From Escherichia phage Ge15: DNA of 64,000 nucleotides. The notes below the pieces were generated by a model, which saw only the letters and a program-made list of their open reading frames with translations, ran no database searches and was not told where the DNA came from. The position numbers and the translations under genes are program-made. Shown here one piece after another: positions 1-64,000 of the stretch. How positions within the stretch are numbered: the first letter of the stretch is position 1; the number at the start of each line of letters is the position of its first letter. The stretch is taken from the sequence record PP359696.1, one strand, 5' to 3'.

Positions 1-10
1 TGAGGAAATT

Positions 11-2188
11 ATGATTATCACCACTGAAAAAGAAACTATTCTTGGCAATGGTTCTAAATCAAAAGCATTTAGCATCGCAGCAAATCCTAAAGTATTTAAA
101 ATTCTATCATCTGATTTGTATACAAACAAGATTCGCGCAGTGGTCCGTGAATTGATTACCAACATGATTGATGCCCATGCTCTTAATGGAAATCCTGAAA
201 AATTTATCATTCAAGTTCCAGGACGATTAGATCCACGATTTGTTTGCCGAGATTTTGGTCCGGGTATGAGTGATTTTGATATTCAGGGTGATGATAATTC
301 TCCTGGTTTGTATAATTCATACTTCAGTTCATCTAAGGCTGAATCTAACGATTTCATTGGCGGATTTGGTTTAGGTTCTAAATCTCCGTTTAGTTATACT
401 GATACGTTTAGTATTACTTCGTATCATAAAGGTAAAATTCGTGGTTATGTAGCTTACATGGATGGCGATGGTCCACAAATTAAACCTACATTCGTGAAAG
501 AAATGGGTCCAGATGATAAAACTGGTATTGAAATTGTAGTTCCAGTTGAAGAAAAAGATTTTAGCAACTTTGCTTATGAAGTTTCTTATATCATGCGACC
601 GTTCAAAGATTTAGCTATTATTAATGGTCTTGACCGTGAAATTGATTATTTTCCGGATTTTGATGACTATTACGGTGTAAATCCAGAAAGATACTGGCCT
701 GATCGTGGTGGATTATATGCTATCTATGGCGGTATTGTTTATCCTATCGATGGTGTTATTAGAGACCGTAACTGGTTAAGCATTCGTAATGAAGTGAATT
801 ACATTAAATTTCCAATGGGTTCACTTGATATTGCTCCATCACGTGAAGCTCTTTCATTGGATGATCGCACTCGTAAAAATATTATTGAACGAGTTAAAGA
901 GCTTAGTGAGAAAGCATTTAATGAAGATGTAAAACGATTTAAAGAATCTACATCTCCTCGTCACACATACCGTGAATTGATGAAGATGGGGTATTCTGCT
1001 CGAGATTATATGATTAGTAATTCAGTCAAATTCACGACTAAAAATCTGTCATATAAGAAAATGCAGAGCATGTTTGAACCTGACAGTAAGTTATGCAATG
1101 CAGGAGTTGTGTATGAAGTAAATCTTGACCCTCGACTGAAACGCATTAAGCAAAGCCATGAAACTTCAGCCGTTGCATCAAGTTATCGTCTGTTTGGTAT
1201 TAATACAACAAAAATTAATATCGTTATTGATAATATTAAAAATCGTGTTAATATTGTCCGTGGATTAGCGCATGCGTTAGATGATAGTGAATTTAATAAC
1301 ACTTTGAATATTCATCATAATGAGCGTCTTCTGTTTATTAATCCGGAAGTAGAATCGCAGATTGATTTACTTCCTGATATTATGGCAATGTTTGAAAGTG
1401 ATGAAGTTAACATTCATTATTTGTCAGAAATTGAAGCTTTAGTTAAAAGTTATATTCCGAAGGCAGTTAAAAGTAAAGCTCCTCGTCCTAAAGCTGCTAC
1501 AGCATTTAAGTTTGAAATTAAAGACGGGCGCTGGGAAAAAGAGGAACTGTTTACACTTACGTCAGAAGCAGATGAAATTACTGGTTATGTAGCGTATATG
1601 CATCGTTCTGATATTTTCTCTATGGATGGTACTACATCTCTTTGTCATCCATCTATGAATATTTTGATTCGTATGGCTAATCTTATTGGCATTAATGAAT
1701 TTTATGTTATTCGTCCGCTTTTACAGAAAAAGGTAAAAGAACTCGGTCAGTGCCAATGTATTTTTGAAGCTTTGCGTGATTTATATGTAGATGCTTTTGA
1801 TGATGTAGATTATGATAAGTACGTAGGTTATTCAAGTTCAGCTCAACGATATATTGATAAAATTATCAAGTATCCTGAACTAGATTTTATGATGAAGTAC
1901 TTCAGTACAGATGAAGTTTCTGAAGAATATACACGACTCGCTAATATAGTTAGTTCATTGCGGGGCGTATATTTCAACGGTGGAAAAGGTACCATCGGTC
2001 ATGACATCTGGACAGTAACTAATCTTTTTGATGTATTATCAAATAATGCTTCAAAAAACAGTGATAAAATGGTTGCTGAGTTTACCAAGAAATTCCGTAT
2101 TGTTTCCGACTTCATCGGTTATCGCAACTCTTTAAGTGATGATGAAGTTTCTCAAATCGCTAAAACTATGAAGGCCCTTGCGGCCTAA
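11..2188 (+). CDS. rIIA: rIIA protein (membrane-associated, rapid-lysis/exclusion-related)
   Basis: 725-aa ORF; sequence and length match T4 rIIA; followed directly by rIIB. Confidence 0.9.
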
Positions 2189-2199
2189 TAAGGAAAATT

Positions 2200-3138
2200 A
2201 TGTACAATATTAAATGCCTGACCAAAAACGAACAAGCTGAAATTGTTAAGCTGTATTCAAGTGGTAATTACACCCAACAGGAATTGGCTGATTGGCAAGG
2301 TGTATCGGTTGACACAATTCGTCGTGTTTTGAAAAATGCTGAAGAAGCTAAACGCTCTAAAGTTACTATTAGCGGTGATATTACAATTAAAGTTAATAGC
2401 GATGCAGTTATTGCTCCAGTTGCTAAATCTGACATTATTTGGAATGCATCTAAAAAATTCATTTCAATTACTGTTGACGGTGTAACTTATAACGCAACAC
2501 CTAATACTCATTCAAACTTCCAGGAAATTCTCAATCTGCTTGTAGCGGATAAGCTGGAAGAAGCGGCACAAAAAATTAATGTTCGTCGCGCTGTTGAAAA
2601 ATATATTTCCGGCGATGTTCGAATTGAAGGTGGAAGCTTATTCTATCAAAATATTGAATTGCGGTCTGGTTTGGTTGATCGTATTCTTGATTCGATGGAA
2701 AAAGGTGAAAACTTTGAATTTTATTTTCCGTTCTTGGAAAATCTGCTGGAAAACCCAAGCCAGAAAGCGGTATCTCGACTCTTTGATTTCTTGGTAGCAA
2801 ACGATATTGAAATTACAGAAGATGGTTACTTCTATGCTTGGAAAGTAGTTCGTGACAACTACTTTGACTGTCACTCAAACACCTTTGATAACAGTCCTGG
2901 TAAAGTAGTTAAAATGCCGCGTACTCGTGTGAATGACGATGATACACAAACTTGTTCTCGTGGTCTGCATGTGTGTTCTAAATCTTATATTCGTCACTTT
3001 GGCAGTTCAACCAGCCGAGTTGTAAAAGTTAAAGTACATCCACGTGATGTAGTATCAATTCCGATTGATTACAACGATGCTAAAATGCGTACCTGCCAAT
3101 ACGAAGTAGTTGAAGACGTTACTGAACAATTTAAATAA
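2200..3138 (+). CDS. rIIB: rIIB protein
   Basis: 312-aa ORF, same length as T4 rIIB; RBS aaggaaaatt upstream; synteny with rIIA. Confidence 0.9.
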   Translation: MYNIKCLTKNEQAEIVKLYSSGNYTQQELADWQGVSVDTIRRVLKNAEEAKRSKVTISGDITIKVNSDAVIAPVAKSDIIWNASKKFISITVDGVTYNATPNTHSNFQEILNLLVADKLEEAAQKINVRRAVEKYISGDVRIEGGSLFYQNIELRSGLVDRILDSMEKGENFEFYFPFLENLLENPSQKAVSRLFDFLVANDIEITEDGYFYAWKVVRDNYFDCHSNTFDNSPGKVVKMPRTRVNDDDTQTCSRGLHVCSKSYIRHFGSSTSRVVKVKVHPRDVVSIPIDYNDAKMRTCQYEVVEDVTEQFK

Positions 3139-3152
3139 GGGCTTCGGCCCTT
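3137..3152 (+). terminator. hairpin aagggcttcggccctt (UUCG loop) after rIIB
   Basis: perfect 6-bp GC stem with ttcg loop immediately after rIIB stop. Confidence 0.5.
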
Positions 3153-3170
3153 ATCATATTAAGGAAAATT

Positions 3171-3365
3171 ATGTTAGGTTATCAAGCACGAGTAAAAGAA
3201 GAATACGATCAATTAATGCTCAAAATTAATGCACTGAGCAAATTTTTAGAAAGCACAAAGTTTCTAACGGTTAGTGCAGTTGAGCAAGAACTGCTGCTTT
3301 CACAGTTCATCTCAATGAAATCTTATGCTGAGTGTCTAGAGAAAAGAATCGCACAATTTAAATAA
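3171..3365 (+). CDS. small hypothetical protein (rIIB.1-like position)
   Basis: 64-aa ORF with RBS aaggaaaatt; bracketed by two identical hairpins. Confidence 0.5.
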   Translation: MLGYQARVKEEYDQLMLKINALSKFLESTKFLTVSAVEQELLLSQFISMKSYAECLEKRIAQFK

Positions 3366-3368
3366 AAT

Positions 3369-3386
3369 AAGGGCTTCGGCCCTTTT
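3369..3386 (+). terminator. hairpin aagggcttcggccctttt
   Basis: same stem-loop as 3137-3152 followed by T-run. Confidence 0.5.
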
Positions 3387-3428
3387 GTTTTAAGAGAAAT
3401 TATGATTCCGACATAAAGGAAAGTTTAA

Positions 3429-3986
3429 ATGCAGAAAACGAATCCGGGTTTACAGAGACTATTTCAGATTCCGACATTTACCCTATCGAACAGTGACTTG
3501 ACTAGTGAAATGAAGGTCAAAATTGCTGATACAGCAAGATACTCTTTAAAACAAAACCCGAACCAGGATAAAGCAGAAGTTATTGAAAGATGCCGTATCG
3601 CAGTGTATGCTGAGTATGTTGTAGCAGATTGGTTAAGTGGGTATGTTAACAAAGGTCAAGAAGACGTCGATGATCCGTATACATATGCATGGGATGTTTT
3701 AGCACATCCAAAATACTGCGGGCTTCGGGTAGAAGTTAAAACACACCAAACTGACTCTCGATGGATTTCAGTAACGACAGGATACAGCGGAGAGTATCCA
3801 TACGGTTCTGGAATAAATCTAGGGCCCATTCTAAATCATCAAGTCGCTGACTGTATAATTATATTCAACACTAAAGAAATTCATCCAGGTGTCATCCAGT
3901 ACACTCCAAAGTTCATTGGGGATAGAGAAGACCTTCGTAAGGTAGTGCGAAAAAGCAACTACAACGGATGGTATCTTTCCATCTAA
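3429..3986 (+). CDS. denB: endonuclease IV (cytosine-DNA specific)
   Basis: 185-aa ORF; size and position after rIIB match T4 denB. Confidence 0.75.
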   Translation: MQKTNPGLQRLFQIPTFTLSNSDLTSEMKVKIADTARYSLKQNPNQDKAEVIERCRIAVYAEYVVADWLSGYVNKGQEDVDDPYTYAWDVLAHPKYCGLRVEVKTHQTDSRWISVTTGYSGEYPYGSGINLGPILNHQVADCIIIFNTKEIHPGVIQYTPKFIGDREDLRKVVRKSNYNGWYLSI

Positions 3987-4003
3987 AAATTTTCATAAAC
4001 TAG

Positions 4004-4032
4004 TTTACATACCACAAGGACCGTGGTACTAT
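4004..4032 (+). promoter_or_regulatory. T4-type early promoter (GTTTAC -35, 17-bp spacer, TACTAT -10)
   Basis: gtttac at 4004-4009, tactat at 4027-4032; followed by RBS ggagg and ATG at 4060. Confidence 0.5.
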
Positions 4033-4059
4033 ACAACTATCAACTACGGAGGAACAAAA

Positions 4060-4323
4060 ATGAAATTTAAATTCTTTTATGTTAAACATAAAATCACAGG
4101 TGAATTTGTTTATGTACAATATTCTGAAATTGACGATGCAACATCATTTATTTCATTGGGATTGTCTAAATATGAATCAGATCAACCATATCTTACTGAT
4201 AAATTGCAACAAGAGCGTTTGCTGAATGGTGATTTAAACAATTCTTGGGAAGTTCTTATTTACGATGATTTAAAGAAAGCTATTAAAGAAAATAATCTTG
4301 AAATCATTGAGATTGAACTATGA
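4060..4323 (+). CDS. hypothetical protein
   Basis: 87-aa ORF with strong RBS ggagg. Confidence 0.55.
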   Translation: MKFKFFYVKHKITGEFVYVQYSEIDDATSFISLGLSKYESDQPYLTDKLQQERLLNGDLNNSWEVLIYDDLKKAIKENNLEIIEIEL

Positions 4324-4508
4324 GTTCATTATGGTGGTGTTTTGTTTGGTTAATTAGTATTCCATTGATTTGTTTAACATTTACTTTTGTGATGAGGTTA
4401 TTATGAAAATTTTTAATTCTGTACTTATTGCTTGTGCGTGGTGGGTTGCGCAAGTTTCGGCAGTAGTGATTGGTATTCACATTTATTACGAATATTTTTA
4501 AAAAAGTT

Positions 4509-4538
4509 GTTTACAAGACTGTTCTTCCGTGGTACTAT
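4509..4538 (+). promoter_or_regulatory. T4-type early promoter
   Basis: gtttac 4509-4514, tactat 4533-4538; same cassette as at 4004 and 23949. Confidence 0.5.
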
Positions 4539-4566
4539 TACCCTATCAACTACGGAGGAACAGAAA

Positions 4567-4680
4567 ATGAAAAAGATTGTTAAAGCTATATGGAATGTAG
4601 TTATAATACTAATAGTTTTGAGTATATTCCCAATCGTTTTAATGATTGATATGTTAAACGCTTATTTTGGATTTATGTGA
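4567..4680 (+). CDS. small hydrophobic membrane peptide (37 aa)
   Basis: ATG after RBS ggagg; hydrophobic core IILIVLSIFPIVLMI; shorter than the 60-aa ORF track cutoff. Confidence 0.4.
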   Translation: MKKIVKAIWNVVIILIVLSIFPIVLMIDMLNAYFGFM

Positions 4681-4687
4681 GGAAAAT

Positions 4688-4885
4688 ATGAAACGTAAGC
4701 GTAGTGCTTTTACATTTATTGAATGGTTTTTCGATAATATTTTTCCGGCTTTATTCATTTTCATGCTGATTTTCGCCTTGGGTTCAGTTGTGGTTGGAAT
4801 CTATTTGATGGCAGTTGTCGGAATGGACATTCATCAAAATGGCTTAAAATCTGTAGTTGAAACAATTTGGAATGGTGTAAAATAA
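4688..4885 (+). CDS. small membrane protein (65 aa)
   Basis: RBS gagg then ATG; two hydrophobic segments. Confidence 0.45.
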   Translation: MKRKRSAFTFIEWFFDNIFPALFIFMLIFALGSVVVGIYLMAVVGMDIHQNGLKSVVETIWNGVK

Positions 4886-5000
4886 TGAATTTACTGAGCA
4901 TTTGGTTTTATATTCTTATGTTTTACATTGGTGCAAATTTTCCATATTGGATGGGATGGTCAACAACTGCATTCGGATTTTATACTCCTTGAGGTGAATT

Positions 5001-5216
5001 ATGAAAAGCTTTAAAGATGTAAAAGTTGGTGAAATTTTCTGTTTAGATAACGGTGATCAGTTAATTCGCATTTCACCTCTTAAGAGCACTAGCGAGAAAC
5101 CGACAGTTAATGCTACTTTAACAAATAACAGTAATGAACGTTTCTGTATTGAAAATGATACTGAAACTTATACCGTAGAAGAGTTTTGGGAATTGAGCGT
5201 CGACTGCGACGATTAA
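5001..5216 (+). CDS. hypothetical protein
   Basis: 71-aa ORF with RBS gaggtg. Confidence 0.5.
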   Translation: MKSFKDVKVGEIFCLDNGDQLIRISPLKSTSEKPTVNATLTNNSNERFCIENDTETYTVEEFWELSVDCDD

Positions 5217-5276
5217 TTTAATGGCCGCGTGTATTCATGCGGCCTTGGAGTAGAAAATAATTTAGAGGAAATTAAT

Positions 5277-5735
5277 ATGAAATATATGACTGTTACTGAT
5301 CTGAATAATGCAGGCGCTACTGTTATTGGTACAATCAAGGGCGGTGAGTGGTTTTTGGGAACTCCACATAAAGACGTTTTATCTAAACCTGGATTTTACT
5401 TTTTAGTGAGTAAATTAGATGGTCGTCCATTTAGTAATCCATGTGTGTCTGCACGATTTTATGTAGGTAATCAGCGTTCTAAGCAAGGATTCAGCGCAGT
5501 TCTAAGTCATATTCGTCAACGCCGGTCTCAGCTTGCGCGTACTATTGCAAATAACAATGTTCCATACACAGTATTTTATCTGCCTGCTTCTAAGATGAAA
5601 CCTCTGACGACGGGATTTGGAAAAGGACAGTTAGCTTTAGCGTTTACTCGTAATCATCATTCTGAGTATCAAACACTTGAAGAAATGAACCGTATGTTGG
5701 CTGATAACTTTAAATTTGTTTTGCAGGCATATTAA
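5277..5735 (+). CDS. ndd: nucleoid disruption protein
   Basis: 152-codon ORF from MKYMTVTDL with RBS gagg; matches T4 Ndd sequence and length. Confidence 0.8.
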
Positions 5736-5815
5736 TGAGTAATTTCCATAACGAACATGTGATGCAGTTCTATCGTAATAATCTTAAAACTAAAGGCGTC
5801 TTCGGACGCCAGTGA
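5735..5815 (+). CDS. stp: Stp peptide (26 aa; activator of host PrrC anticodon nuclease)
   Basis: translation [26 protein letters not shown] equals T4 Stp; start overlaps ndd stop (TAATG). Confidence 0.8.
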
Positions 5816-5822
5816 GGAAAAT

Positions 5823-5981
5823 ATGAATATCGCAAAATTATTAGGAGTTATTTCATTTATTTGCTGGATAGTAGCATGTGTTTTAACTATCTGTATCGAT
5901 GCTAGCAGTGTGTTTTCGCAAGCTTTAGCTCAGGGTATGTGTGCATATTTAACATTTGTGTTGTTATCTACTAATGATTAA
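5823..5981 (+). CDS. ac: small membrane protein (52 aa), possible ac
   Basis: RBS gagg; hydrophobic; size and position between stp and gene 52 fit T4 ac. Confidence 0.4.
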   Translation: MNIAKLLGVISFICWIVACVLTICIDASSVFSQALAQGMCAYLTFVLLSTND

Positions 5982-6115
5982 GAAAATCTTGGGCTATTCA
6001 TTAGCCCTTGCTACTTTATTAGTAGCACTATATTATGGAGTAATGTTCGGATTAATTCAAGTCGTGCTTTTCATTTCTGATGTTATTATGGCACTACATT
6101 CACTAGTATGGTAAA
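5975..6115 (+). CDS. small hydrophobic peptide (46 aa)
   Basis: ORF overlapping the preceding stop; strongly hydrophobic. Confidence 0.35.
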
Positions 6116-6118
6116 TTT

Positions 6119-7447
6119 ATGCAACTGAATAATCGCGATTTAAAAAGTATCATTGATAATGAAGCATTGGCTTATGCTATGTACACGGTTGAAAATCGTG
6201 CTATCCCAAATATGATTGATGGATTTAAGCCAGTTCAACGATTTGTTATTGCTCGAGCTCTTGATTTGGCACGAGGAAATAAAGATAAGTTTCATAAGCT
6301 CGCTTCTATCGCAGGTGGTGTAGCGGACCTTGGATATCACCATGGCGAAAACTCTGCGCAAGATGCGGGAGCTTTGATGGCTAACACTTGGAATAATAAC
6401 TTTCCTCTGTTAGATGGTCAAGGAAACTTTGGTTCTCGTACCGTTCAAAAGGCAGCGGCGAGTCGTTATATTTTTGCTCGTGTAAGTAAAAATTTCTATA
6501 ACGTGTATAAAGATACTGAATATGCTCCGGTACATCAAGATAAAGAACACATTCCGCCTGCTTTCTATTTGCCTATTATTCCTACTGTTCTTCTTAATGG
6601 CGTTTCCGGTATTGCAACTGGTTATGCAACTTACATTCTTCCTCATAGTGTTTCTTCTGTCAAGAAAGCTGTACTGCAAGCTATTCAAGGAAAGAAAGTA
6701 ACTAAACCGAAGGTAGAATTCCCAGAATTTCGTGGTGAAGTCGTTGAGATTGACGGTCAATATGAAATTCGTGGAACGTACAAGTTTACTTCACGAACTC
6801 AAATGAATATCACTGAGATTCCGTATAAGTATGATCGTGAAACTTATGTGAGTAAAATCTTAGACCCACTTGAAGATAAAGGCTTCATTACATGGGATGA
6901 TGCTTGTGGTGAGCATGGCTTTGGCTTCAAAGTTAAATTCCGTAAAGAATATTCTTTGAGCGATAACGAAGAAGAACGCCATGCAAAAATTATGAAAGAC
7001 TTTGGGTTGATTGAGCGTCGTTCTCAGAATATTACGGTTATTAATGAGAAAGGAAAACTGCAAGTTTACGATAACGTAGTTGATTTAATCAAAGACTTCG
7101 TCGAAGTTCGTAAAACTTATGTCCAAAAACGAATTGATAACAAAATTAAAGAAACTGAGTCAGCTTTTCGTTTAGCCTTTGCCAAGGCACATTTCATTAA
7201 GAAAGTAATTTCAGGTGAAATTGTTGTACAGGGTAAAACTCGTAAAGAACTGACCGAAGAACTTTCGAAAATCGATATGTATTCTTCTTATGTTGATAAA
7301 CTAGTTGGAATGAATATTTTTCATATGACTTCCGATGAAGCGAAGAAACTTGCTGAAGAAGCTAAAGCTAAAAAAGAAGAAAACGAATATTGGAAAACTA
7401 CTGATGTAGTTACTGAATACACCAAAGATTTAGAGGAAATCAAATGA
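6119..7447 (+). CDS. 52: DNA topoisomerase II medium subunit (GyrA-like)
   Basis: 442-aa ORF, same length as T4 gp52; GyrA N-terminal-like sequence. Confidence 0.9.
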   Translation: MQLNNRDLKSIIDNEALAYAMYTVENRAIPNMIDGFKPVQRFVIARALDLARGNKDKFHKLASIAGGVADLGYHHGENSAQDAGALMANTWNNNFPLLDGQGNFGSRTVQKAAASRYIFARVSKNFYNVYKDTEYAPVHQDKEHIPPAFYLPIIPTVLLNGVSGIATGYATYILPHSVSSVKKAVLQAIQGKKVTKPKVEFPEFRGEVVEIDGQYEIRGTYKFTSRTQMNITEIPYKYDRETYVSKILDPLEDKGFITWDDACGEHGFGFKVKFRKEYSLSDNEEERHAKIMKDFGLIERRSQNITVINEKGKLQVYDNVVDLIKDFVEVRKTYVQKRIDNKIKETESAFRLAFAKAHFIKKVISGEIVVQGKTRKELTEELSKIDMYSSYVDKLVGMNIFHMTSDEAKKLAEEAKAKKEENEYWKTTDVVTEYTKDLEEIK

Positions 7448-7593
7448 GTCCATTCATTGGTATTACAAGCGCTGCATTAGTATCCGGTAGCATTTTACTG
7501 GCGGGTTTAGGTGTTGTTCCAGCCGTAGCAGGAGGTCTTCTTGCGTTCGGAATTCAACGTGTTATCATGACAGTTATCACAGTCATGCAGTAA
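7444..7593 (+). CDS. small membrane peptide (49 aa)
   Basis: ATG overlapping gene 52 stop; glycine-rich hydrophobic sequence. Confidence 0.4.
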   Translation: MSPFIGITSAALVSGSILLAGLGVVPAVAGGLLAFGIQRVIMTVITVMQ

Positions 7594-7597
7594 TTTT

Positions 7598-7626
7598 AGG
7601 GAGAGCTGAGGCTCTCCCTTTTTTAT
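7598..7626 (+). terminator. rho-independent terminator
   Basis: agggagagc-tgag-gctctccct stem followed by T7 run. Confidence 0.6.
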
Positions 7627-7649
7627 TTCAAAAATTTTTTCACAAAACG

Positions 7650-7679
7650 GTTTACAACCAAAGCATACTGTGGTACTAT
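7650..7679 (+). promoter_or_regulatory. T4-type early promoter upstream of motA
   Basis: gtttac 7650-7655, tactat 7674-7679. Confidence 0.5.
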
Positions 7680-7720
7680 ACAACTATCAACTACTGATAC
7701 AGAATTACGGAGATTAGAAA

Positions 7721-8356
7721 ATGTCTAAAGTAACTTACATCATCAAAGCTTCTAACGATGTTCTGAATGAAAAAACCGCTGCGATTTTAATTACTATTGC
7801 TAAGAAAGATTTCATTACAGCTGCAGAAGTTCGTGAGGTGCATCCAGATTTAGGTAACGCAGTAGTTAATAGTAATATTGGGGTATTGATTAAAAAAGGC
7901 CTGGTAGAGAAATCAGGTGATGGATTAATCATCACAGGCGAAGCGCAAGATATTATTTCAAACGCAGCAACTTTATATGCGCAGGAAAATGCTCCAGAAC
8001 TTCTGAAAAAACGTGCTACTCGTAAAGCTCGCGAGATTACTTCCGATATGGAAGAAGATAAAGATCTCATGTTAAAACTTTTAGATGAAAATGGATTTGT
8101 TCTTAAAAAGGTTGAAACTTACCGCAGTAACTATCTTGCTATTTTAGAAAAACGCACTCATGGAATTCGTAATTTTGAAATTAACAACAATGGAAATATG
8201 CGAATTTTTGGATACAAAATGATGGAACATCATATTCAGAAATTTACTGATATCGGAATGTCATGTAAAATCGCTAAAAACGGTAATGTGTATCTTGACA
8301 TTAAACGCTCGGCAGAAAACATTGAAGCTGTAATCACTGTAGCATCTGAACTGTGA
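7721..8356 (+). CDS. motA: middle-transcription activator MotA
   Basis: 211-aa ORF matching T4 MotA in sequence and length. Confidence 0.9.
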   Translation: MSKVTYIIKASNDVLNEKTAAILITIAKKDFITAAEVREVHPDLGNAVVNSNIGVLIKKGLVEKSGDGLIITGEAQDIISNAATLYAQENAPELLKKRATRKAREITSDMEEDKDLMLKLLDENGFVLKKVETYRSNYLAILEKRTHGIRNFEINNNGNMRIFGYKMMEHHIQKFTDIGMSCKIAKNGNVYLDIKRSAENIEAVITVASEL

Positions 8357-8366
8357 GGAATAAATA

Positions 8367-8696
8367 ATGAACAAGTTAGAAATTGTTAATGAACTTCGTC
8401 GTTGCGCAGAACCTACTCAAGAGGGTTGGGATATTTGGTACCACGGAGCTTATCTTGGAACTATCGTAAAGATTAAGACTGGTAAATACATGATTATTCG
8501 TGAAAGTAAAGATGCTCCAGTAGGTATTCGTAATAATTTTATGGCAGCGATAAGTTCATTTACGGATGCAGCTTACGAAATTTACCTTGCCGATTATAAA
8601 GAATTCCAGGAATCTCAACCGGTTATTCGTTCAATTGGTGTTAACAAAGCTCAGCAGAAAACTTTGTGGCAACGTATTAAAGGATGGTTTAAATGA
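8367..8696 (+). CDS. hypothetical protein
   Basis: 109-aa ORF with RBS gagg. Confidence 0.55.
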
Positions 8697-9154
8697 ACCC
8701 ATTTATTAATCGTTTAAAAATGCTGAATGTTCCTTTATCTCGTGAAACTCCAGAAAGTCTTGTTGAAAAATTTAAAGCGCATGGTTATAAATGCACAGAA
8801 GAAGATATTCTGAAAGAAGTTCCTGAAATCTGTTGGCAGCCTGCATATTGGGATGAAAACCAAAAGTATCAACGACGAATTGTCTGTGCAGCCAACCGTT
8901 TTAAATTAAAAGATGGACGAACTCTTATTATTCCAGGTGCTCGTCATTATTCTAAAGATATGGCAGAAGTTTTAGATGTAGTTAAACCTCAATTAGTTAC
9001 TCAACAAGTTTGTGATGATGACCAAGGGTTTATTGACCAATATAGTAATTATTGGACACGTGAAGAAGCAATGATTATTGCAACTTACGCTGGACAAGTA
9101 CGTATTGAACGTGGTGGTAATGAAAAAGAACTTTACTCTGAGGACCTTTACTAA
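8693..9154 (+). CDS. hypothetical protein
   Basis: 153-aa ORF, translationally coupled to the previous one. Confidence 0.55.
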
Positions 9155-9435
9155 TGAATCTTAAACAACTCCAGATTGATGCTATTGAAGCCCATATTAA
9201 TCATATCAAACGCCTGAATGCTATGATGGAAGAAAATTATGGTACGTATGCTAATCAGCCTGGTTGGGATGCTTTAGACCATCCTTATTTGGTTAATTTA
9301 TGTAAAGGTGATACGTTAGCAATTATTCGTGATGGGTTAAAACCTTTCTTGCGCGACATGTATATTAAAATGAACGAAGAAATTATTAGCTCGTTGCAGT
9401 ATCAATTAAGGAAATTAGATGATGAGAATAATTGA
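9154..9435 (+). CDS. hypothetical protein
   Basis: 93-aa ORF, coupled start. Confidence 0.5.
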   Translation: MNLKQLQIDAIEAHINHIKRLNAMMEENYGTYANQPGWDALDHPYLVNLCKGDTLAIIRDGLKPFLRDMYIKMNEEIISSLQYQLRKLDDENN

Positions 9436-9637
9436 TTCTAAAGCAGATTATTTTAATTCTGTTAATGATAAGAATAAAGCTTTAATTCGTCACTTTATTA
9501 CTGAGATGGGATATACTGACTCTAAAGATTTGAAAGAGCACATTATAGAATGTTCTGTGGCTAAAAAGTTTTCTTTCACAGACAAATGTTTAAACGAGGT
9601 TATAAATCATTATGAACAATCTTGTAGCAAAACATGA
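9419..9637 (+). CDS. hypothetical protein
   Basis: 72-aa ORF. Confidence 0.45.
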   Translation: MMRIIDSKADYFNSVNDKNKALIRHFITEMGYTDSKDLKEHIIECSVAKKFSFTDKCLNEVINHYEQSCSKT

Positions 9638-9718
9638 TTTCAATAAGGCTTCCGTCCATAAGGACAAAAAGAAATCAGAACTTCAATCTAAACGTAAACA
9701 AAAACATAAGGGTAAAGA

Positions 9719-10020
9719 CTATGCTTACTAAAATCAAAGAAAATCCTGCCACTGAACTTGTTATTCGATGTGAAGAACTTGCAGAGCTTTATCAGGTTAA
9801 CCGAGAAGTGTGTCGTAGTGTTATCGTAGATATGGAAGACGAAGTATGTTCTCGTATTCCTTTTAGTGTCGATTTCAATCACATGAAGCCTGGTGAAATC
9901 ACTATCGTCTTTGGTTCTGACTATACTGAAGAACGGGCTCTTAATGCCCTAGAATATGAAATGTCATTCTTCGACATACAGGACTACATTGATAGTTATA
10001 AGGAACAATATGAGTCATAA
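9719..10020 (+). CDS. hypothetical acidic protein; position compatible with Arn-like anti-restriction protein
   Basis: 100-aa ORF from MLTKIKE (alternative upstream start at 9634); name inferred only from position near asiA. Confidence 0.4.
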
Positions 10021-10171
10021 TCTTCAGAACGTAGTAGAGGCCGAACGTGAGCGTGAGGCTTTAGTCTATAATGAACTATTAGCTCCGTTCTTAGCCTTAC
10101 ACTCGTACGAACAGGAAGTCTACATTGATTATGTTAAAAGCGTAGAAAAGGCCGTTTACAATCAACACTGA
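10010..10171 (+). CDS. small hypothetical protein (53 aa)
   Basis: ATG with RBS aaggaac. Confidence 0.4.
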   Translation: MSHNLQNVVEAEREREALVYNELLAPFLALHSYEQEVYIDYVKSVEKAVYNQH

Positions 10172-10217
10172 TAATGGTACTATATCCATATCAACCAAGT
10201 GGAATGAATAAAACGTT

Positions 10218-10490
10218 ATGAATAAAGACATTGAAATCGTACGTGAAATTATTACTATTGCTTCTATTTTGATTAAATTCTCTAGGGAAGATATTGTTGA
10301 AGACCGAGCAAGTTTCATCGGATTCTTGAATGAGATTGGAATTAAAAAAGATGGTCGGCAGCTAAATCAGAATTCGTTCAGAAAACTAATTACAAATTTA
10401 ACTGCCGAAGAAAAGAAAACACTGATTAGTGAATTCAATGAAGGTTTTGAAAATATTTATCGTCATTTAGCGATGTATTCTAACAACTAA
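10218..10490 (+). CDS. asiA: anti-sigma70 factor AsiA
   Basis: 90-aa ORF matching T4 AsiA. Confidence 0.9.
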   Translation: MNKDIEIVREIITIASILIKFSREDIVEDRASFIGFLNEIGIKKDGRQLNQNSFRKLITNLTAEEKKTLISEFNEGFENIYRHLAMYSNN

Positions 10491-11150
10491 TTATTTAGCC
10501 CTTCCTAGTATTCGTATCGCTTGGTTGCATATAGCCGCTAAGCGATCTTCCTCAAGTATATTACTCCCCTTATACCAATACATCGTCACAGTTCCAGCAT
10601 AGATGTTATCCAAATTAAAGTATGGACAACTATACATATAAGAAAGTTCGGCAGTCTTAGATTTTGTAGGCAAAAATGCAAATTCTGATTTAGATGAGAA
10701 ATGACGGCCACTTAAATGAATTATATATTCATTGGCCGTTTTATCCACTGGGAATCCGCCAAGGGACTTTTCAGAAATTGTGCTAGGTAGTTTGCCTTCA
10801 TAAGCTATAAGGTCGACAAAATAATTTAAGTTTTTAGGTCTGAAAGAATACACAGCACTAAAATCTGCACCAGATGAGATATGAACTATTTGCAGTTGTT
10901 CTAGAGCCGCAGATTCAAAACGTAAAGCTCGTTCTTTTTGGATTATTTCAGTATAAGTATCATACTTAGCTCTTACATAATAATCCAACAAAATACTTCC
11001 TTTGTACCATATTAGTGCCATTAGGAACAAAAGAATAATTACCGCCACTCGGGACATTAAAACCTTTCCGGTAGCGTTATCTTTGAAAATACGATCTAGC
11101 AACCCAAATAGAATATCACTAAGCGAAAATGATACTTTTGGTGTTGCCAT
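10491..11150 (-). CDS. t: holin T
   Basis: 219-aa ORF matching T4 holin (N-terminal transmembrane helix, large periplasmic domain). Confidence 0.9.
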   Translation of the reverse strand: MATPKVSFSLSDILFGLLDRIFKDNATGKVLMSRVAVIILLFLMALIWYKGSILLDYYVRAKYDTYTEIIQKERALRFESAALEQLQIVHISSGADFSAVYSFRPKNLNYFVDLIAYEGKLPSTISEKSLGGFPVDKTANEYIIHLSGRHFSSKSEFAFLPTKSKTAELSYMYSCPYFNLDNIYAGTVTMYWYKGSNILEEDRLAAICNQAIRILGRAK

Positions 11151-11159
11151 AATACCTCC

Positions 11160-11711
11160 TTACTTAAAGATATTTATAATCGCTTTGATAATAGATTTGT
11201 TTTCAAGGTCAGGGAATTTAGGGAATTCGCCGCCAAGATGTTCATGTTTTTCTAAAAGGGCAAAGAATTTTTTGAGCTCTTTAAATTTTCGTTTTTCTTC
11301 TCTATTAGCAACCTCTGCGTCAATAAGAGAACTTAAAACACTGAATAATTTATAGAGTTCATGAATTTTCTTATCACGTTGAACTACACGTTTATATGCT
11401 TCATCTTCCTTCCACCCGTCGTCGGTCCAAAGGTCAAATTCACCAGGTTCTTCTGTAGTAACATTTTGAAGAGCACCTGGAGTGTCAATAACAATTTTTT
11501 GCTTATCATATGTCCATACTGTTTTTCCTCGATGGTCTTCAACATATACCCATTCTTGCTCGCGTTCGTCAAATATAACAGCATAGCCTTCTTTAGGGTC
11601 TAAAGGTTTTTTTGGTGTCGAATGAGCCGGAAATCCTACGCCTTTTAATGGTTTATAATTTTCTTCTTTGTAAAATTCTTTAGTGTCAAAATAATAGTGA
11701 TAAATTTTCAT
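11160..11711 (-). CDS. 38: tail fibre assembly/adhesin-associated protein gp38 (T4 type)
   Basis: 183-aa ORF, same length as T4 gp38; downstream of gene 37. Confidence 0.8.
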   Translation of the reverse strand: MKIYHYYFDTKEFYKEENYKPLKGVGFPAHSTPKKPLDPKEGYAVIFDEREQEWVYVEDHRGKTVWTYDKQKIVIDTPGALQNVTTEEPGEFDLWTDDGWKEDEAYKRVVQRDKKIHELYKLFSVLSSLIDAEVANREEKRKFKELKKFFALLEKHEHLGGEFPKFPDLENKSIIKAIINIFK

Positions 11712-11716
11712 ATTCA

Positions 11717-11736
11717 GAAGGGGCCGAAGCCCCTCT
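11717..11736. terminator. hairpin gaaggggccgaagcccctc between genes 37 and 38
   Basis: GC stem with GNRA-like loop. Confidence 0.4.
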
Positions 11737-11738
11737 CC

Positions 11739-14700
11739 TTATGCTAAACGAACGATATAGTTAAAAGCAATGTTTTTAACCGTGTTTTCTGTATTACCTG
11801 TACTATTTACAGTGATAGTATGTCCGTGCGAACCAATCGCTACTGAATGCGAGTGGGCACCGATACCTACAGTGTGAGTGTGAGCACCGATACCTACAGT
11901 ATGAGCATGGTTACCCGTAGCGCTAGTAGTACCTGACCAAGTATGAGTATGGTTACCTTCTGTTGATGTTTTGGCCATATTCGACGATGCAGTAGCACCG
12001 CTCACGGTTGCAGTGAATTTAGCGTTGCCGTTTGGACCTACAGTATTGTATCCGTCATAGAATACGCTAGTGGTTATGCCGCCTTGTACCTGAGGACCTG
12101 AACGCGCGTGTTGGTGGTTACCTGCTGCGGCAGTAGTTCCACTCACCGTATGGTTATGGTTACCTGTGGTATTACTGGTTTTAGTACCATAATCAAAGCT
12201 TGAAGATGTTTTAGTACCATAATCAAAGCTTGATGTGGTTTTAGTACCCAAATCAGTATTAGATGCAGAAGCACTATGATTATGAGACTTAATACCATCA
12301 GCTTCTGCACTCAACACTGCACGACCACTCGGTTTACCCTTGATAGTTTGACCACGCATATCAGGCAGAGTGCCGGAAGGATACACAGCAGCTAACTTAG
12401 GATACAAGTCAGCATCAAATGTTTGACCTTCCATTATGGCATAACCTTCAGGAGGTGTATCAGTAGGCCAAGGAATCGGAGCACCAATTGGATAACTTGA
12501 GACAATATCTGTCTTAAGGTTATTTATTGTGGTATTCAAGTTAGCAAAATTACCAGAACCACCAGTAATATTACCATCAGTACCGAATTGAGCATTACCA
12601 ACTTTTAATGGTTTAGTAATATCGACAGAATCAGAGTTTAATGCAATACCATGTGAATATGTGTAGCTGTGCATACGAACGACGTTGCCGCCATCTCCAA
12701 TACCTAAATACCATTTCGGAACATCTGCTTTACGTCCTTGAATGAAGTTAGAAGACTCTTGTGTTGGAGCATTTATTCTAATAGCATCTGATGCCATATT
12801 TACTGTTATGCGTTGACCAGCCGTAGTTCCAGCCGCTTCTACTTTAAATCTACCGCCGCCGATATCTACATCATGATCCATGGAAACTTTACCAGTACTT
12901 AATGTAATATAGAACGGACGTAAATTAGAAATACCACCTGATTCACCAACATTCTGTGGAGTTGGAATAATATAAAGCTTATCTTCAGAACGACGGAAAA
13001 TAGCCCCGTATTCAGCATCGTAAATACGGAAAGCATCAGCAGTCCCGCCAATTTTAACCTGTCCGGTAATTGAGGCACCACCTTGAACAAACAATCCATT
13101 ATTCATTGTAACGTTGCCAACTAGAGTGCTTAATCCGTTAACTCTAAGACTTCCGTCGGTTATTAAGCTTCCTCTAGCATTAACCTGTCCATTGAACTGA
13201 GTTACAACAGGGCCTGTAGTTTCAGAACCGGTCGGAGCTACGCGTTGAGAATAGAAATAATAACCTTGGCCATCAGAAACCTCAAATACGGTTTCTCGAG
13301 CTTTATCACCAGTAGCATTAAATGAGTTACCCCATGCTTTCACGGTCACATAACTTTTGTTCTGGCCTGCACGAGTACCGCCTTCCCAAAGGATTTGTTT
13401 GGTGCCATCAATACCTGAAGCCGCTTTAAAAACTAGAGAAGCATTAGTTCCATCACCATTAAAATATAATCCATTATTAAGTTTTAATGTTTGAACAGAA
13501 GCGATGGTACCATCAGCACGCAAATTTAACGAATTTGAACCAGTTTTAATATCTAAAATGCCAGGCTCAACAAGAAGCCCATCACCCATACTAATGGACA
13601 TACGACCCGTGCCACGGAAATAGTGATACATTTTAGAATTACTGCTATACCCGATATGAGTTTGACCATCACCATTATTATTACCATCAACATCGGTACG
13701 CGCAGTAAACATTGCTTGGTTGTTATTTGGGTAATCCCATGTAGTTCCGGAATCACGGCTATAACCAACCATCAATTTTTTAGTACTGTTAATACCATTG
13801 TTCAAAATGGTAGCCGAAGAAATACCGTTGGCCATTAAATCGATAACGCCGTCGCGAACCCATTTAATACCTGTATCGTTATCACCAATGGCAATACCAA
13901 TAGAAATAGCTGAATCTAATGGATAACGTCCATTCGCACCACTATCCGGAAGACCTACGGAAATAGATTTACCTGCAGTAATACGCCCGGAGGTATCAAA
14001 CGCCCACTGGAAAGATGATGGTCCAATACCAGTCCACCAAGAAATTTCTTGTGGCTTACCTTTTCGGCAATCGGCAATTTCATGGAAAATACTTGATGCA
14101 CTTGATGCACGCAATTTACGCAAATAGTTTAAACCATTAGTAGTATTATCAGAACCATCAGCCGGTGGGTTATAAACCCAAGTAGGTAAAGAAACCCAAT
14201 CATACCCGATGTTGGCGTTAGAGACAAATGTTTTTGTACTGAAATTAATATTTTTAGTAACAATTTCAGGACCGGTGATAATACCATTAGCAGAGTTAAT
14301 ATTGCCTGACGCAGAAATATTACCACTGCGAACTTCAAGACTGCCAGAATCTACAATAAAATTACCATTACGGTTAAAGACCCAGTGTTTAGAATTGTCT
14401 GGAGCTGTAGAATCAATATAATGAACTCTAAATGAGCCTTCGCTTACTAATGTACCTACTGAAAAAGTACCGTCTTTATAACGTTGCTTAATCAGAGGAT
14501 GGTATTCAGACCCTGAGGTAGTTGAACTCAAATCGGTGAAAATTGGAGCTTTATTTGTGTGCTGATTTGCCCAAGCACCATTTCCAGCAGTTTTTGGCAA
14601 GAATTCAATATACTTTCCTGCATAAACAAACTGATTTCCATTAAGATTATACGTGCCGTTTTGTAAATAATCACCATTTTGAGTAATATTTCCACTAATG

Positions 14701-14870
14701 TTACCACCGGCAGAAATGCTTAAATCAATAATATTTCCCGAGTCATCTTTAGTAAAAAGAGTACGGTCTTTTAAGTTTATAGCCAATTCACCTTCGGCTA
14801 ATACTGAAGCAGCAGGGCGTTGACCTGCAGTTTTGCTTCTTTTAAATTGTATTTGTTTTAAAGTAGCCAT
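11739..14870 (-). CDS. 37: long tail fibre distal subunit gp37 (receptor-binding tip)
   Basis: 1043-aa ORF; C-terminus with His-x-His boxes and ...[15 protein letters not shown] as in T4 gp37. Confidence 0.9.
11853..11906 (-). repeat. 27-bp tandem duplication inside gene 37 (codes GIGAHTHTV x2)
   Basis: gtgggcaccgatacctacagtgtgagt / gtgagcaccgatacctacagtatgagc adjacent copies. Confidence 0.7.
12179..12270 (-). repeat. 30-bp tandem repeat (2 full + 1 degenerate unit) inside gene 37 (codes [10 protein letters not shown] units)
   Basis: ttttagtaccataatcaaagcttgaagatg repeated head to tail. Confidence 0.7.
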
Positions 14871-14878
14871 AAGTCCTC

Positions 14879-15544
14879 TTAATAATAGCCGAAATCTTGA
14901 ACAGAATCCTTAATAACAATTTGATCAAATCGTGGAACATGTGAAGGTTGAGACGCTGGATTCTGTGAGAAAAAGTTTGGAGCTGTTAAATTTCCAGTCA
15001 TAGTATCGCCTCTACGCAATACACGTGAATTTGCGTTATCCGTAACAATATTTATTGCTCCATCAACATAATCTTTTCTTGTGAGATCATTTGCTGCAAC
15101 TGGAGCAGTCATATCGCTTCTTACTTGTCCTGAAGCAGATACAACGCCTTTTGTGCTAATATCACCATTACGTGCATTAATTACTACAGTTCTACCTGCA
15201 GATCCTTGTGATGATTTAAAACCAATTCCATACCATGAAACAATATCAATATTTGCTGTAGCAAAAGTAGCTGCATCACCGTTACCTGGATAAACACCGC
15301 TTTGGTTTGTATTGTTTATAGCATATGGTATTTGCACGCCACCGTTAAATGTTACCTTTGAAGCGTAAGTACCACCATTAGCTTTAGAAACGAAATCGTT
15401 ATCAGCTGCTTGTGGTTTATTATATTCTGTATATATTTTAAATGATTTATAGAGTACATCGTCACCGGCTGGATTCAATGGAAAATTTCCTTGATGCCAA
15501 ATGACAGAGCCTCCAGTTGTTGAACCTACTTTTAAATCAGCCAT
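14879..15544 (-). CDS. 36: long tail fibre hinge connector gp36
   Basis: 221-aa ORF, same length as T4 gp36; synteny. Confidence 0.85.
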
Positions 15545-15567
15545 TGTATGCCCCTTTATTTTAATAG

Positions 15568-15575
15568 TATTTATA
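15568..15575 (-). promoter_or_regulatory. late promoter TATAAATA upstream of gene 36
   Basis: tatttata on + strand equals TATAAATA on - strand, about 25 nt upstream of the gene 36 start. Confidence 0.5.
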
Positions 15576-15606
15576 AAGAAAAAGGGAACCCGAAGGCTCC
15601 CTCAAT

Positions 15607-16722
15607 TTAAACTTCTCTAAATTCTTGCCCAAACACTTTACCAGTTTTAGACGATGCTTGCGTAGGAAGTACCATTATATCCGGAGGTGAAGCAGATTCA
15701 CAGACATAATTAACTCTAATACCGTTAACACCAAACTCAGCGGGTTTTGAAATTCCACCATTTCTTGATACTTCAGAAAAGCTTAAATTTCGCATGCCGC
15801 CTTGTCCTGCTTGAGCAGTTCTCTGCGCATATATCGTAAATCCTACAGCGTTTTCTGGAACAACTACATAATCTTCCTTTAATTCCCAAGACCCAGCCTG
15901 TCCAGTAAACTCAGCCTGTGTTGAAGAAATATATCCGTTTGATGAATTATAAAAACGAATGGATATATTTGTAGTTCCAAGAGCGAGTAAATCAGCATCA
16001 GCATATAGTTGCGCTTTAAGATAAAGAACATCGCCAGGAATTAAATTGTAGTCAGATAGTTTACTTATCGCGGATGAAGTCGGTAAACGCGCAATTTCGT
16101 TATTAGTTCCACCAACAGCTGACATAAATTGCTCAACGCTTTCGTATGTTCTTTTAGGAAATCCTGTCGCTCCAACATCTTCTAAACTATCAAATACTAC
16201 ATCTAATACAGTTTGATAATCATCTGTGCTTTTTCTGTTACTTAATTTAACATGTTCTAATGCGATAGCTCTTTTAGAAGAAGTGTAAAAAGCAGCATAT
16301 GATACATCAAATCTCGACAATATAGAGTCAGATGGAAAAGCAGACGTTCCTGCTGTTCTTAACCAAGATACTACTTCAGGAGGAAAATTAACCTTTCCGT
16401 TAGTTAATATAGCAACAAGTCTATTGCTTGAAAAAGAATTCATGAAACTAACAAAGGCAGCTGATGTAGTATCATTTGAAGTCGAAAAAGCATATGATTT
16501 ACTATCAACTAATGCTCCGGTGGAAGGGTCAAAAACTCTTAAATGAAGGCCTGCGCTAAATGTTTGACTTCCTACAGGATTATCCTGAAATTTAACGTAT
16601 GGTCCTGCTGTAGAAAGCGGGCAAGAACCCGCTATGCTTATTTTATATCTTACTGAATTGCTTTCCGATAAAAATGGCGTTTGGACATATCCTTGTCCAA
16701 ACTCTGCCATAAATTTTTCCAT
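15607..16722 (-). CDS. 35: long tail fibre proximal connector gp35
   Basis: 371-aa ORF; synteny between 34 and 36. Confidence 0.85.
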   Translation of the reverse strand: MEKFMAEFGQGYVQTPFLSESNSVRYKISIAGSCPLSTAGPYVKFQDNPVGSQTFSAGLHLRVFDPSTGALVDSKSYAFSTSNDTTSAAFVSFMNSFSSNRLVAILTNGKVNFPPEVVSWLRTAGTSAFPSDSILSRFDVSYAAFYTSSKRAIALEHVKLSNRKSTDDYQTVLDVVFDSLEDVGATGFPKRTYESVEQFMSAVGGTNNEIARLPTSSAISKLSDYNLIPGDVLYLKAQLYADADLLALGTTNISIRFYNSSNGYISSTQAEFTGQAGSWELKEDYVVVPENAVGFTIYAQRTAQAGQGGMRNLSFSEVSRNGGISKPAEFGVNGIRVNYVCESASPPDIMVLPTQASSKTGKVFGQEFREV

Positions 16723-16730
16723 AATACCTC

Positions 16731-19700
16731 TTATTCAACCCATTCAAATTTAACAGTTTTATTCACTGGGTCAGGAATAATGCGAACATTACCAATTCGT
16801 AAGAAATCACGAATAGTAAGATTCCCCATTGTAGCATTATCAGATGGTAAAGCACCGATATCAGATGGTTGAGGAGGGTTACCTCCATCAAATACCTGAA
16901 CAAAACTTGACCAAGAGTTTTTGGTTTTCTGCCATGTACGTGTCCAGCGAGTGGTACGTGCTTCTGGAGTCGTTGGATAAGTAATCCAATCTTGGTAAAG
17001 CGAATCAAGTGTGTTACCAAACTGAGTCAATGTACCAGGAGATTTAACTTCTTCGCCACGTTCTAGGTACGGAAGCCCAGTCACTTCATTAGTTTTTTCA
17101 ACCATTTTAAAATAACCTGGGAACTGGTTATAAGTAGCTGAATCATTAATATCAATTGACCAGAATCCTACGGTATCAGATGTTGGCGCACGGGTATATA
17201 AGTCAGAGGTTTTAGTGCCCTGAGAACGAATTCTCGAGTTAACAGTTAAACCACCTGAATTTATAGTAGCACCTTTGGCAATGATTAAGCTTTCACCAAT
17301 AGTTACTTGACCAGATGCATTATTAATAGCTAAAGGACGTAATCCATTAAATCCGCCAGTCTGATCACCCGATGCAGTAAGCATAAAATAGGTGTTAGCA
17401 GCATCATTGCGAATAAAGAATCCATAGTCGCCATTTATTGCTCTGAAAGCATTTGCAGACTTGCTGATGAATTCGCCATTGGCTGTAACTGAACTACCAA
17501 ATGTTGCAACGCCGTTCGCATTCAAAGAACCCGAAGCATTAACATTTATTGGCATTACAGTACCATTGATACTAAACGTTATATTCCCAGCTTTATTGCG
17601 TTGAGAATAAAAGTGATTAGACGTTTCATCACCAACTTCAAATACAGTAGAACGTGTTGTATCTGAACCGCCACCAAACTGATTTCCCCAAACTCTGATA
17701 GTCATCGTCTGTACTGGGTTAGTTCCAGTTTGAGGTCCTTTCTCAAAAATCAGACGAGTTGCCGTTCCAGTATTAGAAATAGTTAATGTGCTGTTTGCCG
17801 AAACTGATCCGCCAAACGTAGCAGTACTAGATGATACAAGAGGGGCACTCAGATTCGTTTGTTGAGTTAAGGTTAGTGAACCATTAACCGTCTGTGCAAT
17901 ATCCCTACGAATGAACTGAGATGAATCTAGACCATCCAATAAATTTGTATCAGCAGCTTTTGCTTTTAATGGCAAATAATTTGCTAATACACGGTTTAAT
18001 TCATATGGTGATACCGCATAGCTATTTTTCTCATACAGTTCTAAATCTTGGGTAGAACCGACTGTATCATTACCAACGAATGTAATTGAACCAGATGAAG
18101 TTTTAACAAAACCTCTTATTGCAGTAGTAGCTGCCCAGGTAGGTTCACTCTGCACAATCCATTTTAAATTTTTTGGAGATACAGCAGTATTTGCTGATGT
18201 TCCAGTCACAGTTTCAGACTGGGTTGCAACTTTAATAACACCTTCCTGTGCTTCAGTAGATTTAGTACCTAAAAGTTTTTTAGGAGTTATTAAAACATTA
18301 TCTAATGTTCCTGTAGCAGCTTCGACCTGTGTAGCTACACGAAGTGTACCACGCTGTGTCTCATTTGCTTCAAGAATATTAAGGGTATAATGGTCCCAGA
18401 GAGTTCCTGATTCAACTAATCCAGATAGAGCAACAACAGAAGTACGATCAGTACTATTAAATCTGGTTTTAATTTTTAATGGTGTAGAGATACGAGTATC
18501 GTCGACGCCTGCGTCGAATTCAACTTGTGTAGCAATTTCAGCTATACCACTTAAACTTTCAGTTGCTCTACGGTCATTTAAAGTTTTAGGAGTGACTGCA
18601 CGAGTATAATCAGTTCCTGTATTAACTTCACTTTGCGTAGCAATTTCAATTAAACCAATTCTTCCATCAGTTGATGTCTTTTTATGTAACGTTTCTGGCG
18701 TTACAACAGCATTTGCCCATCCTTCTTGACTCTGTCCAGCAATTACTTCACTTTCAACTGCTAAAATTACTGCACCTTGTTGCGTTGGAGTAGCTTTATA
18801 CTGATCCAAAGCTTTAGGTGAAACAACTAAATTATTAGTGTTTTTATTATAAACGTTGGTACCATTTAATTCACGGCTAGAAGCTGGAGTAGCACCTGCA
18901 GTAGATACAAAAGTTACAATACCAGATAATGATTCAGAACCTTGACGAGCTTGAAGCTTTTTAGGAGTGATGATTGTAGTATCATCAGTACCTGTATTAG
19001 TTTCTTGCTGCGTAGCAATTTCAGCAACACCTCTACGAGTTTCTGTAGCAGTTCTTTCATTCAGCTTTTTAGGAGTGATGATAAGGTCATCAGCAAAAGA
19101 GAATGTGGTGTTCTGATTTACTTGAGCAGTAGTTGCTATTCTTGCGATACCTCTACGGGTTTCAGTAGCAGTACGATTAGCTAACGTTTCTGGAGTAATT
19201 GCTAATTCTTTTTGTGGAGAATTTTCTAAATCGACATTAGCTTGAGCTTGTGTAGCTAAAGCAATTACGCCTAATCTTGCTCTAGTAGAATCATTTAAAG
19301 AATCTACTCTTTCTACAGTTGGAACGTTTTGCTGTACAACCCAGTATTTTCCATCAGAATCTTCTATATAAGCAAGTTGTAAAACTGGAACATAATTAGT
19401 TTCACCGTTAAAAACTAATTCTTGAACTGTAACCCATTCAGCTTCAGGTGGATATTCTGAGCGTTTTGGGAATTGCAGCAATTGAACTGAAGAAGCAATT
19501 TTATCTTCACCTGCAGCTTTGATTTTAACTGTTTGTCCTTTTCTCATGTAATTCATGGAAATTTTAACAGTATCACCAACAGAAATATCAGTAGGAAGCT
19601 GAAGTTCAATTGTCTGAGTTGTTCCGTTATTCGCACCAAATACCATAACTTCTTCGTTTGGACGAATATTAGAATTAGTCGTTATAATACGTAAACGTGC

Positions 19701-20600
19701 TTTACTATCCCCGTCAAACAATCTCCACAATTTCTCATTATCATCAAACATCAAGAAACCGTCAATCGATGTACGGCCTTCAATGGAATGAGTTCCAACT
19801 TCTTGTACTGAAGTCGTTTCATCGTATGTAGTAACAATTGTATGATAAAGTGGATTCAGTTTATCTAAATCGACAAAATTAATAATATCGCCATGATTAG
19901 CAAATCTTGGAAGTTTAACATTAATTGGTGCAGCAGAAGTAAATCTACGTACGATAAAATCATTAGATTGCGCCTGATAGAGACTTGCTGGTGTTACAAC
20001 GACAGCTTCTCTACTATAATCGGCAACATACATTTGCCACAGACGATTACTAAAAATTAAAACTAGCTGTGACTTTGGATGAGTCATTAGTACTGAACGT
20101 ACTTGTTCACCTCTAAAGTTTACAATACTTTGCACTGGAGCTACAATTAAAACTTGGTTAACTCCGGGTTTTCCTCCAATATCTTGGAGAACGATAGTAT
20201 CACCATCAATTGGAGTAGATGGTAAAGTAAATGTGATGTCATTTCCAGCTGCAGTATTAACCGAAATTGCTTCGCCAGATTTTAATTGATATGAACCAGA
20301 TGAAACCGTAATCCAGTTAGCATCTGTACGTAATGCTCTCCAGCGTCCGCTATTAAAAGCTCCTGCCGGTTTTGGAATATCATTTATAGCAGCCCAAAAG
20401 CGGTTATCATAAATGATTACAAAATCTTTTAAATATCCACGAGTTGGATCGTATTGTTGAACTGTGTTTTCTTGAATTAGGTAATCAACGTTAACACCGT
20501 CAGTTCCTACGGCACGATCAGCTAAAGCTACGTTGATTATTTTATCACCACCTGCGTCCAGACCATCTTCTGCTCTGAACTTTCTTTTAATCTCGGCCAT
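16731..20600 (-). CDS. 34: long tail fibre proximal subunit gp34
   Basis: 1289-aa ORF, same length as T4 gp34. Confidence 0.9.
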   Translation of the reverse strand: MAEIKRKFRAEDGLDAGGDKIINVALADRAVGTDGVNVDYLIQENTVQQYDPTRGYLKDFVIIYDNRFWAAINDIPKPAGAFNSGRWRALRTDANWITVSSGSYQLKSGEAISVNTAAGNDITFTLPSTPIDGDTIVLQDIGGKPGVNQVLIVAPVQSIVNFRGEQVRSVLMTHPKSQLVLIFSNRLWQMYVADYSREAVVVTPASLYQAQSNDFIVRRFTSAAPINVKLPRFANHGDIINFVDLDKLNPLYHTIVTTYDETTSVQEVGTHSIEGRTSIDGFLMFDDNEKLWRLFDGDSKARLRIITTNSNIRPNEEVMVFGANNGTTQTIELQLPTDISVGDTVKISMNYMRKGQTVKIKAAGEDKIASSVQLLQFPKRSEYPPEAEWVTVQELVFNGETNYVPVLQLAYIEDSDGKYWVVQQNVPTVERVDSLNDSTRARLGVIALATQAQANVDLENSPQKELAITPETLANRTATETRRGIARIATTAQVNQNTTFSFADDLIITPKKLNERTATETRRGVAEIATQQETNTGTDDTTIITPKKLQARQGSESLSGIVTFVSTAGATPASSRELNGTNVYNKNTNNLVVSPKALDQYKATPTQQGAVILAVESEVIAGQSQEGWANAVVTPETLHKKTSTDGRIGLIEIATQSEVNTGTDYTRAVTPKTLNDRRATESLSGIAEIATQVEFDAGVDDTRISTPLKIKTRFNSTDRTSVVALSGLVESGTLWDHYTLNILEANETQRGTLRVATQVEAATGTLDNVLITPKKLLGTKSTEAQEGVIKVATQSETVTGTSANTAVSPKNLKWIVQSEPTWAATTAIRGFVKTSSGSITFVGNDTVGSTQDLELYEKNSYAVSPYELNRVLANYLPLKAKAADTNLLDGLDSSQFIRRDIAQTVNGSLTLTQQTNLSAPLVSSSTATFGGSVSANSTLTISNTGTATRLIFEKGPQTGTNPVQTMTIRVWGNQFGGGSDTTRSTVFEVGDETSNHFYSQRNKAGNITFSINGTVMPINVNASGSLNANGVATFGSSVTANGEFISKSANAFRAINGDYGFFIRNDAANTYFMLTASGDQTGGFNGLRPLAINNASGQVTIGESLIIAKGATINSGGLTVNSRIRSQGTKTSDLYTRAPTSDTVGFWSIDINDSATYNQFPGYFKMVEKTNEVTGLPYLERGEEVKSPGTLTQFGNTLDSLYQDWITYPTTPEARTTRWTRTWQKTKNSWSSFVQVFDGGNPPQPSDIGALPSDNATMGNLTIRDFLRIGNVRIIPDPVNKTVKFEWVE

Positions 20601-20634
20601 TCTCCCGGGCTCCTATTGTGTTTTCAATAATAAG

Positions 20635-20642
20635 TATTTATA
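20635..20642 (-). promoter_or_regulatory. late promoter TATAAATA upstream of gene 34
   Basis: tatttata on + strand, about 35 nt upstream of the gene 34 start. Confidence 0.5.
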
Positions 20643-20704
20643 CTTGTTTACTTTAAGATTCGGATGGTATATAATAGAAATCTCACTAATTGAACGAGGT
20701 TCAT

Positions 20705-21622
20705 ATGGATTTAGAAATGATGCTGGATGAAGATTACAAAGAAGGAATCTGCTTAATTGACTTTAGTCAAATTGCGCTTTCAACTGCTTTGGTAAACTTC
20801 CCAGATAAAGAAAAAATTAATTTATCAATGGTTCGTCATTTGATATTGAACTCAATTAAGTTTAATGTCAAAAAAGCAAAAACTCTTGGATACACTAAAA
20901 TTGTATTGTGTATTGATAACGCGAAATCTGGATACTGGCGTCGTGATTTTGCTTATTATTATAAGAAAAACCGTGGAAAAGCACGAGAAGAATCTACTTG
21001 GGACTGGGAAGGTTATTTTGAATCCAGTCATAAAGTTATAGATGAATTGAAAGCTTATATGCCATACATCGTTATGGATATTGATAAGTATGAAGCAGAT
21101 GACCATATTGCTGTTCTTGTTAAAAAGTTCTCTTTAGAAGGGCATAAGATTTTAATCATTTCATCGGATGGTGACTTTACTCAACTTCACAAATACCCAA
21201 ATGTTAAGCAATGGTCACCGATGCACAAGAAATGGGTTAAAATTAAAAGCGGTTCTGCTGAAATTGACTGTATGACTAAAATCCTTAAAGGCGACAAAAA
21301 GGATAACGTTGCTTCAGTTAAAGTACGATCTGACTTTTGGTTTACCAAAGTTGAAGGTGAACGAACTCCTTCAATGAAAACTTCAATCGTTGAAGCTATT
21401 GCTAATGACCGTGAGCAAGCTAAGGTGCTTCTCACAGAATCTGAATATAATCGTTATAAAGAAAATTTAGTTCTAATTGATTTTGATTATATTCCTGATA
21501 ATATTGCTTCAAACATTGTGAATTATTATAATTCATATAAATTACCACCGCGTGGCAAAATTTATTCATATTTTGTAAAAGCGGGTCTTTCTAAATTAAC
21601 TAATAGCATTAATGAATTTTGA
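20705..21622 (+). CDS. rnh: RNase H (5'-3' exonuclease, FEN-1 family)
   Basis: 305-aa ORF from MDLEMMLDEDY matching T4 RNase H; ORF track start 20690 is an upstream in-frame ATG. Confidence 0.9.
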   Translation: MDLEMMLDEDYKEGICLIDFSQIALSTALVNFPDKEKINLSMVRHLILNSIKFNVKKAKTLGYTKIVLCIDNAKSGYWRRDFAYYYKKNRGKAREESTWDWEGYFESSHKVIDELKAYMPYIVMDIDKYEADDHIAVLVKKFSLEGHKILIISSDGDFTQLHKYPNVKQWSPMHKKWVKIKSGSAEIDCMTKILKGDKKDNVASVKVRSDFWFTKVEGERTPSMKTSIVEAIANDREQAKVLLTESEYNRYKENLVLIDFDYIPDNIASNIVNYYNSYKLPPRGKIYSYFVKAGLSKLTNSINEF

Positions 21623-21630
21623 GGTGAATA

Positions 21631-21900
21631 ATGGCTAAAAAAGAAATGGTTGAATTTGATGAAGCTATCCACGGCGAAGACTTGGCTAAATTTATTAAAG
21701 AAGCATCTGATCATAAACTGAAAATTTCCGGTTATAATGAACTGATTAAAGATATTCGAATTCGTGCTAAAGATGAACTTGGCGTTGATGGTAAGATGTT
21801 TAATCGTCTATTAGCTTTGTATCATAAAGATAACCGTGATGTGTTTGAAGCTGAAACTGAAGAGGTAGTTGAACTTTATGACACAGTTTTCTCTAAATGA
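21631..21900 (+). CDS. dsbA: dsDNA-binding protein DsbA (late transcription enhancer)
   Basis: 89-aa ORF; position between rnh and gene 33. Confidence 0.8.
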   Translation: MAKKEMVEFDEAIHGEDLAKFIKEASDHKLKISGYNELIKDIRIRAKDELGVDGKMFNRLLALYHKDNRDVFEAETEEVVELYDTVFSK

Positions 21901-22216
21901 TATTCGCCCGGTCGATGAGGCCGGGCTTTCAGAAAAAGAACTTTCAATTAAGAAAGAAAAGGATGAAATTGCAAAGCTTCTTGACCGTCAAGAAAATGGA
22001 TTTATTATTGAAAAAATGGTAGAAGAGTTTGGAATGAGTTATCTTGAAGCTACAACAGCATTCTTGGAAGAAAATTCTATTCCTGAAACTCAATTTGCTA
22101 AATTTATTCCTTCGGGTATAATTGAAAAAATTCAGTCAGAAGCTATTGACGAAAATCTTTTACGTCCTTCTGTTGTTCGTTGTGAAAAAACTAATACATT
22201 AGATTTTCTATTATGA
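21878..22216 (+). CDS. 33: late transcription co-activator gp33
   Basis: 112-aa ORF from MTQFSLNDIRP; overlaps dsbA 3' end. Confidence 0.85.
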   Translation: MTQFSLNDIRPVDEAGLSEKELSIKKEKDEIAKLLDRQENGFIIEKMVEEFGMSYLEATTAFLEENSIPETQFAKFIPSGIIEKIQSEAIDENLLRPSVVRCEKTNTLDFLL

Positions 22217-22866
22217 TTAAACTCCGCATGCCTGCTGGTGGTGAAAGATATATTGATGGTAAATCAGTTTATAAATTATACTTAATGATAAAACAACATA
22301 TGAATGGAAAGTATGATGTAATTAAGTATAATTGGTGCATGCGGGTGTCTGATGCCGCTTATCAAAAGCGAAGGGATAAGTATTTTTTCCAGAAGTTATC
22401 AGAAAAATATAAATTAAAGGAACTTGCTTTAATTTTTATAAGCAATCTTGTTGCTAACCAAGATGCTTGGATTGGTGACATCTCTGACGCTGATGCACTT
22501 GTGTTTTATCGTGAATATATCGGACGCTTAAAGCAAATTAAATTTAAGTTTGAAGAAGATATTCGCAACATTTATTATTTTAGTAAAAAAGTTGAAGTTT
22601 CTGCTTTTAAAGAAATCTTTGAATATAATCCAAAGGTTCAGTCAAGTTATATTTTTAAACTTCTGCAATCGAACATAATTTCGTTTGAAACGTTTATCTT
22701 GCTTGATTCGTTTTTAAATATAATTGATAAACATGATGAACAGACTGATAATTTAGTCTGGAATAATTATTCTATAAAGTTAAAGGCTTATAGAAAAATT
22801 TTAAATATTGATTCACAGGAAGCTAAAAAAGTTTTTATTGAAACTGTGAAATCTTGCAAGTATTAA
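22213..22866 (+). CDS. 59: helicase loader gp59
   Basis: 217-aa ORF, same length as T4 gp59; immediately upstream of gene 32. Confidence 0.85.
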   Translation: MIKLRMPAGGERYIDGKSVYKLYLMIKQHMNGKYDVIKYNWCMRVSDAAYQKRRDKYFFQKLSEKYKLKELALIFISNLVANQDAWIGDISDADALVFYREYIGRLKQIKFKFEEDIRNIYYFSKKVEVSAFKEIFEYNPKVQSSYIFKLLQSNIISFETFILLDSFLNIIDKHDEQTDNLVWNNYSIKLKAYRKILNIDSQEAKKVFIETVKSCKY

Positions 22867-22874
22867 TTGCTTAT

Positions 22875-22882
22875 TATAAATA
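22875..22882 (+). promoter_or_regulatory. late promoter TATAAATA in gene 32 leader
   Basis: exact tataaata. Confidence 0.4.
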
Positions 22883-22899
22883 GATTATAATTATCTCAC

Positions 22900-22965
22900 T
22901 GACCAGCTATGAGGTCATACATCGTCATAGCACCAACTGTTAATTAAATTAAAAAGGAAATAAAA
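22900..22965 (+). promoter_or_regulatory. gene 32 autoregulatory translational operator (pseudoknot plus unstructured A/U-rich tract)
   Basis: tgacc/ggtca and agctatga/tcatagc interleaved stems (pseudoknot), then ttaattaaattaaaaaggaaataaaa before ATG. Confidence 0.6.
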
Positions 22966-23874
22966 ATGTTTAAACGTAAATCTACTGCTGAACTCGCTGC
23001 ACAAATGGCTAAACTGGCTGGAAATAAAGGTGGTTTTTCTTCTGAAGATAAAGGCGAGTGGAAACTGAAACTCGATAATGCGGGTAATGGTCAAGCAGTA
23101 ATTCGTTTTCTTCCGTCTAAAAATGATGAACAAGCACCATTCGCAATTCTTGTAAATCACGGTTTCAAGAAAAATGGTAAATGGTATATTGAAAACTGTT
23201 CATCTACCCACGGTGATTACGATTCTTGTCCAGTATGTCAGTACATCAGTAAAAATGATTTGTACAACACTGACAATAAAGAATATGGTCTTGTTAAACG
23301 TAAAACTTCTTACTGGGCTAACATTCTTGTAGTAAAAGACCCAGCTGCTCCAGAAAATGAAGGTAAAGTATTTAAATACCGTTTCGGTAAGAAAATCTGG
23401 GATAAAATCAATGCAATGATTGCAGTTGATGTTGAAATGGGTGAAACTCCGGTTGATGTAACTTGTCCGTGGGAAGGTGCTAATTTTGTACTGAAAGTTA
23501 AACAAGTTTCTGGTTTTAGTAACTACGACGAATCTAAATTCCTGAATCAATCTGCGATTCCAAACATTGATGATGAATCTTTCCAGAAAGAACTATTCGA
23601 ACAAATGGTTGACCTTTCTGAAATGACTTCTAAAGATAAATTCAAATCGTTTGAAGAACTGAGCACTAAGTTCAGTCAAGTTATGGGAACTGCTGCTATG
23701 GGTGGTGCCGCAGCAACTGCTGCTAAGAAAGCTGATAAAGTTGCTGATGATTTGGATGCATTCAATGTTGATGACTTTAATACAAAAACTGAAGATGATT
23801 TTATGAGCTCAAGCTCTGGCAGTTCATCTAGTGCTGATGACACGGACCTGGATGACCTTTTGAATGACCTTTAA
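22966..23874 (+). CDS. 32: ssDNA-binding protein gp32
   Basis: ORF matching T4 gp32, including CxxC...C zinc site and acidic C-terminus. Confidence 0.95.
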
Positions 23875-23896
23875 TAGATTATATTACTAATTAATT

Positions 23897-23923
23897 GGGG
23901 ACCCTAGAGGTCCCCTTTTTTTA
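23897..23923 (+). terminator. rho-independent terminator after gene 32
   Basis: ggggaccctagaggtcccc stem then T8. Confidence 0.6.
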
Positions 23924-23948
23924 TTTCAAAAAATTTTTTCACAAAACT

Positions 23949-23978
23949 GTTTACATCCTTGTTCTTCCGTGGTACTAT
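23949..23978 (+). promoter_or_regulatory. T4-type early promoter
   Basis: gtttac 23949-23954, tactat 23973-23978. Confidence 0.5.
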
Positions 23979-24021
23979 ACAACTATCGGCAATACTGCTG
24001 ATAATTAAAGAGGAAAATAAC

Positions 24022-24249
24022 ATGGCTAAAGTTGATATTGACATCGTTGATTTTGAGTATATTGAAGAGATTATTCGTAATCGTTATCCTGAGCTTAGTA
24101 TCACAAGCGTGCAAGATTCTAAGTTTTGGAGTATTCAAATCGTTATTGAAGGTCCTCTTGAAGACCTCACTCGCTTTATGGCTAATGAATATTGTGATGG
24201 TATGGATTCTGAAGACGCAGAATTTTACATGGGATTGATTGAACAATAA
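24022..24249 (+). CDS. hypothetical acidic protein (frd.3 position)
   Basis: 76-aa ORF from MAKVDIDIV with RBS agagg. Confidence 0.5.
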
Positions 24250-24292
24250 TTATCAAGGGGCTATTAAGCCCCTATCAAAATGAGGAAACGTA

Positions 24293-24673
24293 ATGTATAT
24301 TGGCAAAAAGTATGAACTTGTTCCAAGACTTATTGATACATTTATTAATTATAGCCCACGTTCTAATTCATCAATCGTTAAAGCTATTCGAGATAATGGC
24401 GGATGGTTTGAAGTTAAAGAAGTTTCCGTCGCTAATGGATATAAAGCAGTAAAACACATTGAATGCGCAAATGGAAAGCATTTTTACCTCAAAGATAGAC
24501 TTTTAGAAATTTGCGAAGATGAATTTCATTGTTTTCGTGAGTATAAAGAACCGACTTCTGAAGAAGATGAAGTCAAAGACAAGGTTTCTGGCGTAACAAA
24601 AATTCACTGCATTGTTGACGAAAACAATGTAGATGAAATCATTGAACTTTTGCAAAAAACTTTCAAAAAGTAG
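24293..24673 (+). CDS. hypothetical protein
   Basis: 126-aa ORF with RBS gagg. Confidence 0.55.
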   Translation: MYIGKKYELVPRLIDTFINYSPRSNSSIVKAIRDNGGWFEVKEVSVANGYKAVKHIECANGKHFYLKDRLLEICEDEFHCFREYKEPTSEEDEVKDKVSGVTKIHCIVDENNVDEIIELLQKTFKK

Positions 24674-24702
24674 TTTACAGTAGGGTAGTAGTGTGATACT
24701 AT
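24674..24702 (+). promoter_or_regulatory. T4-type early promoter
   Basis: gtttac 24674-24679, tactat 24697-24702. Confidence 0.5.
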
Positions 24703-24811
24703 TACCCTATCAAAACTAATGGAGAAAAGAAAATGTTCGCACCTTATATTATGGCAGCAGTTATGTTGGTCTGTTTATATCTTTTGATTAAAGCTTGCTA
24801 AGGAGAATAAA

Positions 24812-25054
24812 ATGAGATTACAACGCCAGAGCATCAAAGATTCAGAAGTTAGAGGTAAATGGTATTTTAATATCATCGGTAAAGATTCTGAACTTGTTGA
24901 AAAAGCTGAACACCTTTTACGCGATATGGGATGGGAAGATGAATGTGATAGATGCCCTCTTTATGAGGATGGAGAAAGCGCAGGATTCTGGATTTATCAT
25001 TCTGACGTTGATCAGTTTAAAGCTGATTGGAAAATTGTGAAAAAGTCTATTTGA
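24812..25054 (+). CDS. hypothetical protein
   Basis: 80-aa ORF with RBS aaggag. Confidence 0.5.
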   Translation: MRLQRQSIKDSEVRGKWYFNIIGKDSELVEKAEHLLRDMGWEDECDRCPLYEDGESAGFWIYHSDVDQFKADWKIVKKSI

Positions 25055-25064
25055 GGAAAATATT

Positions 25065-25397
25065 ATGTCTGACATTCATGTAACTGGAATTTCACAAGTA
25101 AATATTCGCTGCCAATTTAAAACTGTACCCGGGGTGACTCATATTACTTTATCACACGACCCATATTCTCGTGGAAGACAGTTAACTGGTGTAATTAAGT
25201 TTTTCGGTGGAATTGGTGGTAATGAATTTACTATAGGCGATGAAGAAATTGTTGGCTGTAAATTAAAAGTTCAGAAAGGCGTGTTAGAACTTTTTAGTGA
25301 TGAAGTTTTTGATGAAATCTCACGAGCAGTTAACAAAGGAATGTTAACGTTAATTAAAATGATTAAAGCTAGCGGATATGTTCCTGATCCTTTTTAA
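25065..25397 (+). CDS. hypothetical protein
   Basis: 110-aa ORF with RBS gagg. Confidence 0.5.
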   Translation: MSDIHVTGISQVNIRCQFKTVPGVTHITLSHDPYSRGRQLTGVIKFFGGIGGNEFTIGDEEIVGCKLKVQKGVLELFSDEVFDEISRAVNKGMLTLIKMIKASGYVPDPF

Positions 25398-25408
25398 TAG
25401 GAGATAAT

Positions 25409-26235
<827 letters not shown>

Positions 26236-26243
26236 AATAACGC

Positions 26244-26603
26244 GTGGCGGAAAATATGAATTTTAATTATTACCCTATTTTATTAGAAAAAGACGCGAAA
26301 CAGCCAAAGTGGCAGGGTCCTCAGTTTATTAAAGGTGTCTATCAATTAGTAGTTCCTAAAGACAAGATTTACAGCAGTTGTTTCACTGAATCCGCTTGCA
26401 GTATTTTCGGTAATAGTTCTCCGTATTGGAATTTTGACATAAAGCTGGATAGAAATATCGATATTTGGTTGAAAGCTATGGATATTGGTAATATCACGTT
26501 TGATGAGAATAATTATCATATTATTGGTCGCTTTTCCAAACGTGGCAAAGAATTATATTTCACACCTGAAATTGAGAGAAAATTTGATGCTAAACCGTAT
26601 TGA
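26244..26603 (+). CDS. hypothetical protein inserted between frd and td
   Basis: 119-aa ORF (possible start at MNFNYY, 26256); no recognisable motif. Confidence 0.5.
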   Translation: MAENMNFNYYPILLEKDAKQPKWQGPQFIKGVYQLVVPKDKIYSSCFTESACSIFGNSSPYWNFDIKLDRNIDIWLKAMDIGNITFDENNYHIIGRFSKRGKELYFTPEIERKFDAKPY

Positions 26604-26618
26604 TTATATAGGTGTTAA

Positions 26619-27479
26619 ATGAAACAATACCAAGATTTAATTAAAGACATTTTTGAAAATGGTTATGAAACCGATGATCGTACAGGCACAGGAACAATCG
26701 CTTTGTTCGGTACTAAATTGCGTTGGGATTTAACTAAAGGCTTTCCTGCAGTAACAACTAAAAAGCTCGCCTGGAACGCATGTATTGCTGAGCTTCTATG
26801 GTTTATTTCCGGTTCTACCAATGTTAATGATTTACGTCTTCGTACTCATGGTAGTCTTATTCAAGGTAAAACTATCTGGGATGACAATTATGAAAACCAA
26901 GCTAAAGACCTAGGATATCATAGTGGTGAACTTGGTCCAATTTATGGAAAACAGTGGCGTGATTTCGGTGGTGTGGATCAATTAGTTGAAACTATTGATC
27001 GTATTAAAAAATTACCAACTGATCGACGTCAAATCGTTTCAGCATGGAATCCAGCTGAAATCAATCAAATGGCATTACCGCCCTGTCATATGTTCTATCA
27101 GTTTAATGTGCGTAATGGTTATCTTGATTTACAATGGTACCAAAGAAGTGTAGATGTTTTCTTGGGATTGCCATTCAACATTGCCTCGTACGCTGCCTTG
27201 ACGCATATTGTGGCTAAGATGTGTAATCTTATCCCAGGAGATTTGATATTTTCTGGTGGTAATACTCACATCTATATGAATCATACTGAGCAATGTAAAG
27301 AAATTTTACGTCGTGAGCCTAAAGAACTATGTGAACTTAAAATTGATTGGCCTATAGAGTTTGGAAATTGTGACACCGAAACACAGCTTTACTGGTTAAC
27401 TGAATACATGAAACCGAAAGATTTTATCCTTGAAAATTATGAATCGCATCCAGCAATTAAAGGGAAAATGGCAATATGA
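26619..27479 (+). CDS. td: thymidylate synthase, uninterrupted
   Basis: 286-aa continuous ORF with full ThyA motifs (PPCH, DxxLGxPFN); no intron. Confidence 0.95.
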
Positions 27480-27739
27480 TTTTACGATTTAAAGATACTT
27501 CTGGCGTTGTTCTTTTTACACTTCCTAATCCAAGCGAGTTAGAAGTTCCAGGACCAGAACAGCCTATTATCATTTATGGCAAAAAATATTATACTCATAA
27601 AATGACTCGTGAGTATTTTGATAATAAAATTTCTACAGTTAAAACTTCTTCTGATTGTTATTATGATATTACTGTTTTAACGGAAAAACAATATGACGAA
27701 TTATTACCACGCGTGCCGTCTATGCCGGGTAGTGAATAA
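27476..27739 (+). CDS. hypothetical protein
   Basis: 87-aa ORF coupled to td. Confidence 0.45.
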
Positions 27740-28019
27740 ATATAAATCCGACTTTGATGTTAATATTCACCGTGGTACATTTTGGGGAAATTACGTCGGT
27801 AAAGATGCTGGCAGCCGGGAGGCTGCCATTGAATTATTCAAAAAAGATTTTATACGTCGAATTAAATCCGGAGAAATAACTAAAGCACATTTAGAGCCTT
27901 TACGTGGAATGAGGCTAGGATGCACATGTAAACCAAAGCCGTGTCATGGTGATATAATAGCTCATATAGTTAACCGATTGTTTAAAGACGATTTTCAAGT
28001 TGAGGACTTATGCAATTAA
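27693..28019 (+). CDS. hypothetical Cys-rich protein
   Basis: 108-aa ORF; start uncertain, overlaps the previous ORF. Confidence 0.4.
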
Positions 28020-30274
28020 TTAATGTTATCAAAAGTAGTGGTGTTTCTCAGAGCTTTGACCCGCAAAAAATTATTAAAGTTTTATCCTGGGCAGCTGAAG
28101 GAACATCTGTAGATCCTTATGAATTATATGAAAATATTAAATCATATCTCCGTGATGGAATGACCACTGATGACATTCAAACCATTGTAATTAAGGCTGC
28201 TGCGAATTCTATTTCAGTTGAAGAGCCTGATTATCAATACGTAGCCGCTCGCTGTTTAATGTTTGCTCTTCGTAAGCATGTTTACGGACAATATGAACCA
28301 CGTTCATTTATTGACCATATTTCTTACTGTGTAAATGAAGGTAAATACGACCCTGAATTATTGTCAAAATATTCAGCAGAAGAAATTACATTTTTAGAAT
28401 CAAAAATTAAGCACGAGCGGGATATGGAATTTACTTATTCCGGGGCGATGCAATTAAAAGAAAAATATCTCGTTAAAGATAAAACCACTGGTCAAATTTA
28501 TGAAACTCCGCAGTTTGCATTTATGACTATTGGAATGGCATTGCATCAAGATGAACCTGTTGATAGATTAAAACACGTTATTCGTTTTTATGAAGCAGTA
28601 TCTACTCGACAGATTTCATTGCCAACTCCTATTATGGCTGGCTGTCGTACTCCGACTCGACAGTTTAGTTCATGCGTTGTTATTGAGGCAGGTGATTCAT
28701 TAAAGTCTATCAATAAGGCTTCCGCTTCAATTGTTGAATATATCTCCAAACGCGCTGGAATTGGTATTAACGTTGGTATGATTCGTGCCGAAGGTTCTAA
28801 GATTGGCACAGGTGAAGTGCGTCATACTGGTGTTATTCCTTTTTGGAAACATTTTCAGACTGCTGTTAAATCATGCTCACAGGGTGGAATTCGTGGCGGC
28901 GCTGCTACTGCTTATTATCCTATTTGGCATTTGGAAGTTGAAAATCTTCTCGTTTTGAAAAATAACAAAGGTGTAGAAGAAAACCGTATCCGTCATATGG
29001 ATTATGGCGTTCAACTGAATGACCTAATGATGGAACGATTCGGAAAGAATGATTACATTACTTTGTTCAGTCCGCATGAAATGGGTGGTGAGCTTTATTA
29101 TTCTTATTTTAAAGACCAAGACCGTTTCCGTGAATTATATGAAGCCGCAGAAAAAGACCCTAATATTCGTAAAAAGCGTATTAAAGCCCGTGAACTGTTT
29201 GAATTACTCATGACTGAACGCTCAGGAACAGCAAGGATTTATGTACAGTTCATTGATAATACGAATAACTATACTCCATTTATTCGTGAAAAGGCACCTA
29301 TTCGTCAGAGTAACTTGTGCTGTGAAATTGCTATTCCAACAAATGATGTGAATAGTCCTGATGCTGAAATTGGATTGTGTACTCTCTCTGCATTTGTGTT
29401 AGATAACTTCGATTGGCAAGACCAAGATAAAATTAATGAATTAGCAGAAGTCCAAGTTCGTGCTCTTGATAATCTTTTAGATTACCAAGGATATCCAGTT
29501 CCTGAAGCAGAAAAAGCTAAAAAGCGTCGAAATCTTGGTGTAGGTGTTACTAACTATGCAGCTTGGCTGGCAAGTAATTTTGCTTCTTATGAAGATGCTA
29601 ACGATTTAACACATGAACTATTTGAGAGATTACAGTATGGACTCATCAAAGCATCCATTAAGCTCGCCAAAGAAAAAGGACCTTGCGAATATTATTCAGA
29701 CACTCGTTGGTCTCGAGGCGAATTACCTATCGACTGGTACAATAAAAAGATTGACCAAATCGCAGCTCCAAAATACGTTTGTGACTGGTCGGCGCTGCGG
29801 GAAGACCTTAAGCTCTTTGGCATCCGTAATAGCACATTATCAGCACTTATGCCATGTGAGTCATCTTCCCAAGTTTCTAACAGTACAAACGGTATCGAGC
29901 CTCCACGTGGACCAGTCTCTGTTAAAGAATCAAAAGAGGGTTCCTTTAATCAAGTCGTGCCCAATATTGAGCATAACATAGACCTCTATGATTATACGTG
30001 GAAATTAGCTAAAAAAGGTAATAAACCTTATCTTACGCAAGTAGCTATTATGCTTAAATGGGTGTGTCAATCAGCTTCAGCAAATACATATTATGACCCG
30101 CAGATTTTTCCAAAAGGAAAGGTTCCAATGTCAATAATGATTGATGACCTTTTGTATTTTTGGTATTTTGGCGGAAAAAATTTCTATTATCATAATACCC
30201 GTGACGGTTCTGGTACTGATGATTATGAAATAGAAACTCCAAAAGCTGAAGATTGTGCAGCGTGTAAATTGTAA
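28010..30274 (+). CDS. nrdA: ribonucleotide reductase large subunit (class Ia)
   Basis: 754-aa ORF, same length as T4 NrdA; ATP-cone and catalytic motifs. Confidence 0.95.
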   Translation: MQLINVIKSSGVSQSFDPQKIIKVLSWAAEGTSVDPYELYENIKSYLRDGMTTDDIQTIVIKAAANSISVEEPDYQYVAARCLMFALRKHVYGQYEPRSFIDHISYCVNEGKYDPELLSKYSAEEITFLESKIKHERDMEFTYSGAMQLKEKYLVKDKTTGQIYETPQFAFMTIGMALHQDEPVDRLKHVIRFYEAVSTRQISLPTPIMAGCRTPTRQFSSCVVIEAGDSLKSINKASASIVEYISKRAGIGINVGMIRAEGSKIGTGEVRHTGVIPFWKHFQTAVKSCSQGGIRGGAATAYYPIWHLEVENLLVLKNNKGVEENRIRHMDYGVQLNDLMMERFGKNDYITLFSPHEMGGELYYSYFKDQDRFRELYEAAEKDPNIRKKRIKARELFELLMTERSGTARIYVQFIDNTNNYTPFIREKAPIRQSNLCCEIAIPTNDVNSPDAEIGLCTLSAFVLDNFDWQDQDKINELAEVQVRALDNLLDYQGYPVPEAEKAKKRRNLGVGVTNYAAWLASNFASYEDANDLTHELFERLQYGLIKASIKLAKEKGPCEYYSDTRWSRGELPIDWYNKKIDQIAAPKYVCDWSALREDLKLFGIRNSTLSALMPCESSSQVSNSTNGIEPPRGPVSVKESKEGSFNQVVPNIEHNIDLYDYTWKLAKKGNKPYLTQVAIMLKWVCQSASANTYYDPQIFPKGKVPMSIMIDDLLYFWYFGGKNFYYHNTRDGSGTDDYEIETPKAEDCAACKL

Positions 30275-30915
30275 TGAATTATCAAAAAATCTATAACGAC
30301 CTAATTTCCCGAGCTCAGGCTCGGGAATCTTTATCAGAATATAAAGAGACACATCATATAATCCCTAGATGCATGGGAGGTTCTGATGATAAAGAAAATT
30401 TAGTTGAATTAACAGGTAGAGAGCATTTTATAGCTCATTGGCTTTTATGCAAAATATATGACACCCCAGGATTAAAGAAAGCTTTTGGTTTAATGTGCTT
30501 GACTGGTAAAAATCGCTCATATAAAATTTCTTCTCAACTATACGAATTAGGTAGACGACGTTTATCTGAAGCTGCTATAGGACGTGAAGTTTCTATAGAA
30601 ACCAGGGAAAAGATAAGTAGAGCTCTTAAAGGAAGGAAATTTACCAAAGAGCATTTAGCTCGCATGAGAAAACCTAAAACCGAAGAAGCTAAAAAGAATA
30701 TAGCTGCTGCTAAAGTCGGCGTGCTTAATCCGATGTATGGTACAATCTCTCCGACAAGAGATGTTCCTCATACTAAAGAAACTCGCGATTTGATTTCTTT
30801 GAGAACTAAGCAAAGTATAGAGTATCCGCCTTGTCCGCATTGTGGCAAGAAAGTTAATAAAGGCAATGCTCTAAGATGGCATTATGATAAATGTAAATTT
30901 AAGGATTCTAAATGA
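30274..30915 (+). CDS. mobE: HNH endonuclease (mobE-like, free-standing)
   Basis: HHIIPRCMGGSDDKENLVELTGREHFIAHW HNH motif; located between nrdA and nrdB as T4 mobE. Confidence 0.7.
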   Translation: MNYQKIYNDLISRAQARESLSEYKETHHIIPRCMGGSDDKENLVELTGREHFIAHWLLCKIYDTPGLKKAFGLMCLTGKNRSYKISSQLYELGRRRLSEAAIGREVSIETREKISRALKGRKFTKEHLARMRKPKTEEAKKNIAAAKVGVLNPMYGTISPTRDVPHTKETRDLISLRTKQSIEYPPCPHCGKKVNKGNALRWHYDKCKFKDSK

Positions 30916-32081
30916 GTACAGTTTTTAATACATCCCCTGTTAATATTTTGACTGAGCCGATGTTTTTTGGTTCTGGATTGGGTTTAGCTCGATATGATAT
31001 TCAACGACATAGAGTATTTGAAGAACTTATTGAGAAATCTTTATCATTTTTTTGGCGTCCTGAAGAAGTAAACTTGATGATGGATGCTGCACAATTTAAT
31101 AAGCTTCCTCAGTATCAGCAAAATATTTTTACTAATAACCTGAAGTATCAATCACTTTTGGATAGCATTCAGGGTCGTGCGCCGTCTGCTGTACTTATGT
31201 CGTTAATTTCAGACCCAAGTCTTGATACATGGGTTGCTACATGGACTTTTAGCGAAACTATTCACAGCCGTTCATATACTCATATTATGCGAAATCTTTA
31301 TACTGATCCATCAAAGGTATTTGATGAGATTGTATTAGATAAAGCTATCATGAAACGCGCTGAATCTATTGGTCGTTATTATGATGACGTTCTAGTTAAG
31401 ACTCGTGAATATCAGAATGCGGTTGAAGATTATGAAGGAATTTTATCAGAAGGATTTCGTAAAGAAGAGTTAGGCAAAGTTGTTGAATGTACTAAACGAG
31501 CACTAATGAAATCTCTTTACCTCTGCCTGCATGTAATCAACGCATTGGAAGCTATTCGTTTTTATGTATCTTTCGCATGTACCTTTAACTTCCATAAGAA
31601 CATGGAAATCATGGAAGGTAATGCCAAGATTATGAAGTTCATTGCACGTGATGAGCAGCTTCACCTTAAAGGCACCCAATATATTATTCGTCAACTTCAA
31701 TCCGGTACTGATGGCGATGAATGGGTTAAAATTGCTCAAGAGTGTGAACAAGAAGCAGTTGATATTTTCATGGAAGTTAACCGCCAAGAAAAAGATTGGG
31801 CAGTTCATTTATTTAAAGATGGCGATGTTCCTGGATTAAATACAAATAGCATGTGGAGCTTTATTGATTACTTAACTGTATCTCGTATGAAACAGTGTGG
31901 TCTTCCATGTCCAATTACCGATGCTCCGGTTAAACATCCATATCCTTGGATTCGTGAATACCTTAATTCTGATAATGTTCAATCCGCGCCGCAAGAAGTA
32001 GAACTGTCATCTTACCTTGTAGCACAGATTGATAATGATGTTGATGATAAAGTTATGATGAGTTTTAAAAAATATTTTTAA
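30912..32081 (+). CDS. nrdB: ribonucleotide reductase small subunit, uninterrupted
   Basis: 389-aa continuous ORF; no intron. Confidence 0.95.
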   Translation: MSTVFNTSPVNILTEPMFFGSGLGLARYDIQRHRVFEELIEKSLSFFWRPEEVNLMMDAAQFNKLPQYQQNIFTNNLKYQSLLDSIQGRAPSAVLMSLISDPSLDTWVATWTFSETIHSRSYTHIMRNLYTDPSKVFDEIVLDKAIMKRAESIGRYYDDVLVKTREYQNAVEDYEGILSEGFRKEELGKVVECTKRALMKSLYLCLHVINALEAIRFYVSFACTFNFHKNMEIMEGNAKIMKFIARDEQLHLKGTQYIIRQLQSGTDGDEWVKIAQECEQEAVDIFMEVNRQEKDWAVHLFKDGDVPGLNTNSMWSFIDYLTVSRMKQCGLPCPITDAPVKHPYPWIREYLNSDNVQSAPQEVELSSYLVAQIDNDVDDKVMMSFKKYF

Positions 32082-32108
32082 GGAGTGGGCCGCAAGGCCC
32101 ATTTTATT

Positions 32109-33696
<1,588 letters not shown>

Positions 33697-33699
33697 GCT

Positions 33700-33729
33700 G
33701 TTTACAAGTCCCTCGTGTTGTGTTACAGT
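33700..33729 (+). promoter_or_regulatory. T4-type early promoter (part of a cassette repeated at 52104)
   Basis: gtttac 33700-33705; the 55-bp block gtttacaagtccctcgtgttgtgttaca...ttactgacataacatgagga recurs at 52104. Confidence 0.5.
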
Positions 33730-33757
33730 AGTCTTACTGACATAACATGAGGACTTT

Positions 33758-34264
33758 ATGATGGATTTACAGCTTATTACTACTGAAATGGTCGTTGAAG
33801 CATACGGTGATACTACAGATGGGATTTCTGTATTTAAAGGAAATCGTCGAGTTGGATATATCACCGATCTTAAGAAAGATTTAGCTAAACAAGTCAAGCG
33901 GAAAACGACCATTAAAGAATATCGAAATCGTCGTCTTGAGCAAGCCCGTGATATGCTTCCTGATGCGGTTGAGGAGATGAAAGTCTTTTTAGAAAATCAG
34001 CTTGCGAAATATGATTGTGATGTGTTCATTAATCAGACTCAACCTAATGTTCATATCAATAACTGCAAATGCTATATCATCGTTAATCCTTTGACGGGAA
34101 AACACCGCCTTGGTATTAGTAATCCAAATCGTAGTGCATCGGATATGGCAGAAGATGTTGAGGCATGCTTTAAAATTTCTAAATCTCCAGCTGAACATCA
34201 TATTTTAATTAACGGTCTTTCTCAAGACGATATTATAGAGGTTATTAAAACTTTATGCAATTAA
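33758..34264 (+). CDS. alc: Alc (blocks transcription of cytosine-containing DNA)
   Basis: 168-aa ORF; length and position match T4 alc. Confidence 0.8.
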   Translation: MMDLQLITTEMVVEAYGDTTDGISVFKGNRRVGYITDLKKDLAKQVKRKTTIKEYRNRRLEQARDMLPDAVEEMKVFLENQLAKYDCDVFINQTQPNVHINNCKCYIIVNPLTGKHRLGISNPNRSASDMAEDVEACFKISKSPAEHHILINGLSQDDIIEVIKTLCN

Positions 34265-34608
34265 GTAATACGACAGCAGGTTTGCTATTAATTGTAATTG
34301 CATTGGGCGGAACTTCTTTAATTTTAAAAAATAAAATTGAAAGATTAGAAACGTCTGTTGTAGAAATTACAAAAACGGCCAATGAAAACGCTTTAGCATT
34401 AAATAATTTGCGAATTCAGTATAATTATATTGATGCGATGAATAATAAAAATCGTGAGGCAATTGCTGCTATTGAGCGTGAAAATGAAAAACTGCGCAAA
34501 GACGCAAAGAAGGCGGATGTGGTGGCTCATAAGCCAGGATTGGTTGAAAAACAAATCAACAACTCCTTCAACAAGTTCGCAGAAGACATCCAGGACCTTT
34601 CTAAATGA
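34255..34608 (+). CDS. hypothetical membrane-anchored coiled-coil protein
   Basis: 117-aa ORF; N-terminal TM helix AGLLLIVIALGGTSLIL. Confidence 0.5.
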   Translation: MQLSNTTAGLLLIVIALGGTSLILKNKIERLETSVVEITKTANENALALNNLRIQYNYIDAMNNKNREAIAAIERENEKLRKDAKKADVVAHKPGLVEKQINNSFNKFAEDIQDLSK

Positions 34609-34904
34609 TTAAACTATCAGCAGTAATATTATCTATTGGTCTTCTAGTTGGTTGTTCGACAAAGCCTCTAGAAGTAAAGAAAGAAACAGTTCATCCTAAT
34701 TGGCCTGTACAAATAAAGTCATATGATGAAGCTAAACTATCTTGGCAAGTTAAAGTTATTGATGGTAAAGCTTGGGTCGGTATGCCATTTGAAGATTCCC
34801 AGGAATTTCGCATTTGGCTTAATGATGTAAAACGATATGTACATGATCAGAAAACTATGATATGTTATTATCGTCAAGAGTTAAAAGAGGATAAATGCAA
34901 ATGA
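34605..34904 (+). CDS. putative lipoprotein
   Basis: 99-aa ORF; signal peptide with lipobox LLVGC. Confidence 0.5.
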   Translation: MIKLSAVILSIGLLVGCSTKPLEVKKETVHPNWPVQIKSYDEAKLSWQVKVIDGKAWVGMPFEDSQEFRIWLNDVKRYVHDQKTMICYYRQELKEDKCK

Positions 34905-35125
34905 TTTCATGGCATCAATTTGAACATCTCAAAGGATTGATTTATGAATCCGAGATGGCTGCAATGATTTATGGACGCCAGATTCAACGGTTAGAATCTT
35001 TACCTCCAACTAATGATGTTTTATTAGCTCAATCTCGGGCTAATCTTAAAAATGAATACCAAAATAAGTGGGGTAAAGCATCTAAAGACCTGCATGATTA
35101 TATTCAATCATTGGTTGAGAAATAA
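34895..35125 (+). CDS. hypothetical protein
   Basis: 76-aa ORF. Confidence 0.45.
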   Translation: MQMISWHQFEHLKGLIYESEMAAMIYGRQIQRLESLPPTNDVLLAQSRANLKNEYQNKWGKASKDLHDYIQSLVEK

Positions 35126-35128
35126 TAA

Positions 35129-36353
<1,225 letters not shown>

Positions 36354-36354
<1 letters not shown>

Positions 36355-36551
36355 TGGCGTGGCATCATGAAACTTGGTCTATTGTTATTGTAAATAGTGG
36401 TTTAGTTGGTACTAGTAATGGACAATTTTGTGTATTCACTAGTGAAATCAGAGCTTGGGAGGAATGCCTTAAATTAAGAGAAAAGAATCCTGATGTTGAA
36501 CTAACAGTAAAGAAAACTAAACTGCCTTTACCATGGAAAACTTATGAATAA
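36354..36551 (+). CDS. hypothetical protein
   Basis: 65-aa ORF. Confidence 0.45.
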
Positions 36552-36744
36552 CATAGAAAAGATTTATCGACTTTGTGATAAAATTGAAAAAGAAAAGAAA
36601 TATCTATTTTGTTTATGGCCTATTGTTGATGGAAGAGTAGGCTTAGATGTTCTTGATTATGAAACAGAAGATAAAGTAGATGGTTCAACTTTTGATAATG
36701 CGTTGGATGTTATTGATTGGCTTGAAGAAAATTATGTGAGGTAA
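36544..36744 (+). CDS. hypothetical protein
   Basis: 66-aa ORF. Confidence 0.45.
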   Translation: MNNIEKIYRLCDKIEKEKKYLFCLWPIVDGRVGLDVLDYETEDKVDGSTFDNALDVIDWLEENYVR

Positions 36745-36746
36745 AT

Positions 36747-37022
36747 ATGTTTCCAACTTATTCTAAAATCGTAGAAGTAGTGTTTAGCCAAATTATTGCT
36801 AATAATATGTTTGAAAAGCTTGATAATGCAGCTGAGCTTCGAATTCATGCTCAAGTGACTCATGTATTGAATACTTTGCTTCCAGACCAGGTGGATTCTA
36901 TTGCAATTACTCTGTATCCAGGTTCTGCTCATATTATTGTCGTATTCGGTCTTGATGCTGAGCTAGTCATCAAAGGCGATATTCGCTTTGAATCACAGAC
37001 ATCAGAATTCAAAGCAATTTAA
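36747..37022 (+). CDS. hypothetical protein
   Basis: 91-aa ORF. Confidence 0.45.
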   Translation: MFPTYSKIVEVVFSQIIANNMFEKLDNAAELRIHAQVTHVLNTLLPDQVDSIAITLYPGSAHIIVVFGLDAELVIKGDIRFESQTSEFKAI

Positions 37023-37024
37023 TA

Positions 37025-37053
37025 GTTTACTTTACGGTAGAGTTGTGATATTA
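37025..37053 (+). promoter_or_regulatory. T4-type early promoter
   Basis: gtttac 37025-37030, tattat 37048-37053. Confidence 0.45.
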
Positions 37054-37084
37054 TAGCTCTACCAAAACAAATGAGGAAATTGAA

Positions 37085-37612
37085 ATGAGCGAATGGTTTG
37101 AAGAAGATAAGGTTTATCGCTTTAAAGCTGGATATAAAGATATTTTTAATGAAACTTGTGGGGCTAATAAACGAATTGCTCAGTTTATTGGGGAAAATTC
37201 ATTTAAAGTAAAAATAGATCCTGCGAAAAATGTTATTAGCATTAAACGCGAAATTGACGATTGCTGGTATAAAGCTGTTGATGTAATGGGCGAATCTTAT
37301 AAAGAAAGCCCGCTATTTTCAATTACTTATATGTCAGAATATTATTTTTTCGAAGAAGTTCAAAAAGATGACTCTATCAGTAAATTTGAAATTAAAACTG
37401 ATAAAGAAATTAAGTGGAAAGTAGTAGGTATTACTGGTTGTATGTTTTATATCTATGCTCAAACTGATACGAAGGAAGAAGCTAAAAAGAAAGCTCTAGA
37501 ATATCTTGAAGAGTATGAAGAAGGCCCGGTAATGATTACCCAAGATGCCGAATTAGTTTCTGTCAAATTAGTTAAAAACGTTGAAAGTAAGGAGCTGGGA
37601 TCAACATGCTAA
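37085..37612 (+). CDS. hypothetical protein
   Basis: 175-aa ORF with RBS gagg. Confidence 0.5.
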   Translation: MSEWFEEDKVYRFKAGYKDIFNETCGANKRIAQFIGENSFKVKIDPAKNVISIKREIDDCWYKAVDVMGESYKESPLFSITYMSEYYFFEEVQKDDSISKFEIKTDKEIKWKVVGITGCMFYIYAQTDTKEEAKKKALEYLEEYEEGPVMITQDAELVSVKLVKNVESKELGSTC

Positions 37613-37842
37613 GTGAAAAACCAATTACTACTAAAGAATTCCAAGAAAAAGTTAAACTATTTGCTCAGGAATTGGTAAATAAGGTTTCTGAACGATTTCC
37701 TGAAACATCGGTTCGTGTTATTACCGAAACTCCTCGTTCAGTATTAGTAATTGTGAATCCAGGTGATGGTGACCAAATAACACATCTTAAACTGGATTTT
37801 GATGGATTAGTTGAAGCACAAAGGGTGTATGGCGTACTATGA
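37606..37842 (+). CDS. hypothetical protein
   Basis: 78-aa ORF. Confidence 0.45.
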   Translation: MLSEKPITTKEFQEKVKLFAQELVNKVSERFPETSVRVITETPRSVLVIVNPGDGDQITHLKLDFDGLVEAQRVYGVL

Positions 37843-38177
37843 TGAATTTAACTGATATAATTGATAATTGTCTTGAAAATGATACTGGCGATCATAGAGC
37901 GCTTGATTCTGAAACAGCACAGTTCATTAGAATAACTTTAATGAACGATACTCTGGTGAACAGTATTCATCCTTCTGTGTATGATGCTATTATTGTGACG
38001 AAGTATCCTGTTGAGCTTCACAAAAAGATGGCTGGTGCAATTTTTATTGATAAGAAAAACCGCTTTAAAGATGGGCAGAATATAATTAGTTCTGTTATTA
38101 AAAGTATAACTAAACTTCGTCACGAAATTTATCGTGTTGAAACTGCTAAATCTGCTTATCTGGTGATTATGAAATGA
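37839..38177 (+). CDS. hypothetical protein
   Basis: 112-aa ORF. Confidence 0.45.
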   Translation: MMNLTDIIDNCLENDTGDHRALDSETAQFIRITLMNDTLVNSIHPSVYDAIIVTKYPVELHKKMAGAIFIDKKNRFKDGQNIISSVIKSITKLRHEIYRVETAKSAYLVIMK

Positions 38178-38755
38178 AAGCGAGTACAGTACTTCAAATT
38201 GCATATTTAGTATCACAAGAATCAAAGTGTTGCTCCTGGAAGGTAGGAGCAGTAATTGAAAAGAATGGACGTATTATTTCTACCGGATATAATGGTTCAC
38301 CTGCCGGGGGTGTGAATTGCTGCGATTATGCTGCTGAGCAAGGTTGGTTGCTGAATAAGCCTAAACATACTATCATTCAAGGTCATAAGCCTGAATGTGT
38401 ATCATTTGGTTCAACTGATCGTTTTGTCTTGGCGAAAGAACATCGTAGTGCTCACTCTGAATGGTCGTCTAAAAATGAAATTCATGCTGAACTAAATGCG
38501 ATTTTGTTTGCTGCGAGAAATGGTTCTTCAATTGAAGGTGCTACTATGTATGTAACACTTTCTCCTTGCCCAGATTGTGCAAAAGCGATAGCTCAATCTG
38601 GTATTAAAAAGCTGGTTTATTGCGAAACATACGATAAGAATAAACCTGGCTGGGATGATATTCTGCGAAATGCGGGTATTGAAGTGTTTAATGTTCCTAA
38701 GAAAAACTTGAATAAGTTAAATTGGGAAAATATCAACGAATTCTGTGGTGAATAA
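38174..38755 (+). CDS. cd: dCMP deaminase
   Basis: 193-aa ORF; HAE...PCxxC zinc-binding deaminase motifs; matches T4 Cd. Confidence 0.9.
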   Translation: MKASTVLQIAYLVSQESKCCSWKVGAVIEKNGRIISTGYNGSPAGGVNCCDYAAEQGWLLNKPKHTIIQGHKPECVSFGSTDRFVLAKEHRSAHSEWSSKNEIHAELNAILFAARNGSSIEGATMYVTLSPCPDCAKAIAQSGIKKLVYCETYDKNKPGWDDILRNAGIEVFNVPKKNLNKLNWENINEFCGE

Positions 38756-38991
38756 TGAAATTTCGTTTGGTACAGCTCACAGCAATTAGTTCTTATTCTA
38801 ACGAGAACATTTCATTTGCTGTAGAGTATAAGAAGTATTTTTTCTCTAAATGGAAACAGTATTATAAGTCAGAATGGGTTTGTATTGATAGGCCGTATAG
38901 TTGGAAATCTGATTTAGAAAAATGCCAAAAGTTGCTTTCCACTCTTAAAGAACGTGGAACAACTCATATTAAAACTGTAATAGGTAAATAA
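38755..38991 (+). CDS. hypothetical protein
   Basis: 78-aa ORF. Confidence 0.45.
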   Translation: MKFRLVQLTAISSYSNENISFAVEYKKYFFSKWKQYYKSEWVCIDRPYSWKSDLEKCQKLLSTLKERGTTHIKTVIGK

Positions 38992-39300
38992 ATGAAATTG
39001 ACGACTGAACAAAAAGTAGCAATTCGTGAAATTTTGAAAACTAAATTGTCCATGGGTATTTCAAACGTAGTTTTTGAAAAGTCTGATGGTACTATTCGTA
39101 CTATGAAAGGTACTCGTGATGCAGACTTTATGCCAACCATGCAAACCGGTAAATTGACTGAATCTGCTCGGAAAGAATCTACTGATATGATTCCAGTATT
39201 TGATGTTGAGCTTGGTGCATGGCGAGGTTTTTCTATTGACAAATTGATTTCCGTTAATGGTATGAAAGTTGAGCATTTGCTTCAATTTATTGGTAAATAA
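38992..39300 (+). CDS. hypothetical protein
   Basis: 102-aa ORF. Confidence 0.5.
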   Translation: MKLTTEQKVAIREILKTKLSMGISNVVFEKSDGTIRTMKGTRDADFMPTMQTGKLTESARKESTDMIPVFDVELGAWRGFSIDKLISVNGMKVEHLLQFIGK

Positions 39301-39356
39301 ATGCTTTAAGAATTATTTGTTATTATTAATTCATCTGTTAACAAAAAGGAAAAACG

Positions 39357-39692
39357 ATGTCTGAAGTACAACAGCTACCAATTCGTGCTGTCGGTGAATA
39401 TGTTATTTTAGTTTCTGAACCTGCGCAAGCCGGTGATGAAGAAGTTACAGAATCAGGACTTATTATCGGTAAACGTGTCCAAGGTGAAGTTCCTGAACTG
39501 TGTGTAGTTCACTCTGTTGGTCCTGATGTTCCTGAAGGTTTCTGCGAAGTTGGTGATTTGACTTCTCTTCCAGTTGGTCAAATTCGAAACGTTCCGCATC
39601 CTTTTGTAGCTCTGGGTCTTAAGCAGCCAAAAGAAATTAAACAAAAATTCGTTACTTGTCACTATAAAGCTATTCCGTGTCTTTATAAGTGA
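39357..39692 (+). CDS. 31: co-chaperonin gp31 (GroES-like)
   Basis: 111-aa ORF matching T4 gp31. Confidence 0.9.
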
Positions 39693-39818
39693 TATAAATA
39701 ATAATATGAATTGAGTTTCAATTCTATGTGGTAGTCTACAACTGAGAGATCTGTCGAAAGAAGATGAAATTCAGAAGAACGTGACTACCGAGTTTTAATC
39801 TCTAACGAGAATTTTTAA

Positions 39819-40067
39819 ATGATTAAACAATTACAACACGCTCTTGAACTGCAACGAAACGCATGGAATAATGGTCACGAAAACTATGGTGCATCTATTG
39901 ATGTTGAAGCCGAAGCTCTTGAAATCCTGAGTTATTTCAAACATCTGAATCCTGCTCAAACTGCATTAGCTGCTGAGCTTCAGGAAAAAGATGAACTTAA
40001 ATATGCTAAGCCACTGGCTTCTGCTGCACGAAAAGCAGTTCGTCACTTTGTGGTAACACTGAAGTAA
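39819..40067 (+). CDS. rIII: rIII lysis-inhibition accessory protein
   Basis: 82-aa ORF; length and position after gene 31 match T4 rIII. Confidence 0.75.
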   Translation: MIKQLQHALELQRNAWNNGHENYGASIDVEAEALEILSYFKHLNPAQTALAAELQEKDELKYAKPLASAARKAVRHFVVTLK

Positions 40068-40465
40068 TTTATTGGAGAGTCACTGCCTTAGTGTGAAGTT
40101 AAAACGAGGAGCCGTCGAACTGTCTGATTAATGATTTGCGAATCATTATAGTTTTAAGACCCCGGCAGTTTTACGGTGTACCTCTTGAATGTTATTCTTA
40201 TAGCGGCAAGTGCATGCTACCCCGAGGTGATGGCCAATCGGGAGTACGCCTCAAGGCCTATATATCCATCAGTATATATCTTATCCTCGAGAAATCGAAC
40301 CCGGAACCTTTAAGCTAACGGTGTGCAACAGATAAGAGCTATAAGGTATGATGACGGGTTTATGGTTATCCTGGTCGTTAAATATTCAAAAACCTATGTT
40401 CCCCTTGAGGGCTTGCGCAGGCAATGCCAATAAGTCCTGCATTTTCATTTAAAAGAGAATTTATA

Positions 40466-40642
40466 ATGGCAAAACAAGCTAAAGCAAAGAAAGCAGTTGA
40501 AAAGAAAGTTGGTGATTCTAAACGCGCTGGCTACAAGCGTGGGTCGAACTCTCGTATCAATCAAACTGTTGAGAAGATCATGCGCCGAGCACGTGCGGTT
40601 CTTCGAGATGATGCTTCTCGTTTTGGTAAGCAGAAAGCATAA
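40466..40642 (+). CDS. small basic protein (30.9 position)
   Basis: 58-aa Lys/Arg-rich ORF from MAKQAKAKK; followed by terminator. Confidence 0.5.
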   Translation: MAKQAKAKKAVEKKVGDSKRAGYKRGSNSRINQTVEKIMRRARAVLRDDASRFGKQKA

Positions 40643-40647
40643 GTTGA

Positions 40648-40672
40648 GGACTCCTTCGGGAGTCCTTTTTTA
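40648..40672 (+). terminator. rho-independent terminator
   Basis: aggactccttcgggagtcct stem then T-run. Confidence 0.6.
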
Positions 40673-40695
40673 TTTTCCAAAGATTGCACAAAGTT

Positions 40696-40728
40696 GTTTA
40701 CAGTATAGTTCCTTTGTGATAGTATTAT
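40696..40728 (+). promoter_or_regulatory. T4-type early promoter
   Basis: gtttac 40696-40701; tagtattat -10 region. Confidence 0.5.
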
Positions 40729-40752
40729 TTTACACAAACAAAGGAGAATAAA

Positions 40753-41121
40753 ATGAAAATCAATCTTAACTCATACATCAAAGGTAAAGATCACGACGGC
40801 TATAAAGCTATCGAAACTAAAGAACTTCAGTGGCATTTATATAAAGAACAATTTGAATTCGTAGGTTGCATGACTCCTGAAGGTCCTTCTGATGATTTCT
40901 CTTGGAAAATAATGTTAACTAACTTTTTTACTGGAGATACATACGAATTAAAAACTTTGATTCTTGGTAAAATTCGCTGTGAGACTTATGAAGATAAAGA
41001 AACTGGTTATTCTGAAGATGTTACATGGTATCAAAATGGTCGTATTACCGCTGATCTTTTGATTGAAAAAATGAAAGCCAAAGGTGAATTAAATTTAGAT
41101 AATTGGATTAAAGTTGCATAA
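40753..41121 (+). CDS. hypothetical protein
   Basis: 122-aa ORF with RBS aaggag. Confidence 0.55.
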   Translation: MKINLNSYIKGKDHDGYKAIETKELQWHLYKEQFEFVGCMTPEGPSDDFSWKIMLTNFFTGDTYELKTLILGKIRCETYEDKETGYSEDVTWYQNGRITADLLIEKMKAKGELNLDNWIKVA

Positions 41122-41125
41122 AATA

Positions 41126-41154
41126 GTTTACTTTGGTACAGGATATGATATTAT
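41126..41154 (+). promoter_or_regulatory. T4-type early promoter
   Basis: gtttac 41126-41131, tattat 41149-41154. Confidence 0.45.
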
Positions 41155-41191
41155 ATACCTGTACCGCAATTAAACATCTCGGAGAATAAAA

Positions 41192-41557
41192 ATGAACTAC
41201 ATCAACTTTGAACGTAAATATGTTTCTAACGGTATTGCAGGTTCTATTGATACTATCTGCCTTTGGAAACATCAAAATGGATCAGTATGCGAAATTGAAC
41301 AGTATATGACTCCTAACTACGTTTATATGCGATTTGAAAATGGCATCACGGTTTCAATCACGAAAGAAGGTTCTTCTTTTAAAATCGCTTTAGATGATGA
41401 TTTTCGTCAACGCGATTTAGGGACTCATCCTTGCTGGAATGGCGTCAATCGTAAGCTTCTGGTTAAAACTTGGATTCGTCATATTTTGAGTAACAGAGCT
41501 AAACCTGAGCATCTTGAAGCAATCTTTGATGTAGTTCTTAACGAATTTGATATTTAA
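41192..41557 (+). CDS. hypothetical protein
   Basis: 121-aa ORF with RBS ggag. Confidence 0.55.
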   Translation: MNYINFERKYVSNGIAGSIDTICLWKHQNGSVCEIEQYMTPNYVYMRFENGITVSITKEGSSFKIALDDDFRQRDLGTHPCWNGVNRKLLVKTWIRHILSNRAKPEHLEAIFDVVLNEFDI

Positions 41558-41567
41558 AATAAAATGA

Positions 41568-41581
41568 GGGGCTTCGGCCCC
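41568..41581 (+). terminator. hairpin ggggcttcggcccc
   Basis: GC stem with ttcg loop. Confidence 0.5.
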
Positions 41582-41598
41582 TTACTGAGGAAAATACT

Positions 41599-41886
41599 AT
41601 GTTTATGACTACTTATTTTGATACCCGTAAAAATTTCTGTGAAGTGGTTTTCTCAAAGGCGCCTAAAGACCTTCCTGCTCATTTGCAACCTACTAGTGAA
41701 TCGATTAAAAACTATGTTAATGTAGTCTGCCCTTTAGAGTTCCGTACAGTAAATGGGCGCGATACTTTAGCTATCACTAAACTTAATCGTGAAATTGACA
41801 TTGACCCTTCAATTGCGCGTGAAATTAACATTTCTGATATTGGCGGCGGTAATGTTAAATCGCATGGTTTTCAGATGAGGTTCTAA
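41599..41886 (+). CDS. hypothetical protein
   Basis: 95-aa ORF with RBS gagg. Confidence 0.5.
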   Translation: MFMTTYFDTRKNFCEVVFSKAPKDLPAHLQPTSESIKNYVNVVCPLEFRTVNGRDTLAITKLNREIDIDPSIAREINISDIGGGNVKSHGFQMRF

Positions 41887-42083
41887 TGAAATTCTTTTTG
41901 GGTCAAACTGTTGAATTAAAGGGAGTTGGTATACCTGGATTAATTTCTAAGGTTCTACCTCCATTTAAATGGAGTGGTATTCAAATAAAAGAGGCTTATA
42001 TTGTTTCCTGGGTAGATGGAAATGAAGACCTTCGTATGGGTGATGAATTATCTCCTATCTATGGATTAAAGGAATTAATATGA
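41886..42083 (+). CDS. hypothetical protein
   Basis: 65-aa ORF. Confidence 0.45.
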   Translation: MKFFLGQTVELKGVGIPGLISKVLPPFKWSGIQIKEAYIVSWVDGNEDLRMGDELSPIYGLKELI

Positions 42084-42286
42084 ATATAATTAATAAGATT
42101 TTTGGAATTCAGTACATTAAGGTTACATATAAAGTAACGTATAAAGGTCCGTATACCGATGAACATGAAGAGCCACAAGTTCAGTCTATTATATTAGAAA
42201 AGGACCCTAACTGGCCAGTTGAATTTCGTCTTCCTTGCTATGGTCATTGGGCTGATGTTGAAATTATAAGTATTGAAAATGTCTGA
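42080..42286 (+). CDS. hypothetical protein
   Basis: 68-aa ORF. Confidence 0.45.
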   Translation: MNIINKIFGIQYIKVTYKVTYKGPYTDEHEEPQVQSIILEKDPNWPVEFRLPCYGHWADVEIISIENV

Positions 42287-42737
42287 GTTAGAGATAAGAA
42301 GCAATTTTAGATGGCCATCATGTGCATTAAGTAATTTCGCCCAATGGCCTTTTGTTATGGATGGTATCCAATTTGGAGGTCTCGAAGGATTCCTCCAAGG
42401 ATGCAAGGTGAAAAATGTTGAACAACAGCGTCGTATATTTGGGTTATCCGGGCTTGCCGCCCAACAAGCTGGAAGGTCTTATGCTAGAGCTCAGGACCGT
42501 GGGACCCTCTTCTGGCTTGGAGTTCCGTTTTCAAGATACTCCCCAGCGTGGAAAGAATTATACACAAATGCATATTTTGAAGCAGCGTTCCAAAACAAGG
42601 GCTTTCGCGATGCATTACAAGCCTCGAAAGGAAAAGTTTTGAAGCACAGCATGGCTAGTGGTCTAACAAAAGATGATACAATACTAACCGAAGCTGAATT
42701 TATTGATGTGTTAAACCTATTAAGAGACTCTCTATGA
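42273..42737 (+). CDS. YbiA/NADAR (DUF1768)-like protein, 30.3-like
   Basis: motif SNFAQWPFVMDGIQFGGLEGFLQGCKV parallels YbiA FSNFAAWP..DG...SEHYFQAQK; locally higher GC. Confidence 0.6.
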   Translation: MKMSELEIRSNFRWPSCALSNFAQWPFVMDGIQFGGLEGFLQGCKVKNVEQQRRIFGLSGLAAQQAGRSYARAQDRGTLFWLGVPFSRYSPAWKELYTNAYFEAAFQNKGFRDALQASKGKVLKHSMASGLTKDDTILTEAEFIDVLNLLRDSL

Positions 42738-43597
42738 AGCCTACTATTTTGACTGATATTGATGGAGTATGTTTAAGCTGGCAATCAGGCCTTCCTTATT
42801 TTGCTCAGAAATATAATCTTCCGTTAGAACATATTTTAAAAATGATCCAAGATGAGAAATTTATTTCTCCGGGTAAACTCTTTAATTGTGATGAAGAACT
42901 TGGTGTCAAGTTAATTGAAAAATATAATCGATCAGATTTTATTCGTTATTTGTCTCCATATAAAGATGCACTGTGTGTAATTAACAAATTAAAAGAAGAT
43001 TATAATTTTGTAGCTGTTACAGCATTGGGTGATTCTATTGACGCTCTGTTGAATCGTCAATTTAATTTGAATGCTCTTTTTCCTGGTGCCTTCTCAGAAG
43101 TAATGATGTGTGGTCATGATTCTTCAAAAGAAGAGTTATTCAAAAAGGCAAAAGAGAAATATAACGTAATTTGTTATATTGACGATCTCGCTCACCATTG
43201 CGATCATGCGAGTGAAATATTAAATGTTCCTGTTTATTGGATGGCGCGAGGAGAGCGTGACAATATTCCAAAAACCGCTCAGCGAGTTTATACATGGAAT
43301 GATGTAGAAAATAAGCTTTTTTCGCCGAAGGAAAATAAAGAAAGTTTTGATAATGAAAAAGCTATAAAAGATGTAATTGAGAAGATGGTTAAAAACGATT
43401 CTTTTCGTTGGAACACTACCTGGAGAACTCCTGGATTTAATCCGTATAATCCATATTATACACATCCATATAATCCATATTATACACACCCGTATCATAT
43501 GAATCCATTCCATACGTGGAGTTATACTAAGCCTGGTGATGCAGGGTATTTTAATAGATTTACTAGTGGTGATAATATTTTCCAAGGAGCATTCTAA
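42734..43597 (+). CDS. HAD-like hydrolase with C-terminal Tyr/Pro/His-rich repeats, 30.2-like
   Basis: N-terminal ILTDIDGV (DxDG HAD motif I); C-terminal NPYNPYYTHPYNPYYTHPYHMNPFH repeats. Confidence 0.6.
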   Translation: MKPTILTDIDGVCLSWQSGLPYFAQKYNLPLEHILKMIQDEKFISPGKLFNCDEELGVKLIEKYNRSDFIRYLSPYKDALCVINKLKEDYNFVAVTALGDSIDALLNRQFNLNALFPGAFSEVMMCGHDSSKEELFKKAKEKYNVICYIDDLAHHCDHASEILNVPVYWMARGERDNIPKTAQRVYTWNDVENKLFSPKENKESFDNEKAIKDVIEKMVKNDSFRWNTTWRTPGFNPYNPYYTHPYNPYYTHPYHMNPFHTWSYTKPGDAGYFNRFTSGDNIFQGAF

Positions 43598-43644
43598 TGT
43601 TTGTCGTTCACACTATTTATGAAAATGAAGGTAATACTACACGT
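43232..43644 (+). repeat. 413-bp direct repeat, copy 1 (3' end of 30.2-like gene plus first 48 bp of 30.1-like gene)
   Basis: identical to 45617-46029 by direct comparison. Confidence 0.9.
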
Positions 43645-44017
43645 CCGTATAATCCATATTATACACATCCATATAATCCATAATTTAATCCGTATAATCC
43701 ATATTATACACATCCTATAAAAAATTAAAATTAACCACAATAAGCGAATTGATTAAAAATATTTATTGTTCATTATCCGTCAGTAATCATCCCGGGCAAA
43801 TGCCCGGGAATTATTCTAGGATTATTTTCTTTGTTAAAAAAGACAAACGGTATTAACTGATGTATTTACTATTTACCGCTCCCTGCAGGGGGGATTATCA
43901 GAATCCGCGGTTATTCATTATTTATATACATTCAATAAAAAAGTAACCTCATAAAAAATCCTGTACTCACAGGGTGATGCGGGATAACTGACGTAAGGAG
44001 TGCTGCAGGGATTTGAT
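43645..44017. other. left arm of inserted block: scrambled phage micro-repeats then unique AT-rich DNA with GC palindromes
   Basis: 43645-43680 repeats 43442-43477, 43684-43715 repeats 43436-43467; then cccgggcaaatgcccggg, ctgcagggggg, ccgcgg. Confidence 0.6.
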
Positions 44018-44108
44018 TAGACTGGCCCCCTGAATCTCCAGACAACCAATATCACTTAAATAAGTGATAGTCTTAATACTAGTTTTTAGACTAGTCATTG
44101 GAGAACAG

Positions 44109-44474
44109 ATGATTGATGTCTTAGGGCCGGAGAAACGCAGACGGCGTACCACACAGGAAAAGATCGCAATTGTTCAGCAGAGCTTTGAACCGGGGATGAC
44201 GGTCTCCCTCGTTGCCCGGCAACATGGTGTAGCAGCCAGCCAGTTATTTCTCTGGCGTAAGCAATACCAGGAAGGAAGTCTTACTGCTGTCGCCGCCGGA
44301 GAACAGGTTGTTCCTGCCTCTGAACTTGCTGCCGCCATGAAGCAGATTAAAGAACTCCAGCGCCTGCTCGGCAAGAAAACGATGGAAAATGAACTCCTCA
44401 AAGAAGCCGTTGAATATGGACGGGCAAAAAAGTGGATAGCGCACGCGCCCTTATTGCCCGGGGATGGGGAGTAA
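44109..44474 (+). CDS. insC: IS2 InsC (orfA, HTH regulator/transposase N-terminus)
   Basis: 121-aa [29 protein letters not shown]... with A6G slippery site at 44426-44432. Confidence 0.85.
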
Positions 44475-45143
44475 GCTTAGTCAGCCGTTGTCTCCGGGTG
44501 TGCCAAACGTGTTTACCGGATCATGCGCCAGAATGCGCTGTTGCTTGAGCGAAAACCTGCTGTACCGCCATCGAAACGGGCACATACAGGCAGAGTGGCC
44601 GTGAAAGAAAGCAATCAGCGATGGTGCTCTGACGGGTTCGAGTTCTGCTGTGATAACGGAGAGAGACTGCGTGTCACGTTCGCGCTGGACTGCTGTGATC
44701 GTGAGGCACTGCACTGGGCGGTCACTACCGGCGGCTTCAACAGTGAAACAGTACAGGACGTCATGCTGGGAGCGGTGGAACGCCGCTTCGGCAACGATCT
44801 TCCGTCGTCTCCAGTGGAGTGGCTGACGGATAATGGTTCATGCTACCGGGCTAATGAAACACGCCAGTTCGCCCGGATGTTGGGACTTGAACCGAAGAAC
44901 ACGGCGGTGCGGAGTCCGGAGAGTAACGGAATAGCAGAGAGCTTCGTGAAAACGATAAAGCGTGACTACATCAGTATCATGCCCAAACCAGACGGGTTAA
45001 CGGCAGCAAAGAACCTTGCAGAGGCGTTCGAGCATTATAACGAATGGCATCCGCATAGTGCGCTGGGTTATCGCTCGCCACGGGAATATCTGCGGCAGCG
45101 GGCTTGTAATGGGTTAAGTGATAACAGATGTCTGGAAATATAG
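44432..45143 (+). pseudogene. insD: IS2 insD (orfB transposase catalytic part), frame disrupted by internal deletion
   Basis: orfB reads [23 protein letters not shown] then shifts at about 44501; the downstream DDE region (44523-45143) is in another frame. Confidence 0.8.
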
Positions 45144-45367
45144 GGGCAAATCCAATAAACAATTGGAATTTACTTCCATTGATCTGTTTACTCAGTGGTT
45201 GTCACTTTTATCGAGAAAGGTTTGCAGAACGCGGGTTTTTTTATAAGGTTCCTGATGTACTGAGGGATTATTTATCAGCTATACCGCTGGAAATAAATGA
45301 AAAGGCACGATACAAACCCGGCATCGCTAACTATCACAATATCATCACATGTGGTTTTTCAACGTTG

Positions 45368-45616
45368 TTACCCTATATAAGGCACGGCACCATGACAAAT
45401 ACGGGTATTCGCGCCGATAACAACTTCACCTGCAGTTTCATCAATAATTACCTGGTCTGCAATCTGAATATTTTTCTCTTTAACATTAAGCTTCAGATAG
45501 TTTTTCAGTTCCTGTGACAGAAGGTTGGGAATAAGCGGTTGACGCTTCCACCAGTGCGGAATAGCGGGTGGGTTTGTCGCGCTGAGGTTCGCGTCCAGTA
45601 AAAAAGGCAATAAGTC
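45368..45616 (-). pseudogene. 3' fragment of a non-phage gene (C-terminal about 80 codons ending ...GANTRICHGAVPYIG)
   Basis: coding-like - strand frame ending at a stop at 45368-45370, truncated at the junction with phage repeat copy 2; higher GC than the phage. Confidence 0.5.
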
Positions 45617-46029
45617 GTTTATTGGATGGCGCGAGGAGAGCGTGACAATATTCCAAAAACCGCTCAGCGAGTTTATACATGGAATGATGTAGAAAATAAG
45701 CTTTTTTCGCCGAAGGAAAATAAAGAAAGTTTTGATAATGAAAAAGCTATAAAAGATGTAATTGAGAAGATGGTTAAAAACGATTCTTTTCGTTGGAACA
45801 CTACCTGGAGAACTCCTGGATTTAATCCGTATAATCCATATTATACACATCCATATAATCCATATTATACACACCCGTATCATATGAATCCATTCCATAC
45901 GTGGAGTTATACTAAGCCTGGTGATGCAGGGTATTTTAATAGATTTACTAGTGGTGATAATATTTTCCAAGGAGCATTCTAATGTTTGTCGTTCACACTA
46001 TTTATGAAAATGAAGGTAATACTACACGT
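45617..46029 (+). repeat. 413-bp direct repeat, copy 2
   Basis: identical to 43232-43644. Confidence 0.9.
45626..45982 (+). pseudogene. truncated duplicate of the 30.2-like gene 3' end (118 codons from internal Met)
   Basis: translation identical to the C-terminal 118 aa of the 42734-43597 product; upstream context is foreign. Confidence 0.6.
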
Positions 46030-46251
46030 GATTACGGTCACGTAAATCAATTTTTTAGATGCAATCCAGAATTCCGAGCTCAAAAAGACGAACGAATTTT
46101 TAAAAAATGTGTAGAGCAAGGTTTCATTTACGTCAAGCACTGGATGCAAGGAAATAAAGTTAGAACTACATATCATAAGTCTTTGCCTGAGCTTAATGAT
46201 GAATTGATTTATAATAGAGCTGTAAACCAAACTTTGAAGGATGAGCAATGA
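45982..46251 (+). CDS. hypothetical protein (30.1 position)
   Basis: 89-aa ORF; start overlaps the stop of the 30.2-like ORF (TAATG). Confidence 0.55.
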   Translation: MFVVHTIYENEGNTTRDYGHVNQFFRCNPEFRAQKDERIFKKCVEQGFIYVKHWMQGNKVRTTYHKSLPELNDELIYNRAVNQTLKDEQ

Positions 46252-47711
46252 TTCTTAAAATTCTGAATGAAATAGCATCTATTGGATCAACTAAACAGAA
46301 GCAAGCAATTCTTGAAAAGAATAAAGATAATGAATTGCTTAAACGGGTATATCGTCTGACTTATTCTCGTGGGTTACAGTATTATATCAAGAAATGGCCT
46401 AAACCTGGTATTGCTACCCAGAGTTTTGGAATGCTGACTATTACCGATATGCTTGACTTCATTGAATTCACGTTAGCTACTCGGAAATTGACCGGAAATG
46501 CTGCAATTGAGGAATTGACTGGATATATCACCGATGGTAAAAAGGATGATGTTGAAGTTTTGCGTCGAGTGATGATGCGAGACCTTGAATGCGGTGCTTC
46601 AGTATCTATTGCAAACAAAGTTTGGCCAGGTTTAATTCCTGAACAACCTCAAATGCTGGCAAGTTCTTATGATGAAAAGGGCATTAGTAAGAATATCAAA
46701 TTTCCAGCCTTTGCACAGTTAAAAGCAGATGGAGCCCGGTGTTTTGCTGAAGTTAGAGGCGATGAATTAGATGATGTTCGTCTTTTATCACGAGCTGGTA
46801 ATGAATATCTAGGATTAGATCTTCTTAAGGAAGAATTAATCAAAATGACTGCTGAAGCCCGCCAGATTCATCCAGAAGGTGTGTTAATTGATGGCGAATT
46901 GGTATACCATGAGCAAGTTAAAAAGGAACCAGAAGGCCTAGATTTTCTTTTTGATGCTTATCCTGAAATTAGTAAAGCTAAAGAATTCGCCGAAGTAGCG
47001 GAATCTCGTACTGCTTCTAATGGAATCGCCAATAAATCCTTAAAAGGAACCATTTCCGAAAAAGAAGCCAAATGCATGAAGTTTCAGGTCTGGGATTATG
47101 TCCCGTTGGTAGAAATATACGGTCTTCCGGCGTTTCGTTTAAAATATGATGTACGTTTTTCTAAACTAGAACAAATGACATCAGGATATGATAAAGTAAT
47201 TTTAATTGAAAACCAGGTAGTAAATAACCTAGATGAAGCTAAGGTAATTTATAAAAAATATATTGACCAAGGTCTTGAAGGTATTATTCTCAAAAATACC
47301 GATGGATTGTGGGAAAATGCTCGTTCAAAAAATCTCTATAAATTTAAAGAAGTAATTGATGTTGATTTAAAAATTGTAGGAATTTATCCTCACCGTAAAG
47401 ACCCTACTAAAGCAGGTGGATTTATTCTTGAATCAGAGTGTGGAAAAATTAAAGTAAATGCTGGTTCAGGCTTAAAAGATAAAGCCGGTGTAAAATCACA
47501 TGAACTTGACCGTACTCGCATTATGGAAAACCAAAATTATTATATTGGAAAAATTCTAGAGTGCGAATGCAACGGTTGGCTAAAATCTGATGGCCGCACT
47601 GATTACGTAAAATTATTTCTTCCAATTGCGATTCGTTTACGTGAAGATAAAACTAAAGCTAATACATTCGAGGATGTATTTGGTGATTTTCATGAGGTAA
47701 CTGGTCTATGA
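46248..47711 (+). CDS. 30: ATP-dependent DNA ligase
   Basis: 487-aa ORF near-identical to T4 DNA ligase from MILKILNEIASIGSTKQKQAIL...; adenylation lysine motif region present. Confidence 0.95.
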   Translation: MILKILNEIASIGSTKQKQAILEKNKDNELLKRVYRLTYSRGLQYYIKKWPKPGIATQSFGMLTITDMLDFIEFTLATRKLTGNAAIEELTGYITDGKKDDVEVLRRVMMRDLECGASVSIANKVWPGLIPEQPQMLASSYDEKGISKNIKFPAFAQLKADGARCFAEVRGDELDDVRLLSRAGNEYLGLDLLKEELIKMTAEARQIHPEGVLIDGELVYHEQVKKEPEGLDFLFDAYPEISKAKEFAEVAESRTASNGIANKSLKGTISEKEAKCMKFQVWDYVPLVEIYGLPAFRLKYDVRFSKLEQMTSGYDKVILIENQVVNNLDEAKVIYKKYIDQGLEGIILKNTDGLWENARSKNLYKFKEVIDVDLKIVGIYPHRKDPTKAGGFILESECGKIKVNAGSGLKDKAGVKSHELDRTRIMENQNYYIGKILECECNGWLKSDGRTDYVKLFLPIAIRLREDKTKANTFEDVFGDFHEVTGL

Positions 47712-47896
47712 AAGCTTACTTAGAAACAATTGTCGTTGCTCAAAAAGAAGGTGGAGATGTTTCTACTTCTGTATCACAAATTATGATTGAATTTATAGAT
47801 GCATATGCTTATAATAAATTCGCAGAAACATTTGATGCCTATGAAAAAGGTCCAAAGTTTGAAATATATCGTACTCTCTTACCAATAGATTATTAA
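47708..47896 (+). CDS. hypothetical protein
   Basis: 62-aa ORF coupled to ligase stop. Confidence 0.45.
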   Translation: MKAYLETIVVAQKEGGDVSTSVSQIMIEFIDAYAYNKFAETFDAYEKGPKFEIYRTLLPIDY

Positions 47897-47913
47897 AGGC
47901 CTTCGGGCCTTTA
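47896..47913 (+). terminator. hairpin aaaggccttcgggccttt
   Basis: GC stem with ttcg loop. Confidence 0.5.
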
Positions 47914-47945
47914 ATTTTATAAATAGAATAAACACTAGAGAGGAT

Positions 47946-50042
47946 ATGATGGAACTCATTACAGAATTATTTGACGAAGATACTACTCTTCCGATTACAA
48001 ACTTAAATCCAAAGAAGAAAATACCACAAATTTTTTCAGTTCATGTTGATGACGCAATTGAACAACCAGGCTTTCGTTTATGTACCTATACATCTGGAGG
48101 TGATACTAATCGCGATTTAAAGATGGGCGATAAAATGATGCATATTGTTCCTTTTACATTAACTGCTAAAGGTTCAATTGCTAAATTAAAAGGTCTCGGT
48201 CCAAGCCCAATTAATTACATCAATTCAGTTTTTACTGTTGCGATGCAGACGATGCGTCAGTATAAAATTGATGCCTGTATGCTTCGTATTCTTAAGTCTA
48301 AAACTGCTGGTCAAGCTCGTCAAATTCAACTTATTGCTGATAGACTTATCCGCAGTCGTTCAGGTGGCAGATACGTCCTTCTTAAGGAACTCTGGGATTA
48401 CGATAAAAAGTATGCATATATTCTTATACATCGCAAAAATGTATCACTAGAAGACATTCCAGGAGTTCCAGAAATTAGCACCGAGCTCTTTACTAAAGTT
48501 GAATCAAAGGTTGGTGATGTTTATATCAATAAAGATACTGGAGCTCAAGTAACTAAAAATGAGGCAATTGCTGCATCTATTGCGCAAGAAAACGATAAAC
48601 GTTCTGACCAAGCTGTAATCGTTAAAGTTAAAATTTCCCGTAGAGCAATTGCACAAAGTCAATCATTAGAATCTTCTAGATTTGAAAGTGAATTATTCCA
48701 AAAGTATGAATCTACCGCAGCTAATTTCAATAAACCTGCTACGGCTCCTTTAATTCCCGAAGCAGAAGAAATGAAGCTTGGAATTAATTCATTAGCTTCT
48801 AAAACTAAAGCAGCAAAAATTATTGCTGAAGGAACTGCAGATGAACTTCATTATGACTATAAATTCTTTTCAAAAAGTGAGGTTAATGAAGTTTCTGAAA
48901 AAATTAAAGATGTAATTCTTAATGCGATTAAAAATGAACCAACTACTTCAATAAAATGTTTAGAGAAATACGCAGCAGCTGTTAATCAATTATTTGAAGA
49001 ATATAAAGATAATTGGCTTGATAAACATAATAAAACCCGTAAAGGACAGCCAGATGAAGTCTGGGAAGAAATGACTAAAAATTCCTGGAACGCAGCAAAA
49101 ACTAAATTCCTCAAAAGAATGATTTACAGCTTTTCTGGAATTGGTGCAGGTCCAATGATTGATATTACTATTGCCCGTGATGGTTCTAAATATACTCCAT
49201 CACAAAAGCGTGGCATTAGAGAGTATTGCGGTTCAGGATATACTGACATCAATAATCTTCTTTTAGGACGCTACAATCCAGAACGATATGATGTAATGAG
49301 TGAAAAAGAAATTGAATCTGCTATAAATAACTTAGATTCAGCTTTTGAAAATGGTGACCGTATACCAGAAGGCATTACAGTTTATCGTGCTCAAAGCATG
49401 ACTGCTCCTATATACGAAGCACTAGTTAAAAATAAAGTGTTCTATTTCAGAAATTTTGTATCTACTTCTTTAACTCCTATCATTTTTGGACGTTTTGGAA
49501 TTACGCATACTGGTATTGGTCTTTTAGAACCAGAAGCTCGTAATGAATTGACAGTTGATAAAAATGAAGAAGGAATAACTATTAATCCAAGCGAAATAAG
49601 AGCGTATAAAGAAAATCCTGAATACGTTAAAGTTCAAATAGGATGGGCAATTGATGGAGCTCATAAAGTTAATGTTGTATATCCAGGAAGTCTCGGAATA
49701 GCAACAGAAGCTGAAGTTATTCTACCACGAGGATTGATGGTCAAAGTTAATAAAATAACTGATGCTTCTAATAATGACGGAACAACATCTAATAATACAA
49801 AACTCATTCAAGCTGAAGTTATGACTACGGAAGAACTCACCGAATCAGTCATTTATGACGGTGACCGTCTAATGGAAACTGGTGAAGTAGTTGCAATGAC
49901 AGGTGATATTGAAATAGAAGACAGAGTTGACTTTGCATCATTTGTTTCATCAAATGTTAAACAAAAAGTAGAATCATCTCTTGGAATTATTGCGTCTTGC
50001 ATAGATATTACAAACATGCCTTACAAGTTCGTTCAAGGATAA
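47946..50042 (+). CDS. alt: Alt-family ADP-ribosyltransferase (capsid-packaged, injected)
   Basis: 698-aa ORF; N-terminal MELITELFDE; position between ligase and baseplate genes as T4 alt. Confidence 0.75.
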   Translation: MMELITELFDEDTTLPITNLNPKKKIPQIFSVHVDDAIEQPGFRLCTYTSGGDTNRDLKMGDKMMHIVPFTLTAKGSIAKLKGLGPSPINYINSVFTVAMQTMRQYKIDACMLRILKSKTAGQARQIQLIADRLIRSRSGGRYVLLKELWDYDKKYAYILIHRKNVSLEDIPGVPEISTELFTKVESKVGDVYINKDTGAQVTKNEAIAASIAQENDKRSDQAVIVKVKISRRAIAQSQSLESSRFESELFQKYESTAANFNKPATAPLIPEAEEMKLGINSLASKTKAAKIIAEGTADELHYDYKFFSKSEVNEVSEKIKDVILNAIKNEPTTSIKCLEKYAAAVNQLFEEYKDNWLDKHNKTRKGQPDEVWEEMTKNSWNAAKTKFLKRMIYSFSGIGAGPMIDITIARDGSKYTPSQKRGIREYCGSGYTDINNLLLGRYNPERYDVMSEKEIESAINNLDSAFENGDRIPEGITVYRAQSMTAPIYEALVKNKVFYFRNFVSTSLTPIIFGRFGITHTGIGLLEPEARNELTVDKNEEGITINPSEIRAYKENPEYVKVQIGWAIDGAHKVNVVYPGSLGIATEAEVILPRGLMVKVNKITDASNNDGTTSNNTKLIQAEVMTTEELTESVIYDGDRLMETGEVVAMTGDIEIEDRVDFASFVSSNVKQKVESSLGIIASCIDITNMPYKFVQG

Positions 50043-50045
50043 ATC

Positions 50046-52103
50046 ATGGAACTTATTACAGAATTATTTGACGGCGCTTCGGCGCCGGTTGTTAACTTAA
50101 ATCCTAAGCATAAAATACCTCAAATTTTTGCTATTCAAACCGGTGAAGAAAGCGTGCTTCCTGGATTTAGATTTTGTACATACACCTCTGGCGGTGATAC
50201 AAATAAAAACGTTAAGCCAGGCGATAAAATGATGCATATCGTAATGATAGGTGTTAATGAGAAACTATCATTAGTTAAACTTAAAAACTTGGGTGGAAAT
50301 CCAATTGGTGTCATTAATGCGGTTTTTGATACTGCTCTTCAAACAATGAAACAGTATAAAATTGACGCATGCCTATTCCGCGTACTAAAAAGTAAAACAA
50401 ATGGTGCAGCTCGTCAAATGCAAGTTATTGCTGACCGTTTAGTACGTACTAAAGGAGCAGGTCGATATGTTCTTTTAAAGGAAATCTGGGATTACGATAA
50501 AAAGTATGCATATATTATGGTTTACCGTAAAAATGCCAATTTAGAAGACATTCCAGGTGTACCTCCTATTTCAACTGAGTTATTCACAAAAGTTGAATCA
50601 AAGGTTGGTGATGTTTATGTAGATGTTAAAACAGGTAATGCTGTTCCTAAAGCTGTTGCTGTTGCTGCTTCTATTGCTTTAGAAAATGATAAGCGCACGG
50701 ATCAAGCTGTTATTCAGAAAACTAAAATTAGTCGTCGATTGGCAGCACAAGCTCAATATTCTACTGTCGATGCTTCGCTTCAGGGTGATAGCTTCGCTGC
50801 CAAGAAATATCAAGAGTTTGAATCTAAAGTTCCGGTATATAAAGCAGAAGGACCAATGAACTCTGGTGTTATTCAGATTGGTTCAAACTTCAGCAAAGGA
50901 GCTATCGGTGGTATGAGAAGTGCTTCTCGTTTTAAATCTAACGATTATGAACTAGAAAGCTTCCGAAATCATATTGCATTGGCTCATGCACGTTTACGTG
51001 ATCCGTCTATCAGACTGCAGAGCGATATAACACATCAAGGTTCTCAAGAATATTTAAAGAATAAAGAATTTTTTGATTATAAAACCGATAAAATTTTGAG
51101 CGATCTCGCTGACATTAATATTTCTAATAGCTTTGATGTTATTAAGAAAATTATCAATGATTTAGTTAAAGGTTCTAAAGCCACGCCAGACGAAAAGGTA
51201 GCTATTATTCAATTTGTTATGAATGGCATTTATAAATTGATTAATGAATCTGCTGCTCAGGCATATGAATACGCAAGCACCGAAGTAACTCCAAAAGGAT
51301 TAACTCAGGCTGAGTCTGATGTAATAGAAGATTATTGTGCAGATTCATATGTTGAAATGAACTCGTTCCTCTTGGGTAAACCAGATTCTACCCGTGAAGA
51401 ATACATGGAACGAGCTATTAAACACATCGAGACAATGGATTCTGCATTCGCTAAAGGTTCAGTTCTTCCTCCAGGAACTACGCTTTATCGTGGACAAGAA
51501 GTTACTTTTAAAACTTTACGTCATAATATTGAAAATAAAATGTTCTATTTCAAGAACTTCGTATCCACATCGCTTAAACCAAATATCTTCGGTGAGCATG
51601 GTAAAAACTATATGGCTCTAGATGATTCCGGCGCAGTATTTTCTGGCGAAGGAGAAGGTTCAGTTGATGCTGAAGATTTAATGCATATGGGTAGTCACTC
51701 TGCTTATGCGAATGAAGACGCTGAAACTAGCGTAGGTATGGTAATTAAAGGGGCTGAGCGAATCAAAGTTATCGTTCCAGGTCATTTATCAGGATTTCCA
51801 TCAGAAGCTGAAGTTATTTTACCGCGTGGAATTTTGCTGAAGATTAATAAAGTGAGCACGTACATGATGAAAGAAACTGCTTATAATAAGTATCTAATCG
51901 AAGGCACAATCGTTCCTCCTTCTGAACAATTAGAAGAATCGGTATATGATGGCGATCATCTAATGGAAACTGGTGAAGTTCGTCCAATGGCTGGGTTTAA
52001 TCAATTCCTTGTAGAAGAATCAAAAGAAGAGGAAAACGAAGTTTCTCAAATCTTGGCTTCTTTGGTTAACATCAACGGAATGTCTAAAAAGTTCAAGATG
52101 TAG
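50046..52103 (+). CDS. Alt-like paralogue
   Basis: 685-aa ORF; same N-terminus MELITELFD and collinear similarity to the upstream alt product. Confidence 0.7.
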   Translation: MELITELFDGASAPVVNLNPKHKIPQIFAIQTGEESVLPGFRFCTYTSGGDTNKNVKPGDKMMHIVMIGVNEKLSLVKLKNLGGNPIGVINAVFDTALQTMKQYKIDACLFRVLKSKTNGAARQMQVIADRLVRTKGAGRYVLLKEIWDYDKKYAYIMVYRKNANLEDIPGVPPISTELFTKVESKVGDVYVDVKTGNAVPKAVAVAASIALENDKRTDQAVIQKTKISRRLAAQAQYSTVDASLQGDSFAAKKYQEFESKVPVYKAEGPMNSGVIQIGSNFSKGAIGGMRSASRFKSNDYELESFRNHIALAHARLRDPSIRLQSDITHQGSQEYLKNKEFFDYKTDKILSDLADINISNSFDVIKKIINDLVKGSKATPDEKVAIIQFVMNGIYKLINESAAQAYEYASTEVTPKGLTQAESDVIEDYCADSYVEMNSFLLGKPDSTREEYMERAIKHIETMDSAFAKGSVLPPGTTLYRGQEVTFKTLRHNIENKMFYFKNFVSTSLKPNIFGEHGKNYMALDDSGAVFSGEGEGSVDAEDLMHMGSHSAYANEDAETSVGMVIKGAERIKVIVPGHLSGFPSEAEVILPRGILLKINKVSTYMMKETAYNKYLIEGTIVPPSEQLEESVYDGDHLMETGEVRPMAGFNQFLVEESKEEENEVSQILASLVNINGMSKKFKM

Positions 52104-52132
52104 TTTACAAGTCCCTCGTGTTGTGTTACAAT
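52104..52132 (+). promoter_or_regulatory. T4-type early promoter (second copy of the 33700 cassette)
   Basis: gtttac 52104-52109, tacaat 52127-52132. Confidence 0.5.
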
Positions 52133-52163
52133 AGTTTTACTGACATAACATGAGGAACACAAA

Positions 52164-52454
52164 ATGAAATCTTCTTTACGCTTTTTAGGTCAAGAACTTG
52201 TAGTTGAAGGCGTTATTCCTGCTGATAACGCTTTTAATGAAGCAGTTTATGATGAATTTATCAAAATTTTTGGAACAGATAAAAAGTTCGGAATTTTTCC
52301 TTCTGAAAATTTTTTAAAGCCAGAACAGACTGAAAGCATTTTCCAGGGTGTAGTAACAGGTAAATTTGAGTCAGAAGCTCCGGTAAAAATTGAAGTTTAT
52401 ATTGAAGACAGTTTAGTTGCTTCAGTTGCTGCTTTTATTTCATTCCGTAAATAA
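52164..52454 (+). CDS. hypothetical protein
   Basis: 96-aa ORF with RBS gagg. Confidence 0.5.
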   Translation: MKSSLRFLGQELVVEGVIPADNAFNEAVYDEFIKIFGTDKKFGIFPSENFLKPEQTESIFQGVVTGKFESEAPVKIEVYIEDSLVASVAAFISFRK

Positions 52455-52460
52455 AAATAT

Positions 52461-52478
52461 GGGGACCGTTCGGTCCCC
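52461..52478. terminator. bidirectional hairpin terminator between convergent genes
   Basis: ggggaccgttcggtcccc. Confidence 0.55.
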
Positions 52479-52482
52479 ATTG

Positions 52483-53448
52483 TTATATTGCTCCTAATAT
52501 TTTACTTTGCGAGTTGACAATTCCCGTCATAGTATTAATGTTTGAAATGCTTCCAGCAGTTCCTCCTAATCTACTAAGTCGTGAAAGCGAATTAGATAAT
52601 CCAGTAACACCTCCACTATTTCCGAGAACGCTTTGAATGCCATTTATAGCAGCAGATTCAAGCCACTCAAGCGCAGCTTGTCTATCAACCGACCCAGCCT
52701 GCATGACTCTATACGCAAAAGTAACATCAAATGTAGTTATTTGGTTATCTCCATCATATGATAACTCAGGAGCGCTCACTGACACTGGAATGCATCCGGT
52801 GAACATCACTGCAGTATGAGGTAATCCATTACGAGCATGAAGATTAACCTGAATATCTGCCTCGACATCTTGTGGCAAAGCACGCAGTCCAGTTACTGGG
52901 TCTTGAACAGCGTTAACCCAGTCTTGCATTGCACGATAGTTACAAGCTTCTGAATCCATTCTAAATGAAATAACCAAAGGGTCTAATTCTCTCCCAGTTA
53001 TACGAATATTAGGAGAGTTATAGTTCCAGTCAGTTTCATAGGATAATCTATTCTCTGGCATTTTTACAGAATATATCATCAATCCAGATGAATTATACGC
53101 CATATTAAAGAAGTCAATTAAATATGTACCAACTGTAAATGAGCCCAATAAACTTTGAACTGTACGTTGACTCATGGCACCAATAAGATATTTACTAACC
53201 CCTGATTTTCTTATCAGTTTTTGTGTGCCAGCAGTAATTAGCGTGGTAATTCCCTGATTAATATCGCCTTGAGTCAATCCTAACCAGTCTGAATTTAGAC
53301 CCAAGTTATTATAAGAAAAGTTGCTAATTGAACTTATCAACGAAGAGCTTTTAGTTGATGGAGTTGTCGCAAAAACGCAGCTAAACATATTATTACGTTG
53401 AAAATCTGCGTTTATTGCTTGATTATTAAATTCCTCTAAAGAATACAT
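52483..53448 (-). CDS. 54: baseplate tail tube initiator gp54
   Basis: 321-aa ORF; synteny 29-48-54. Confidence 0.8.
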   Translation of the reverse strand: MYSLEEFNNQAINADFQRNNMFSCVFATTPSTKSSSLISSISNFSYNNLGLNSDWLGLTQGDINQGITTLITAGTQKLIRKSGVSKYLIGAMSQRTVQSLLGSFTVGTYLIDFFNMAYNSSGLMIYSVKMPENRLSYETDWNYNSPNIRITGRELDPLVISFRMDSEACNYRAMQDWVNAVQDPVTGLRALPQDVEADIQVNLHARNGLPHTAVMFTGCIPVSVSAPELSYDGDNQITTFDVTFAYRVMQAGSVDRQAALEWLESAAINGIQSVLGNSGGVTGLSNSLSRLSRLGGTAGSISNINTMTGIVNSQSKILGAI

Positions 53449-54542
53449 TAAAAAGTCCCCGCATATAAAGAAGCACGGTTTAACGTGATAATTTCTCTCA
53501 TAGTAATCTCAAGAGTAAATGTACTAGGGAGGTTTGGAGCAATAGCTAATCCGTTAAAGTTACCATTAGGCGTTTTATCAAATCTGATGCTCTGTATTTG
53601 GCATGGGCCAAATATTTCCGTTTTTCCATCAAACTTAGATGTTGCACCAAAGTTTTTCACCATCCAAATTGTCGGGTTTGAAACTACTAGAACGTTAGTT
53701 AAGCTCGATGTCATTTTCTCAAATAGTGTTTTATTTTTAGCTGCGTCTTCCGGAGATAAAGGTTCAATTAACGTAGAACGATACCAATCATCCAAATACC
53801 CCTTTATTTCAGCAGCATATTGAGATTTGCCCGTTTCACCATAAGAAAAATAGTTAAAATATTGATAGATATTGATAATAGCCATCAAATCTTCTGTTGA
53901 ACGTGGAGTCAAATCCCATGTAAACACTTTAGTTCTATTCTCAGCACCACCATACATACTTCTGGCTGTCGTATAAATCTGTTCATTATTATCAGCCATT
54001 ATACCTTGTGTTATACTTTCCAGTGCCCCAAATACTGCAGTTGAAGCAATATTACTTAACACACCAGTAGCAGTACCTCCGCCTCTGCTGATAAGACTTT
54101 CTTGAACATCATTAAATCTATGTGATGATGTATCAACGTCAGATTTAGATCTCGGTAAAAGAATGTTTGCGACAGGAGCTTTACTTATTGTTCCTGAATT
54201 ATTGTTTGATATTAATCCATTTGATAGTTTTGATACTGTACTACTAATAGTGTTTCTAGCTGTACTTAAAATACTCGAAGATGAAGAAGAGTAGTTAGAT
54301 CTCATCGATCTAAGACTTCCAGAATCCCTAGATGACATATTGTATGCAGTAAATAATAATCCATTCTTATATAGATCTGTTACCTGGAAGTCCCCTGTAG
54401 TGTCATTACCACTAGCACGCCCAGTTGGAAACTGGGCAGTGTATGTTTTAGTTACTACTTCTGATTTAGTACTCTGTCCGGCTGAAATTTTCTCACCGGA
54501 CTTTTTAATTAAATCAGCAGTTATTTCTTTAACAATTGCCAT
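53448..54542 (-). CDS. 48: baseplate tail tube cap gp48
   Basis: 364-aa ORF, same length as T4 gp48. Confidence 0.8.
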   Translation of the reverse strand: MAIVKEITADLIKKSGEKISAGQSTKSEVVTKTYTAQFPTGRASGNDTTGDFQVTDLYKNGLLFTAYNMSSRDSGSLRSMRSNYSSSSSSILSTARNTISSTVSKLSNGLISNNNSGTISKAPVANILLPRSKSDVDTSSHRFNDVQESLISRGGGTATGVLSNIASTAVFGALESITQGIMADNNEQIYTTARSMYGGAENRTKVFTWDLTPRSTEDLMAIINIYQYFNYFSYGETGKSQYAAEIKGYLDDWYRSTLIEPLSPEDAAKNKTLFEKMTSSLTNVLVVSNPTIWMVKNFGATSKFDGKTEIFGPCQIQSIRFDKTPNGNFNGLAIAPNLPSTFTLEITMREIITLNRASLYAGTF

Positions 54543-54550
54543 ATTATTCC

Positions 54551-56323
54551 TTAATTAACTCCAGTCGCATCAAATACACCAGGAGCAGTCGTGCTCGTTA
54601 CGGGTGTCATATTATGAACGACAGTATTTTTCTTAACAACATTATTAGTATTATTGATCGAAGGAGATGCTTGTTGAACAGGAGCTTGCTGTGCTTTGTT
54701 CTTTTCTATTACCTGGACTTGTTTTGCTTCTGGCGATTTAGCAGAAGTTTGAGGTTTGGCATTAGGCTGATTTTTCTTGAGCTCTTGATAAGTAGCATCA
54801 ATTTTAGAAAATCTAGCAGCAAGTTCTTTTTTAACTGCCGGTGAATTATTTAAATCCGGATCATCCATCCGTTTTTTAAGGTCTTCATAAGCAGCTTCAA
54901 CTGATTTAACCGTTGAGTCTTTACTCATATCAGCTGAATTAGCATATTCATCAAAACGATTCATAGCAGCGCGAGCTTCATTAGCTTTCATTAAAGCAAT
55001 TTTAGCTTCCTCCGGAGAAAGTTGCTTTAATTTTTCTTCTTCCTCTGCTCTCTCTTCATCAGTCGTTAGTGCTTCTTTATTATCAACACCACGAATCCAG
55101 TTAGATGCACGAGTTTTCCAGTTCGCAATTTTGTCTAGTCCTTTTGCTATTGGACCAAGATCGCCATTCATTCTTTTATATTGATAATTTGCAACTTTTT
55201 CTTGGTCTTCTTTGCTAAGAGAAGCATTTGTAGTGTTTTGGAAATTTTCTAGTGCTCTTCCTTCTACTTCGTCAGCAGTGTCTTTCATGCCAGGAATGAC
55301 TCGAAGAATTGCAGCAGATAATTTAGCCATTCCAAGTTGAATAAGCTCTCCTAAATTAAAAAGAACCTTTCCAAGCCCTTCTACAATAGCTGCTGTCAAT
55401 CCGCCCCAATCTCCAGCTTCCCACAGCTTCTTAATTTTATCAATAGAACTAAAGATGCTCTGTAATAAAGGGCCCCATGTTCCGGTTTCGCTAGAGAATT
55501 TAGTAAAGTCTGTACTAAACAAATCCCAAGCCTGTGAAAATTTATCTGACCAATATTTGAAATGAACCATCAGCAGGTCTATTCCGACAACAACAGCCAA
55601 TATCATTGCAGTCATTTTAGCAGCTTCAATAGCAGCACTGACTGTATACTTAAATAGCATGCTTGATATTTTATCAGTAATTGAAATAGATTTCTTAAAT
55701 CCGAAATCAACAGTCTTTGTTAATTTATCTAAAGCTTGAGATAATTTTAAGTTAAATGCATCTTTTTTCTGTTTTTCTTCTGGCGATTCTTGTTTAGGTT
55801 CAACTGGCTGAGGGGTAGGGAAAAAATCAGCATCAGGATCATTATTAACTGCTTCAGGAGCCGGTAATAAAGGACCAACAGATTCAGCTGTATCGTCCTC
55901 AACAACTTTAACAGGAATAGCGCTTTCAACCGTGGCTAAACTAGTTCCAGTCTGTTGAATTCCAGCTGTCTGGATTTTTTGCTCTAGTAAACTTGTTAAT
56001 TTATCTAATTTGCTCCCGAGTGATTCACCGATTTCTTTATTAATATTGTTGCCAATTTCAACAGTTTCAGCAATTAACTCAGAACCAGCAGTAGTATCAC
56101 TCACTGCGCTTTCTACATTGTCAATTGCTCCAATTATTTCATTCGATTTTTCTTCGACAGTTTGAGCAATTAATTCAGAAGCAGCTTGAGCATCATCCAA
56201 TTTCGTAGATATATCGTTAAGCCCAGATAAAGTGTTGGAAGCGGATTTAGCCGCTTCCTGTGTTGGTTTATTATCTGAAATAACTTTTCTACGCATCGTT
56301 TGCATTTCTTGTGGCTTTTTCAT
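54551..56323 (-). CDS. 29: tail tube tape-measure/baseplate hub protein gp29
   Basis: 590-aa ORF, same length as T4 gp29. Confidence 0.85.
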   Translation of the reverse strand: MKKPQEMQTMRRKVISDNKPTQEAAKSASNTLSGLNDISTKLDDAQAASELIAQTVEEKSNEIIGAIDNVESAVSDTTAGSELIAETVEIGNNINKEIGESLGSKLDKLTSLLEQKIQTAGIQQTGTSLATVESAIPVKVVEDDTAESVGPLLPAPEAVNNDPDADFFPTPQPVEPKQESPEEKQKKDAFNLKLSQALDKLTKTVDFGFKKSISITDKISSMLFKYTVSAAIEAAKMTAMILAVVVGIDLLMVHFKYWSDKFSQAWDLFSTDFTKFSSETGTWGPLLQSIFSSIDKIKKLWEAGDWGGLTAAIVEGLGKVLFNLGELIQLGMAKLSAAILRVIPGMKDTADEVEGRALENFQNTTNASLSKEDQEKVANYQYKRMNGDLGPIAKGLDKIANWKTRASNWIRGVDNKEALTTDEERAEEEEKLKQLSPEEAKIALMKANEARAAMNRFDEYANSADMSKDSTVKSVEAAYEDLKKRMDDPDLNNSPAVKKELAARFSKIDATYQELKKNQPNAKPQTSAKSPEAKQVQVIEKNKAQQAPVQQASPSINNTNNVVKKNTVVHNMTPVTSTTAPGVFDATGVN

Positions 56324-56853
56324 TCAAATAATCCAATAATATTACCAATTCCAGTTATTGGACCATTAGGGCCAGGAATTGCTAAAGTTGTAAAAATATC
56401 ATTTGCCCATTTTAAAACAAATGCTGGCATCTCAAGAAAATTAATTTCTTTAACTTCATCATTGACCTTAAGCAAGCATTTGGATAACATATCGCTCACC
56501 GTTAAAAATTGTTCAAATTTTCCAGGCGGTCTAAAATAAAATGTATTTCCTTGGTATTGAAATTCTAATCTTTGGCATACATAAACATCATTAATGTCAT
56601 AAGTATAACGATCTATTTCTTTACGAGATTTAATCTTTCCATTAAATTCCAATAAATGAATGGAAACGAAATCAACTTCTGCCGGTGATAAATTCGGGCA
56701 AATAGAATCAATAAGAAGTTTTAAATTTTCATCAGGACCTTTAACATCTTTTAAAATGTTATAATGTTTAAGACCCATTTTAGGAATAGAAACTTCTTTA
56801 TTGCTTATTGGAAGAACTACTTTCTTCAGTGGTAGTATCAGATTTAAATTCAT
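56320..56853 (-). CDS. 28: baseplate hub distal subunit gp28
   Basis: 177-aa ORF; synteny. Confidence 0.8.
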
Positions 56854-57973
56854 TTTTAACCTTAACTGGGTCTATTGTTTCCAGTTTCGTTGCATTAGTG
56901 AACATATATAGATGAGTTACTGAATTATTATTAGATAATTCGTGGATAACTTCATCAACGTAAAATTCTGTTTTAAATTGGTTTTTACTATCATTAAAAA
57001 TAATTTTAACGCCAGGAGTCAAGTTAAAATTACCGACAGTAGAACATTTAGCATAGCCATCGTATTGTGCCATAGTTTGAAGACGAATAGCTTCTTCATA
57101 TCCATTCCTATAAGTCATTTCAGAATAAGCACCTGACCTTGACACTACAATAGAGTTTTCTCCCTTTCCTGTAGTAATCATTGGCAATGAAGAATCTAAA
57201 AATGAATGCGCATAGATAGTAGCGTTTTTCATTGGGTCACGTTTGTGAGGATTTGATTTAGTCAACCAAACGAAATCATATGCTAATGGATATTTTAATT
57301 CTTGGATGAATTGACCTATTAAAGATGGCTCACCGACAATCATTGGATACGGTTCTTGATTTATCATCATATCATAGTCCATCATGTTAACTCCCATGAT
57401 GTCTTGCCACACAAATACAAATTTGTCACTTCCTACAGCTAGAGCAACTTCTCTAACATACGACAAATAGTTTTCAAATGTGCTAGTCCATGGAATATCA
57501 GGAACATAAGCATTTATAGCATTTATTGCTGGAGTTAATAACGTGCGATCCTGATAAATGACACCAAGCATTTCCTTTATAGATTCACCTGCATCAGAGA
57601 AAAACGGTCTGCCAAATTTAAGATTTTCTATAGAATGAATAGTTCCCAATTCAATAGCAATGATGTTATCACCCTTTGAATCTACTGACACTGAAAAATG
57701 CTTACATCCATAAATTCGTGTTTTAACATTATTAATATCATTTGCATTAGCTACAGAAATCTGAATTATTTCATTTCCATCCATTTTTGTATGGATATTT
57801 TTAGAATCATAAAACTGCAGCATTCCTTCATTTCGGCCATAAAGAGAATCCCGCATAGTTAATGTGGTAATAGTAGCAGCTAATTCAACAAATCTATTAT
57901 TACTCCAAGCGTCGTAGCTATCAAATAATTTAACGCTGAGATTTGGATATCCTGGGCGTTGCAACATACTCAT
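56798..57973 (-). CDS. 27: baseplate hub subunit gp27
   Basis: 391-aa ORF, same length as T4 gp27. Confidence 0.85.
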
Positions 57974-58722
57974 TATTGTTTATCCTTCTCAATCAGTTTT
58001 AATACGAATCCGCGCTCAGCAGGAATCATTTTCATTATTGAATTTAAGCTATAATTACTTTTTACGAGTGTGTGATTAATTTGATAAAAAGTAAATATTT
58101 CATCTGGGTTAACTAATAGCTTAAACACATCTACTATATCAGTGTATTTTTTTACATACTTATTACAACATGACATATGTAATGTTAAATTAATAGGATT
58201 CATTGCATCGAGAATTTTTTCTAATGTTTCTATCTCGATGGCATCAGCAAGTTCTATTTGACTTGATTCGCTAATTTCCTTCCAGTCATACCACATTTCA
58301 TCTACTTGAACGGAATGAATATTTTCAGTAATCATCTTTGCTTTATTTTCATAAAACTCAGAAGGAAACTTTAATTTAATTTTAACATTAGCTACATCAA
58401 AAACAGGTTCCTTTAATTCTTTTTGATATATTTCAAATGGAACTGTCTTTTCTTTTTTACATTTTGGACATACAAATGTGACCGGTACTTTAGTTTTACC
58501 TATTGACCCTACAAATACCTGCAAAAATATAAATGGTTGCCAAGTCTTCGGATAGTCTCCAAAATAATCGGCAATTAAATCAGCAATTATTTCTTTTTGT
58601 TCTTGTGGTGACCGATGTTCTATATCGTTTCGAACTAACAAAAAATCTCGATAATCTTCTACCGTAAATGGTTTAAAACGATGAACACCATCTGGTAATT
58701 TACAACGAATAATGTTTGCCAT
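57973..58722 (-). CDS. 51: baseplate hub assembly catalyst gp51
   Basis: 249-aa ORF; synteny. Confidence 0.8.
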
Positions 58723-58739
58723 AGATGCTCCTTTTATTC

Positions 58740-58751
58740 TATTTATAAATA
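58740..58751. promoter_or_regulatory. overlapping divergent late promoters (TATAAATA on both strands)
   Basis: tatttataaata: - strand TATAAATA at 58740-58747 (gene 51), + strand at 58744-58751 (gene 26). Confidence 0.45.
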
Positions 58752-58772
58752 TGATAAATAAAGGAGCTAAAT

Positions 58773-59399
58773 ATGTATGAATACAAATTTGATGTGAGAG
58801 TTGGTTCTAAAATAATCAACTGTCGCGCATTTACTCTTAAAGAATATCTAGAACTTATTACTGCTAAAAAGAACGGTTCAGTAGAAGAGATCGTTAAAAA
58901 GCTAATTAAAGAATGCACAAATGCAAAAGATTTAAACCGCCAAGAATCAGAACTACTATTGATTCATTTATGGGCGCATTCTCTTGGAGAAGTTAATCAC
59001 GAAAACTCCTGGAAGTGCATCTGTGGAACTGAAATACCAACCCATATAAATCTATTACATACACAAATAGATGCACCAGAAGACCTCTGGTATACACTGG
59101 GTGACATTAAAATTAAGTTCCATTACCCTAAAATTTTTGATGATAAAAATATAGCCCACATGATAGTATCATGTATAGAAACGATTCATGCTAACGGTGA
59201 AAGCATTCCAGTTGAAGACTTAAATGAAAAAGAGTTGGAAGATTTATATTCTATCATCACAGAGTCAGATATTGTAGCTATAAAAGATATGCTTTTAAAG
59301 CCTACTGTTTATTTGGCTGTTCCAATTAAATGTCCAGAGTGTGGAAAATCTCACGCTCATGTAATAAGAGGACTCAAAGAATTCTTTGAGCTATTGTAA
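58773..59399 (+). CDS. 26: baseplate hub subunit gp26
   Basis: 208-aa ORF with RBS aaggag. Confidence 0.8.
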
Positions 59400-59797
59400 T
59401 GGCAAATATTAATAAGCTTTATTCTGACATTGACCCAGAAATGAAAATGGATTGGGACAAAGATGTTTCTAGATCCCTTGGATTAAGGTCAATTAAAAAT
59501 AGCCTTTTGGGAATTATTACAACCAGAAAAGGGTCGAGACCATTTGACCCGGAATTTGGATGTGATTTATCTGACCAGCTTTTTGAGAATATGACTCCTC
59601 TTACTGCTGATACTGTTGAGCGTAACATTGAAAGCGCAGTAAGAAACTACGAGCCGCGTATTGATAAATTAGCAGTTAATGTAATACCAGTTTATGATGA
59701 TTATACTCTGATAGTAGAAATACGCTTTTCGGTCATCGATAACCCTGATGATATTGAGCAGATAAAACTACAACTGGCTTCCAGTAACAGAGTATAA
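59399..59797 (+). CDS. 25: baseplate wedge subunit gp25 (GPW/lysozyme-like fold)
   Basis: 132-aa ORF matching T4 gp25. Confidence 0.85.
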   Translation: MANINKLYSDIDPEMKMDWDKDVSRSLGLRSIKNSLLGIITTRKGSRPFDPEFGCDLSDQLFENMTPLTADTVERNIESAVRNYEPRIDKLAVNVIPVYDDYTLIVEIRFSVIDNPDDIEQIKLQLASSNRV

Positions 59798-59863
59798 TGC
59801 TTCACGTATAAACGTGGTATAATGAATCTAAGTCCATCCAATAACAATTGAATAGAGAACAAT

Positions 59864-60277
59864 ATGAAATTAGAAGATCTTCAAGAAGAATTGAAGAAAG
59901 ATGTGTTTATAGATTCGACTAAATTACAGTATGAAGCAGCTAATAATGTGATGTTATATAGTAAATGGCTCAATAAGCATTCAAGTATTAAAAAGGAAAT
60001 GCTTAGAATTGATGCACAGAAAAAAGTTGCTCTTAAAGCTAAATTAGACTACTACTCGGGACGAGGAGATGGTGATGAATTTAGTATGGATCGTTACGAG
60101 AAATCAGAAATGAAAACAGTTCTATCAGCTGATAAGGATGTTTTAAAAGTTGATACTTCATTGCAATATTGGGGAATTTTATTGGATTTCTGTAGCGGAG
60201 CTCTTGATGCTATTAAATCACGCGGATTTGCTATTAAGCATATTCAAGACATGCGAGCATTTGAGGCTGGAAAATAA
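59864..60277 (+). CDS. uvsY: recombination mediator UvsY
   Basis: 137-aa ORF matching T4 UvsY. Confidence 0.85.
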   Translation: MKLEDLQEELKKDVFIDSTKLQYEAANNVMLYSKWLNKHSSIKKEMLRIDAQKKVALKAKLDYYSGRGDGDEFSMDRYEKSEMKTVLSADKDVLKVDTSLQYWGILLDFCSGALDAIKSRGFAIKHIQDMRAFEAGK

Positions 60278-60501
60278 TGAAATATAGCATTGATGATGCT
60301 TTTAATTATGAAGAAGAATTCGAAACGGAAATTCAATTCTTAATGAAAAAGTATAATCTCAAGCGTCAGGATATTCGTATCCTGGCCGACCACCCATGCG
60401 GTGAAGATGTACTTTATGTTAAAGGAAAATTTGCCGGATATCTTGATGAATATTTTTATTCTAAAGATATGGGCATTGATATGCATATGAGAGTTATATA
60501 A
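60277..60501 (+). CDS. hypothetical protein (uvsY.-1 position)
   Basis: 74-aa ORF coupled to uvsY. Confidence 0.55.
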   Translation: MKYSIDDAFNYEEEFETEIQFLMKKYNLKRQDIRILADHPCGEDVLYVKGKFAGYLDEYFYSKDMGIDMHMRVI

Positions 60502-60504
60502 ATA
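60497..60504 (+). promoter_or_regulatory. late promoter TATAAATA
   Basis: exact tataaata about 28 nt upstream of the 60532 ORF. Confidence 0.4.
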
Positions 60505-60531
60505 GATATATATAATTTAGAGGAGACAATC

Positions 60532-60699
60532 ATGTCAGATAAGATTTGCGTTGTCTGTAAAACTCCAATCGATTCTGCATTGGTTGTTGAAACAGACAAA
60601 GGTCCTGTACATCCTGGGCCTTGTTATAATTACATTAAAGAACTACCAGTTTCAGAAAGTTCGGAAGAACAATTAAATGAAACACAACTTTTGCTATAG
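60532..60699 (+). CDS. small Cys-containing protein (55 aa)
   Basis: RBS gaggag; CVVC...C pattern. Confidence 0.45.
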   Translation: MSDKICVVCKTPIDSALVVETDKGPVHPGPCYNYIKELPVSESSEEQLNETQLLL

Positions 60700-60722
60700 T
60701 GTGACCTTTAGTCTATAGTTTT

Positions 60723-60746
60723 GGCCCTTCCTTTTTGGTTGGGCCT
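60723..60746. terminator. bidirectional hairpin between convergent transcription units
   Basis: ggccc...gggcc stem flanked by T-runs. Confidence 0.45.
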
Positions 60747-60754
60747 TTTTTAAT

Positions 60755-60997
60755 TTAAAAGCTTTCTTCTACTTCATCGTCTGAATCTTCTAATTCAGCT
60801 CTTTTTCCTGCCAAAGCATCTCTGACTGAGATGTCATCAGTATCTTTTAATTCAGTTTCTTTAACTCTTTTCTTGTAATAAGCTTCAAGTTCTTCTAGAC
60901 CTTCTAATGTTTGACAAGAGGCAATTTTACCCATAAATTCATCAATAGAAGCTTCATAAAGAAATTGTTTAAATTCTAGTAACATCTTTTTCTCCAA
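60755..60997 (-). CDS. UvsW.1 small acidic protein
   Basis: 80-aa ORF immediately downstream of uvsW. Confidence 0.55.
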   Translation of the reverse strand: MEKKMLLEFKQFLYEASIDEFMGKIASCQTLEGLEELEAYYKKRVKETELKDTDDISVRDALAGKRAELEDSDDEVEESF

Positions 60998-61010
60998 AGG
61001 GCCGAAGCCC

Positions 61011-62519
61011 TTATAAATTAACTGTTTTCATTACGTAATTAAATTTTTCATCTGCGTAGCGCTGAATACGATCAATGCCATGTTTTAAAAGATAGTTCAA
61101 ATGAACGTATTTCTTTTTCGTATTAGCAGATTTTGGTTTAACACCGCAATCATCGATGAGGTCCCAGACCGTTGCGATTGTTTTAGAACCATGCTTACGT
61201 AATACGCGACCTATTGTTTGCAATACAATAATTTTAGATTTAACACCGTGTGCTAAAACAACGTGATGCAGATTTTTAACTGAAATGCCAGTAGAAAATA
61301 CACCATAACTAGCTACTATAATTATTCCTTTACCGTTTTCAGCTAAGGTTTTCATTACGTTGCGTGTTTCGGTATCAACTTCCCCTGATACGTAATAAAC
61401 TTTATCGTATTCATTTTTAATTAAATCGAAAATAGCTTTACCGTGCGATACGTGTTTAAACATGACAAAAGCGTTTTCATCTTTTTGTGCAAGCTTAATA
61501 GCTAATTTAGCGATCCATTTATTTCTTTTACTGAGCCCAGTAATAATTTTTATTTCTTCTTGGTAAGTTTTTCCCTTTAATTTAGTAGTGAACTCATCGG
61601 GATAGCGAAGAAAAATACTATTAATTTTTAGCTCAGTTACTTGTCCATCTTCCATTAATTTAGAGGTCGTTACTGGCTTAAATATTTCACCAAACATTCC
61701 AACATACTGCATGATATTAGCTTTGCCATCACGTAATGAACCAGACAAACCAAATTTAAACATACAGTTATTTAAACCTGATATGATAGATGAAATACTT
61801 TTTCCTGTGGCAAGATGGCATTCATCATTCATCATCATTCCAAACTGTGAGAACCATTCTTTTGGCTGTTTTACTACAGTTTGCCATGTACCAACAACAA
61901 CTGGCGCATCATTTTTATATTTATCATCTTTTGATGCTCCACCGCCGATTTTCTTTATCATTGCATGACTGAATAAACGATAGTCAACAAAGTCATCAGC
62001 CATCTGAGTTGTTAAAGCAGTTGTTGGAACAATGATAAGAATTTTACCTTCATAATTTTCCAAATAATATCGAGCGAGCAAAGCTTGAATTAAAGATTTA
62101 CCTGCGGATGTTGGAAGATTAAGAATTCTACGACGATTAACTAATCCTTCGAACACTGCATCTTTTTGATACCAATGCGGTTCAATTCTTTTATTTCCTG
62201 AATAGATTTCTAATTTAGAAAGCCATTCATCAAAATCTTTTCTTGATAATTCTTCTTTTTCGTTAATCTGTGGGTCAATCCAGGCTTTATAGCCAAAGTT
62301 ATCGCAGAACTTTTTAATTTGCCCGACTAAGCCGAATGGAAGAAGACGATTATAATCTAAAAGACGGATTCGTCCATCCCAGTTGCCATATCTGAAGCGA
62401 GGGTTAAATCTATATCCATCGGCCTCAAACGAAAAGAAATCTCTTAATTCGTGGAACGTGCTCTCTTCACAATCGATGCGTACATGACTGAAGTCGTGAA
62501 AATGTACTTTAATATCCAT
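61011..62519 (-). CDS. uvsW: UvsW SF2 DNA/RNA helicase
   Basis: 502-aa ORF; Walker A NLPTSAGKS and DECH box. Confidence 0.85.
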   Translation of the reverse strand: MDIKVHFHDFSHVRIDCEESTFHELRDFFSFEADGYRFNPRFRYGNWDGRIRLLDYNRLLPFGLVGQIKKFCDNFGYKAWIDPQINEKEELSRKDFDEWLSKLEIYSGNKRIEPHWYQKDAVFEGLVNRRRILNLPTSAGKSLIQALLARYYLENYEGKILIIVPTTALTTQMADDFVDYRLFSHAMIKKIGGGASKDDKYKNDAPVVVGTWQTVVKQPKEWFSQFGMMMNDECHLATGKSISSIISGLNNCMFKFGLSGSLRDGKANIMQYVGMFGEIFKPVTTSKLMEDGQVTELKINSIFLRYPDEFTTKLKGKTYQEEIKIITGLSKRNKWIAKLAIKLAQKDENAFVMFKHVSHGKAIFDLIKNEYDKVYYVSGEVDTETRNVMKTLAENGKGIIIVASYGVFSTGISVKNLHHVVLAHGVKSKIIVLQTIGRVLRKHGSKTIATVWDLIDDCGVKPKSANTKKKYVHLNYLLKHGIDRIQRYADEKFNYVMKTVNL

Positions 62520-62521
62520 AA

Positions 62522-63139
62522 TTATGCCTTACTAAATTTGCCTTTAGAATCTCTTTTCATGAGACGACCTTTAATAAATCCGTCGGGAATAATACCGTCT
62601 GGTTGTATTAATTTATTTATTGCGCCATTATTGACCCAAAAAGTTCCTGTGGTAGTCGGTTTGACTTTACATCCTTTTCTGGACTTTCTATTAGGATGAA
62701 CCATCCCTTTTACAAATCCTTCTGGAACAAGTTCTCCAGGTTTAATAAAAATATTTTTAGTTCCATTAGTGTAGCAAGTTTTACCTAATACCGTGCCTGG
62801 TGAGTTTTCAAATCTTTTAGCGGAAGATTCTTTCATCTTTGCTATAACCTCTGTAGTCATAACAATTCCACCAATTCCACCAGGTTTCATATTATAATAA
62901 TTTTTGCTTTTTATTAGTTCAGGAGTTATAATTTCTTCTTCATACATGTACGCTTCTTCGGAAGTTTTAAACTCTTTTAATATTGTTCTAGAGAAATTGT
63001 TTTCACCATATTTCTTTATAGCCTGCTGAATTGCCTTACCGGAACCAAGGTAACCATCATTCAAGTCATCAGTAGAGTGTTTTCCTATATACTTTTTACC
63101 ATTTATTAGATTTGTTGTTTCATATACAAAGTGGTACAT
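62522..63139 (-). CDS. segD: GIY-YIG homing-endonuclease-like protein (segD-like)
   Basis: N-terminal HFVYETTNLINGKKYIGKH GIY-YIG motif; position between uvsW and inh. Confidence 0.65.
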   Translation of the reverse strand: MYHFVYETTNLINGKKYIGKHSTDDLNDGYLGSGKAIQQAIKKYGENNFSRTILKEFKTSEEAYMYEEEIITPELIKSKNYYNMKPGGIGGIVMTTEVIAKMKESSAKRFENSPGTVLGKTCYTNGTKNIFIKPGELVPEGFVKGMVHPNRKSRKGCKVKPTTTGTFWVNNGAINKLIQPDGIIPDGFIKGRLMKRDSKGKFSKA

Positions 63140-63188
63140 ACTATTTTCCGAGTAATAAATATATCTATATTTATACTGAGGAAATATT

Positions 63189-63869
63189 ATGATAGATAAA
63201 GATTATATTGCAGAGCTGAAGGCTCTTGATGATAATAAAGAAGCTAAAGCTAAATTAGCTGAATATGCTGAACAGTTTGGTATAAAGGTCAAAAAGAATA
63301 AATCTTTTGATAATATCGTTAATGATATTGAAGAAGCCCTCCAGAAGCTCGCTAGTGAACCTATGCCAGAGACTGATGGGTTATCTATTAAAGACTTAAT
63401 TGATGCTGCTGATGCTGCAGACGGATTAAAATATGACGATGAAGAAGTCAATCCAGAAGCAGCACTTCTGATTGATTCTCCGGTTAAATCTGACATTAAA
63501 ATTGAAGTAGTAGAAACGGATAAAATTCCTGAAAATACCGATGTTTTGATTGAAGATACTCCTTTTGTTGAAGAAAAATTCGAGCAGGCTGTAGCTGAGA
63601 TTATTGAATCTGAAAAGCCGTCTGTATTTACTCTTCCGGAAAACTTTAGTCCGAATCTTCAGCTGATTGGAAAAAATCCAGGATTCTGCACTGTTCCTTG
63701 GTGGATTTACCAGTGGATTGCTGAAACTCCGGATTGGAAATCTCACCCAACTAGTTTTGAACACGCGTCGGCGCACCAAACTTTATTTAGCTTAATTTAC
63801 TACATTAATCGTGACGGATCAGTTCTAATTCGTGAAACACGTAATTCTTCTTTCGTAACATTAAAATAA
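63189..63869 (+). CDS. inh: Inh-like protein (inhibitor of prohead protease)
   Basis: 226-aa ORF; length and position just upstream of hoc. Confidence 0.65.
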   Translation: MIDKDYIAELKALDDNKEAKAKLAEYAEQFGIKVKKNKSFDNIVNDIEEALQKLASEPMPETDGLSIKDLIDAADAADGLKYDDEEVNPEAALLIDSPVKSDIKIEVVETDKIPENTDVLIEDTPFVEEKFEQAVAEIIESEKPSVFTLPENFSPNLQLIGKNPGFCTVPWWIYQWIAETPDWKSHPTSFEHASAHQTLFSLIYYINRDGSVLIRETRNSSFVTLK

Positions 63870-63878
63870 GGATAACTT

Positions 63879-64000
63879 ATGGCTTTTACAGTTGATATAA
63901 CTCCTAAAACACCGACAGGGGTTATTGATGAAACTAAGCAGTTTACTGCTACACCCAGTGGTGAAACTGGAGGCGGAACTATTACATATGCTTGGACTGT
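63879..64000 (+). CDS. hoc: Hoc (highly immunogenic outer capsid protein), 5' partial; runs off window
   Basis: MAFTVDITPKTPTGVIDETKQFTATPSG... matches T4 Hoc N-terminus. Confidence 0.8.
   Translation, partial: MAFTVDITPKTPTGVIDETKQFTATPSGETGGGTITYAWT

Follow-up and report, generated by a model that had tools for sequence, protein, structure and literature searches.

The enzymes nearest in sequence to the protein considered here are the 5'(3')-deoxyribonucleotidases of the NT5C family (PF06941). The members cdN and mdN and their bacterial relatives (2jao, 2i7d, 1q92, 3bwv) consist of a HAD core and a C1 four-helix cap, about 190-200 amino acids altogether, with no C-terminal tail. The phosphatase domain of T4 PseT and of PNKP (HAD_PNKP) belongs to the same superfamily as the protein considered here and has the same chemistry at motif I. 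According to the established HAD classification, however, domains of the PNKP type are capless, admitting polymer ends, and PseT-type domains act on the ends of polynucleotides. A different kind of system is also pertinent, because the gene in question lies beside a rearrangement. Scars of break repair that contain filler DNA, in which duplications or insertions are accompanied by templated insertions and captured fragments, have been described both for end-joining and for replicative template switching.

Bacteriophage T4 carries gp30.2 (PHROG 420), encoded between 30.3 and 30.1/DNA ligase. The literature searched on gp30.2, T4 30.2, and phage deoxyribonucleotidases yielded no functional study of the protein, and no dNMP phosphatase assay. 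Gene 30.3 is AdfN, an anti-DarT NADAR and a proven anti-defence gene (PMC11257639). When T4 is grown on K-12, transposon insertions are tolerated in 30.2 and 30.1, while gene 30 is essential (HIDEN-SEQ supplement, bioRxiv 10.1101/2025.11.20.689424).

The window analysed here is the whole stretch of 64,000 nucleotides from Escherichia phage Ge15 (PP359696.1). Its complete ORF at 42734-43597 (plus strand, 287 aa) is the 30.2 ortholog of a Tequatrovirus and occupies the position equal to that of T4 gp30.2. The first-pass annotation had called the protein 30.2-like, and this holds: the protein matches PHROG 420 (E 4.5e-89), it is flanked by genes matching PF08010 and PF11243, and it has relatives with the same synteny. 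Immediately upstream is 30.3 (42273-42737, plus strand), identified by PF08010 (E 9e-70) and by the UniProt name 'Anti-DarT factor NADAR'; its stop codon overlaps the start of 30.2 (ATGA). Downstream, in the same orientation, are an intact 30.1 (DUF3045; 45982-46251; PF11243, E 5.6e-63) and gene 30, encoding DNA ligase (46248-47711), assigned from its ORF, with PF01068 present in syntenic loci. An Rfam scan of 41500-47800 gave no match. The gene is already known, NCBI having an identical 287-aa sequence; other contigs carry it in the canonical order 30.3-30.2-30.1-ligase. Relative to a 279-aa cluster representative (P0001, by inference the T4-type allele), the window protein is 91% identical, its gene has one additional 24-nt repeat unit, and its C-terminal motif has diverged, reading GDAGYFNRFTSG where the T4 type has GG(I/V)EYLYNRPTSG. 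Also unlike T4 gp30.2, the 3' 42% of the gene is duplicated downstream in this genome.

The reading that we favor, and hold to be somewhat better than an even bet, is that the T4-like ortholog is a capped, NT5C-like HAD phosphatase with a disordered tail, and that the scar beside it is a separate event that happened once.

Residues 1-195 (42734-43318, plus strand) are confidently modelled as a C1-capped HAD hydrolase in which the four catalytic motifs are all conserved, a view drawn from homolog conservation, AF2, and Foldseek. Motif I is D8/D10 (D8-I-D10-G-V, within the TDIDGV encoded at 42752-42769), following the strand at residues 4-7; motif II is T96, at the end of strand 91-96; motif III is K132, before helix 133-142; and motif IV is D150/D151, at the end of strand 145-150. 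Across 55 homologs, D8, D10, and K132 do not vary, while T96, D150, and D151 reach a conservation of 90% or more; the two aspartates of motif I are unchanged in 91 distant relatives as well. The AF2 model (pLDDT about 93-98 over residues 1-190) has a Rossmann-like alpha/beta core, with a strand order in which every motif closes the strand expected for it, and cap helices at 16-26, 32-40, 46-49, 54-65, and 77-86, between strands 1 and 2, as in HAD subfamily I. When the model was compared to the PDB using Foldseek, each of the best 50 matches (E 3e-8 to 5e-6) was either a HAD enzyme or a design based on a HAD scaffold. Among these 50 were cdN/mdN and 3bwv (TM-score 0.63-0.71 on the target), and the best structural matches all had a C1 cap. 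The N-terminal HAD motif I (ILTDIDGV) noticed at first reading is thus more than a chance motif, because the catalytic residues are conserved in 55 homologs and the predicted fold agrees. Searches by sequence were less forthcoming. Neither Pfam nor NCBIfam had a model matching the window protein, not even with the cutoff at E<=1, and so it does not reach the gathering score for membership in Pfam NT5C (PF06941). Phmmer searches with 30.2 and 30.3 against PDB sequences found nothing significant, and Pfam scans of nine longer family members for domain fusions found nothing besides HAD, hence no functional hint.

The case for NT5C as the closest family by sequence comes from relatives and profiles. 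NT5C is the Pfam family most common among relatives, found in 11 of 55 close and 43 of 91 distant ones (best E 4.2e-10), the distant set being clearly homologous to 30.2 by hhalign (E 8e-58). The best PDB profile match, at E 0.13, is to 2jao (mouse cdN) and aligns DGVL..(F/W)(E/Q)SGL, so that W16-Q17-S18-G19-L20 falls on F-E-S-G-L; W16 is invariant across the 55 homologs. In NT5C enzymes, nucleotide-binding residues come after motif I, an aromatic one with an acidic or amide one, as in DGVLADFE. Both 30.2 and the NT5C enzymes appear to have DxDGV followed by an aromatic-(E/Q)-(S/G)-G-L segment, and both have a HAD core with a C1 cap, although identity is only 13-21% and the enzymes lack the C-terminal tail of 30.2. 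The first 195 or so residues are predicted to act as a Mg2+-dependent HAD phosphomonoesterase. If catalysis follows the usual HAD scheme, D8 is the expected nucleophile, on which the aspartyl-phosphate would form, and D10 the expected general acid/base; the phosphate would be bound by T96 and K132, the metal by D150/D151. The C1 cap, four to five helices right after motif I, would enclose small substrates and not the ends of nucleic acids. Since the nearest sequence family is NT5C, the likeliest substrate would be a (deoxy)nucleoside monophosphate or some other small phospho-metabolite resembling one. The placement matters in that it offers a testable activity, nucleotide dephosphorylation, for a widespread accessory gene next to AdfN that is conserved beside DNA ligase in T4-like phages of many hosts.

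Beyond the core lies a C-terminal extension, residues 196-287 (43319-43594, plus strand), distinguished by pLDDT and composition: a helix at 202-220 and then a low-confidence tail rich in aromatic residues and proline, from about residue 223 to 287, with pLDDT below 50 at 228-232, 242-247, and 250-287. Going by the AF2 model and composition, the last 65 or so residues, in which Tyr, Phe, Trp, Pro, and His abound, form a tail that is intrinsically disordered. F/W/Y/P content is 27% in distal tails versus 16% in cores. Within the tail, a 24-nt tandem repeat of 2.3 copies (43440-43495, plus strand; TRF, 90% matches, score 98; DNA alignment) encodes NPYYTHPY twice, within residues 235-263 or thereabouts. 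The first-pass annotation had described the C-terminal 50 residues as repeats. A Tyr/Pro/His-rich repeat is there, but it covers about 30 residues, and the final 24 are not repetitive. The repeat block varies by in-frame indels between lineages. At least seven tail variants, from 278 to 287 aa, occur in close relatives, with lengths of 278, 279, 282, 284, 286, and 287 aa among lineages, and by DNA alignment all length differences of the block in close relatives map to 43440-43495. Replication slippage fits these differences. The tail would thus be a disordered appendage that evolves as its 24-nt and 9-nt repeats gain or lose sequence through slippage. Its probable role is that of a docking linker. 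The 287-aa allele is itself common and stable: among the matches listed, 13 phage records are 100% identical over 221 nt and 33 are at least 99% identical. The tail is found only in enterobacterial T-even-like lineages, and 132 of 142 family representatives have none. Across the family at large, variation is concentrated at the 3' end of 30.2, with tails of 0-148 aa, replaced tails, and, in P0014, a fusion of 30.2 with 30.1.

In the scar, the last 366 nt of 30.2 and the first 47 nt of 30.1 (43232-43644) recur at 45617-46029, on the same strand and identical at 413 of 413 positions; the second copy, a 3' piece of 30.2 with no promoter, runs on into the intact 30.1. It had been noted earlier that the 3' third of the gene is duplicated. 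The duplication is exact, but its share of the gene is larger (366 of 864 nt, or 42%) and it takes in 47 nt of 30.1 as well. Between the copies are 1,972 bp, made up of two exact scraps of the repeat followed by five pieces of E. coli K-12 DNA. Scrap 1 (43645-43682, 38 nt) is identical to 43442-43479 and scrap 2 (43683-43715, 33 nt) to 43435-43467, both on the plus strand, bearing out the claim of the first-pass annotation that repeat DNA (43436-43500) had been copied into the adjacent insert. At the near edge, a truncated 30.1' ORF (43597-43683, plus strand) joins 16 codons of 30.1 in frame to scrap 1, giving MFVVHTIYENEGNTTRPYNPYYTHPYNP and a stop. The rearrangement creates further chimeric ORFs, a 118-aa fragment of 30.2 and junction ORFs of 129 and 200 aa; these three matched no recorded protein. 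A promoter in the duplicated segment could have accounted for its retention, but a search there found only generic sigma-70-like matches at background frequency and no MotA-type site.

All five host pieces lie on the plus strand. The first (43716-43780) is from the left flank of IS2I in the usher gene yqiG, offsets -68 to -4 from the IS2 end; these 65 nt have no phage match. The second (43781-44017) is from the left flank of IS2K downstream of intB, offsets -246 to -10, ending 9 nt short of IS2K, and contains a terminator-like hairpin at 43790-43809. Then comes IS2 itself (44018-45154), 1,137 of its 1,331 nt, lacking nt 485-678, with insC intact and insD truncated and out of frame. Contiguous with its right end is the right flank of IS2H (orgA/ygeO pseudogene; 45155-45384, offsets +1 to +230, one mismatch, at 45262). 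The last piece (45385-45616) is from the right flank of IS2A (yaiX/yaiP), offsets +48 to +279. The GC fraction of this island is 0.57, against 0.36 for the window. The 1,137 nt are 100% identical to K-12 IS2 (IS3 family), and both terminal inverted repeats are present along with insC. The insert differs from IS2 in lacking nt 485-678 and any target-site duplication. InsCD transposase cannot be made, because of the deletion, and the insert is not a transposition into the phage, because its two IS2 flanks are from different chromosomal copies. A functional IS2 insertion was therefore rejected, with 1,137 of 1,331 bp present, no target-site duplication, and flanks that are K-12 DNA from different IS2 loci.

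The insert structure is absent from 703 related phage records matching the locus, from 5,426 E. coli genomes, and from IMG/VR, GTDB genomes, and JGI metagenomes; the last three were searched with a 26-mer spanning the yaiP|30.2 junction, which had no exact match. A search of 72,556 plasmids for the structure returned only matches to IS2, and looking up the truncated InsD returned only unrelated, interrupted copies of IS2. Among the records searched, then, the scar is unique to this genome, and its link to IS2 is unexplained.

The rearrangement would be separate from the function of the gene, a single event in the history of this genome that most probably took place while the phage grew on a host derived from E. 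coli K-12. Two broken phage ends, one ending at 43644 and the other starting at 43232, presumably on different copies of the genome, would have been joined through a bridge of seven pieces, of which the first two are short copies that had the neighboring repeat as template and the next five come from the host. The outcome would be the 413-bp direct duplication around 1,972 bp of filler, with 30.2, 30.1, and ligase left intact. Microhomology is 0-1 nt at each of seven scored joints (the eighth, between K-12 flank and IS2 nt 1, is outside this count), and therefore end-joining or serial template switching is indicated. As in the described scars of break repair, there is an exact direct duplication flanking the filler, there are short inserts templated within about 210 nt of the break, and the scored joints have 0-1 nt of microhomology. 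Unlike them, the scar is in a virulent hmC phage, and the captured host chromosomal DNA is exclusively from the neighborhoods of IS2. No precedent was found in the literature on T4 capture of host DNA or of IS2.

If host fragments had been captured at random and simply end-joined, the origin of every one of them at or close to IS2 would be left without explanation. All five are either IS2 itself or within 280 nt of four different K-12 copies (I, K, H, and A), and they are laid out with left IS2 flanks at the left and right flanks at the right. On a rough estimate, such proximity to an IS2 holds for about 0.3% of the K-12 genome, and four independent random pieces would all land there with a probability of about 1e-10. 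A second virulent phage with IS2 sequence is Vequintavirus BP9, which has nt 1-381 of the element at rIIB. Perhaps, then, the host mosaic arose from a process linked to IS2 and not by random capture, either from transposition intermediates or from T4 recombination-dependent replication primed between IS2 copies, which would turn IS2-linked host DNA into nuclease-resistant hmC DNA. We consider this unlikely. None of the junctions has the form left by IS2 transposition (there is no target duplication, and flanks end 3 and 9 nt before the left end), the IS2 in the insert is internally deleted, the scored joints use no homology, and no published precedent for such IS2-linked capture was found. One can go further and suppose that the filler is the trace of a way, not yet described, for host DNA to get into the genome of a virulent hmC phage: DNA at and near the dispersed IS2 copies would be captured preferentially and stitched into the phage chromosome without homology, the slippage-prone 30.2 repeat serving as a template for filler at the break. 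The preference would come from IS2 transposition intermediates, or from multi-copy IS DNA that primes T4 recombination-dependent replication and thereby escapes the degradation of host DNA. This we regard as rather improbable. If the bias toward IS2 is real, it bears on how virulent phages gain host sequences.

Since the scar is known from assembled sequence alone, it might also be that the insert is absent from the phage, an artefact of assembly or library preparation from contaminating host reads around the multi-copy IS2. The insert is private to this one sequence in all databases searched, host DNA is a common contaminant of lysates, the repeated IS2 confuses assemblers, the three long flank pieces are nearly equal and of read-like length (237, 230, and 232 nt), and the two copies of the duplication are perfectly identical. 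But the sequences meeting at the scored junctions share only 0-1 nt, and assemblers, whether graph- or overlap-based, need shared k-mers and cannot create such joints. The offsets of the flanks from IS2 are not equivalent (IS2I, -68 to -4, lies outside IS2K, -246 to -10), and all pieces of filler are co-oriented. An exact direct duplication around filler, with scraps whose templates lie about 200 nt off, is what biological break repair classically leaves behind, and T4 tolerates insertions at this position (HIDEN-SEQ, bioRxiv 10.1101/2025.11.20.689424). An artefact is thus quite unlikely. A single event known from one assembly is of modest general importance. Even so, phages of the T4 type are regarded as safe from host DNA and mobile elements, and here is about 1.9 kb of K-12 DNA, including most of an IS2, a matter relevant to quality control where therapeutic phages are propagated on laboratory strains.

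The first-pass annotation had proposed that the repeat DNA is a recombination hotspot, that is, one that recurrently breaks or mispairs, leading to duplications and insertions. Both templated scraps were copied from the repeat, the in-frame length polymorphisms of close relatives sit in the block, and the 3' end is the variable end of 30.2 in the wider family. However, the breakpoints of the duplication (43232 and 43644) both fall outside the repeat, only 71 of the 1,972 nt of filler derive from it, the insert or duplication occurs at the locus in none of the 703 related records, and the canonical adjacency of 30.2 and 30.1 was found in 13 of 13 independent contigs examined. Many isolates share an identical 287-aa allele, and small in-frame indels are the mark of slippage and not of recombination. 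One private event does not make the repeat a recombination hotspot, a notion that now seems decidedly doubtful. The structure was found nowhere else searched, and therefore the repeat is better described as a slippage-prone source of templated filler.

In T4-like phages of Escherichia, Klebsiella, Acinetobacter, and Shewanella, 30.2 adjoins DNA ligase, directly upstream. That conserved position could point to the processing of DNA ends, but the adjacency is weak evidence, because the order belongs to a long conserved block of T4 early genes. It is very unlikely that gp30.2 is a 3'-phosphatase of DNA or RNA ends, PNKP/PseT-like and partner to the ligase instead of a small-molecule nucleotidase, for the weak match to a PHROG 'polynucleotide kinase' family (E 0.0012) and a HAD_PNKP match in one relative are set against a full helical C1 cap above the active site in the 30.2 model, the 43 of 91 relatives that match NT5C versus the 1 that matches HAD_PNKP, and an hhalign comparison with this phage's own PseT that extends over just 33 columns around motif I at 11% probability. 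The likeness to the phosphatase domain of PseT suggested at first reading is thus unsupported beyond motif I; domains of the PseT type, moreover, have no cap. Labels already attached to gp30.2 in UniRef and in some GenBank records are 'haloacid dehalogenase-like hydrolase domain-containing protein', 'HAD-superfamily hydrolase', and '5'-3' deoxyribonucleotidase'.

Tequatrovirus genomes are colinear with the window from rIIA to hoc, and Escherichia phage sutha matches it at 91-98% identity across most aligned blocks, the identity dropping in the variable tail-fibre region. As read from the assembled sequence, the sole unusual feature here is a duplication with an IS2-centred mosaic of host DNA, lying between genes 30.2 (42734-43597, + strand) and 30.1 (45982-46251, +). 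The stop codon of 30.3 (42273-42737, +), whose product is the anti-DarT NADAR enzyme AdfN (PMC11257639), overlaps the start of 30.2 (ATGA), and the DNA ligase gene (46248-47711, +) follows 30.1. In T4-like phages of Klebsiella, Acinetobacter and Shewanella, DNA ligase lies directly downstream of the 30.2 homologs, and the presence of 30.3 beside them is inconstant. Farther along, two Alt-like ADP-ribosyltransferase paralogs, 698 and 685 aa long, stand in tandem at 47946-50042 and 50046-52103; several relatives also have the pair, and phage sutha has one full-length copy and then a short Alt-like fragment.

The DNA that is extra relative to every related genome amounts to 2,385 bp: a 413-bp duplicate and 1,972 bp of filler. 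The first-pass annotation had the 3' third of 30.2 duplicated. The duplication is real, 43232-43644 recurring at 45617-46029 with zero differences, but it takes in 42% of the gene and then 47 nt of 30.1. The filler resolves completely into seven pieces. Read along the + strand, it begins with two scraps copied exactly, as the annotation had noticed, from the tandem repeat near the end of 30.2 (43645-43682, 38 nt, from 43442-43479; 43683-43715, 33 nt, from 43435-43467). The rest comes from in and around IS2 copies of E. coli K-12: the left flank of IS2I (43716-43780, 65 nt, offsets -68 to -4 from the IS2 end), the left flank of IS2K (43781-44017, 237 nt, -246 to -10), IS2 nt 1-484 joined to nt 679-1331 (44018-45154, 1,137 nt), the native right flank of IS2H (45155-45384, 230 nt, +1 to +230, one mismatch) and the right flank of IS2A (45385-45616, 232 nt, +48 to +279). 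Microhomology is 0 or 1 nt at the seven joints scored, which are all but the one where the IS2K flank meets IS2 nt 1. The GC fraction of the IS2 region, 0.57 against a window mean of 0.36, far exceeds that of any other GC island in the window; one other elevated stretch, 11801-12200, barely reaches 0.477. No similar structure was found in 50,697 phage records (0 of the 703 related ones), in 5,426 complete E. coli genomes or 72,556 plasmids, or in IMG/VR, GTDB genomes or JGI metagenomes.

All of the captured host DNA (43716-45616) is either IS2 or no more than 280 nt from IS2I, IS2K, IS2H or IS2A, in consistent orientation, with left flanks placed left and right flanks placed right; the three long flank pieces are alike in length (237, 230 and 232 nt). 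Since only about 0.3% of the K-12 genome lies that close to IS2, chance can be excluded as the cause of this bias, rough though the estimate is. None of the scar's joints bears the signature of IS2 transposition. The source flanks adjoin IS2 in K-12-type genomes only, so the phage was almost certainly propagated on a K-12 derivative. The 1,901 host nucleotides contain a single mismatch, at 45262 (G in the window, A in K-12), and this, together with the identity of the duplicate copies, marks the event as recent. Among top-ranked E. coli genome matches, none exceeds 99.6% identity over the 45155-45384 piece. A second lytic phage, the virulent Vequintavirus BP9 (PP488543.1), carries a left-end fragment of IS2 (nt 1-381, at 2501-2881, 95.8% identity) overlapping the 3' end of rIIB, a hint that lytic phages do acquire IS2 DNA.

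How did the scar arise? That the insert is an artefact of assembly is possible but unlikely, as assemblers cannot produce joints that share no k-mer. Most likely, and most simply, a series of filler pieces linked two broken ends of phage DNA from separate genome copies, one stopping at 43644 and the other starting at 43232; since such ends overlap across 43232-43644, joining them would automatically yield a direct duplication of the overlap. Nearby templated copies and homology-free joints typify end-joining or serial template switching, and either may have assembled the filler. The scraps were templated from 165-210 nt upstream of the break, where a nascent end would re-prime easily in the 24-nt/9-nt repeat, and this is probably why the repeat served as a source. 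It had been called a recombination hotspot. That label is not supported, because there was only one event and the breakpoints of the duplication lie outside the repeat.

In a transposon screen of T4 on K-12, 30.2 (72/72 sites hit) and 30.1 were non-essential and gene 30 was essential (bioRxiv 10.1101/2025.11.20.689424, supplement), so that a phage with an insertion between 30.2 and 30.1 would plausibly be viable. The intB-downstream host fragment brought in a GC hairpin that resembles a terminator and is followed by a T-rich tail (43790-43809); as it faces the way in which 30.1 and DNA ligase are transcribed, it could have a polar effect on the essential ligase. A 28-codon ORF (43597-43683) reads from the truncated first copy of 30.1 in frame into the first scrap (MFVVHTIYENEGNTTRPYNPYYTHPYNP, then stop).

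Gene 30.2 itself is an accessory gene of T4, catalogued before and nothing out of the ordinary. The 287-aa protein gave no match when scanned directly against Pfam and NCBIfam, and PHROGs places it in family 420, 'unknown function' (E 4.5e-89). A search of 5.8 billion proteins returned 100 homologs, every one from T4-like phages; all 100 share the conserved first ~195 residues but differ at the C-terminus, which is anything from absent to about 150 aa long. The HAD-type N-terminus proposed at first pass is confirmed: TDIDGV is encoded at 42752-42769, and D8, D10 and K132 do not vary across 55 aligned homologs, in which T96, D150 and D151 are at least 90% conserved; these residues match HAD motifs I-IV. 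The AlphaFold2 model built from that alignment (pLDDT about 93-98 over residues 1-190) agrees: every motif falls where its expected strand ends, and motif I is followed by an inserted helical cap (residues 16-86).

Fold alone does not tell HAD subfamilies apart; sequence does so to some degree. The claimed likeness to the phosphatase domain of PseT (35446-36354 in this phage) shrinks to 33 columns aligned around motif I, at 11% probability. The top match of the family profile to PDB sequences is mouse cdN (2jao), with E only 0.13, over DGVL-x-x-(F/W)(E/Q)SGL, and close relatives match NT5C more often than any other Pfam family (11/55). When 1.84 billion representatives were searched exhaustively with a profile, 1,311 relatives emerged, most of them tailless and 190-220 aa long. 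Within a distant set of 91, judged unambiguously homologous to 30.2 by hhalign (E 8e-58), 43 match NT5C (best E 4.2e-10), 18 the generic Hydrolase model and only one HAD_PNKP. The sequence and model thus refine the assignment to 'capped, NT5C-like': a C1-capped HAD enzyme that is a distant relative of the NT5C nucleotidases and is predicted to work like them, though not a demonstrated member of their family, as the window protein falls below the Pfam threshold. Among HAD enzymes a cap goes with small-molecule substrates and its absence with macromolecular ones, which would favour a nucleotide-like substrate over DNA ends.

Model confidence drops beyond a helix at 202-220 (pLDDT <50 at 228-232, 242-247 and 250-287). 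The final 65 residues are 35% F/W/Y/H and 12% Pro, and across homologs F/W/Y/P makes up 27% of distal tails vs 16% of cores. The repeat described at first pass as filling the last 50 residues is present, a 24-nt unit (TRF: 43440-43495, 2.3 copies, score 98) encoding NPYYTHPY twice, but spans about 30. Its length does vary, as anticipated: phages with at least 91% identity in the 30.2 protein show seven repeat-block variants, which make the protein 278, 279, 282, 284, 286 or 287 aa long, all separated by in-frame indels, some also with a TAGTGG duplication. The window's allele is not private. Other contigs encode exactly this 287-aa protein next to its usual neighbours, and a 221-nt stretch around the repeat is 100% identical in 13 of the phage records listed and at least 99% identical in 33. 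The repeat, a slippage-prone low-complexity segment, thus varies between lineages, in a manner that fits slippage, and is stable within a lineage. Near-terminal motifs, G-[IV]-E-Y-L-x-N-x-P-T and L-[RK]-A-[YF]-[YF], each in 12 of the 59 long-tailed homologs, suggest that the tail may be a docking peptide on a disordered linker. Across the family, 30.2 has a modular junction at its 3' end. In one relative (P0014) a tailless core and 30.1 (DUF3045) are fused as a single ORF, and in others unrelated sequence extends the C-terminus by up to about 150 aa.

Follow-up and report, generated by a model that had tools for sequence, protein, structure and literature searches.

An IS2-centred patchwork of Escherichia coli K-12 DNA between two 413-bp repeats in the Escherichia phage Ge15 record is probably an assembly or finishing product

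How did host DNA carrying an insertion sequence come to lie at the 30.2/30.1 site of a T4-like phage record, between two identical copies of phage sequence? The earlier note on this DNA had stated that T-even phages normally carry no IS elements, and for IS2 this proved correct: only nine of 50,697 phage records matched the element and none of the nine was T4-like. A literature search for IS2 in T4-like phages returned nothing relevant. The Vequintavirus phage BP9 (PP488543.1) resembles the Ge15 record in that the record of a virulent coliphage contains IS2-derived sequence, annotated as InsA and located beside rIIB. However, the IS2 fragment of BP9 comprises only 381 bp at 95.8% identity, and BP9 belongs to a different phage family.

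Comparison of the two phage copies (43232-43644 and 45617-46029) revealed 100% identity over 413 bp that stops sharply, with not a single further base shared on either side. This pair is the sole long exact repeat within the window, by which we mean the whole 64-kb stretch of DNA that was analysed. The coordinates that the earlier note had given for the copies, their make-up of 366 bp of 30.2 plus 48 bp of 30.1, and the consequences for the reading frames were all borne out: the 30.2-like gene is intact in copy 1, the 30.1-like gene is intact only after copy 2, and the C-terminal remnant of 30.2 forms a 118-aa ORF (Table 1). At the left junction the truncated start of 30.1 continues in frame into the first piece of the insert, and the product of this fusion is MFVVHTIYENEGNTTRPYNPYYTHPYNP, followed by a stop. 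Outside the insert, the window looks like a clean, collinear T4-like genome whose long genes are intact and whose sequence contains no Ns. Base 1 of the window lies 10 bp upstream of the start codon of rIIA, with rIIB next, which shows that the record was rotated, being cut and joined anew either manually or with a tool.

Table 1. Coordinates of the features at the 30.2/30.1 site and of the pieces that form the insert
Feature	Position	Strand	Source or remark
30.2-like gene, intact, 287 aa	42734..43597	+	3' end within repeat copy 1; ORF list
Direct repeat copy 1	43232..43644		last 366 bp of 30.2 and first 48 bp of 30.1
Truncated 30.1 start, 16 codons, in-frame fusion to the 38-bp piece	43597..43683	+	read from the sequence
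38-bp piece	43645..43682	+	exact copy of 43442-43479, tandem-repeat part of 30.2; local BLAST
33-bp piece	43683..43715	+	exact copy of 43435-43467, same 30.2 repeat region; local BLAST
65-bp piece, K-12 yqiG fragment 1	43716..43780	+	100% to NC_000913.3, locus L004, 3029-3093
237-bp piece, downstream of K-12 intB (leuX island)	43781..44017	+	100% to L002, 2501-2737
IS2 bases 1-484	44018..44501	+	left inverted repeat and intact insC (44109-44474); 100% to K-12 IS2 copies
IS2 bases 679-1331	44502..45154	+	3' two thirds of insD and right inverted repeat; 1-bp ambiguity at joint
230-bp piece, K-12 ygeO/orgA pseudogene	45155..45384	+	alignment 44501-45384 to L003, 99.9%
232-bp piece, K-12 yaiX/yaiP	45385..45616	+	100% to L001, 4379-4610
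Direct repeat copy 2	45617..46029		holds truncated 30.2 C-terminal ORF, 45626-45982
30.1-like gene, DUF3045, 89 aa	45982..46251	+	intact copy only here
DNA ligase	46248-47711		after the 30.1-like gene

The 1,972 bp between the repeats consist of eight abutted pieces, most of it E. coli K-12 DNA from the neighbourhood of four different IS2 copies. The sum is fully accounted for (38+33+65+237+1137+230+232 = 1,972 bp), every base belonging either to the phage's own 30.2 repeat region or to K-12 DNA at 99.9-100% identity, and the insert holds no replicon or marker. The earlier note had described an AT-rich arm, an IS2 element and a GC-richer arm with a truncated foreign gene. The limits of IS2, at 44018 and 45154, were confirmed; the notion of one foreign block per arm was not, since the left arm (43645-44017) is composed of four pieces of 38, 33, 65 and 237 bp and the right arm (45155-45616) of two unlinked K-12 pieces of 230 and 232 bp. 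The 38- and 33-bp pieces are copies of same-strand sequence located about 165-210 bp upstream of the joint, and their sources overlap by 26 bp. The yqiG piece covers offsets -68 to -4 and stops 3 bp short of the left end of the yqiG IS2, and the intB piece covers offsets -246 to -10 and stops 9 bp short of the left end of the IS2 at its own locus; the 9 bp that precede this IS2 in K-12, GGTCCCTTG, are missing from the insert. A terminator-like hairpin is found in the intB piece at 43790-43809. On the other side, the ygeO/orgA piece (offsets +1 to +230) joins the right end of IS2 exactly as in K-12, with one mismatch, G for A at 45262, which is absent from all the best-matching E. coli genomes. 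The yaiX/yaiP piece comes from beside a fourth IS2 copy, the one in yaiX, and occupies offsets +48 to +279 relative to the right end of that element.

We then considered whether the insert might reflect transposition of IS2 out of the K-12 chromosome during phage growth. As in transposition of this IS3-family element, the match to IS2 is 100%, and both terminal inverted repeats and insC are present. However, the IS2 in the insert measures 1,137 bp, compared with 1,331 bp for the complete element, and the absence of bases 485-677 (193 bp) destroys the transposase frame and breaks insD; neither a full-length IS2 with an intact orfAB nor a 5-bp target-site duplication with IS ends abutting phage DNA was found. 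Instead, the ends of IS2 meet K-12 sequence on both sides, TTGAT before the element and AATAA after it, from two different loci, and transposition does not yield a 413-bp duplication. Simple IS2 transposition is excluded by this anatomy and retains practically none of our confidence. A 206-aa truncated InsD is on record, and is uninformative here because it comes only from IS2 copies interrupted by other elements.

The flanking duplication itself directs attention to a single crossover with a circular molecule. The exact direct repeat that brackets the insert (413 bp, 100%, sharp ends) is what such an event would leave, and it matches integrants of the T4 insertion/substitution system, in which foreign DNA is bracketed by an exact duplication of the target; the system is that of Selick, Kreuzer and Alberts 1988, J Biol Chem 263:11336, as listed under reference 49 of PMC12407873. 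An engineered vector of this kind would have been a plasmid with the 413-bp target, integrated by one crossover. Unlike such integrants, the insert is a scramble of host pieces: phage or K-12 chromosomal DNA accounts for all of its 1,972 bp, no plasmid origin, supF or marker is present, and plasmid records match the insert only in IS2. A vector integrant is excluded by this content, and we consider it vanishingly improbable. Neither backbone, origin nor marker of any circular donor could be recognised. The earlier note had proposed either a single crossover with a circle or a chimeric assembly, and had favoured the latter less. The flanking duplication fits both proposals; a simple donor molecule does not fit, because the insert is made of eight pieces, from the phage itself and from the flanks of four IS2 loci, with homology-free joints and without replicon or marker.

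Each host piece lies within 279 bp of the end of a different K-12 IS2 copy. Left flanks are placed to the left of IS2 and right flanks to the right, all in the orientation of IS2, and the pieces are collinear with IS2 except for small gaps of 3, 9, 193 and 47 bp. Their spread from IS2 is about one sequencing-insert length, and three of them are nearly equal and read-like in length (237, 230 and 232 bp). According to our own rough estimates, a random host fragment would fall so near an IS2 end with a chance of about 0.3% each, and the matching order and orientation would arise by chance in about 1 in 480 cases. These are features of chimeric contigs or scaffolds that contaminating host reads form through a collapsed multi-copy repeat: a multi-copy IS stands at the centre with flanks of different copies around it (here those of four K-12 IS2 loci), the pieces are ordered and oriented like mates within about one insert length with small collinear gaps, and overlapping contig ends are left duplicated after circularisation and rotation. 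The Ge15 insert differs from such chimeras in having no Ns and no overlaps at its joints, and in its 33- and 38-bp scraps, for which a simple k-mer graph gives no explanation. Because the host pieces lie no more than 279 bp from IS2, on the right side and strand and with only small gaps, chimeric assembly is better supported than a crossover.

We next analyzed the joints by aligning each of them to both parent sequences and comparing local similarity with shuffled controls. Where the parent sequences were unambiguous, the novel joints shared 0-1 bp of homology, and similarity near the joints did not exceed that of the shuffles, apart from two trivial cases in which the parents share sequence. 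Inspection by eye revealed no restriction or cleavage motif shared by the breakpoints. Microhomology of about 2 bp or more was not a property of most joints. Several short templated segments did occur at one breakpoint, in an insert of eight pieces of which two come from less than 210 bp upstream. Joints with 0-1 bp in common fit pieces that were abutted rather than recombination guided by homology. They would also match blunt ligation in a test tube, and we considered a physical chimera formed during library preparation, amplification or gap-closing PCR that entered the consensus through one or a few long reads or a Sanger amplicon. PCR jumping among IS2 copies could swap flanks, and a unique product would be in agreement with the absence of the structure from the collections searched. 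Nevertheless, random ligation would neither pick pieces close to IS2 nor preserve their order and orientation, and PCR jumping needs homology, of which the flank-to-flank joints have none; we give this explanation only a slim chance.

The patchwork was unique to the Ge15 record in all the collections that we searched. No phage record covered 80% of the locus or of the insert, the insert is absent from other T4-like phages, and no contiguous match was found in complete genomes or plasmids of E. coli. The comparison with E. coli genomes that the earlier note had called for thus returned the K-12 pieces and no contiguous counterpart. Exact searches covered four joint strings in all, with two strings for each of the collections IMG/VR, JGI metagenomes and GTDB genomes, and none of the four tested joints had a match there. 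In particular, the joint of the internal IS2 deletion is absent from JGI metagenome and GTDB contigs, and the joint between the intB piece and IS2 that lacks the 9 bp occurs in no E. coli genome. An exact-protein look-up of the chimeric ORFs (118, 200 and 129 aa) showed that they are not on record, and the Alt protein had no entry either. All 19 of the 19 related loci display the plain order 30.2-30.1-ligase, and the exact 30.2 protein is found in other T4-like contigs with 30.1 and ligase directly after it. Identity of 100% to 41945-43644 was also seen in the public Logan contig SRR25221740_1198, which then runs straight into a normal 30.1; no paper mentions the accession SRR25221740.

Taken together, these results lead us to consider it probable that the insert is a product of assembly or finishing, in which contaminating host reads around a collapsed IS2 were stitched between overlapping phage ends; the phage chromosome itself most likely lacks the insert. 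We infer the following steps. An E. coli K-12 strain would have served to grow the phage, and part of its DNA would have been sequenced together with that of the phage. With about seven matching places in the K-12 chromosome (seven in MG1655), IS2 would be the best-covered host sequence and would collapse into one contig, and reads or read pairs anchored in it would pull in short flanks of several copies. A scaffolding, gap-closing or manual step may then have arrayed these flanks serially, each on its correct side of IS2, and closed the short unsequenced stretches by plain abutment, and the joint inside IS2 may mark old contig ends that were butted together. Finally, the block would have been trapped between overlapping ends of the phage assembly, one stopping at 43644 and the other beginning at 43232, probably at the stage where a circularly permuted genome, assembled as a linear contig, was being closed and turned to begin at rIIA, and the 413-bp overlap of the ends would have been kept as a direct repeat. 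An error in a single read would explain the mismatch at 45262.

Several observations weigh against an artefact, among them the lack of Ns and the clean, collinear look of the rest of the window with its intact long genes. De Bruijn and overlap assemblers require common sequence at joints, and we know of no standard assembler that abuts pieces without overlap. When unitigs were generated by simulation from the phage sequence without the insert (k = 15-63), none matched the 38- and 33-bp pieces and no branches appeared at k of at least 21, and a De Bruijn origin of these pieces was rejected. Real repair by templated insertion is known to leave short copies of sequence that lies about 200 bp upstream of the break. 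In addition, the link of the host block to this particular phage site has no account in the artefact reading.

The insertion might instead be real and have arisen by homology-independent (illegitimate) recombination in infected K-12 cells. Two routes can be envisaged. Pieces of broken-down host DNA could have been joined with a 413-bp phage fragment into a 2,385-bp circle that entered the phage genome by one homologous crossover. Alternatively, a break at 30.2/30.1 could have been repaired by recombination-dependent replication with many template switches, homology within IS2 letting the growing end hop among IS2 copies and copy into their flanks. Both routes leave the 413-bp duplication with 30.2 and 30.1 intact, and since both genes are intact the phage could be viable. 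An exact direct duplication around foreign DNA is the outcome expected of a single crossover, the host DNA is all from K-12, a plausible propagation host, and T4 replication relies heavily on recombination, as stated in PMC3016281. The upstream copies of 38 and 33 bp resemble the locally templated insertions of break repair, and the nested order, with the right inner flank contiguous with IS2 and the outer flanks cut on their IS2 side, corresponds to repeated one-sided homologous capture anchored in IS2. The insert thus shares with illegitimate recombination and template-switch repair a homologous IS2 anchor beside non-homologous joints, short copies from near the break and nested flanks. Such repair normally shows microhomology at its joints, whereas 0-1 bp is found here. 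To our knowledge, such processes have not been described to make patchworks of host DNA in T4-type phages.

A genuine insertion would require eight homology-free joints within 2 kb, including the 9-bp loss at the tip of IS2 and the 193-bp loss within it, in a lineage whose relatives show none. Random ligation leaves unexplained the proximity of the host pieces to IS2 (279 bp), their side and their strand, and template switching is at odds with the absence of its usual microhomology. As judged from T4 insertion/substitution integrants, a 413-bp direct repeat in a T4-type phage should quickly recombine the insert out unless the insert is selected, and no plausible selected gene is present, insC being the only candidate. 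The uninterrupted junction of the 100%-identical contig SRR25221740_1198 points in the same direction. We therefore regard a real insertion by illegitimate recombination as unlikely, although it carries some weight. The same tentative standing applies to the claim it would entail, that about 1.8 kb of K-12 chromosomal DNA is genuinely present between 413-bp repeats in a virulent T4-type phage, as a nested patchwork built by IS2-anchored recombination or by multi-step template switching in the course of recombination-dependent replication.

If the insert is an artefact, as we favour, the finding is a curation flag: 2.4 kb of the record should come out, together with a false IS2 gene, a false truncated 30.2 and false host genes, all of which would mislead anyone surveying virulent phages for host genes or IS elements. 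If it were real, a T-even phage that destroys host DNA would be able to capture host sequence by IS-anchored, homology-independent joining, the locus would be the first example of an IS serving as portable homology for repeated pickup of host flanks by a host-degrading phage, and its 413-bp repeats would offer a natural substrate on which to measure the rate of loss.

The phage is of the T4 type (Tequatrovirus), and among public records Escherichia phage sutha matches the locus best (99.1%). The two stretches that the earlier note had reported as identical proved to be a 413-bp direct repeat whose identity ends sharply on both sides and which holds, as had been described, 366 bp from the end of the 30.2-like gene and 48 bp from the start of the 30.1-like gene. 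No other long exact repeats were found in the 64-kb window. The 30.2 C-terminus (window 43435-43510) is a short tandem-repeat region encoding NPYNPYYTHPYNPYYTHPY, the length of which differs across relatives, with 30.2 products of 278, 279, 286 and 287 aa. The 38-bp and 33-bp phage scraps of the insert both derive from exactly this region.

Features of the locus and sources of the insert (window coordinates)
Feature	Position	Length	Source or state
rIIA	11-2188		
rIIB	2200-3138		
30.2-like gene	42734-43597		intact, ahead of insert
Direct repeat, copy 1	43232-43644	413 bp	
Phage scrap	43645-43682	38 bp	exact copy of 43442-43479 (30.2 repeat region)
Phage scrap	43683-43715	33 bp	exact copy of 43435-43467 (30.2 repeat region)
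yqiG piece	43716-43780	65 bp	K-12 yqiG fragment 1
intB piece	43781-44017	237 bp	K-12 DNA downstream of intB
IS2, first part	44018-44501	484 bp	IS2 bases 1-484
IS2, second part	44502-45154	653 bp	IS2 bases 679-1331
orgA piece	45155-45384	230 bp	K-12 ygeO/orgA pseudogene
yaiX piece	45385-45616	232 bp	K-12 yaiX/yaiP
Direct repeat, copy 2	45617-46029	413 bp	
C-terminal 30.2 ORF	45626-45982	118 aa	
30.1-like gene	45982-46251		intact, after insert
DNA ligase gene	46248-47711		intact, after insert

The 1,972 bp between the repeats had been read as IS2 with two foreign arms. This description did not hold, and the structure is stranger than it implied. When the insert was aligned locally to four K-12 loci and to the window itself, every base was accounted for, and it resolved into eight pieces of phage or K-12 origin. 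Identity to K-12 is 100% across the host parts save for one base in the orgA-derived piece (45262, G for A); this G was absent from all best-matching E. coli genomes, and an error in a read, a SNP private to the host or a mutation might account for it. The IS2 lacks bases 485-677, with insC intact and the transposase frame destroyed. At the eight novel joints the parents share 0-1 bp wherever their sequences are unambiguous, and similarity near the breakpoints was not above that of shuffled controls, bar two trivial cases of parents sharing sequence. Where the intB flank meets IS2 base 1, 9 bp (GGTCCCTTG) are missing that occur in every one of the 348 E. coli genomes carrying that IS2 copy. 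Simple transposition of IS2 was ruled out, given that its ends adjoin K-12 flanks and not phage DNA, that a 5-bp target duplication is absent and that the element is defective.

The host pieces each derive from DNA immediately beside a different K-12 IS2 copy. Counted from its own copy (- to the left, + to the right), the yqiG piece runs from -68 to -4, the intB piece from -246 to -10, the orgA piece, joined to IS2 exactly as in K-12, from +1 to +230, and the yaiX piece from +48 to +279. Left-flank pieces stand to the left of IS2 and right-flank pieces to its right, all are oriented as IS2, and none reaches farther than 279 bp from an IS2 end; they are therefore collinear with IS2 save for gaps of 3, 9, 193 and 47 bp, of which the 193-bp gap falls inside IS2. 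Three pieces are of nearly equal length (237, 230 and 232 bp). Since by our own estimate a random host fragment would lie this close to an IS2 copy with a chance of ∼0.3% each, the association of the pieces with IS2 must be mechanistic.

These regularities point to a technical origin, and the insert is probably an artefact of assembly or finishing. K-12 host reads would contaminate the sequencing data, and IS2 would collapse to one contig because the K-12 chromosome holds ∼7 places matching it. Reads or mates anchored in IS2 would carry in the flanks of several copies, scaffolding or gap-closing would place these serially on their proper sides, and small unsequenced gaps would be shut by abutment; the joint inside IS2 may represent former contig ends. 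The block would have lodged between two ends of the phage assembly that overlapped by 413 bp, and this overlap would remain as a duplication upon closing and rotating the circularly permuted genome. On this view the geometry centred on IS2, the read-like lengths of the pieces, the collinear gaps, the private base difference, the unique joints and the duplication are all explained, and no rare biological event is needed. Against it, no responsible tool can be named, the sequence contains no Ns, abutting pieces is foreign to overlap-based assemblers, and the 33- and 38-bp scraps did not emerge from a simulated k-mer graph.

The window begins 10 bp ahead of the start codon of rIIA and is collinear with sutha, save for the usual mosaic gaps; the record was therefore deliberately rotated and re-oriented, which means that somewhere along it the original ends of the assembly have been connected. 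The largest departures from sutha, the closest relative, are at 9728-12904 and 25068-30911. They fall in the distal tail-fibre genes, which are 74-82% identical and contain gaps, and in td/nrd, a region in which sutha carries genes for homing endonucleases, and amount to ordinary T-even mosaicism. Window 47946-52100 holds two tandem Alt-like ADP-ribosyltransferase paralogues, ∼71% identical over repeated stretches; for the first of them, the exact 698-aa protein was absent from the public protein collection.

A genuine illegitimate insertion-duplication, the one other serious reading though in our view unlikely, could have arisen from a ligated circle entering by the 413-bp homology, or from break repair with many template switches in which IS2 homology steered hops among the copies. 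It accounts for the 413-bp duplication and the locally copied scraps, and the flanks are nested much as repeated one-sided homologous capture might leave them. It would require, however, eight homology-free joints at one locus, among them two small deletions exactly at and inside IS2, for an insert with no selectable payload. Judging by T4 integrants, the 413-bp repeats should rapidly recombine the insert out. A chimera formed in the test tube, during library preparation or PCR, is a minor third possibility with very little probability. Engineered integration of the T4 insertion/substitution type (Selick et al. 1988, as cited in PMC12407873) was ruled out, as vector sequence is absent.

None of 50,697 phage records reached 80% coverage of either the locus or the insert; nine matched IS2, none of them T4-like. 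The comparison with E. coli genomes that the earlier note had proposed, extended to plasmids, gave no contiguous match to the structure, nor to the internal IS2 deletion, in 5,426 complete E. coli genomes or 72,556 plasmids. Exact strings over four joints were absent from the collections searched for each (IMG/VR, JGI metagenome contigs, GTDB genomes), and no record of the chimeric ORFs was found. The plain order 30.3-30.2-30.1-ligase was present in 19 of 19 related loci, recovered via exact matches to 30.2, 30.1 and ligase. One of them, the Logan contig SRR25221740_1198 (1,707 bp), matches window 41945-43644 at 100% identity before running directly into normal 30.1, whereas other relatives are only ∼97% identical; in essence, this sequence therefore also exists in an insert-free form. 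This contig ends just 7 bp beyond the right boundary of the 413-bp repeat. Escherichia phage BP9 (PP488543.1, a virulent Vequintavirus of 138 kb) carries a 381-bp IS2 5' fragment (95.8% identity), annotated InsA and overlapping the rIIB end (2501-2894 of the locus examined); this may be a further case, genuine or not, of IS2 in the record of a lytic phage.

The 1,972-bp structure is best handled as a probable misassembly. A strong terminator-like hairpin (TCCCGGGCAAATGCCCGGGA, then a T-rich tail) came with the intB-flank piece, at 43790-43809 on the + strand. If the insert is real, this hairpin would lie between 30.2 and 30.1/ligase and could be polar on 30.1/ligase, and an insert proved real would represent a remarkable capture of host DNA by a T-even phage.

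Follow-up and report, generated by a model that had tools for sequence, protein, structure and literature searches.

The window analysed here, a stretch of 64,000 nucleotides from the record of Escherichia phage Ge15 (PP359696.1), belongs to a T4-type phage that shares 96–97 % identity with known Tequatrovirus genomes over 23.6 kb, while no phage record matches it at 99 % identity. The locus of interest comprises a 30.2-like gene (42734–43597, 287 aa) with an internal 24-bp tandem repeat that encodes YNPYYTHP units, an intact copy of 30.1 (45982–46251), and the DNA ligase gene 30 (gp30, 46248–47711). The ligase, 30.1, and 30.2 proteins are all identical to proteins of other phages. The stretch at 44–45 kb is the only GC-rich one of the 64-kb window, the remainder of which is clean, as it contains no Ns and is free of further odd repeats and of further anomalies in GC content. 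Beyond the ligase gene, two adjacent paralogous ADP-ribosyltransferase (Alt-like) genes (47946–50042 and 50043–52100) are found, which are ~71–80 % identical in stretches; the pair is also present in relatives, and the first copy (698 aa, 47946–50042) has no exact match in a large protein-position index. Elsewhere in the window, a tandem pair of 30-nt units with 90 % identity (GTTTTAGTACCATAATCAAAGCTTGA...) lies at 12178–12237, and a family of 66-nt repeats with GTTTACA...GGTACTAT, which resembles T4-type early promoters, recurs at 3985–4050, 4491–4556, 7632–7697, 10136–10201, 23931–23996, and 24655–24720.

The locus is interrupted by an insert of 1,972 bp (43645–45616), of which the left arm studied here (43645–44017) constitutes the left part, and which is flanked on either side by a copy of one phage segment, the two copies agreeing in 413 of 413 positions. 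Copy 1 (43232–43644, + strand) contains the 3′ 366 bp of the 30.2-like gene and the first 48 nt of 30.1, and copy 2 (45617–46029, + strand) runs on into the intact 30.1 and the DNA ligase gene. The sequences diverge immediately outside both ends of the 413-bp copies and, despite the insert, one intact copy each of 30.2 and 30.1 remains. Read from left to right, the insert is composed of two short re-copied phage segments (a and b), a piece of yqiG, the end of intB, IS2, a piece of ygeO, and a piece of yaiX/yaiP, and represents an IS2-centred patchwork of K-12 DNA. In its left arm, which encodes nothing functional, unrelated DNA pieces are butt-joined into a chain without homology.

The first two links of this chain are phage DNA. 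Segment a (43645–43682, 38 nt, + strand) is an exact re-copy of 43442–43479, i. e., of the YNPYYTHP repeat DNA of 30.2, and segment b (43683–43715, 33 nt, + strand) is an exact re-copy of 43435–43467; exact repeats this long are not expected by chance in 64 kb. The original prediction had pointed out a re-use of 30.2-like DNA at 43645 and 43684, which is indeed exact and slightly longer than claimed, so that the re-use itself stands while its sizes of 36 and 32 nt have to be corrected to 38 and 33 nt, respectively. Segment a keeps the reading frame, and the joint in front of it cuts 30.1 copy 1 to 28 aa (MFVVHTIYENEGNTTRPYNPYYTHPYNP, followed by a stop), a truncated product that ends in PYNPYYTHPYNP. 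The string across this joint was found in 0 of 30 related-phage loci. It had further been proposed that the junction was formed by slipped or illegitimate recombination inside the YNPYYTHP-coding DNA, and both segments do trace back to the 24-bp tandem repeat within the 30.2-like gene. Slippage, however, would gain or lose whole units in register at the repeat itself, whereas segments a and b sit 165–250 bp downstream of their source, past the start of 30.1 and out of register. Since their joints share just 0–1 nt with the parental sequences, the segments do not represent repeat-unit slippage, and the proposed mechanism must be regarded as very improbable.

The remaining 302 bp of the left arm (43716–44017) had been described as AT-rich, unique DNA, for which a comparison with bacterial genomes had been suggested. 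This comparison yields a match of 100 % to the E. coli K-12 chromosome. Uniqueness thus holds within the window, as does the low GC content (0.18 for 43716–43780 and 0.38 for 43781–44017), but not overall. Two host pieces from loci 1.3 Mb apart are present, which the original prediction had missed, and each of them normally abuts a different IS2 copy. The first of these, a 65-bp piece of yqiG (43716–43780, + strand), starts at codon 2, corresponds to K-12 NC_000913.3 3186028–3186092 (65/65 identity to L004, positions 6029–6093), and stops 3 bp short of the left end of IS2I. The second, a 237-bp piece from the 3′ end of intB (43781–44017, + strand; 237/237 identity to K-12), starts 3 nt before the stop codon, comprises the last sense codon, TAA (43784–43786), and the downstream spacer, and stops 9 bp (GGTCCCTTG) short of the left end of IS2K. 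The arm, including a hairpin that is described below, is 100 % identical to intB-IS2K (in the KpLE2 element) and yqiG::IS2I of K-12, where the sequences run towards the IS2 left end. In K-12, each of the two distant loci continues into its IS2, whereas here they are fused, with the 3 and 9 bp missing.

The palindromes in this DNA had attracted attention as possible restriction sites. What had been read as a SmaI palindrome is a terminator-like hairpin just after intB (tcccgggcaaatgcccggga, 43790–43809, + strand), in which cccgggcaaatgcccggg (43791–43808) begins four bases past the intB stop codon and forms an 8-pair stem with 7 G-C pairs. The surrounding 56 nt (43775–43830) fold at −23.5 kcal/mol (z = −4.6 as compared to shuffles), and with no match to Rfam families in the left arm, the intB hairpin is its sole structure. 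In addition, there are two PstI sites (43883 and 44003) and one SacII site (43905) in the arm. As regards the notion that such palindromes are unusual in this phage, the left arm contains two of the five CCCGGG sites of the window and its sole CCGCGG, whereas CTGCAG occurs often in the phage, with 14 sites outside the insert. As to their origin, the view that they are natural sequence of the donor is borne out, the donor being the E. coli K-12 chromosome at 100 % identity. The alternative of traces of a cloning polylinker fails, as the sites are embedded in chromosomal K-12 DNA; PLSDB (which covers natural plasmids, not cloning vectors) has no record covering the left arm.

These findings also bear on an engineered origin, according to which a cloning or insertion vector with a 413-bp phage fragment would have integrated and left the palindromes as polylinker remains. 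A defined segment of homology that is directly duplicated on both sides of foreign DNA marks the integration of a plasmid by single crossover, and T4 insertion/substitution vectors that integrate in this way give a direct duplication of the cloned homology. The likeness of the locus to a Campbell-type integration accordingly lies in its perfect 413-bp direct duplication and in the one intact copy of both interrupted genes. Besides 71 nt of re-copied phage DNA, however, the insert matches the K-12 chromosome and IS2 at 100 % but for a single base, with no vector backbone, replicon, origin, marker, supF/tRNA gene (the left arm contains neither a tRNA nor a supF gene), or polylinker, and any integrating circle would need to have been ligated ad hoc from pieces of phage and host DNA. 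Given that there is no backbone, vector integration is excluded, and next to no credence is left for an engineered origin.

The centre of the insert is formed by an IS2 with both termini (44018–45154, + strand), which measures 1,137 bp and is without 194 internal bp (IS2 positions 485–678), the deletion joint at 44501/44502 showing 1 nt of microhomology. As a complete IS2 comprises 1,331 bp with both terminal inverted repeats, the copy in the insert is incomplete. OrfA is intact (44109–44474), while the frame of the OrfB/OrfAB transposase is destroyed by the deletion. The donor copy of this IS2 is not assignable, because the four K-12 copies compared are identical. Ordinary transposition of IS2 into the phage genome would leave both termini in place, as is the case here, but would also be expected with a 5-bp target duplication, which is lacking (TTGAT on the left, ATAAA on the right). 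In addition, the DNA outside the IS2 ends is not phage DNA but host DNA from two different loci, which separates IS2 from the phage on both sides. Ordinary transposition is excluded on account of the missing target duplication and the host DNA on both sides, and with the transposase frame broken as well, its probability is practically nil. Figure-eight or minicircle intermediates of IS2 were likewise rejected as an origin of the flanks or blunt joints, as the ends of the pieces do not fit transposition geometry, and so was template jumping by a reverse transcriptase, as they do not fit transcript geometry either.

The right arm (45155–45616) mirrors the left one. It begins with a 230-bp piece of the ygeO pseudogene (45155–45384, + strand), which in K-12 is contiguous with the right end of IS2H, followed by a 232-bp piece of yaiX/yaiP (45385–45616, + strand; K-12 NC_000913.3 382638–382869, 100 % identity), which begins 46–47 bp beyond the right end of IS2A and is bluntly joined to phage DNA at 45616/45617. 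The only departure of the insert from K-12 is a G at 45262 in the single-copy ygeO flank. All of the 5,426 complete E. coli genomes have an A at this position, and the best match amounts to 99.6 %. The four host pieces hence flank four different IS2 copies of K-12, namely IS2I, IS2K, IS2H, and IS2A. They are co-oriented, and each lies on the same side of IS2 as in K-12, at distances of 3, 9, 0, and 46–47 bp from the respective IS2 ends, and three of them are near-uniform in length (230, 232, and 237 bp). In MG1655, six places match a probe that includes the IS2 left end. Assuming about six IS2 copies, we infer that four random fragments would all be IS2-flanking with a probability on the order of 1e−12.

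Each of the eight new joints was compared with both parental sequences, with which 1, 0, 0, 0, 0, 1, 1, and 0 nt are shared. Besides the deletion joint within IS2, microhomology of 1 nt is present at 43644/43645 (J1) and 45384/45385 (J8), and of 0 nt at 43682/43683 (J2), 43715/43716 (J3), 43780/43781 (J4), 44017/44018 (J5), and 45616/45617 (J9). The total of 3 nt compares with a simulated chance mean of 5.5 (P = 0.25 for a sum of 3 or less), and inspection of the parental sequences revealed no restriction sites or shared motif at the breakpoints. Joints made by MMBIR normally show at least 2 nt of microhomology; template switching of the MMBIR/FoSTeS type was rejected, as microhomology is not above chance at the eight joints. 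By contrast, joints without homology and filler that is traceable to other loci, the features of homology-independent joining with filler, are both found here. The structure shares with filler capture, as described for T4-ligase end joining (PMC6525309), MMBIR, and chromoanasynthesis, the occurrence of short segments from near and distant sources at one breakpoint. It differs from MMBIR in the chance level of homology of the insert, and from repair models in general in that the filler is restricted to IS2 flanks, which is predicted by none of them.

While each component is a known sequence, the arrangement itself is recorded nowhere else. Among the 5,426 complete E. coli genomes, none joins yqiG to intB or ygeO to yaiX, and none contains J5, i. 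e., the joint of IS2 with an intB flank shortened by 9 bp; the 194-bp deletion of IS2 is equally absent from E. coli genomes. A pre-existing arrangement of this kind in some E. coli strain was rejected on the grounds that the joints and the IS2 deletion are absent from complete genomes. Moreover, IMG/VR contains none of J1, J4, J5, and J9, and neither J4 nor J9 occurs in GTDB genomes or JGI metagenomes. Five ORFs that span junctions or are specific to the insert have no match among 153 billion gene positions. On the phage side, none of 627 matching phage records covers the insert, fifteen related-phage loci carry an undisrupted 30.1 sequence, and in all relatives with identical 30.2, 30.1, or ligase proteins, 30.2 is located directly before 30.1. 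The original prediction is not refuted by a presence of the segment at this position in T4-like relatives without IS2, as it is missing from the 15 related-phage loci and from all phage records searched. The empty site, in which 30.2 leads straight into 30.1 (...ACTACACGT followed directly by GATTACGG...), is displayed by a single identical contig from Logan (L008; SRR25221740_1198, 1–1707), which equals the window minus 43645–46029 in 1707 of 1707 bases and stops 7 nt past the position of J1. This contig is short and may come from a related phage and not from the same one; its sample perhaps holds a relative, as the Alt-like protein encoded at 47946–50042 is not on record anywhere.

IS2-like DNA was detected in 9 of 50,697 phage records, with no Tequatrovirus among them, and a search of the literature on IS2 in T4-type phages found nothing. 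Where IS2 is present in phage records (e. g., Stx phages, SfX, PhiR11_1, and phi456), both terminal repeats lie within the phage record, as is the case here. Eight of the nine IS2-bearing records contain a near full-length IS2 (~1,330 bp); seven of these eight belong to phages of the temperate type, and the eighth is phi456. As compared to these, the IS2 described here is internally deleted, lacks a target duplication, is enclosed by flanks of four other IS2 copies, and resides in a virulent phage of the T4 type. A further observation concerns Escherichia phage BP9 (PP488543.1, Vequintavirus; L031, 2501–2881), a virulent rV5-type phage, the record of which includes 381 bp from the left end of IS2 (95.8 % identity) that are annotated as InsA and overlap the end of rIIB. 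It is another possible case of host IS capture, or of a chimera, in the record of a lytic phage.

Judging from the sequence, the patchwork was probably made in silico from contaminating reads of the K-12 host. The sequenced DNA would have been that of a phage lysate grown on K-12 with a little host DNA, from which only the multi-copy IS2 would have drawn enough reads to assemble, with a hole of 194 bp left behind. Single read-sized pieces from the unique flanks would then have been tethered to IS2 by mates or by boundary-crossing reads, and the tethered flanks of different IS2 copies would have been placed in series, on the right side and in the right orientation. Once short stretches without sequence (3, 9, and 46 bp) had been collapsed along with scaffold gaps, the resulting string may have been inserted at a contig break in the 24-bp tandem repeat of 30.2. 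The 413-bp "duplication" would accordingly be an unmerged overlap of two contig ends, and in the true phage 30.1 would directly follow 30.2, as it does in all relatives.

Chimeras that arise by repeat-induced scaffolding and contamination occur in genome assemblies. The insert resembles them in its multi-copy element at the centre, its serial and co-oriented flanks, and its read-sized pieces, as well as in the collapsed gaps, the duplicated contig-end overlap, and the one private base. The confinement of host DNA to IS2 flanks would be a natural outcome of read-pair tethering to a repeat. The 413-bp duplicate covers the sole tandem repeat in this region, from which segments a and b stem as well, and fits a contig break at this very repeat, with overlapping ends that were never merged. 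The pieces of 230, 232, and 237 bp are read-sized and oddly uniform and, we infer, fit an artefact, and the missing 3, 9, and 46–47 bp together with the hole of 194 bp look like closed-up coverage gaps. One private base (45262) roughly equals the error load for ~760 nt of single-read flank, while a new mutation at this position in a recently acquired insert is very unlikely; recent it must be, as the IS2 sites that it reflects are those found in K-12, a laboratory strain. In the same direction point the searches, in which none of the joints covered found independent support, and the chance level of joint homology.

Several points nevertheless argue against an assembly artefact. Standard assemblers place Ns where contigs are scaffolded and would not string together the alternative flanks of a single repeat; as there are no Ns here and flanks are chained, a particular pipeline or a manual removal of gaps has to be assumed. 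The 33- and 38-nt phage segments are not obvious products of an assembler, do not match the de Bruijn unitig boundaries of the 20-nt exact repeat, and look like the short templated insertions at real repair joints. Furthermore, an artefact gives no reason why stray host contigs should be linked to this site of all sites in the phage, the 64-kb window is otherwise clean, and the structure is viable in biological terms, since one intact 30.2 and one intact 30.1 survive.

A real event in vivo is a possible, albeit rather unlikely, alternative. Phage chromosomes broken at 43644 and 43232 would have been bridged in a K-12 cell by homology-independent end joining, and the captured filler would comprise host fragments associated with IS2 as well as two short copies templated by phage DNA close by. 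In an equivalent form, a 2,385-bp circle of these pieces could have been integrated by one crossover through the 413-bp phage segment. The outcome would be a tandem duplication with an insert that leaves both 30.2 and 30.1 intact. Blunt joints with chance-level homology are what is expected of joining by a ligase or topoisomerase, and the exact 413-bp duplication is the result of a Campbell-type integration. The phage encodes the gp30 ligase, and in E. coli a T4 DNA ligase suffices for the end joining of breaks in the chromosome (PMC6525309). Short templated insertions from a distance of up to 250 bp are typical of break-repair scars, and K-12, to which the host pieces correspond, is commonly used as a host in the laboratory. 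The start of one host fragment coincides with the first base of IS2, whereas the remaining fragments are 3–47 bp away from IS2 ends, and such positions could reflect breaks at IS termini.

On the other hand, transposition of IS2 is rare, and host DNA is broken everywhere in a T-even infection, which makes a filler from IS2 flanks alone hard to justify. A serial route driven by IS2 homology would need at least four independent illegitimate joins that became fixed in the stock. A real event also leaves the uniform pieces of 230–237 bp and the private base at 45262, in a necessarily recent insert, without explanation, and IS2 is present in no other Tequatrovirus among the 50,697 phage records. 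We consider it doubtful that the structure is real, with seven fragments stitched between two phage ends without homology in one event. It is as doubtful that two of these fragments were taken from the phage repeat and five only from IS2 and from the DNA beside four of its chromosomal copies.

Irrespective of whether an artefact or a real capture is assumed, the left arm carries no function. If the patchwork is an artefact of assembly from host reads, as we favour, ~2.4 kb (43645–46029) should be removed from the record, and "IS2 in a T4-like phage" should stay out of surveys of mobile elements and host-gene capture in virulent phages. The combination of a multi-copy element, serial flanks of its different copies, read-sized pieces, and blunt joints would furthermore be usable as a diagnostic for such chimeras. 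If, however, the structure is real, no second Tequatrovirus with IS2 would be present in the 50,697 phage records searched, and the phage would offer a rare case, open to dissection, in which a T-even-type phage captured several fragments of host DNA independently of homology. Free DNA in the infected cell would then come preferentially from the termini of IS elements, and T-even phages would be able to acquire host DNA, a mobile element included, by end joining.

What the first reader, a model, noticed from the sequence alone, without database searches (positions are those of the whole stretch)
44018..45154. The IS2 copy is defective: internal deletion breaks insD, and there is no target-site duplication
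Both IS2 terminal inverted repeats and insC (121 aa, with the A6G frameshift site at 44426-44432) are intact. The orfB frame reads ...[11 protein letters not shown] and then jumps frame at about 44501: roughly 190 bp, about 65 codons of the InsD N-terminal region, are missing and the deletion is not a multiple of 3, so the InsCD fusion transposase cannot be made. The 5 bp flanking the ends (ttgat on the left, ataaa on the right) do not match, so this is not a simple fresh transposition into this site. The element probably arrived as a passenger on a larger fragment, or the flanks were rearranged afterwards.
Basis: partly seen in the sequence, partly recalled or inferred. Interest (0 to 1): 0.7.

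Follow-up and report, generated by a model that had tools for sequence, protein, structure and literature searches.

The report
Dead IS2 inside phage-captured host DNA
A broken copy of the bacterial jumping gene IS2 sits inside a 2-kb patchwork of E. coli K-12 chromosome pieces lodged in a T4-like virulent phage. It did not jump there; it was carried in by irregular recombination with host DNA, which is unusual for this kind of phage.

Summary
Observation confirmed. 44018-45154 is IS2, identical to the E. coli K-12 copies except for a 194-bp internal deletion (IS2 nt 485-678). The deletion removes InsD residues ~24-88 and shifts frame, so the frameshifted InsCD product stops 15 codons past the joint. 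Both terminal repeats, insC and the A6G site are intact. The flanking pentamers differ (TTGAT / ATAAA).

The window is a T4-like (Tequatrovirus) phage. The IS2 lies in a 1,972-bp patchwork between phage genes 30.2 and 30.1, bracketed by an exact 413-bp duplication of phage DNA.

Every non-IS host piece is K-12 DNA from beside a different resident IS2 copy, on the correct side and in the correct orientation:
- IS2I-left, 65 bp
- IS2K-left, 237 bp
- IS2H-right, 229 bp
- IS2A-right, 233 bp

The eight novel joints have 0-2 nt of microhomology. No E. coli genome, plasmid, phage or metagenome contig searched has this structure. Related phages have 30.2-30.1-ligase uninterrupted.

So IS2 did not transpose here. 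It is a passenger, most likely brought in by illegitimate, IS2-homology-guided recombination with K-12 host DNA. Without the reads, an artefact or a minority molecule cannot be excluded.

The parts
42734..43597 (+). Phage gene 30.2 (287 aa), intact, in the left copy of the duplicated segment. Its 3' end carries a 24-bp tandem repeat (43432-43508).
   Evidence: Collinear with relatives up to 43644.
43232..43644 (.). Left copy of an exact 413-bp direct duplication of phage DNA (3' part of 30.2 plus the first 48 nt of 30.1).
   Evidence: 100% identical to 45617-46029.
43644..43682 (+). Filler piece a: a 39-nt exact copy of 43441-43479 (the 30.2 repeat region). The joint with 30.1 shares 1 nt.
43683..43715 (+). 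Filler piece b: a 33-nt exact copy of 43435-43467.
43716..43780 (+). E. coli K-12 yqiG 5' fragment, 65 bp. It is the left flank of IS2I, positions -68 to -4 relative to IRL.
   Evidence: 100% identity.
43781..44017 (+). E. coli K-12 intB 3' end and downstream DNA, 237 bp. It is the left flank of IS2K, positions -246 to -10; the 9 bp GGTCCCTTG next to IRL are missing. It contains the terminator-like hairpin 43790-43809.
44018..45154 (+). IS2 lacking nt 485-678 (1,137 of 1,331 bp). Both terminal inverted repeats are intact.
44109..44474 (+). insC (orfA), 121 aa, intact. The A6G slippery site lies at 44426-44432.
44501..44502 (+). Joint of the 194-bp internal deletion (1-nt T ambiguity). The frameshifted InsCD product stops 15 codons downstream.
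44523..45143 (+). insD remnant, 206 aa, with the DDE core only (rve, rve_3). It is uncoupled from the N-terminal DNA-binding part.
45155..45383 (+). E. coli K-12 orgA/MxiK pseudogene fragment, 229 bp. It is the right flank of IS2H, positions +1 to +229, with the native junction to IRR. One A-to-G difference at 45262.
45384..45616 (-). E. coli K-12 yaiX remnant and yaiP 3' end, 233 bp. It is the right flank of IS2A, positions +47 to +279. The host genes lie on the - strand.
45617..46029 (.). Right copy of the 413-bp duplication. It carries a promoterless 3' part of 30.2 and the start of the intact 30.1.
45982..47711 (+). Intact phage genes 30.1 (DUF3045, 45982-46251) and DNA ligase gene 30 (46248-47711), immediately downstream of the insert.

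Best explanation
The element is a non-autonomous remnant of IS2 that never transposed into this site.

What is shown:
- The IS2 is the centre of a 1,972-bp patchwork of E. coli K-12 chromosomal DNA.
- The patchwork lies between genes 30.2 and 30.1 of a T4-like virulent phage, bracketed by a 413-bp tandem duplication of phage DNA.
- The duplication keeps both phage genes intact: 30.2 from the left copy and 30.1 from the right copy.
- The element cannot make the InsCD transposase. It keeps only InsC (the repressor/DNA-binding part) and both ends, so at most it could be moved in trans by a host IS2.

What is inferred about how it got there: during growth on a K-12 strain, one complex illegitimate recombination or replication event (preferred), or a few successive ones, produced the structure. 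A phage DNA end left the template at 43644 and stuttered twice in the nearby 24-bp repeat. It was then joined to, or copied from, a chain of host fragments, and re-entered phage DNA 413 bp upstream.

All four host flank pieces come from beside different IS2 copies, each on its proper side and in its proper orientation. I therefore infer that the host fragments were held in register by pairing of their IS2 sequences (multi-copy homology), with breaks and joints falling at or near the edges of that homology (-4, -10, +1, +47).

Consequence: the dead IS2 now gives the phage 484 + 653 bp of perfect homology to every IS2 in the host.
For: - IS2 anatomy and defect.
- Phage identity and native gene order: 30.2-30.1-ligase is contiguous in every relative examined.
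- Exact 413-bp duplication. It is the only perfect long repeat in the window.
- Host pieces map at 99.6-100% to K-12 loci next to IS2I, IS2K, IS2H and IS2A.
- About 0.3% of the K-12 genome lies in or within 300 bp of an IS2. Five independent random pieces all landing there has an expectation of about 2e-13.
- All eight novel joints have 0-2 nt of shared sequence. Overlap- or k-mer-based mis-assembly cannot create such joints.
- The two filler pieces are exact copies from within the duplicated segment, which is typical of serial template switching.
- No vector or replicon sequence is present.
- The structure is absent from 5,426 E. coli genomes, 72,556 plasmids, 50,697 phage records, IMG/VR, JGI metagenomes and GTDB representatives.
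Against: - No reads were available, so nothing shows the insert is present in most packaged genomes.
- A 413-bp direct repeat should recombine out quickly in a T4-type phage (established knowledge of T4 duplications). A neutral or harmful insert is therefore expected to be short-lived.
- The insert places a terminator-like hairpin (43790-43809) and 2 kb of foreign DNA upstream of the ligase gene. No T4-type promoter motif was found between 42600 and 46400. That should be costly.
- Three host pieces have suspiciously similar sizes (229, 233, 237 bp), which I cannot explain and which could hint at a technical origin.
- A 1,707-bp Logan contig, 100% identical to the phage flank, reads straight through the uninterrupted 30.2-30.1 junction.
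- The role of IS2 pairing is inferred from the pattern alone. All K-12 IS2 copies compared are identical, so the IS2's own parentage gives no information.
Confidence: 0.6

Rival explanations
1. Technical artefact or non-genomic molecule. The 1,972-bp block is not part of the phage chromosome. It could be a chimeric contig built from contaminating K-12 host reads. Alternatively it could be a small 2,385-bp circular or concatemeric by-product (413 bp of phage DNA plus the host patchwork) present in the lysate, which the assembler threaded into the genome as a 'duplication plus insert' because it shares the 413-bp node.
For: - The insert plus one repeat copy is topologically identical to a loop on the 413-bp node.
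- Three host pieces are about 230 bp each.
- All host DNA matches the usual laboratory propagation strain.
- No other database holds the structure.
- A 100%-identical contig has the uninterrupted allele.
- The insert is expected to be polar on the ligase gene.
Against: - Eight consecutive joints with 0-2 nt of overlap cannot come from overlap or k-mer errors. Each needs reads that really span it.
- Random library chimeras are singletons and would not chain consistently over 2 kb.
- The extreme IS2-adjacency and orientation pattern points to a biological process.
- Even the 'separate small molecule' version requires the same recombination events to have happened in infected cells.
Confidence: 0.2
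2. The mosaic pre-existed in the chromosome of a rearranged K-12 derivative, and the phage picked it up in one simple illegitimate event. For example, an inversion by IS2H x IS2K recombination would join intB-IS2-orgA.
For: IS2H and IS2K lie in opposite orientation in K-12. A crossover between them would give exactly intB-IS2-orgA (orientation read).
Against: - No complete E. coli genome of 5,426 has more than one of these junctions next to an IS2. None has the 9-bp or the 194-bp deletion.
- Four further non-homologous joints (yqiG/intB, the 9-bp loss, the 194-bp loss, orgA/yaiX) would still need separate illegitimate events in the host.
- The orgA/yaiX junction is absent from GTDB representative genomes.
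Confidence: 0.1
3. Genuine IS2 transposition into the phage, followed by loss of the target duplication and later decay (the internal deletion).
For: Both terminal repeats are intact. IS2 does occur in a few phage records.
Against: - The IS2 ends abut K-12 chromosomal DNA and not phage DNA. The right junction is the native IS2H junction, and the left flank is the IS2K flank.
- A transposed copy (via the excised circle of the IS3 family, established knowledge) carries at most 1-2 bp of old flank, not hundreds.
- No 5-bp repeat is present.
Confidence: 0.03
4. Serial 'onion-layer' capture; this overlaps the best explanation's 'few successive events' variant and differs only in step count. Once one IS2-containing fragment was in the phage, successive infections of K-12 added new flanks one at a time by homology-facilitated illegitimate recombination. 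In each event one crossover fell inside IS2 and one illegitimate joint fell just outside it. Each event pushed the older flank outward and trimmed it near the IS2 edge.
For: - The layering fits. The outer flanks (IS2I-left, IS2A-right) are truncated near the IS2 edge (-4, +47).
- The inner right flank (IS2H) is seamlessly joined to IS2.
- Homology-facilitated illegitimate recombination is documented in E. coli (PMC3240628, abstract seen).
Against: - It needs at least four independent rare events to be fixed in a phage lineage on a laboratory strain, with no evident selection.
- The inner left flank is not seamless (9 bp missing).
- Microhomology at the joints is 0-2 nt. From memory, not checked in a paper here, natural-transformation studies report about 3-10 nt.
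Confidence: 0.15

Closest known systems
IS2 of Escherichia coli K-12 (IS3 family)
   Same: 100% nucleotide identity over 1,137 bp. Same IRL and IRR, same insC, same A6G frameshift site.
   Different: Lacks nt 485-678, so no InsCD transposase can be made. There is no 5-bp target duplication. It is flanked by DNA from two other IS2 loci and resides in a virulent phage.
Tandem duplications with novel joints, and plasmid-phage cointegrates formed by a single crossover, in phage T4 (classical rII duplications; the T4 insertion/substitution vector system). Recalled from established literature, not read here.
   Same: Foreign DNA is bracketed by a direct repeat of a short phage segment, leaving the interrupted genes intact in one copy each.
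   Different: The insert has no vector, replicon or marker. It is a chain of seven short phage- and host-derived fragments (two phage, five host) joined without homology.
Homology-facilitated illegitimate recombination (one homologous anchor plus one illegitimate joint); shown in E. coli conjugation, PMC3240628
   Same: Host pieces are anchored to a shared homologous sequence (IS2), and their other ends are joined illegitimately close to the homology edge.
   Different: It has not been demonstrated for a T4-type phage. Joints here have 0-2 nt of microhomology. Several anchors from four loci are stacked.
Replicative template-switch rearrangements (microhomology-mediated break-induced replication, or multi-invasion rearrangements at dispersed repeats). 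Recalled from eukaryotic and bacterial literature, not read here.
   Same: Multiple short templated segments in direct orientation, generally lengthening along the chain (39, 33, 65, 237, 484, 883 nt; the last piece is 233). There is local 'stutter' copies from within the duplicated segment, a net tandem duplication, and breakpoints at the edges of a dispersed repeat.
   Different: The mechanism is inferred only. The templates include degraded host DNA in a phage-infected cell.
IS2 fragment in Escherichia phage BP9 (Vequintavirus, PP488543.1)
   Same: It is the only non-temperate-type phage among the 9 phage records (of 50,697) that hold IS2 DNA. The copy is truncated (IS2 nt 1-381) and lies next to an early gene, rIIB.
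   Different: 95.8% identity, left end only, and a different phage family. Its flanks were not analysed for host DNA.

Membership tests
IS2 (IS3 family) | Nucleotide identity to IS2, with both imperfect terminal inverted repeats | tested here: met
   Window IS2 equals K-12 IS2 minus nt 485-678, exact. IRL starts TAGACTGG and IRR ends ...GCAAATCCA.
IS2 (IS3 family) | orfA (InsC, helix-turn-helix) followed by an A6G -1 frameshift site | tested here: met
   insC at 44109-44474, 121 aa, HTH_Tnp_1, E = 1.8e-19. A6G at 44426-44432.
IS2 (IS3 family), transposition-competent copy | A continuous orfA-orfB fusion frame giving a transposase with HTH_21 plus the DDE (rve) core | tested here: not met
   The -1 frame stops 15 codons after the deletion joint. 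InsD residues ~24-88 are deleted, and the HTH_21 match of intact InsD (residues 55-104) is lost. The rve core is stranded in another frame.
Simple transposition insertion of IS2 | A 5-bp direct target duplication, with the IS ends abutting target (phage) DNA | tested here: not met
   TTGAT versus ATAAA. The ends abut K-12 intB and orgA DNA.
Tequatrovirus (T4-like) 30.x-ligase early region | Gene order 30.3-30.2-30.1-30(lig)-alt with high nucleotide identity to T4-like phages | tested here: met
   95-98.6% identity to many Tequatrovirus records. Gene order matches apart from the insert.
Duplication-flanked insertion (tandem duplication with filler, or Campbell-type cointegrate) | An exact direct repeat of the target segment on both sides of the foreign DNA | tested here: met
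   43232-43644 equals 45617-46029, 413/413.
Duplication-flanked insertion (engineered plasmid cointegrate) | Presence of plasmid backbone, replicon or marker in the insert | tested here: not met
   Plasmid search matches only the IS2 part. No record covers 80% or more.
Homology-facilitated illegitimate recombination | One recombination joint inside a homologous anchor, and the other at a non-homologous site nearby | tested here: inconclusive
   The pattern of flank ends near the IS2 edges fits. The homologous crossover leaves no trace, because all K-12 IS2 copies are identical.
Specialised transduction by aberrant prophage excision | Host DNA from one locus adjacent to an attachment site, in a temperate phage | tested here: not met
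   The host pieces come from four unlinked loci. The phage is a T4-like virulent type.

The most novel reading that the evidence does not exclude
A strictly virulent, host-DNA-degrading T4-like phage acquired chromosomal DNA from beside four different IS2 copies while growing on a laboratory K-12 strain. Dispersed IS copies would then act as homology anchors that hold host fragments in register and let them be stitched into a phage genome. The dead IS2 left behind would be a standing landing pad for further capture of IS-adjacent host genes. That would be a concrete, testable route for gene acquisition by virulent phages on a laboratory time scale.
Probability: 0.35. Interest if true: 0.8.

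Novelty: new variant of a known kind. Interest (0 to 1): 0.55.

Why it matters
By itself a dead IS copy is ordinary. What matters is where it is and what surrounds it.

T4-type phages destroy host DNA and replace cytosine, and they almost never carry insertion sequences or recognisable host chromosome. Of 50,697 phage records only 9 hold IS2 DNA, and none is a Tequatrovirus.

If the block is real, it is a molecular fossil of host-DNA capture by a virulent phage. Every joint is preserved, and a pattern of four IS2-adjacent flanks in register points to a specific mechanism.

That bears on how virulent phages pick up host genes, including auxiliary metabolic genes and anti-defence genes. It also bears on the safety argument that strictly lytic therapeutic phages do not mobilise host DNA.

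If the block is an artefact, it is a useful warning about curating phage assemblies grown on IS-rich laboratory hosts.

Tried and rejected
- Same deletion or flanks in E. coli: I searched 5,426 complete genomes with the 2-kb block and with a 601-bp probe spanning the 9-bp loss and the 194-bp loss. The best hits were ordinary K-12 IS2K, IS2A and IS2H loci in 2-3 pieces. None has the structure.
- Same structure elsewhere: exact junction patterns gave 0 hits in IMG/VR, JGI metagenomes and GTDB genomes. The plasmid collection matched IS2 only. The phage collection matched IS2 only, in 9 records.
- Tracing the source assembly by exact proteins: the chimeric ORFs, the truncated 30.2 and both Alt paralogues are not on record. 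The 206-aa InsD remnant is on record, but only because IS2 copies split by other ISs give the same product, so it is uninformative.
- Phage origin for the two 'unknown' flanks: 'distant' searches of the phage collection found nothing. Both flanks turned out to be E. coli DNA.
- Assigning the parent IS2 copy from SNPs: impossible, because IS2A, H, I and K are identical.
- My own early figure of 193 bp for the deletion was an arithmetic slip. It is 194 bp.
- Literature searches for IS2 or host DNA in T4-like phages returned nothing relevant.
- De Bruijn or overlap mis-assembly was considered and rejected as the sole cause, because the joints share only 0-2 nt.

Full report
**Observation**

Window 44018-45154 is IS2. 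Positions 44018-44501 equal IS2 nt 1-484 and 44501-45154 equal nt 678-1331 of the E. coli K-12 copies, both at 100%. The element is exactly K-12 IS2 with nt 485-678 removed: 194 bp, with one T shared at the joint.

- Both terminal inverted repeats are intact.
- insC (44109-44474, 121 aa, HTH_Tnp_1) is intact.
- The A6G slippery site (44426-44432) is intact.
- After the programmed -1 shift the frame reads ...[11 protein letters not shown]|[15 protein letters not shown] and then a stop.
- The deletion removes InsD residues ~24-88, so the HTH_21 match of intact InsD (residues 55-104) is lost.
- The DDE core (44523-45143; rve, rve_3) is stranded in the insC frame behind two stop codons.
- The flanking pentamers are TTGAT and ATAAA.

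'Roughly 190 bp' is 194 bp.

**Setting**

The window is a T4-like phage (Tequatrovirus). The flanks are 95-98.6% identical to hundreds of such phages. They carry the early genes 30.3, 30.2, 30.1, DNA ligase (30) and two alt paralogues on the + strand.

In all relatives examined, 30.2, 30.1 and the ligase gene are contiguous. In the window, phage collinearity stops at 43644 and resumes at 45617. Segments 43232-43644 and 45617-46029 are an exact 413-bp direct repeat, the only perfect long repeat in the 64 kb.

So 2,385 bp have been added: a second copy of 413 bp and a 1,972-bp insert (43645-45616). Gene 30.2 is intact in the left copy and 30.1 in the right copy. The left 30.1 start is fused to 12 junk codons.

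**Anatomy of the insert, left to right**

| Piece | Window coordinates | Origin |
|---|---|---|
| a | 43644-43682 | exact copy of 43441-43479 |
| b | 43683-43715 | exact copy of 43435-43467; both a and b come from the 24-bp tandem repeat at the end of 30.2 |
| c | 43716-43780 | K-12 yqiG; left flank of IS2I, -68 to -4 |
| d | 43781-44017 | K-12 intB 3' end; left flank of IS2K, -246 to -10, with the 9 bp GGTCCCTTG next to IRL absent |
| e | 44018-45154 | the deleted IS2 |
| f | 45155-45383 | K-12 orgA pseudogene; right flank of IS2H, +1 to +229, native junction, one A-to-G change at 45262 |
| g | 45384-45616 | K-12 yaiX remnant and yaiP 3' end; right flank of IS2A, +47 to +279 |

There are eight novel joints, and each shares 0-2 nt. 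No intact host gene is carried.

**The striking pattern**

All four non-IS host pieces come from immediately beside four different resident IS2 copies of K-12. The left flanks lie on the left and the right flanks on the right, all in the orientation they have relative to IS2. Only about 0.3% of the K-12 genome lies in or within 300 bp of an IS2. Random fragments cannot explain the pattern; the expectation is of order 1e-13.

The missing target duplication is thereby explained. The two ends of this IS2 touch the flanks of two different chromosomal copies. IS2H itself also lacks a duplication in K-12.

**Uniqueness**

- No complete E. coli genome (5,426) has the 194-bp deletion, the 9-bp loss, or more than one of the junctions.
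- No plasmid has more than a normal IS2.
- Only 9 of 50,697 phage records contain IS2 DNA. None is a Tequatrovirus. The only virulent-type one is Vequintavirus BP9, with a 381-bp IS2 left-end fragment beside rIIB.
- Exact junction strings are absent from IMG/VR, JGI metagenomes and GTDB representative genomes.
- The source assembly could not be traced.

**Interpretation**

Shown:
- IS2 did not transpose into the phage. It is a passenger inside host DNA and is transposase-dead.
- The donor DNA matches K-12 at four loci where K-12 carries IS2. I infer from this that the donor was a K-12-lineage strain; I did not test whether other lineages carry IS2 at these sites.

Inferred: the block arose in phage-infected cells by illegitimate recombination or replication associated with a tandem duplication. 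I prefer one complex event. A DNA end leaves the template at 43644 and makes two short 'stutter' copies in the adjacent repeat. It then passes through a chain of host fragments of mostly increasing length (65, 237, 484, 883 and 233 nt) and re-enters phage DNA 413 bp upstream. This resembles template-switch rearrangements known elsewhere (recalled, not tested).

The IS2-adjacency and the preserved orientation suggest that the host fragments were aligned by pairing of their IS2 sequences, with breaks falling at the homology edges (-4, -10, +1, +47).

A serial version is also possible. Each infection would add one flank by homology-facilitated illegitimate recombination, a process known in E. coli (PMC3240628, seen). 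It fits the layering but needs at least four rare events to be fixed without visible selection.

**Caveats**

- I had no reads.
- A 413-bp repeat should be unstable in a T4-type phage.
- The insert brings a terminator-like hairpin (43790-43809) and 2 kb of foreign DNA upstream of the ligase gene, and no T4-type promoter motif was found between 42600 and 46400.
- Three host pieces are oddly similar in size (229, 233, 237 bp).
- A 1,707-bp Logan contig, 100% identical to the phage flank, reads through the uninterrupted junction.
- The same set of joints would also be produced by a separate 2,385-bp circular or concatemeric molecule sharing the 413-bp segment, which an assembler could thread into the genome.

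Pure mis-assembly is unlikely, because joints with 0-2 nt of overlap need real spanning reads. I put about 0.2 on an artefact or minority molecule and 0.1 on a pre-formed host mosaic. The two remaining rivals get 0.03 (true transposition followed by decay) and 0.15 (serial layering), which overlaps the 0.6 I give the best explanation, since that already allows a few successive events; the rival figures therefore do not add to one.

**Verdict**

The element is a known IS (IS2) in a new, defective form and in a very unusual place. The real interest lies in the host-DNA patchwork in a virulent phage. Interest is moderate to high, conditional on read-level confirmation.

Noticed in passing
window 43432-43508 (and 45817-45893): Gene 30.2 ends in a 24-bp tandem repeat encoding PYNPYYTH units. 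30.2 is 278, 279, 286 or 287 aa in relatives, which looks like repeat-number polymorphism. The two phage-derived filler pieces at the left joint were copied from this repeat.
   Followed up: partly
window 3985, 4491, 7632, 10136, 23931, 24655; also 33700 and 52103: Families of about 55-66-nt repeats containing GTTTAC...TACTAT, which look like T4-type early promoters. None lies between 42600 and 46400, so the ligase gene probably depends on read-through across the insert.
   Followed up: no
window 43790-43809 (+): The host intB terminator-like hairpin (TCCCGGGCAAATGCCCGGGA followed by ATTATTCT) was imported in the same direction as phage early transcription. It could be polar on 30.1 and the ligase gene.
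   Followed up: no
window 47946-50042 and 50046-52103: Two tandem Alt-like ADP-ribosyltransferase paralogues with about 71-80% nucleotide identity in patches. Neither exact protein is on record in the public gene-position collection.
   Followed up: partly
window 45262: A single A-to-G difference from every E. coli match within the orgA-derived piece. The remaining host-derived DNA is 100% K-12. It could be a post-capture mutation, a host-strain SNP or a sequencing error.
   Followed up: partly
window 45155-45383, 45384-45616, 43781-44017: Three of the four host flank pieces have nearly the same length (229, 233, 237 bp). No explanation was found. It could reflect fragment size in infected cells or a technical signature.
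   Followed up: no
L018 (Logan SRR25221740 contig, 1,707 bp): It is 100% identical to window 41945-43644 and continues 7 nt into 46030-46036, which is the uninterrupted 30.2-30.1 allele. The contig ends just past the junction. It may be an insert-free relative or ancestor.
   Followed up: partly
L034 (phage BP9, PP488543.1) 2501-2881: A Vequintavirus carries a 381-bp IS2 left-end fragment (95.8% identity, starting at IS2 nt 1) overlapping the annotated start of rIIB. It is the only other virulent-type phage record with IS2 DNA.
   Followed up: partly
L004 (K-12 IS2H) and L003 (K-12 IS2K): K-12 IS2H has no 5-bp target duplication (AAGTT / ATAAA). IS2H and IS2K lie in opposite orientation, so a crossover between them would create the intB-IS2-orgA arrangement seen in the window.
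   Followed up: partly
window 11801-12200: The only other stretch with GC above 0.46 (0.477) in a window that averages 0.36. It was not examined.
   Followed up: no

Follow-up and report, generated by a model that had tools for sequence, protein, structure and literature searches.

Two joined fragments of the Escherichia coli K-12 chromosome beside an internally deleted IS2 element in a T4-like phage genome

Genes and repeats around the insert

The window, by which we mean the whole 64,000-nucleotide stretch of DNA that was analysed, belongs to a T4-like phage (Tequatrovirus) that is not T4 itself. The best phage records are 95–97% identical to it over 13.6 kb, and its DNA ligase presumably differs from T4 ligase at several residues. 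Genes 30.3, 30.2, 30.1 and 30 were named by synteny with T4 (NC_000866). The phage features of the region are the following.

42273–42737, plus strand: gene 30.3
42734–43597, plus strand: gene 30.2, 287 aa
43232–43644, plus strand: phage direct repeat, copy 1, 413 bp, identical to 45617–46029
45617–46029, plus strand: phage direct repeat, copy 2, comprising a truncated 30.2 remnant and then the start of the complete 30.1
45982–46251, plus strand: gene 30.1, complete
46248–47711, plus strand: ligase gene 30, followed by alt

An insert sits between genes 30.2 and 30.1, where the two copies of a 413-bp tandem duplication meet. Copy 1 of the repeat spans the 3' part of 30.2 from codon 167 through the stop codon and continues into 30.1 as far as codon 16. 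After the duplication, 30.2, 30.1 and the ligase gene are still complete and have their native upstream sequence, which explains the viability of the phage.

Both phage breakpoints (43232 and 43644) fall on codon boundaries. The joint has also created a 28-codon open reading frame (43597–43683), in which the first 16 codons of 30.1 are fused in frame to PYNPYYTHPYNP and a stop codon, PYNPYYTHPYNP being copied from the 30.2 repeat. The C-terminus of gp30.2 is encoded by tandem 24-nt units that specify PYNPYYTH (43430–43510, with a copy at 45815–45895). This repeat is length-polymorphic: gp30.2 has 279 or 287 residues in relatives with an identical ligase and 278 residues in T4. Further downstream (47946–50042) the first alt frame in the window encodes 698 aa; of such alt-like ADP-ribosyltransferase genes the identical-ligase relatives carry either two in tandem (697 and 685 aa) or one (686 aa). 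Gene 30.3' of T4 was considered as a sign of a native duplication and was rejected because it is an internal alternative frame.

Two pieces of K-12 chromosome at 45155–45616

The segment between the right end of the IS2 element (45154) and the first base of repeat copy 2 (45617) consists of two juxtaposed pieces of chromosome of the E. coli K-12 lineage and is not the end of one gene. All bases of the insert were placed by BLAST against 5,426 complete E. coli genomes and by local alignment to the MG1655 loci. In a megablast search of these genomes the segment splits in two, and no single place in any of them accounts for more than half of it. The joint between the pieces is at 45384/45385, base 45384 being an A that is common to both sources. 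The features of the segment are given below.

45155–45384, plus strand: fragment of the ygeO pseudogene (ETT2 island, OrgA/MxiK family), 229/230 identity
45385–45616, minus strand: yaiX codons 2–78 and two bases of codon 79, 100% identity to K-12 382,638–382,869 (NC_000913.3)
45486–45616, minus strand: 3' end of yaiP (glycosyltransferase), the last 42 complete codons and the stop codon at 45486–45488
45368–45384, minus strand: chance tail of the open frame in antisense ygeO DNA, i.e. the third base of a V codon, P-Y-I-G and a stop codon

A preliminary description of this DNA, made from the sequence alone, had placed the right end of IS2 immediately before the segment and the cut by phage repeat copy 2 immediately after it, and had taken the DNA in between for non-phage DNA, chromosomal or plasmid. 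This agrees with the alignments, which show bacterial chromosomal DNA, and a search of 50,697 phage records with 45155–45616, even in a sensitive mode suited to distant matches, returned no match. It had also reported a minus-strand open frame that ends ...HWWKRQPLIPNLLSQELKNYLKLNVKEKNIQIADQVIIDETAGEVVIGANTRICHGAVPYIG, with a stop codon at 45368–45370, and both the frame and the stop codon are real. However, the proposal that this is a gene's 3' end does not hold: the frame consists of yaiX codons 2–78, i.e. the N-terminal part, with the stop codon situated in ygeO-derived DNA. Likewise, the supposedly non-coding stretch up to IS2 is the ygeO pseudogene on the plus strand (45155–45384), and what had been regarded as one fragment is two unrelated ones. 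The last five codons of the frame (V-P-Y-I-G) and its stop lie across or beyond the 45384/45385 joint. Since the open frame is yaiX running into antisense ygeO DNA, the stop at 45368–45370 is fortuitous. Only yaiP ends natively in the segment, and it does so in a frame different from the one described earlier.

Two further claims hold for one half of the segment each. The idea that the DNA flanked IS2 in the donor is correct for 45155–45384, which reproduces the K-12 IS2H-ygeO joint, but not for 45385–45616, the source of which begins 46 nt beyond IS2A. A GC content above that of the phage (0.357) is found in the distal half, 45385–45616 (0.453), but hardly in 45155–45384 (0.374), for which the claim fails. 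Taken as a whole, the segment has a GC content of 0.413, which places it among the 3.5% of equally sized phage windows with the highest values; the sole strong GC anomaly within the 64 kb is at 44–45 kb (GC 0.53). The BLASTN comparison with E. coli genomes that had been suggested for identifying the donor locus gives ygeO beside IS2H and yaiX/yaiP near IS2A.

The ygeO piece

This piece corresponds to K-12 positions 2,996,360 down to 2,996,131, or +1 to +230 from IS2H. In MG1655, ygeO (b2859, in the degenerate ETT2 island) abuts the insD end of IS2H, and in the phage the piece joins the IS2 right end without a break, exactly as at IS2H in K-12. The E. coli match for 45155–45384 is annotated as a 'type III secretion apparatus protein OrgA/MxiK' pseudogene. 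The plus-strand translation of the piece reads INNWNLLPL...LLPYIR, and the plus-strand open frame matches the Pfam family OrgA_MxiK (PF09482) with E = 1.4e-8, over profile positions 60–130 of 181 only. It falls short of a full-length OrgA/MxiK domain, and in K-12 itself IS2 has already truncated ygeO, which carries a pseudogene annotation there.

In both the K-12 and the phage version of the IS2H-ygeO joint, the right end of IS2 passes straight into these 230 nt. The phage version differs in being cut after these 230 nt, in carrying one private SNP (45262, a G where K-12 and all top E. coli matches have an A), and in having an IS2 with a 193-bp deletion and the left flank of another IS2 copy.

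The K-12 IS2H itself lies at ygeO without a 5-bp target duplication (left ...AAGTT, right ATAAA...), unlike IS2A, IS2I and IS2K, which suggests that IS2 long ago mediated a rearrangement or a deletion in the ETT2 island.

The yaiX/yaiP piece

If the base shared at the joint is counted, the nucleotide identity of this piece to K-12 is 233/233, and its translation equals YaiX residues 2–78. On the minus strand it reads DLLPFLLDANLSATNPPAIPHWWKRQ...TRICHGA and continues into the hybrid V codon. The yaiX ATG is cut off at 45616/45617 and the yaiX sequence ends at codon 79; native YaiX goes on IQGPVVIG... for about 150 more codons past the fragment. Intact YaiX (strain E2865) is a 230-aa hexapeptide-repeat acyltransferase, which continues ...CHGAVIQGPVVIG... 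and matches Hexapep (PF00132) at 5.4e-18. A Pfam search with the 82-aa minus-strand frame that contains the yaiX fragment matched no family, and the piece holds neither a complete yaiX frame with its start codon nor the left-handed beta-helix (Hexapep) domain. The 3' end of yaiP overlaps yaiX in another frame, as at the native K-12 locus.

In K-12 the piece starts 46 nt beyond the right end of IS2A (+47 to +279). The phage and the K-12 yaiX::IS2A/yaiP locus (b4579, b0363) agree in sequence, in the overlap of yaiP with yaiX and in the orientation relative to IS2. However, the phage lacks the 46-nt IS2A spacer, the yaiX ATG and everything past codon 79, and whereas in K-12 the piece adjoins IS2A across these 46 nt, in the phage it is joined to ygeO DNA.

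No complete gene or domain is present in either of the two K-12 pieces. In an annotation, the segment should appear as ygeO' and 'yaiX with yaiP', fragments of E. coli K-12 genes and pseudogenes, and not as a gene.

The insert as a whole

The segment is the right arm of a 1,972-bp patchwork between the 413-bp repeats, every base of which was assigned. Its other parts are the following.

43645–43682, plus strand: phage patch, copy of 43442–43479, exact local match
43683–43715, plus strand: phage patch, copy of 43435–43467, exact local match
43716–43780, plus strand: K-12 yqiG fragment, NC_000913.3 3,186,028–3,186,092, 65/65 identity
43781–44017, plus strand: K-12 intB flank, 4,497,935–4,498,171, from the last 6 nt of intB onward, 237/237 identity
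44018–45154, plus strand: IS2 with 193 bp deleted internally, aligned to four K-12 IS2 copies in two collinear blocks of 100% identity
44018–44501, plus strand: IS2 nt 1–484, first retained block
44502–45154, plus strand: IS2 nt 678–1331, second retained block, continuing unbroken into ygeO

Both phage patches were copied from the phage's own PYNPYYTH-coding repeat. The yqiG piece begins directly after the yqiG ATG and ends 3 nt before the left end of IS2I, and the intB-flank piece ends 9 nt (GGTCCCTTG) before the left end of IS2K. According to the MG1655 annotation, IS2A lies in yaiX, IS2I in yqiG, IS2H at ygeO and IS2K after intB.

The phage-borne IS2 retains both terminal repeats but lacks nt 485–677, the deletion joint at 44501/44502 having a microhomology of 1 nt. 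As the deletion follows the orfA stop codon, it shifts the frame of orfB; the transposase is therefore broken, whereas orfA (44109–44474) is intact. The retained IS2 sequence is common to at least six K-12 copies at 100% identity. SNPs in IS2 were also considered as a means to tell the source copy of each half of the element and turned out to be uninformative, because four K-12 copies are 100% identical over the retained parts.

At 44017/44018 the intB flank, having lost GGTCCCTTG, meets IS2 precisely at its nt 1. These nine nucleotides include the CCTTG target duplication of IS2K and are present in all 348 genomes that have the joint. Also of note is a GC-rich hairpin (TCCCGGGCAAATGCCCGGGA, 43790–43809) with a weak T-run just past the intB stop codon, which is now oriented with phage transcription and precedes 30.1 and the ligase gene. 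Expression of the ligase may be preserved by the 365 bp of native upstream sequence contained in the duplication.

Occurrence in phages, E. coli and other sequence collections

In eight phage or metagenome loci that encode an identical ligase, 30.2 is followed directly by 30.1 without an insert, and the two genes are likewise adjacent in T4. T4-like matches to the wider region cover just 516 bp across the same site in their own genomes. With no phage match to the segment and with 30.2-30.1 uninterrupted in relatives, the segment did not prove to be a conserved T4-like gene in homologous position, the finding that had been named as speaking against a non-phage origin. These comparisons also bear on the account by which IS2, present here with both of its terminal repeats, simply transposed into the phage and its flanks are diverged phage DNA. 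Both flanks are 99.6–100% identical to the K-12 chromosome, there is no 5-bp target duplication, and it is the phage sequence that is duplicated, by 413 bp. This account is already refuted by the alignments and can be given practically no credence.

In the E. coli genomes, the IS2H-ygeO joint is present in 376 of 5,426, the matches listed for it all being K-12 laboratory strains, and each of the four chromosomal IS2-flank joints is found in only 348–376 of them. The carriers among the matches listed are all laboratory strains of K-12 and include MG1655, C600, J53, DH5alpha, ER1709 and HST04. As the IS2-flank joints are confined to K-12 strains among the matches listed, the donor was a host of the K-12 lineage.

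The joints that set the phage apart behave differently. The ygeO-yaiX joint, the 9-nt-deleted intB-IS2 joint and the 193-bp-deleted IS2 occur in none of the 5,426 complete E. coli genomes, and the phage versions of the joints are absent from PLSDB plasmids, IMG/VR, JGI metagenome contigs and GTDB representative genomes. Scans of IMG/VR, JGI metagenomes and GTDB genomes for the exact patterns of the ygeO-yaiX, yaiX-phage and IS2 deletion joints gave zero hits. A query with the truncated InsD protein returned unrelated disrupted IS2 copies in E. coli genomes only. A plasmid or F-prime source was considered and rejected, since PLSDB plasmids match IS2 alone. A literature search on IS2 in T4-like, T-even, Tequatrovirus or Tevenvirinae phages brought up no description of a phage of this kind. 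As E. coli sequence the pieces are ordinary and already known, and it is their arrangement that is rare: an IS2-anchored patchwork in a virulent T-even genome was met nowhere else in the data searched.

The same searches bear on the possibility that a private rearrangement driven by IS2 had already formed the mosaic in the chromosome of the particular host culture and that the contiguous 1.9-kb piece was captured in a single illegitimate event. Such a history needs just two phage-host joints, K-12 strains that bear IS2 do rearrange at IS copies, and the lack of a target-site duplication at IS2H in K-12 is a sign of a past rearrangement. However, the joints peculiar to the phage are missing from the complete E. 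coli genomes and from the plasmid, GTDB and JGI collections, joints of left flank to left flank and of right flank to right flank are not products of ordinary IS-IS recombination or transposition, and the same patchwork contains phage-derived patches. We regard a pre-formed mosaic as improbable.

Anchoring at IS2 ends and properties of the joints

All four host pieces have one end 0, 3, 9 or 46 nt from a K-12 IS2 terminus, and each lies on the matching side of the phage IS2 in the matching orientation. With approximately seven IS2 copies in 4.64 Mb, the chance of one random fragment being so placed is, by a rough calculation, about 3.5e-5, and for the three pieces that are not contiguous with IS2 it is, again as a rough estimate, about 4e-14. 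The host pieces are thus tied to IS2 ends far beyond chance, which argues that IS2 homology organised the capture. The order of the flanks is nested, with the contiguous ygeO piece inside and the trimmed yaiX piece outside, and likewise with intB inside and yqiG outside.

The eight joints have microhomologies of 1, 0, 0, 0, 0, 1, 1 and 0 nt. The mean of 0.38 nt compares with a chance expectation of about 0.67 nt. Such values favour homology-independent joining over microhomology-primed switching; blunt ligation and a topoisomerase-type exchange are candidate modes.

The structure of the joints also speaks to the concern that the insert is an artefact of assembly or library construction, in which K-12 host reads were threaded through an IS2 node or chimeric molecules entered the contig. 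Hybrid IS flanks are a classic repeat-collapse error, and no second independent occurrence of any joint was found in IMG/VR, JGI metagenomes or GTDB. Nevertheless, eight joints with an overlap of 0–1 nt cannot come from k-mer graph ambiguity, the perfect 413-bp duplication keeps 30.2, 30.1 and the ligase gene intact, as in a viable recombinant, and the phage patches, which are short and templated, and the few nucleotides deleted at the ends of IS2 resemble biology and not software. An artefact is in our opinion an unlikely explanation.

Only one SNP is present across 1,901 host-derived bases, and the 413-bp repeats are identical, which is consistent with a very recent capture. In a highly recombinogenic phage, identical 413-bp repeats are expected to permit frequent loss of the DNA between them. 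The insert should hence be recent, clonally fixed or tolerated.

Two distal ends have a property in common. The yqiG piece starts exactly after an ATG (43716), and the yaiX piece ends exactly after the ATG annotated in K-12 (45616), although PGAP sets the yaiX start elsewhere. The chance of either is about 1e-3, and the two could be a coincidence or reflect a further specificity.

Function of the segment

Both source genes, ygeO and yaiX, are already pseudogenes in K-12. The yaiX frame in the phage is antisense to phage transcription, has no start codon and keeps just the first turns of the beta-helix. Promoter-like and terminator-like sites in a scan of 43500–46300 are no more numerous than in shuffled sequence, and as their counts are at the shuffled background, no expression signal can be claimed. 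Judging from these truncations, the segment appears to be passenger DNA without a function.

We also considered whether the insert is a functional acquisition (a 'moron'), with either the fusion frame at 45128–45517 (plus strand, 129 aa) or the yaiX-derived minus-strand frame being useful to the phage. The plus-strand frame runs in the direction of early phage transcription and retains a portion of the OrgA_MxiK domain, and the insert persists even though the 413-bp repeats should permit its loss. What remains of that domain is, however, positions 60–130 of 181 from a gene that had already decayed in K-12, the yaiX frame lacks its start codon, most of the beta-helix and any Pfam match and runs against phage transcription, and the insert is not enriched in promoter-like or terminator-like sites. 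A useful product of either frame is very unlikely.

Possible origin of the insert

The insert is probably inert passenger DNA that was gained on a K-12 host by IS2-anchored recombination combined with homology-independent joining. According to this reconstruction, which is drawn from the arrangement of the pieces, a phage genome carrying IS2 and growing on a K-12 host would pair with the chromosomal copies IS2I, IS2K, IS2H and IS2A. Exchange or copying would run out of IS2 into the flank of each copy, and the ends of the flanks would be closed by homology-independent joining with an overlap of 0–1 nt. Left flanks would thereby accumulate to the left of IS2 and right flanks to its right, and each would lose a few nucleotides from the end nearest to IS2. 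In a serial version spread over several infections, IS2 would act as the homologous anchor while the other end joins illegitimately nearby; in a single-burst version, branched IS2-IS2 intermediates would be cut near the homology boundary. The nested order of the flanks fits both serial events and a single burst. The 193-bp deletion would then have inactivated the transposase, leaving an immobile relic.

The insertion/substitution system of T4, in which single-crossover integration of a plasmid gives a duplicated target, is a close parallel for the overall layout. T4-type duplication joints share with the present case an A-B-insert-B-C arrangement with identical B copies and homology-independent joints. 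The insert here is, however, a patchwork of host chromosome and IS without a plasmid, and any enzyme named for its joints is a candidate. The layout could have arisen by unequal illegitimate exchange with filler DNA or by integration, through a single crossover, of a circle of 2,385 bp that included 413 bp of phage DNA; both are possible, and the layout does not tell them apart. Templated 'filler DNA' occurs at double-strand-break repair junctions. As in such filler, short segments (33, 38 and 65 nt) copied from nearby or ectopic templates are strung together at one joint; unlike in generic filler, every one of the larger pieces of the insert is linked to an end of the same repeated element.

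In its serial version the proposed process resembles homology-facilitated illegitimate recombination, which uses one homologous anchor and one illegitimate joint (PMC3240628). In both cases foreign flanks lie beside a shared homologous segment, here IS2, with the joint near the anchor, and older flanks are trimmed at the anchor-proximal end. The adjacent homologous anchor is thus present in the phage, but in the classical process the illegitimate joint falls on a microhomology of a few nucleotides, whereas the phage joints have essentially none (0–1 nt at all eight). Furthermore, it has been described for transformation or conjugation into bacterial chromosomes and not for a virulent phage, and for the phage insert we infer the number and order of events. 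A possible agent of joining without homology is indicated by T4 topoisomerase-mediated illegitimate recombination in vitro (Ikeda 1986, as cited in PMC11461880).

IS2 transposase nicks the IRR terminus and host DNA 1–2 nt outside IRL (PMC3299598). We speculate that such nicking, while IS2 was still intact, could have focused breaks at the IS ends. The intB flank, which meets IS2 exactly at nt 1 with 9 nt lost, is unpredicted by simple flank stacking and hints at transposase chemistry or an extra event. The two distal ends that lie exactly after an ATG, in yqiG and yaiX, count against the proposed model and are explained by no version of it; they might point to a further specificity of the capture.

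Significance

T-even phages destroy the DNA of their host, and carriage of host DNA is not expected in them. An IS element with four scraps of host DNA in a T4-like genome is therefore a natural record, and a rare one, of a virulent phage recombining illegitimately with its host. The insert also marks this phage as one that was propagated on a K-12 strain. The scraps all derive from the neighbourhood of different IS2 copies and were joined without microhomology, a pattern which suggests that shared mobile elements can guide the place of entry of host DNA into the genomes of lytic phages.

We tentatively consider a broader possibility, which we think somewhat doubtful at present. An IS2 in a virulent T-even phage may act as portable homology that serially samples the host DNA beside every IS copy: in each K-12 host it would pair with the chromosomal copies of IS2, breaks at the IS ends, perhaps focused there by transposase nicking, would be repaired by copying or joining host flanks, and the deletion in the transposase would have frozen the record. 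If true, this would constitute an IS-anchored route for the capture of host genes by lytic phages.
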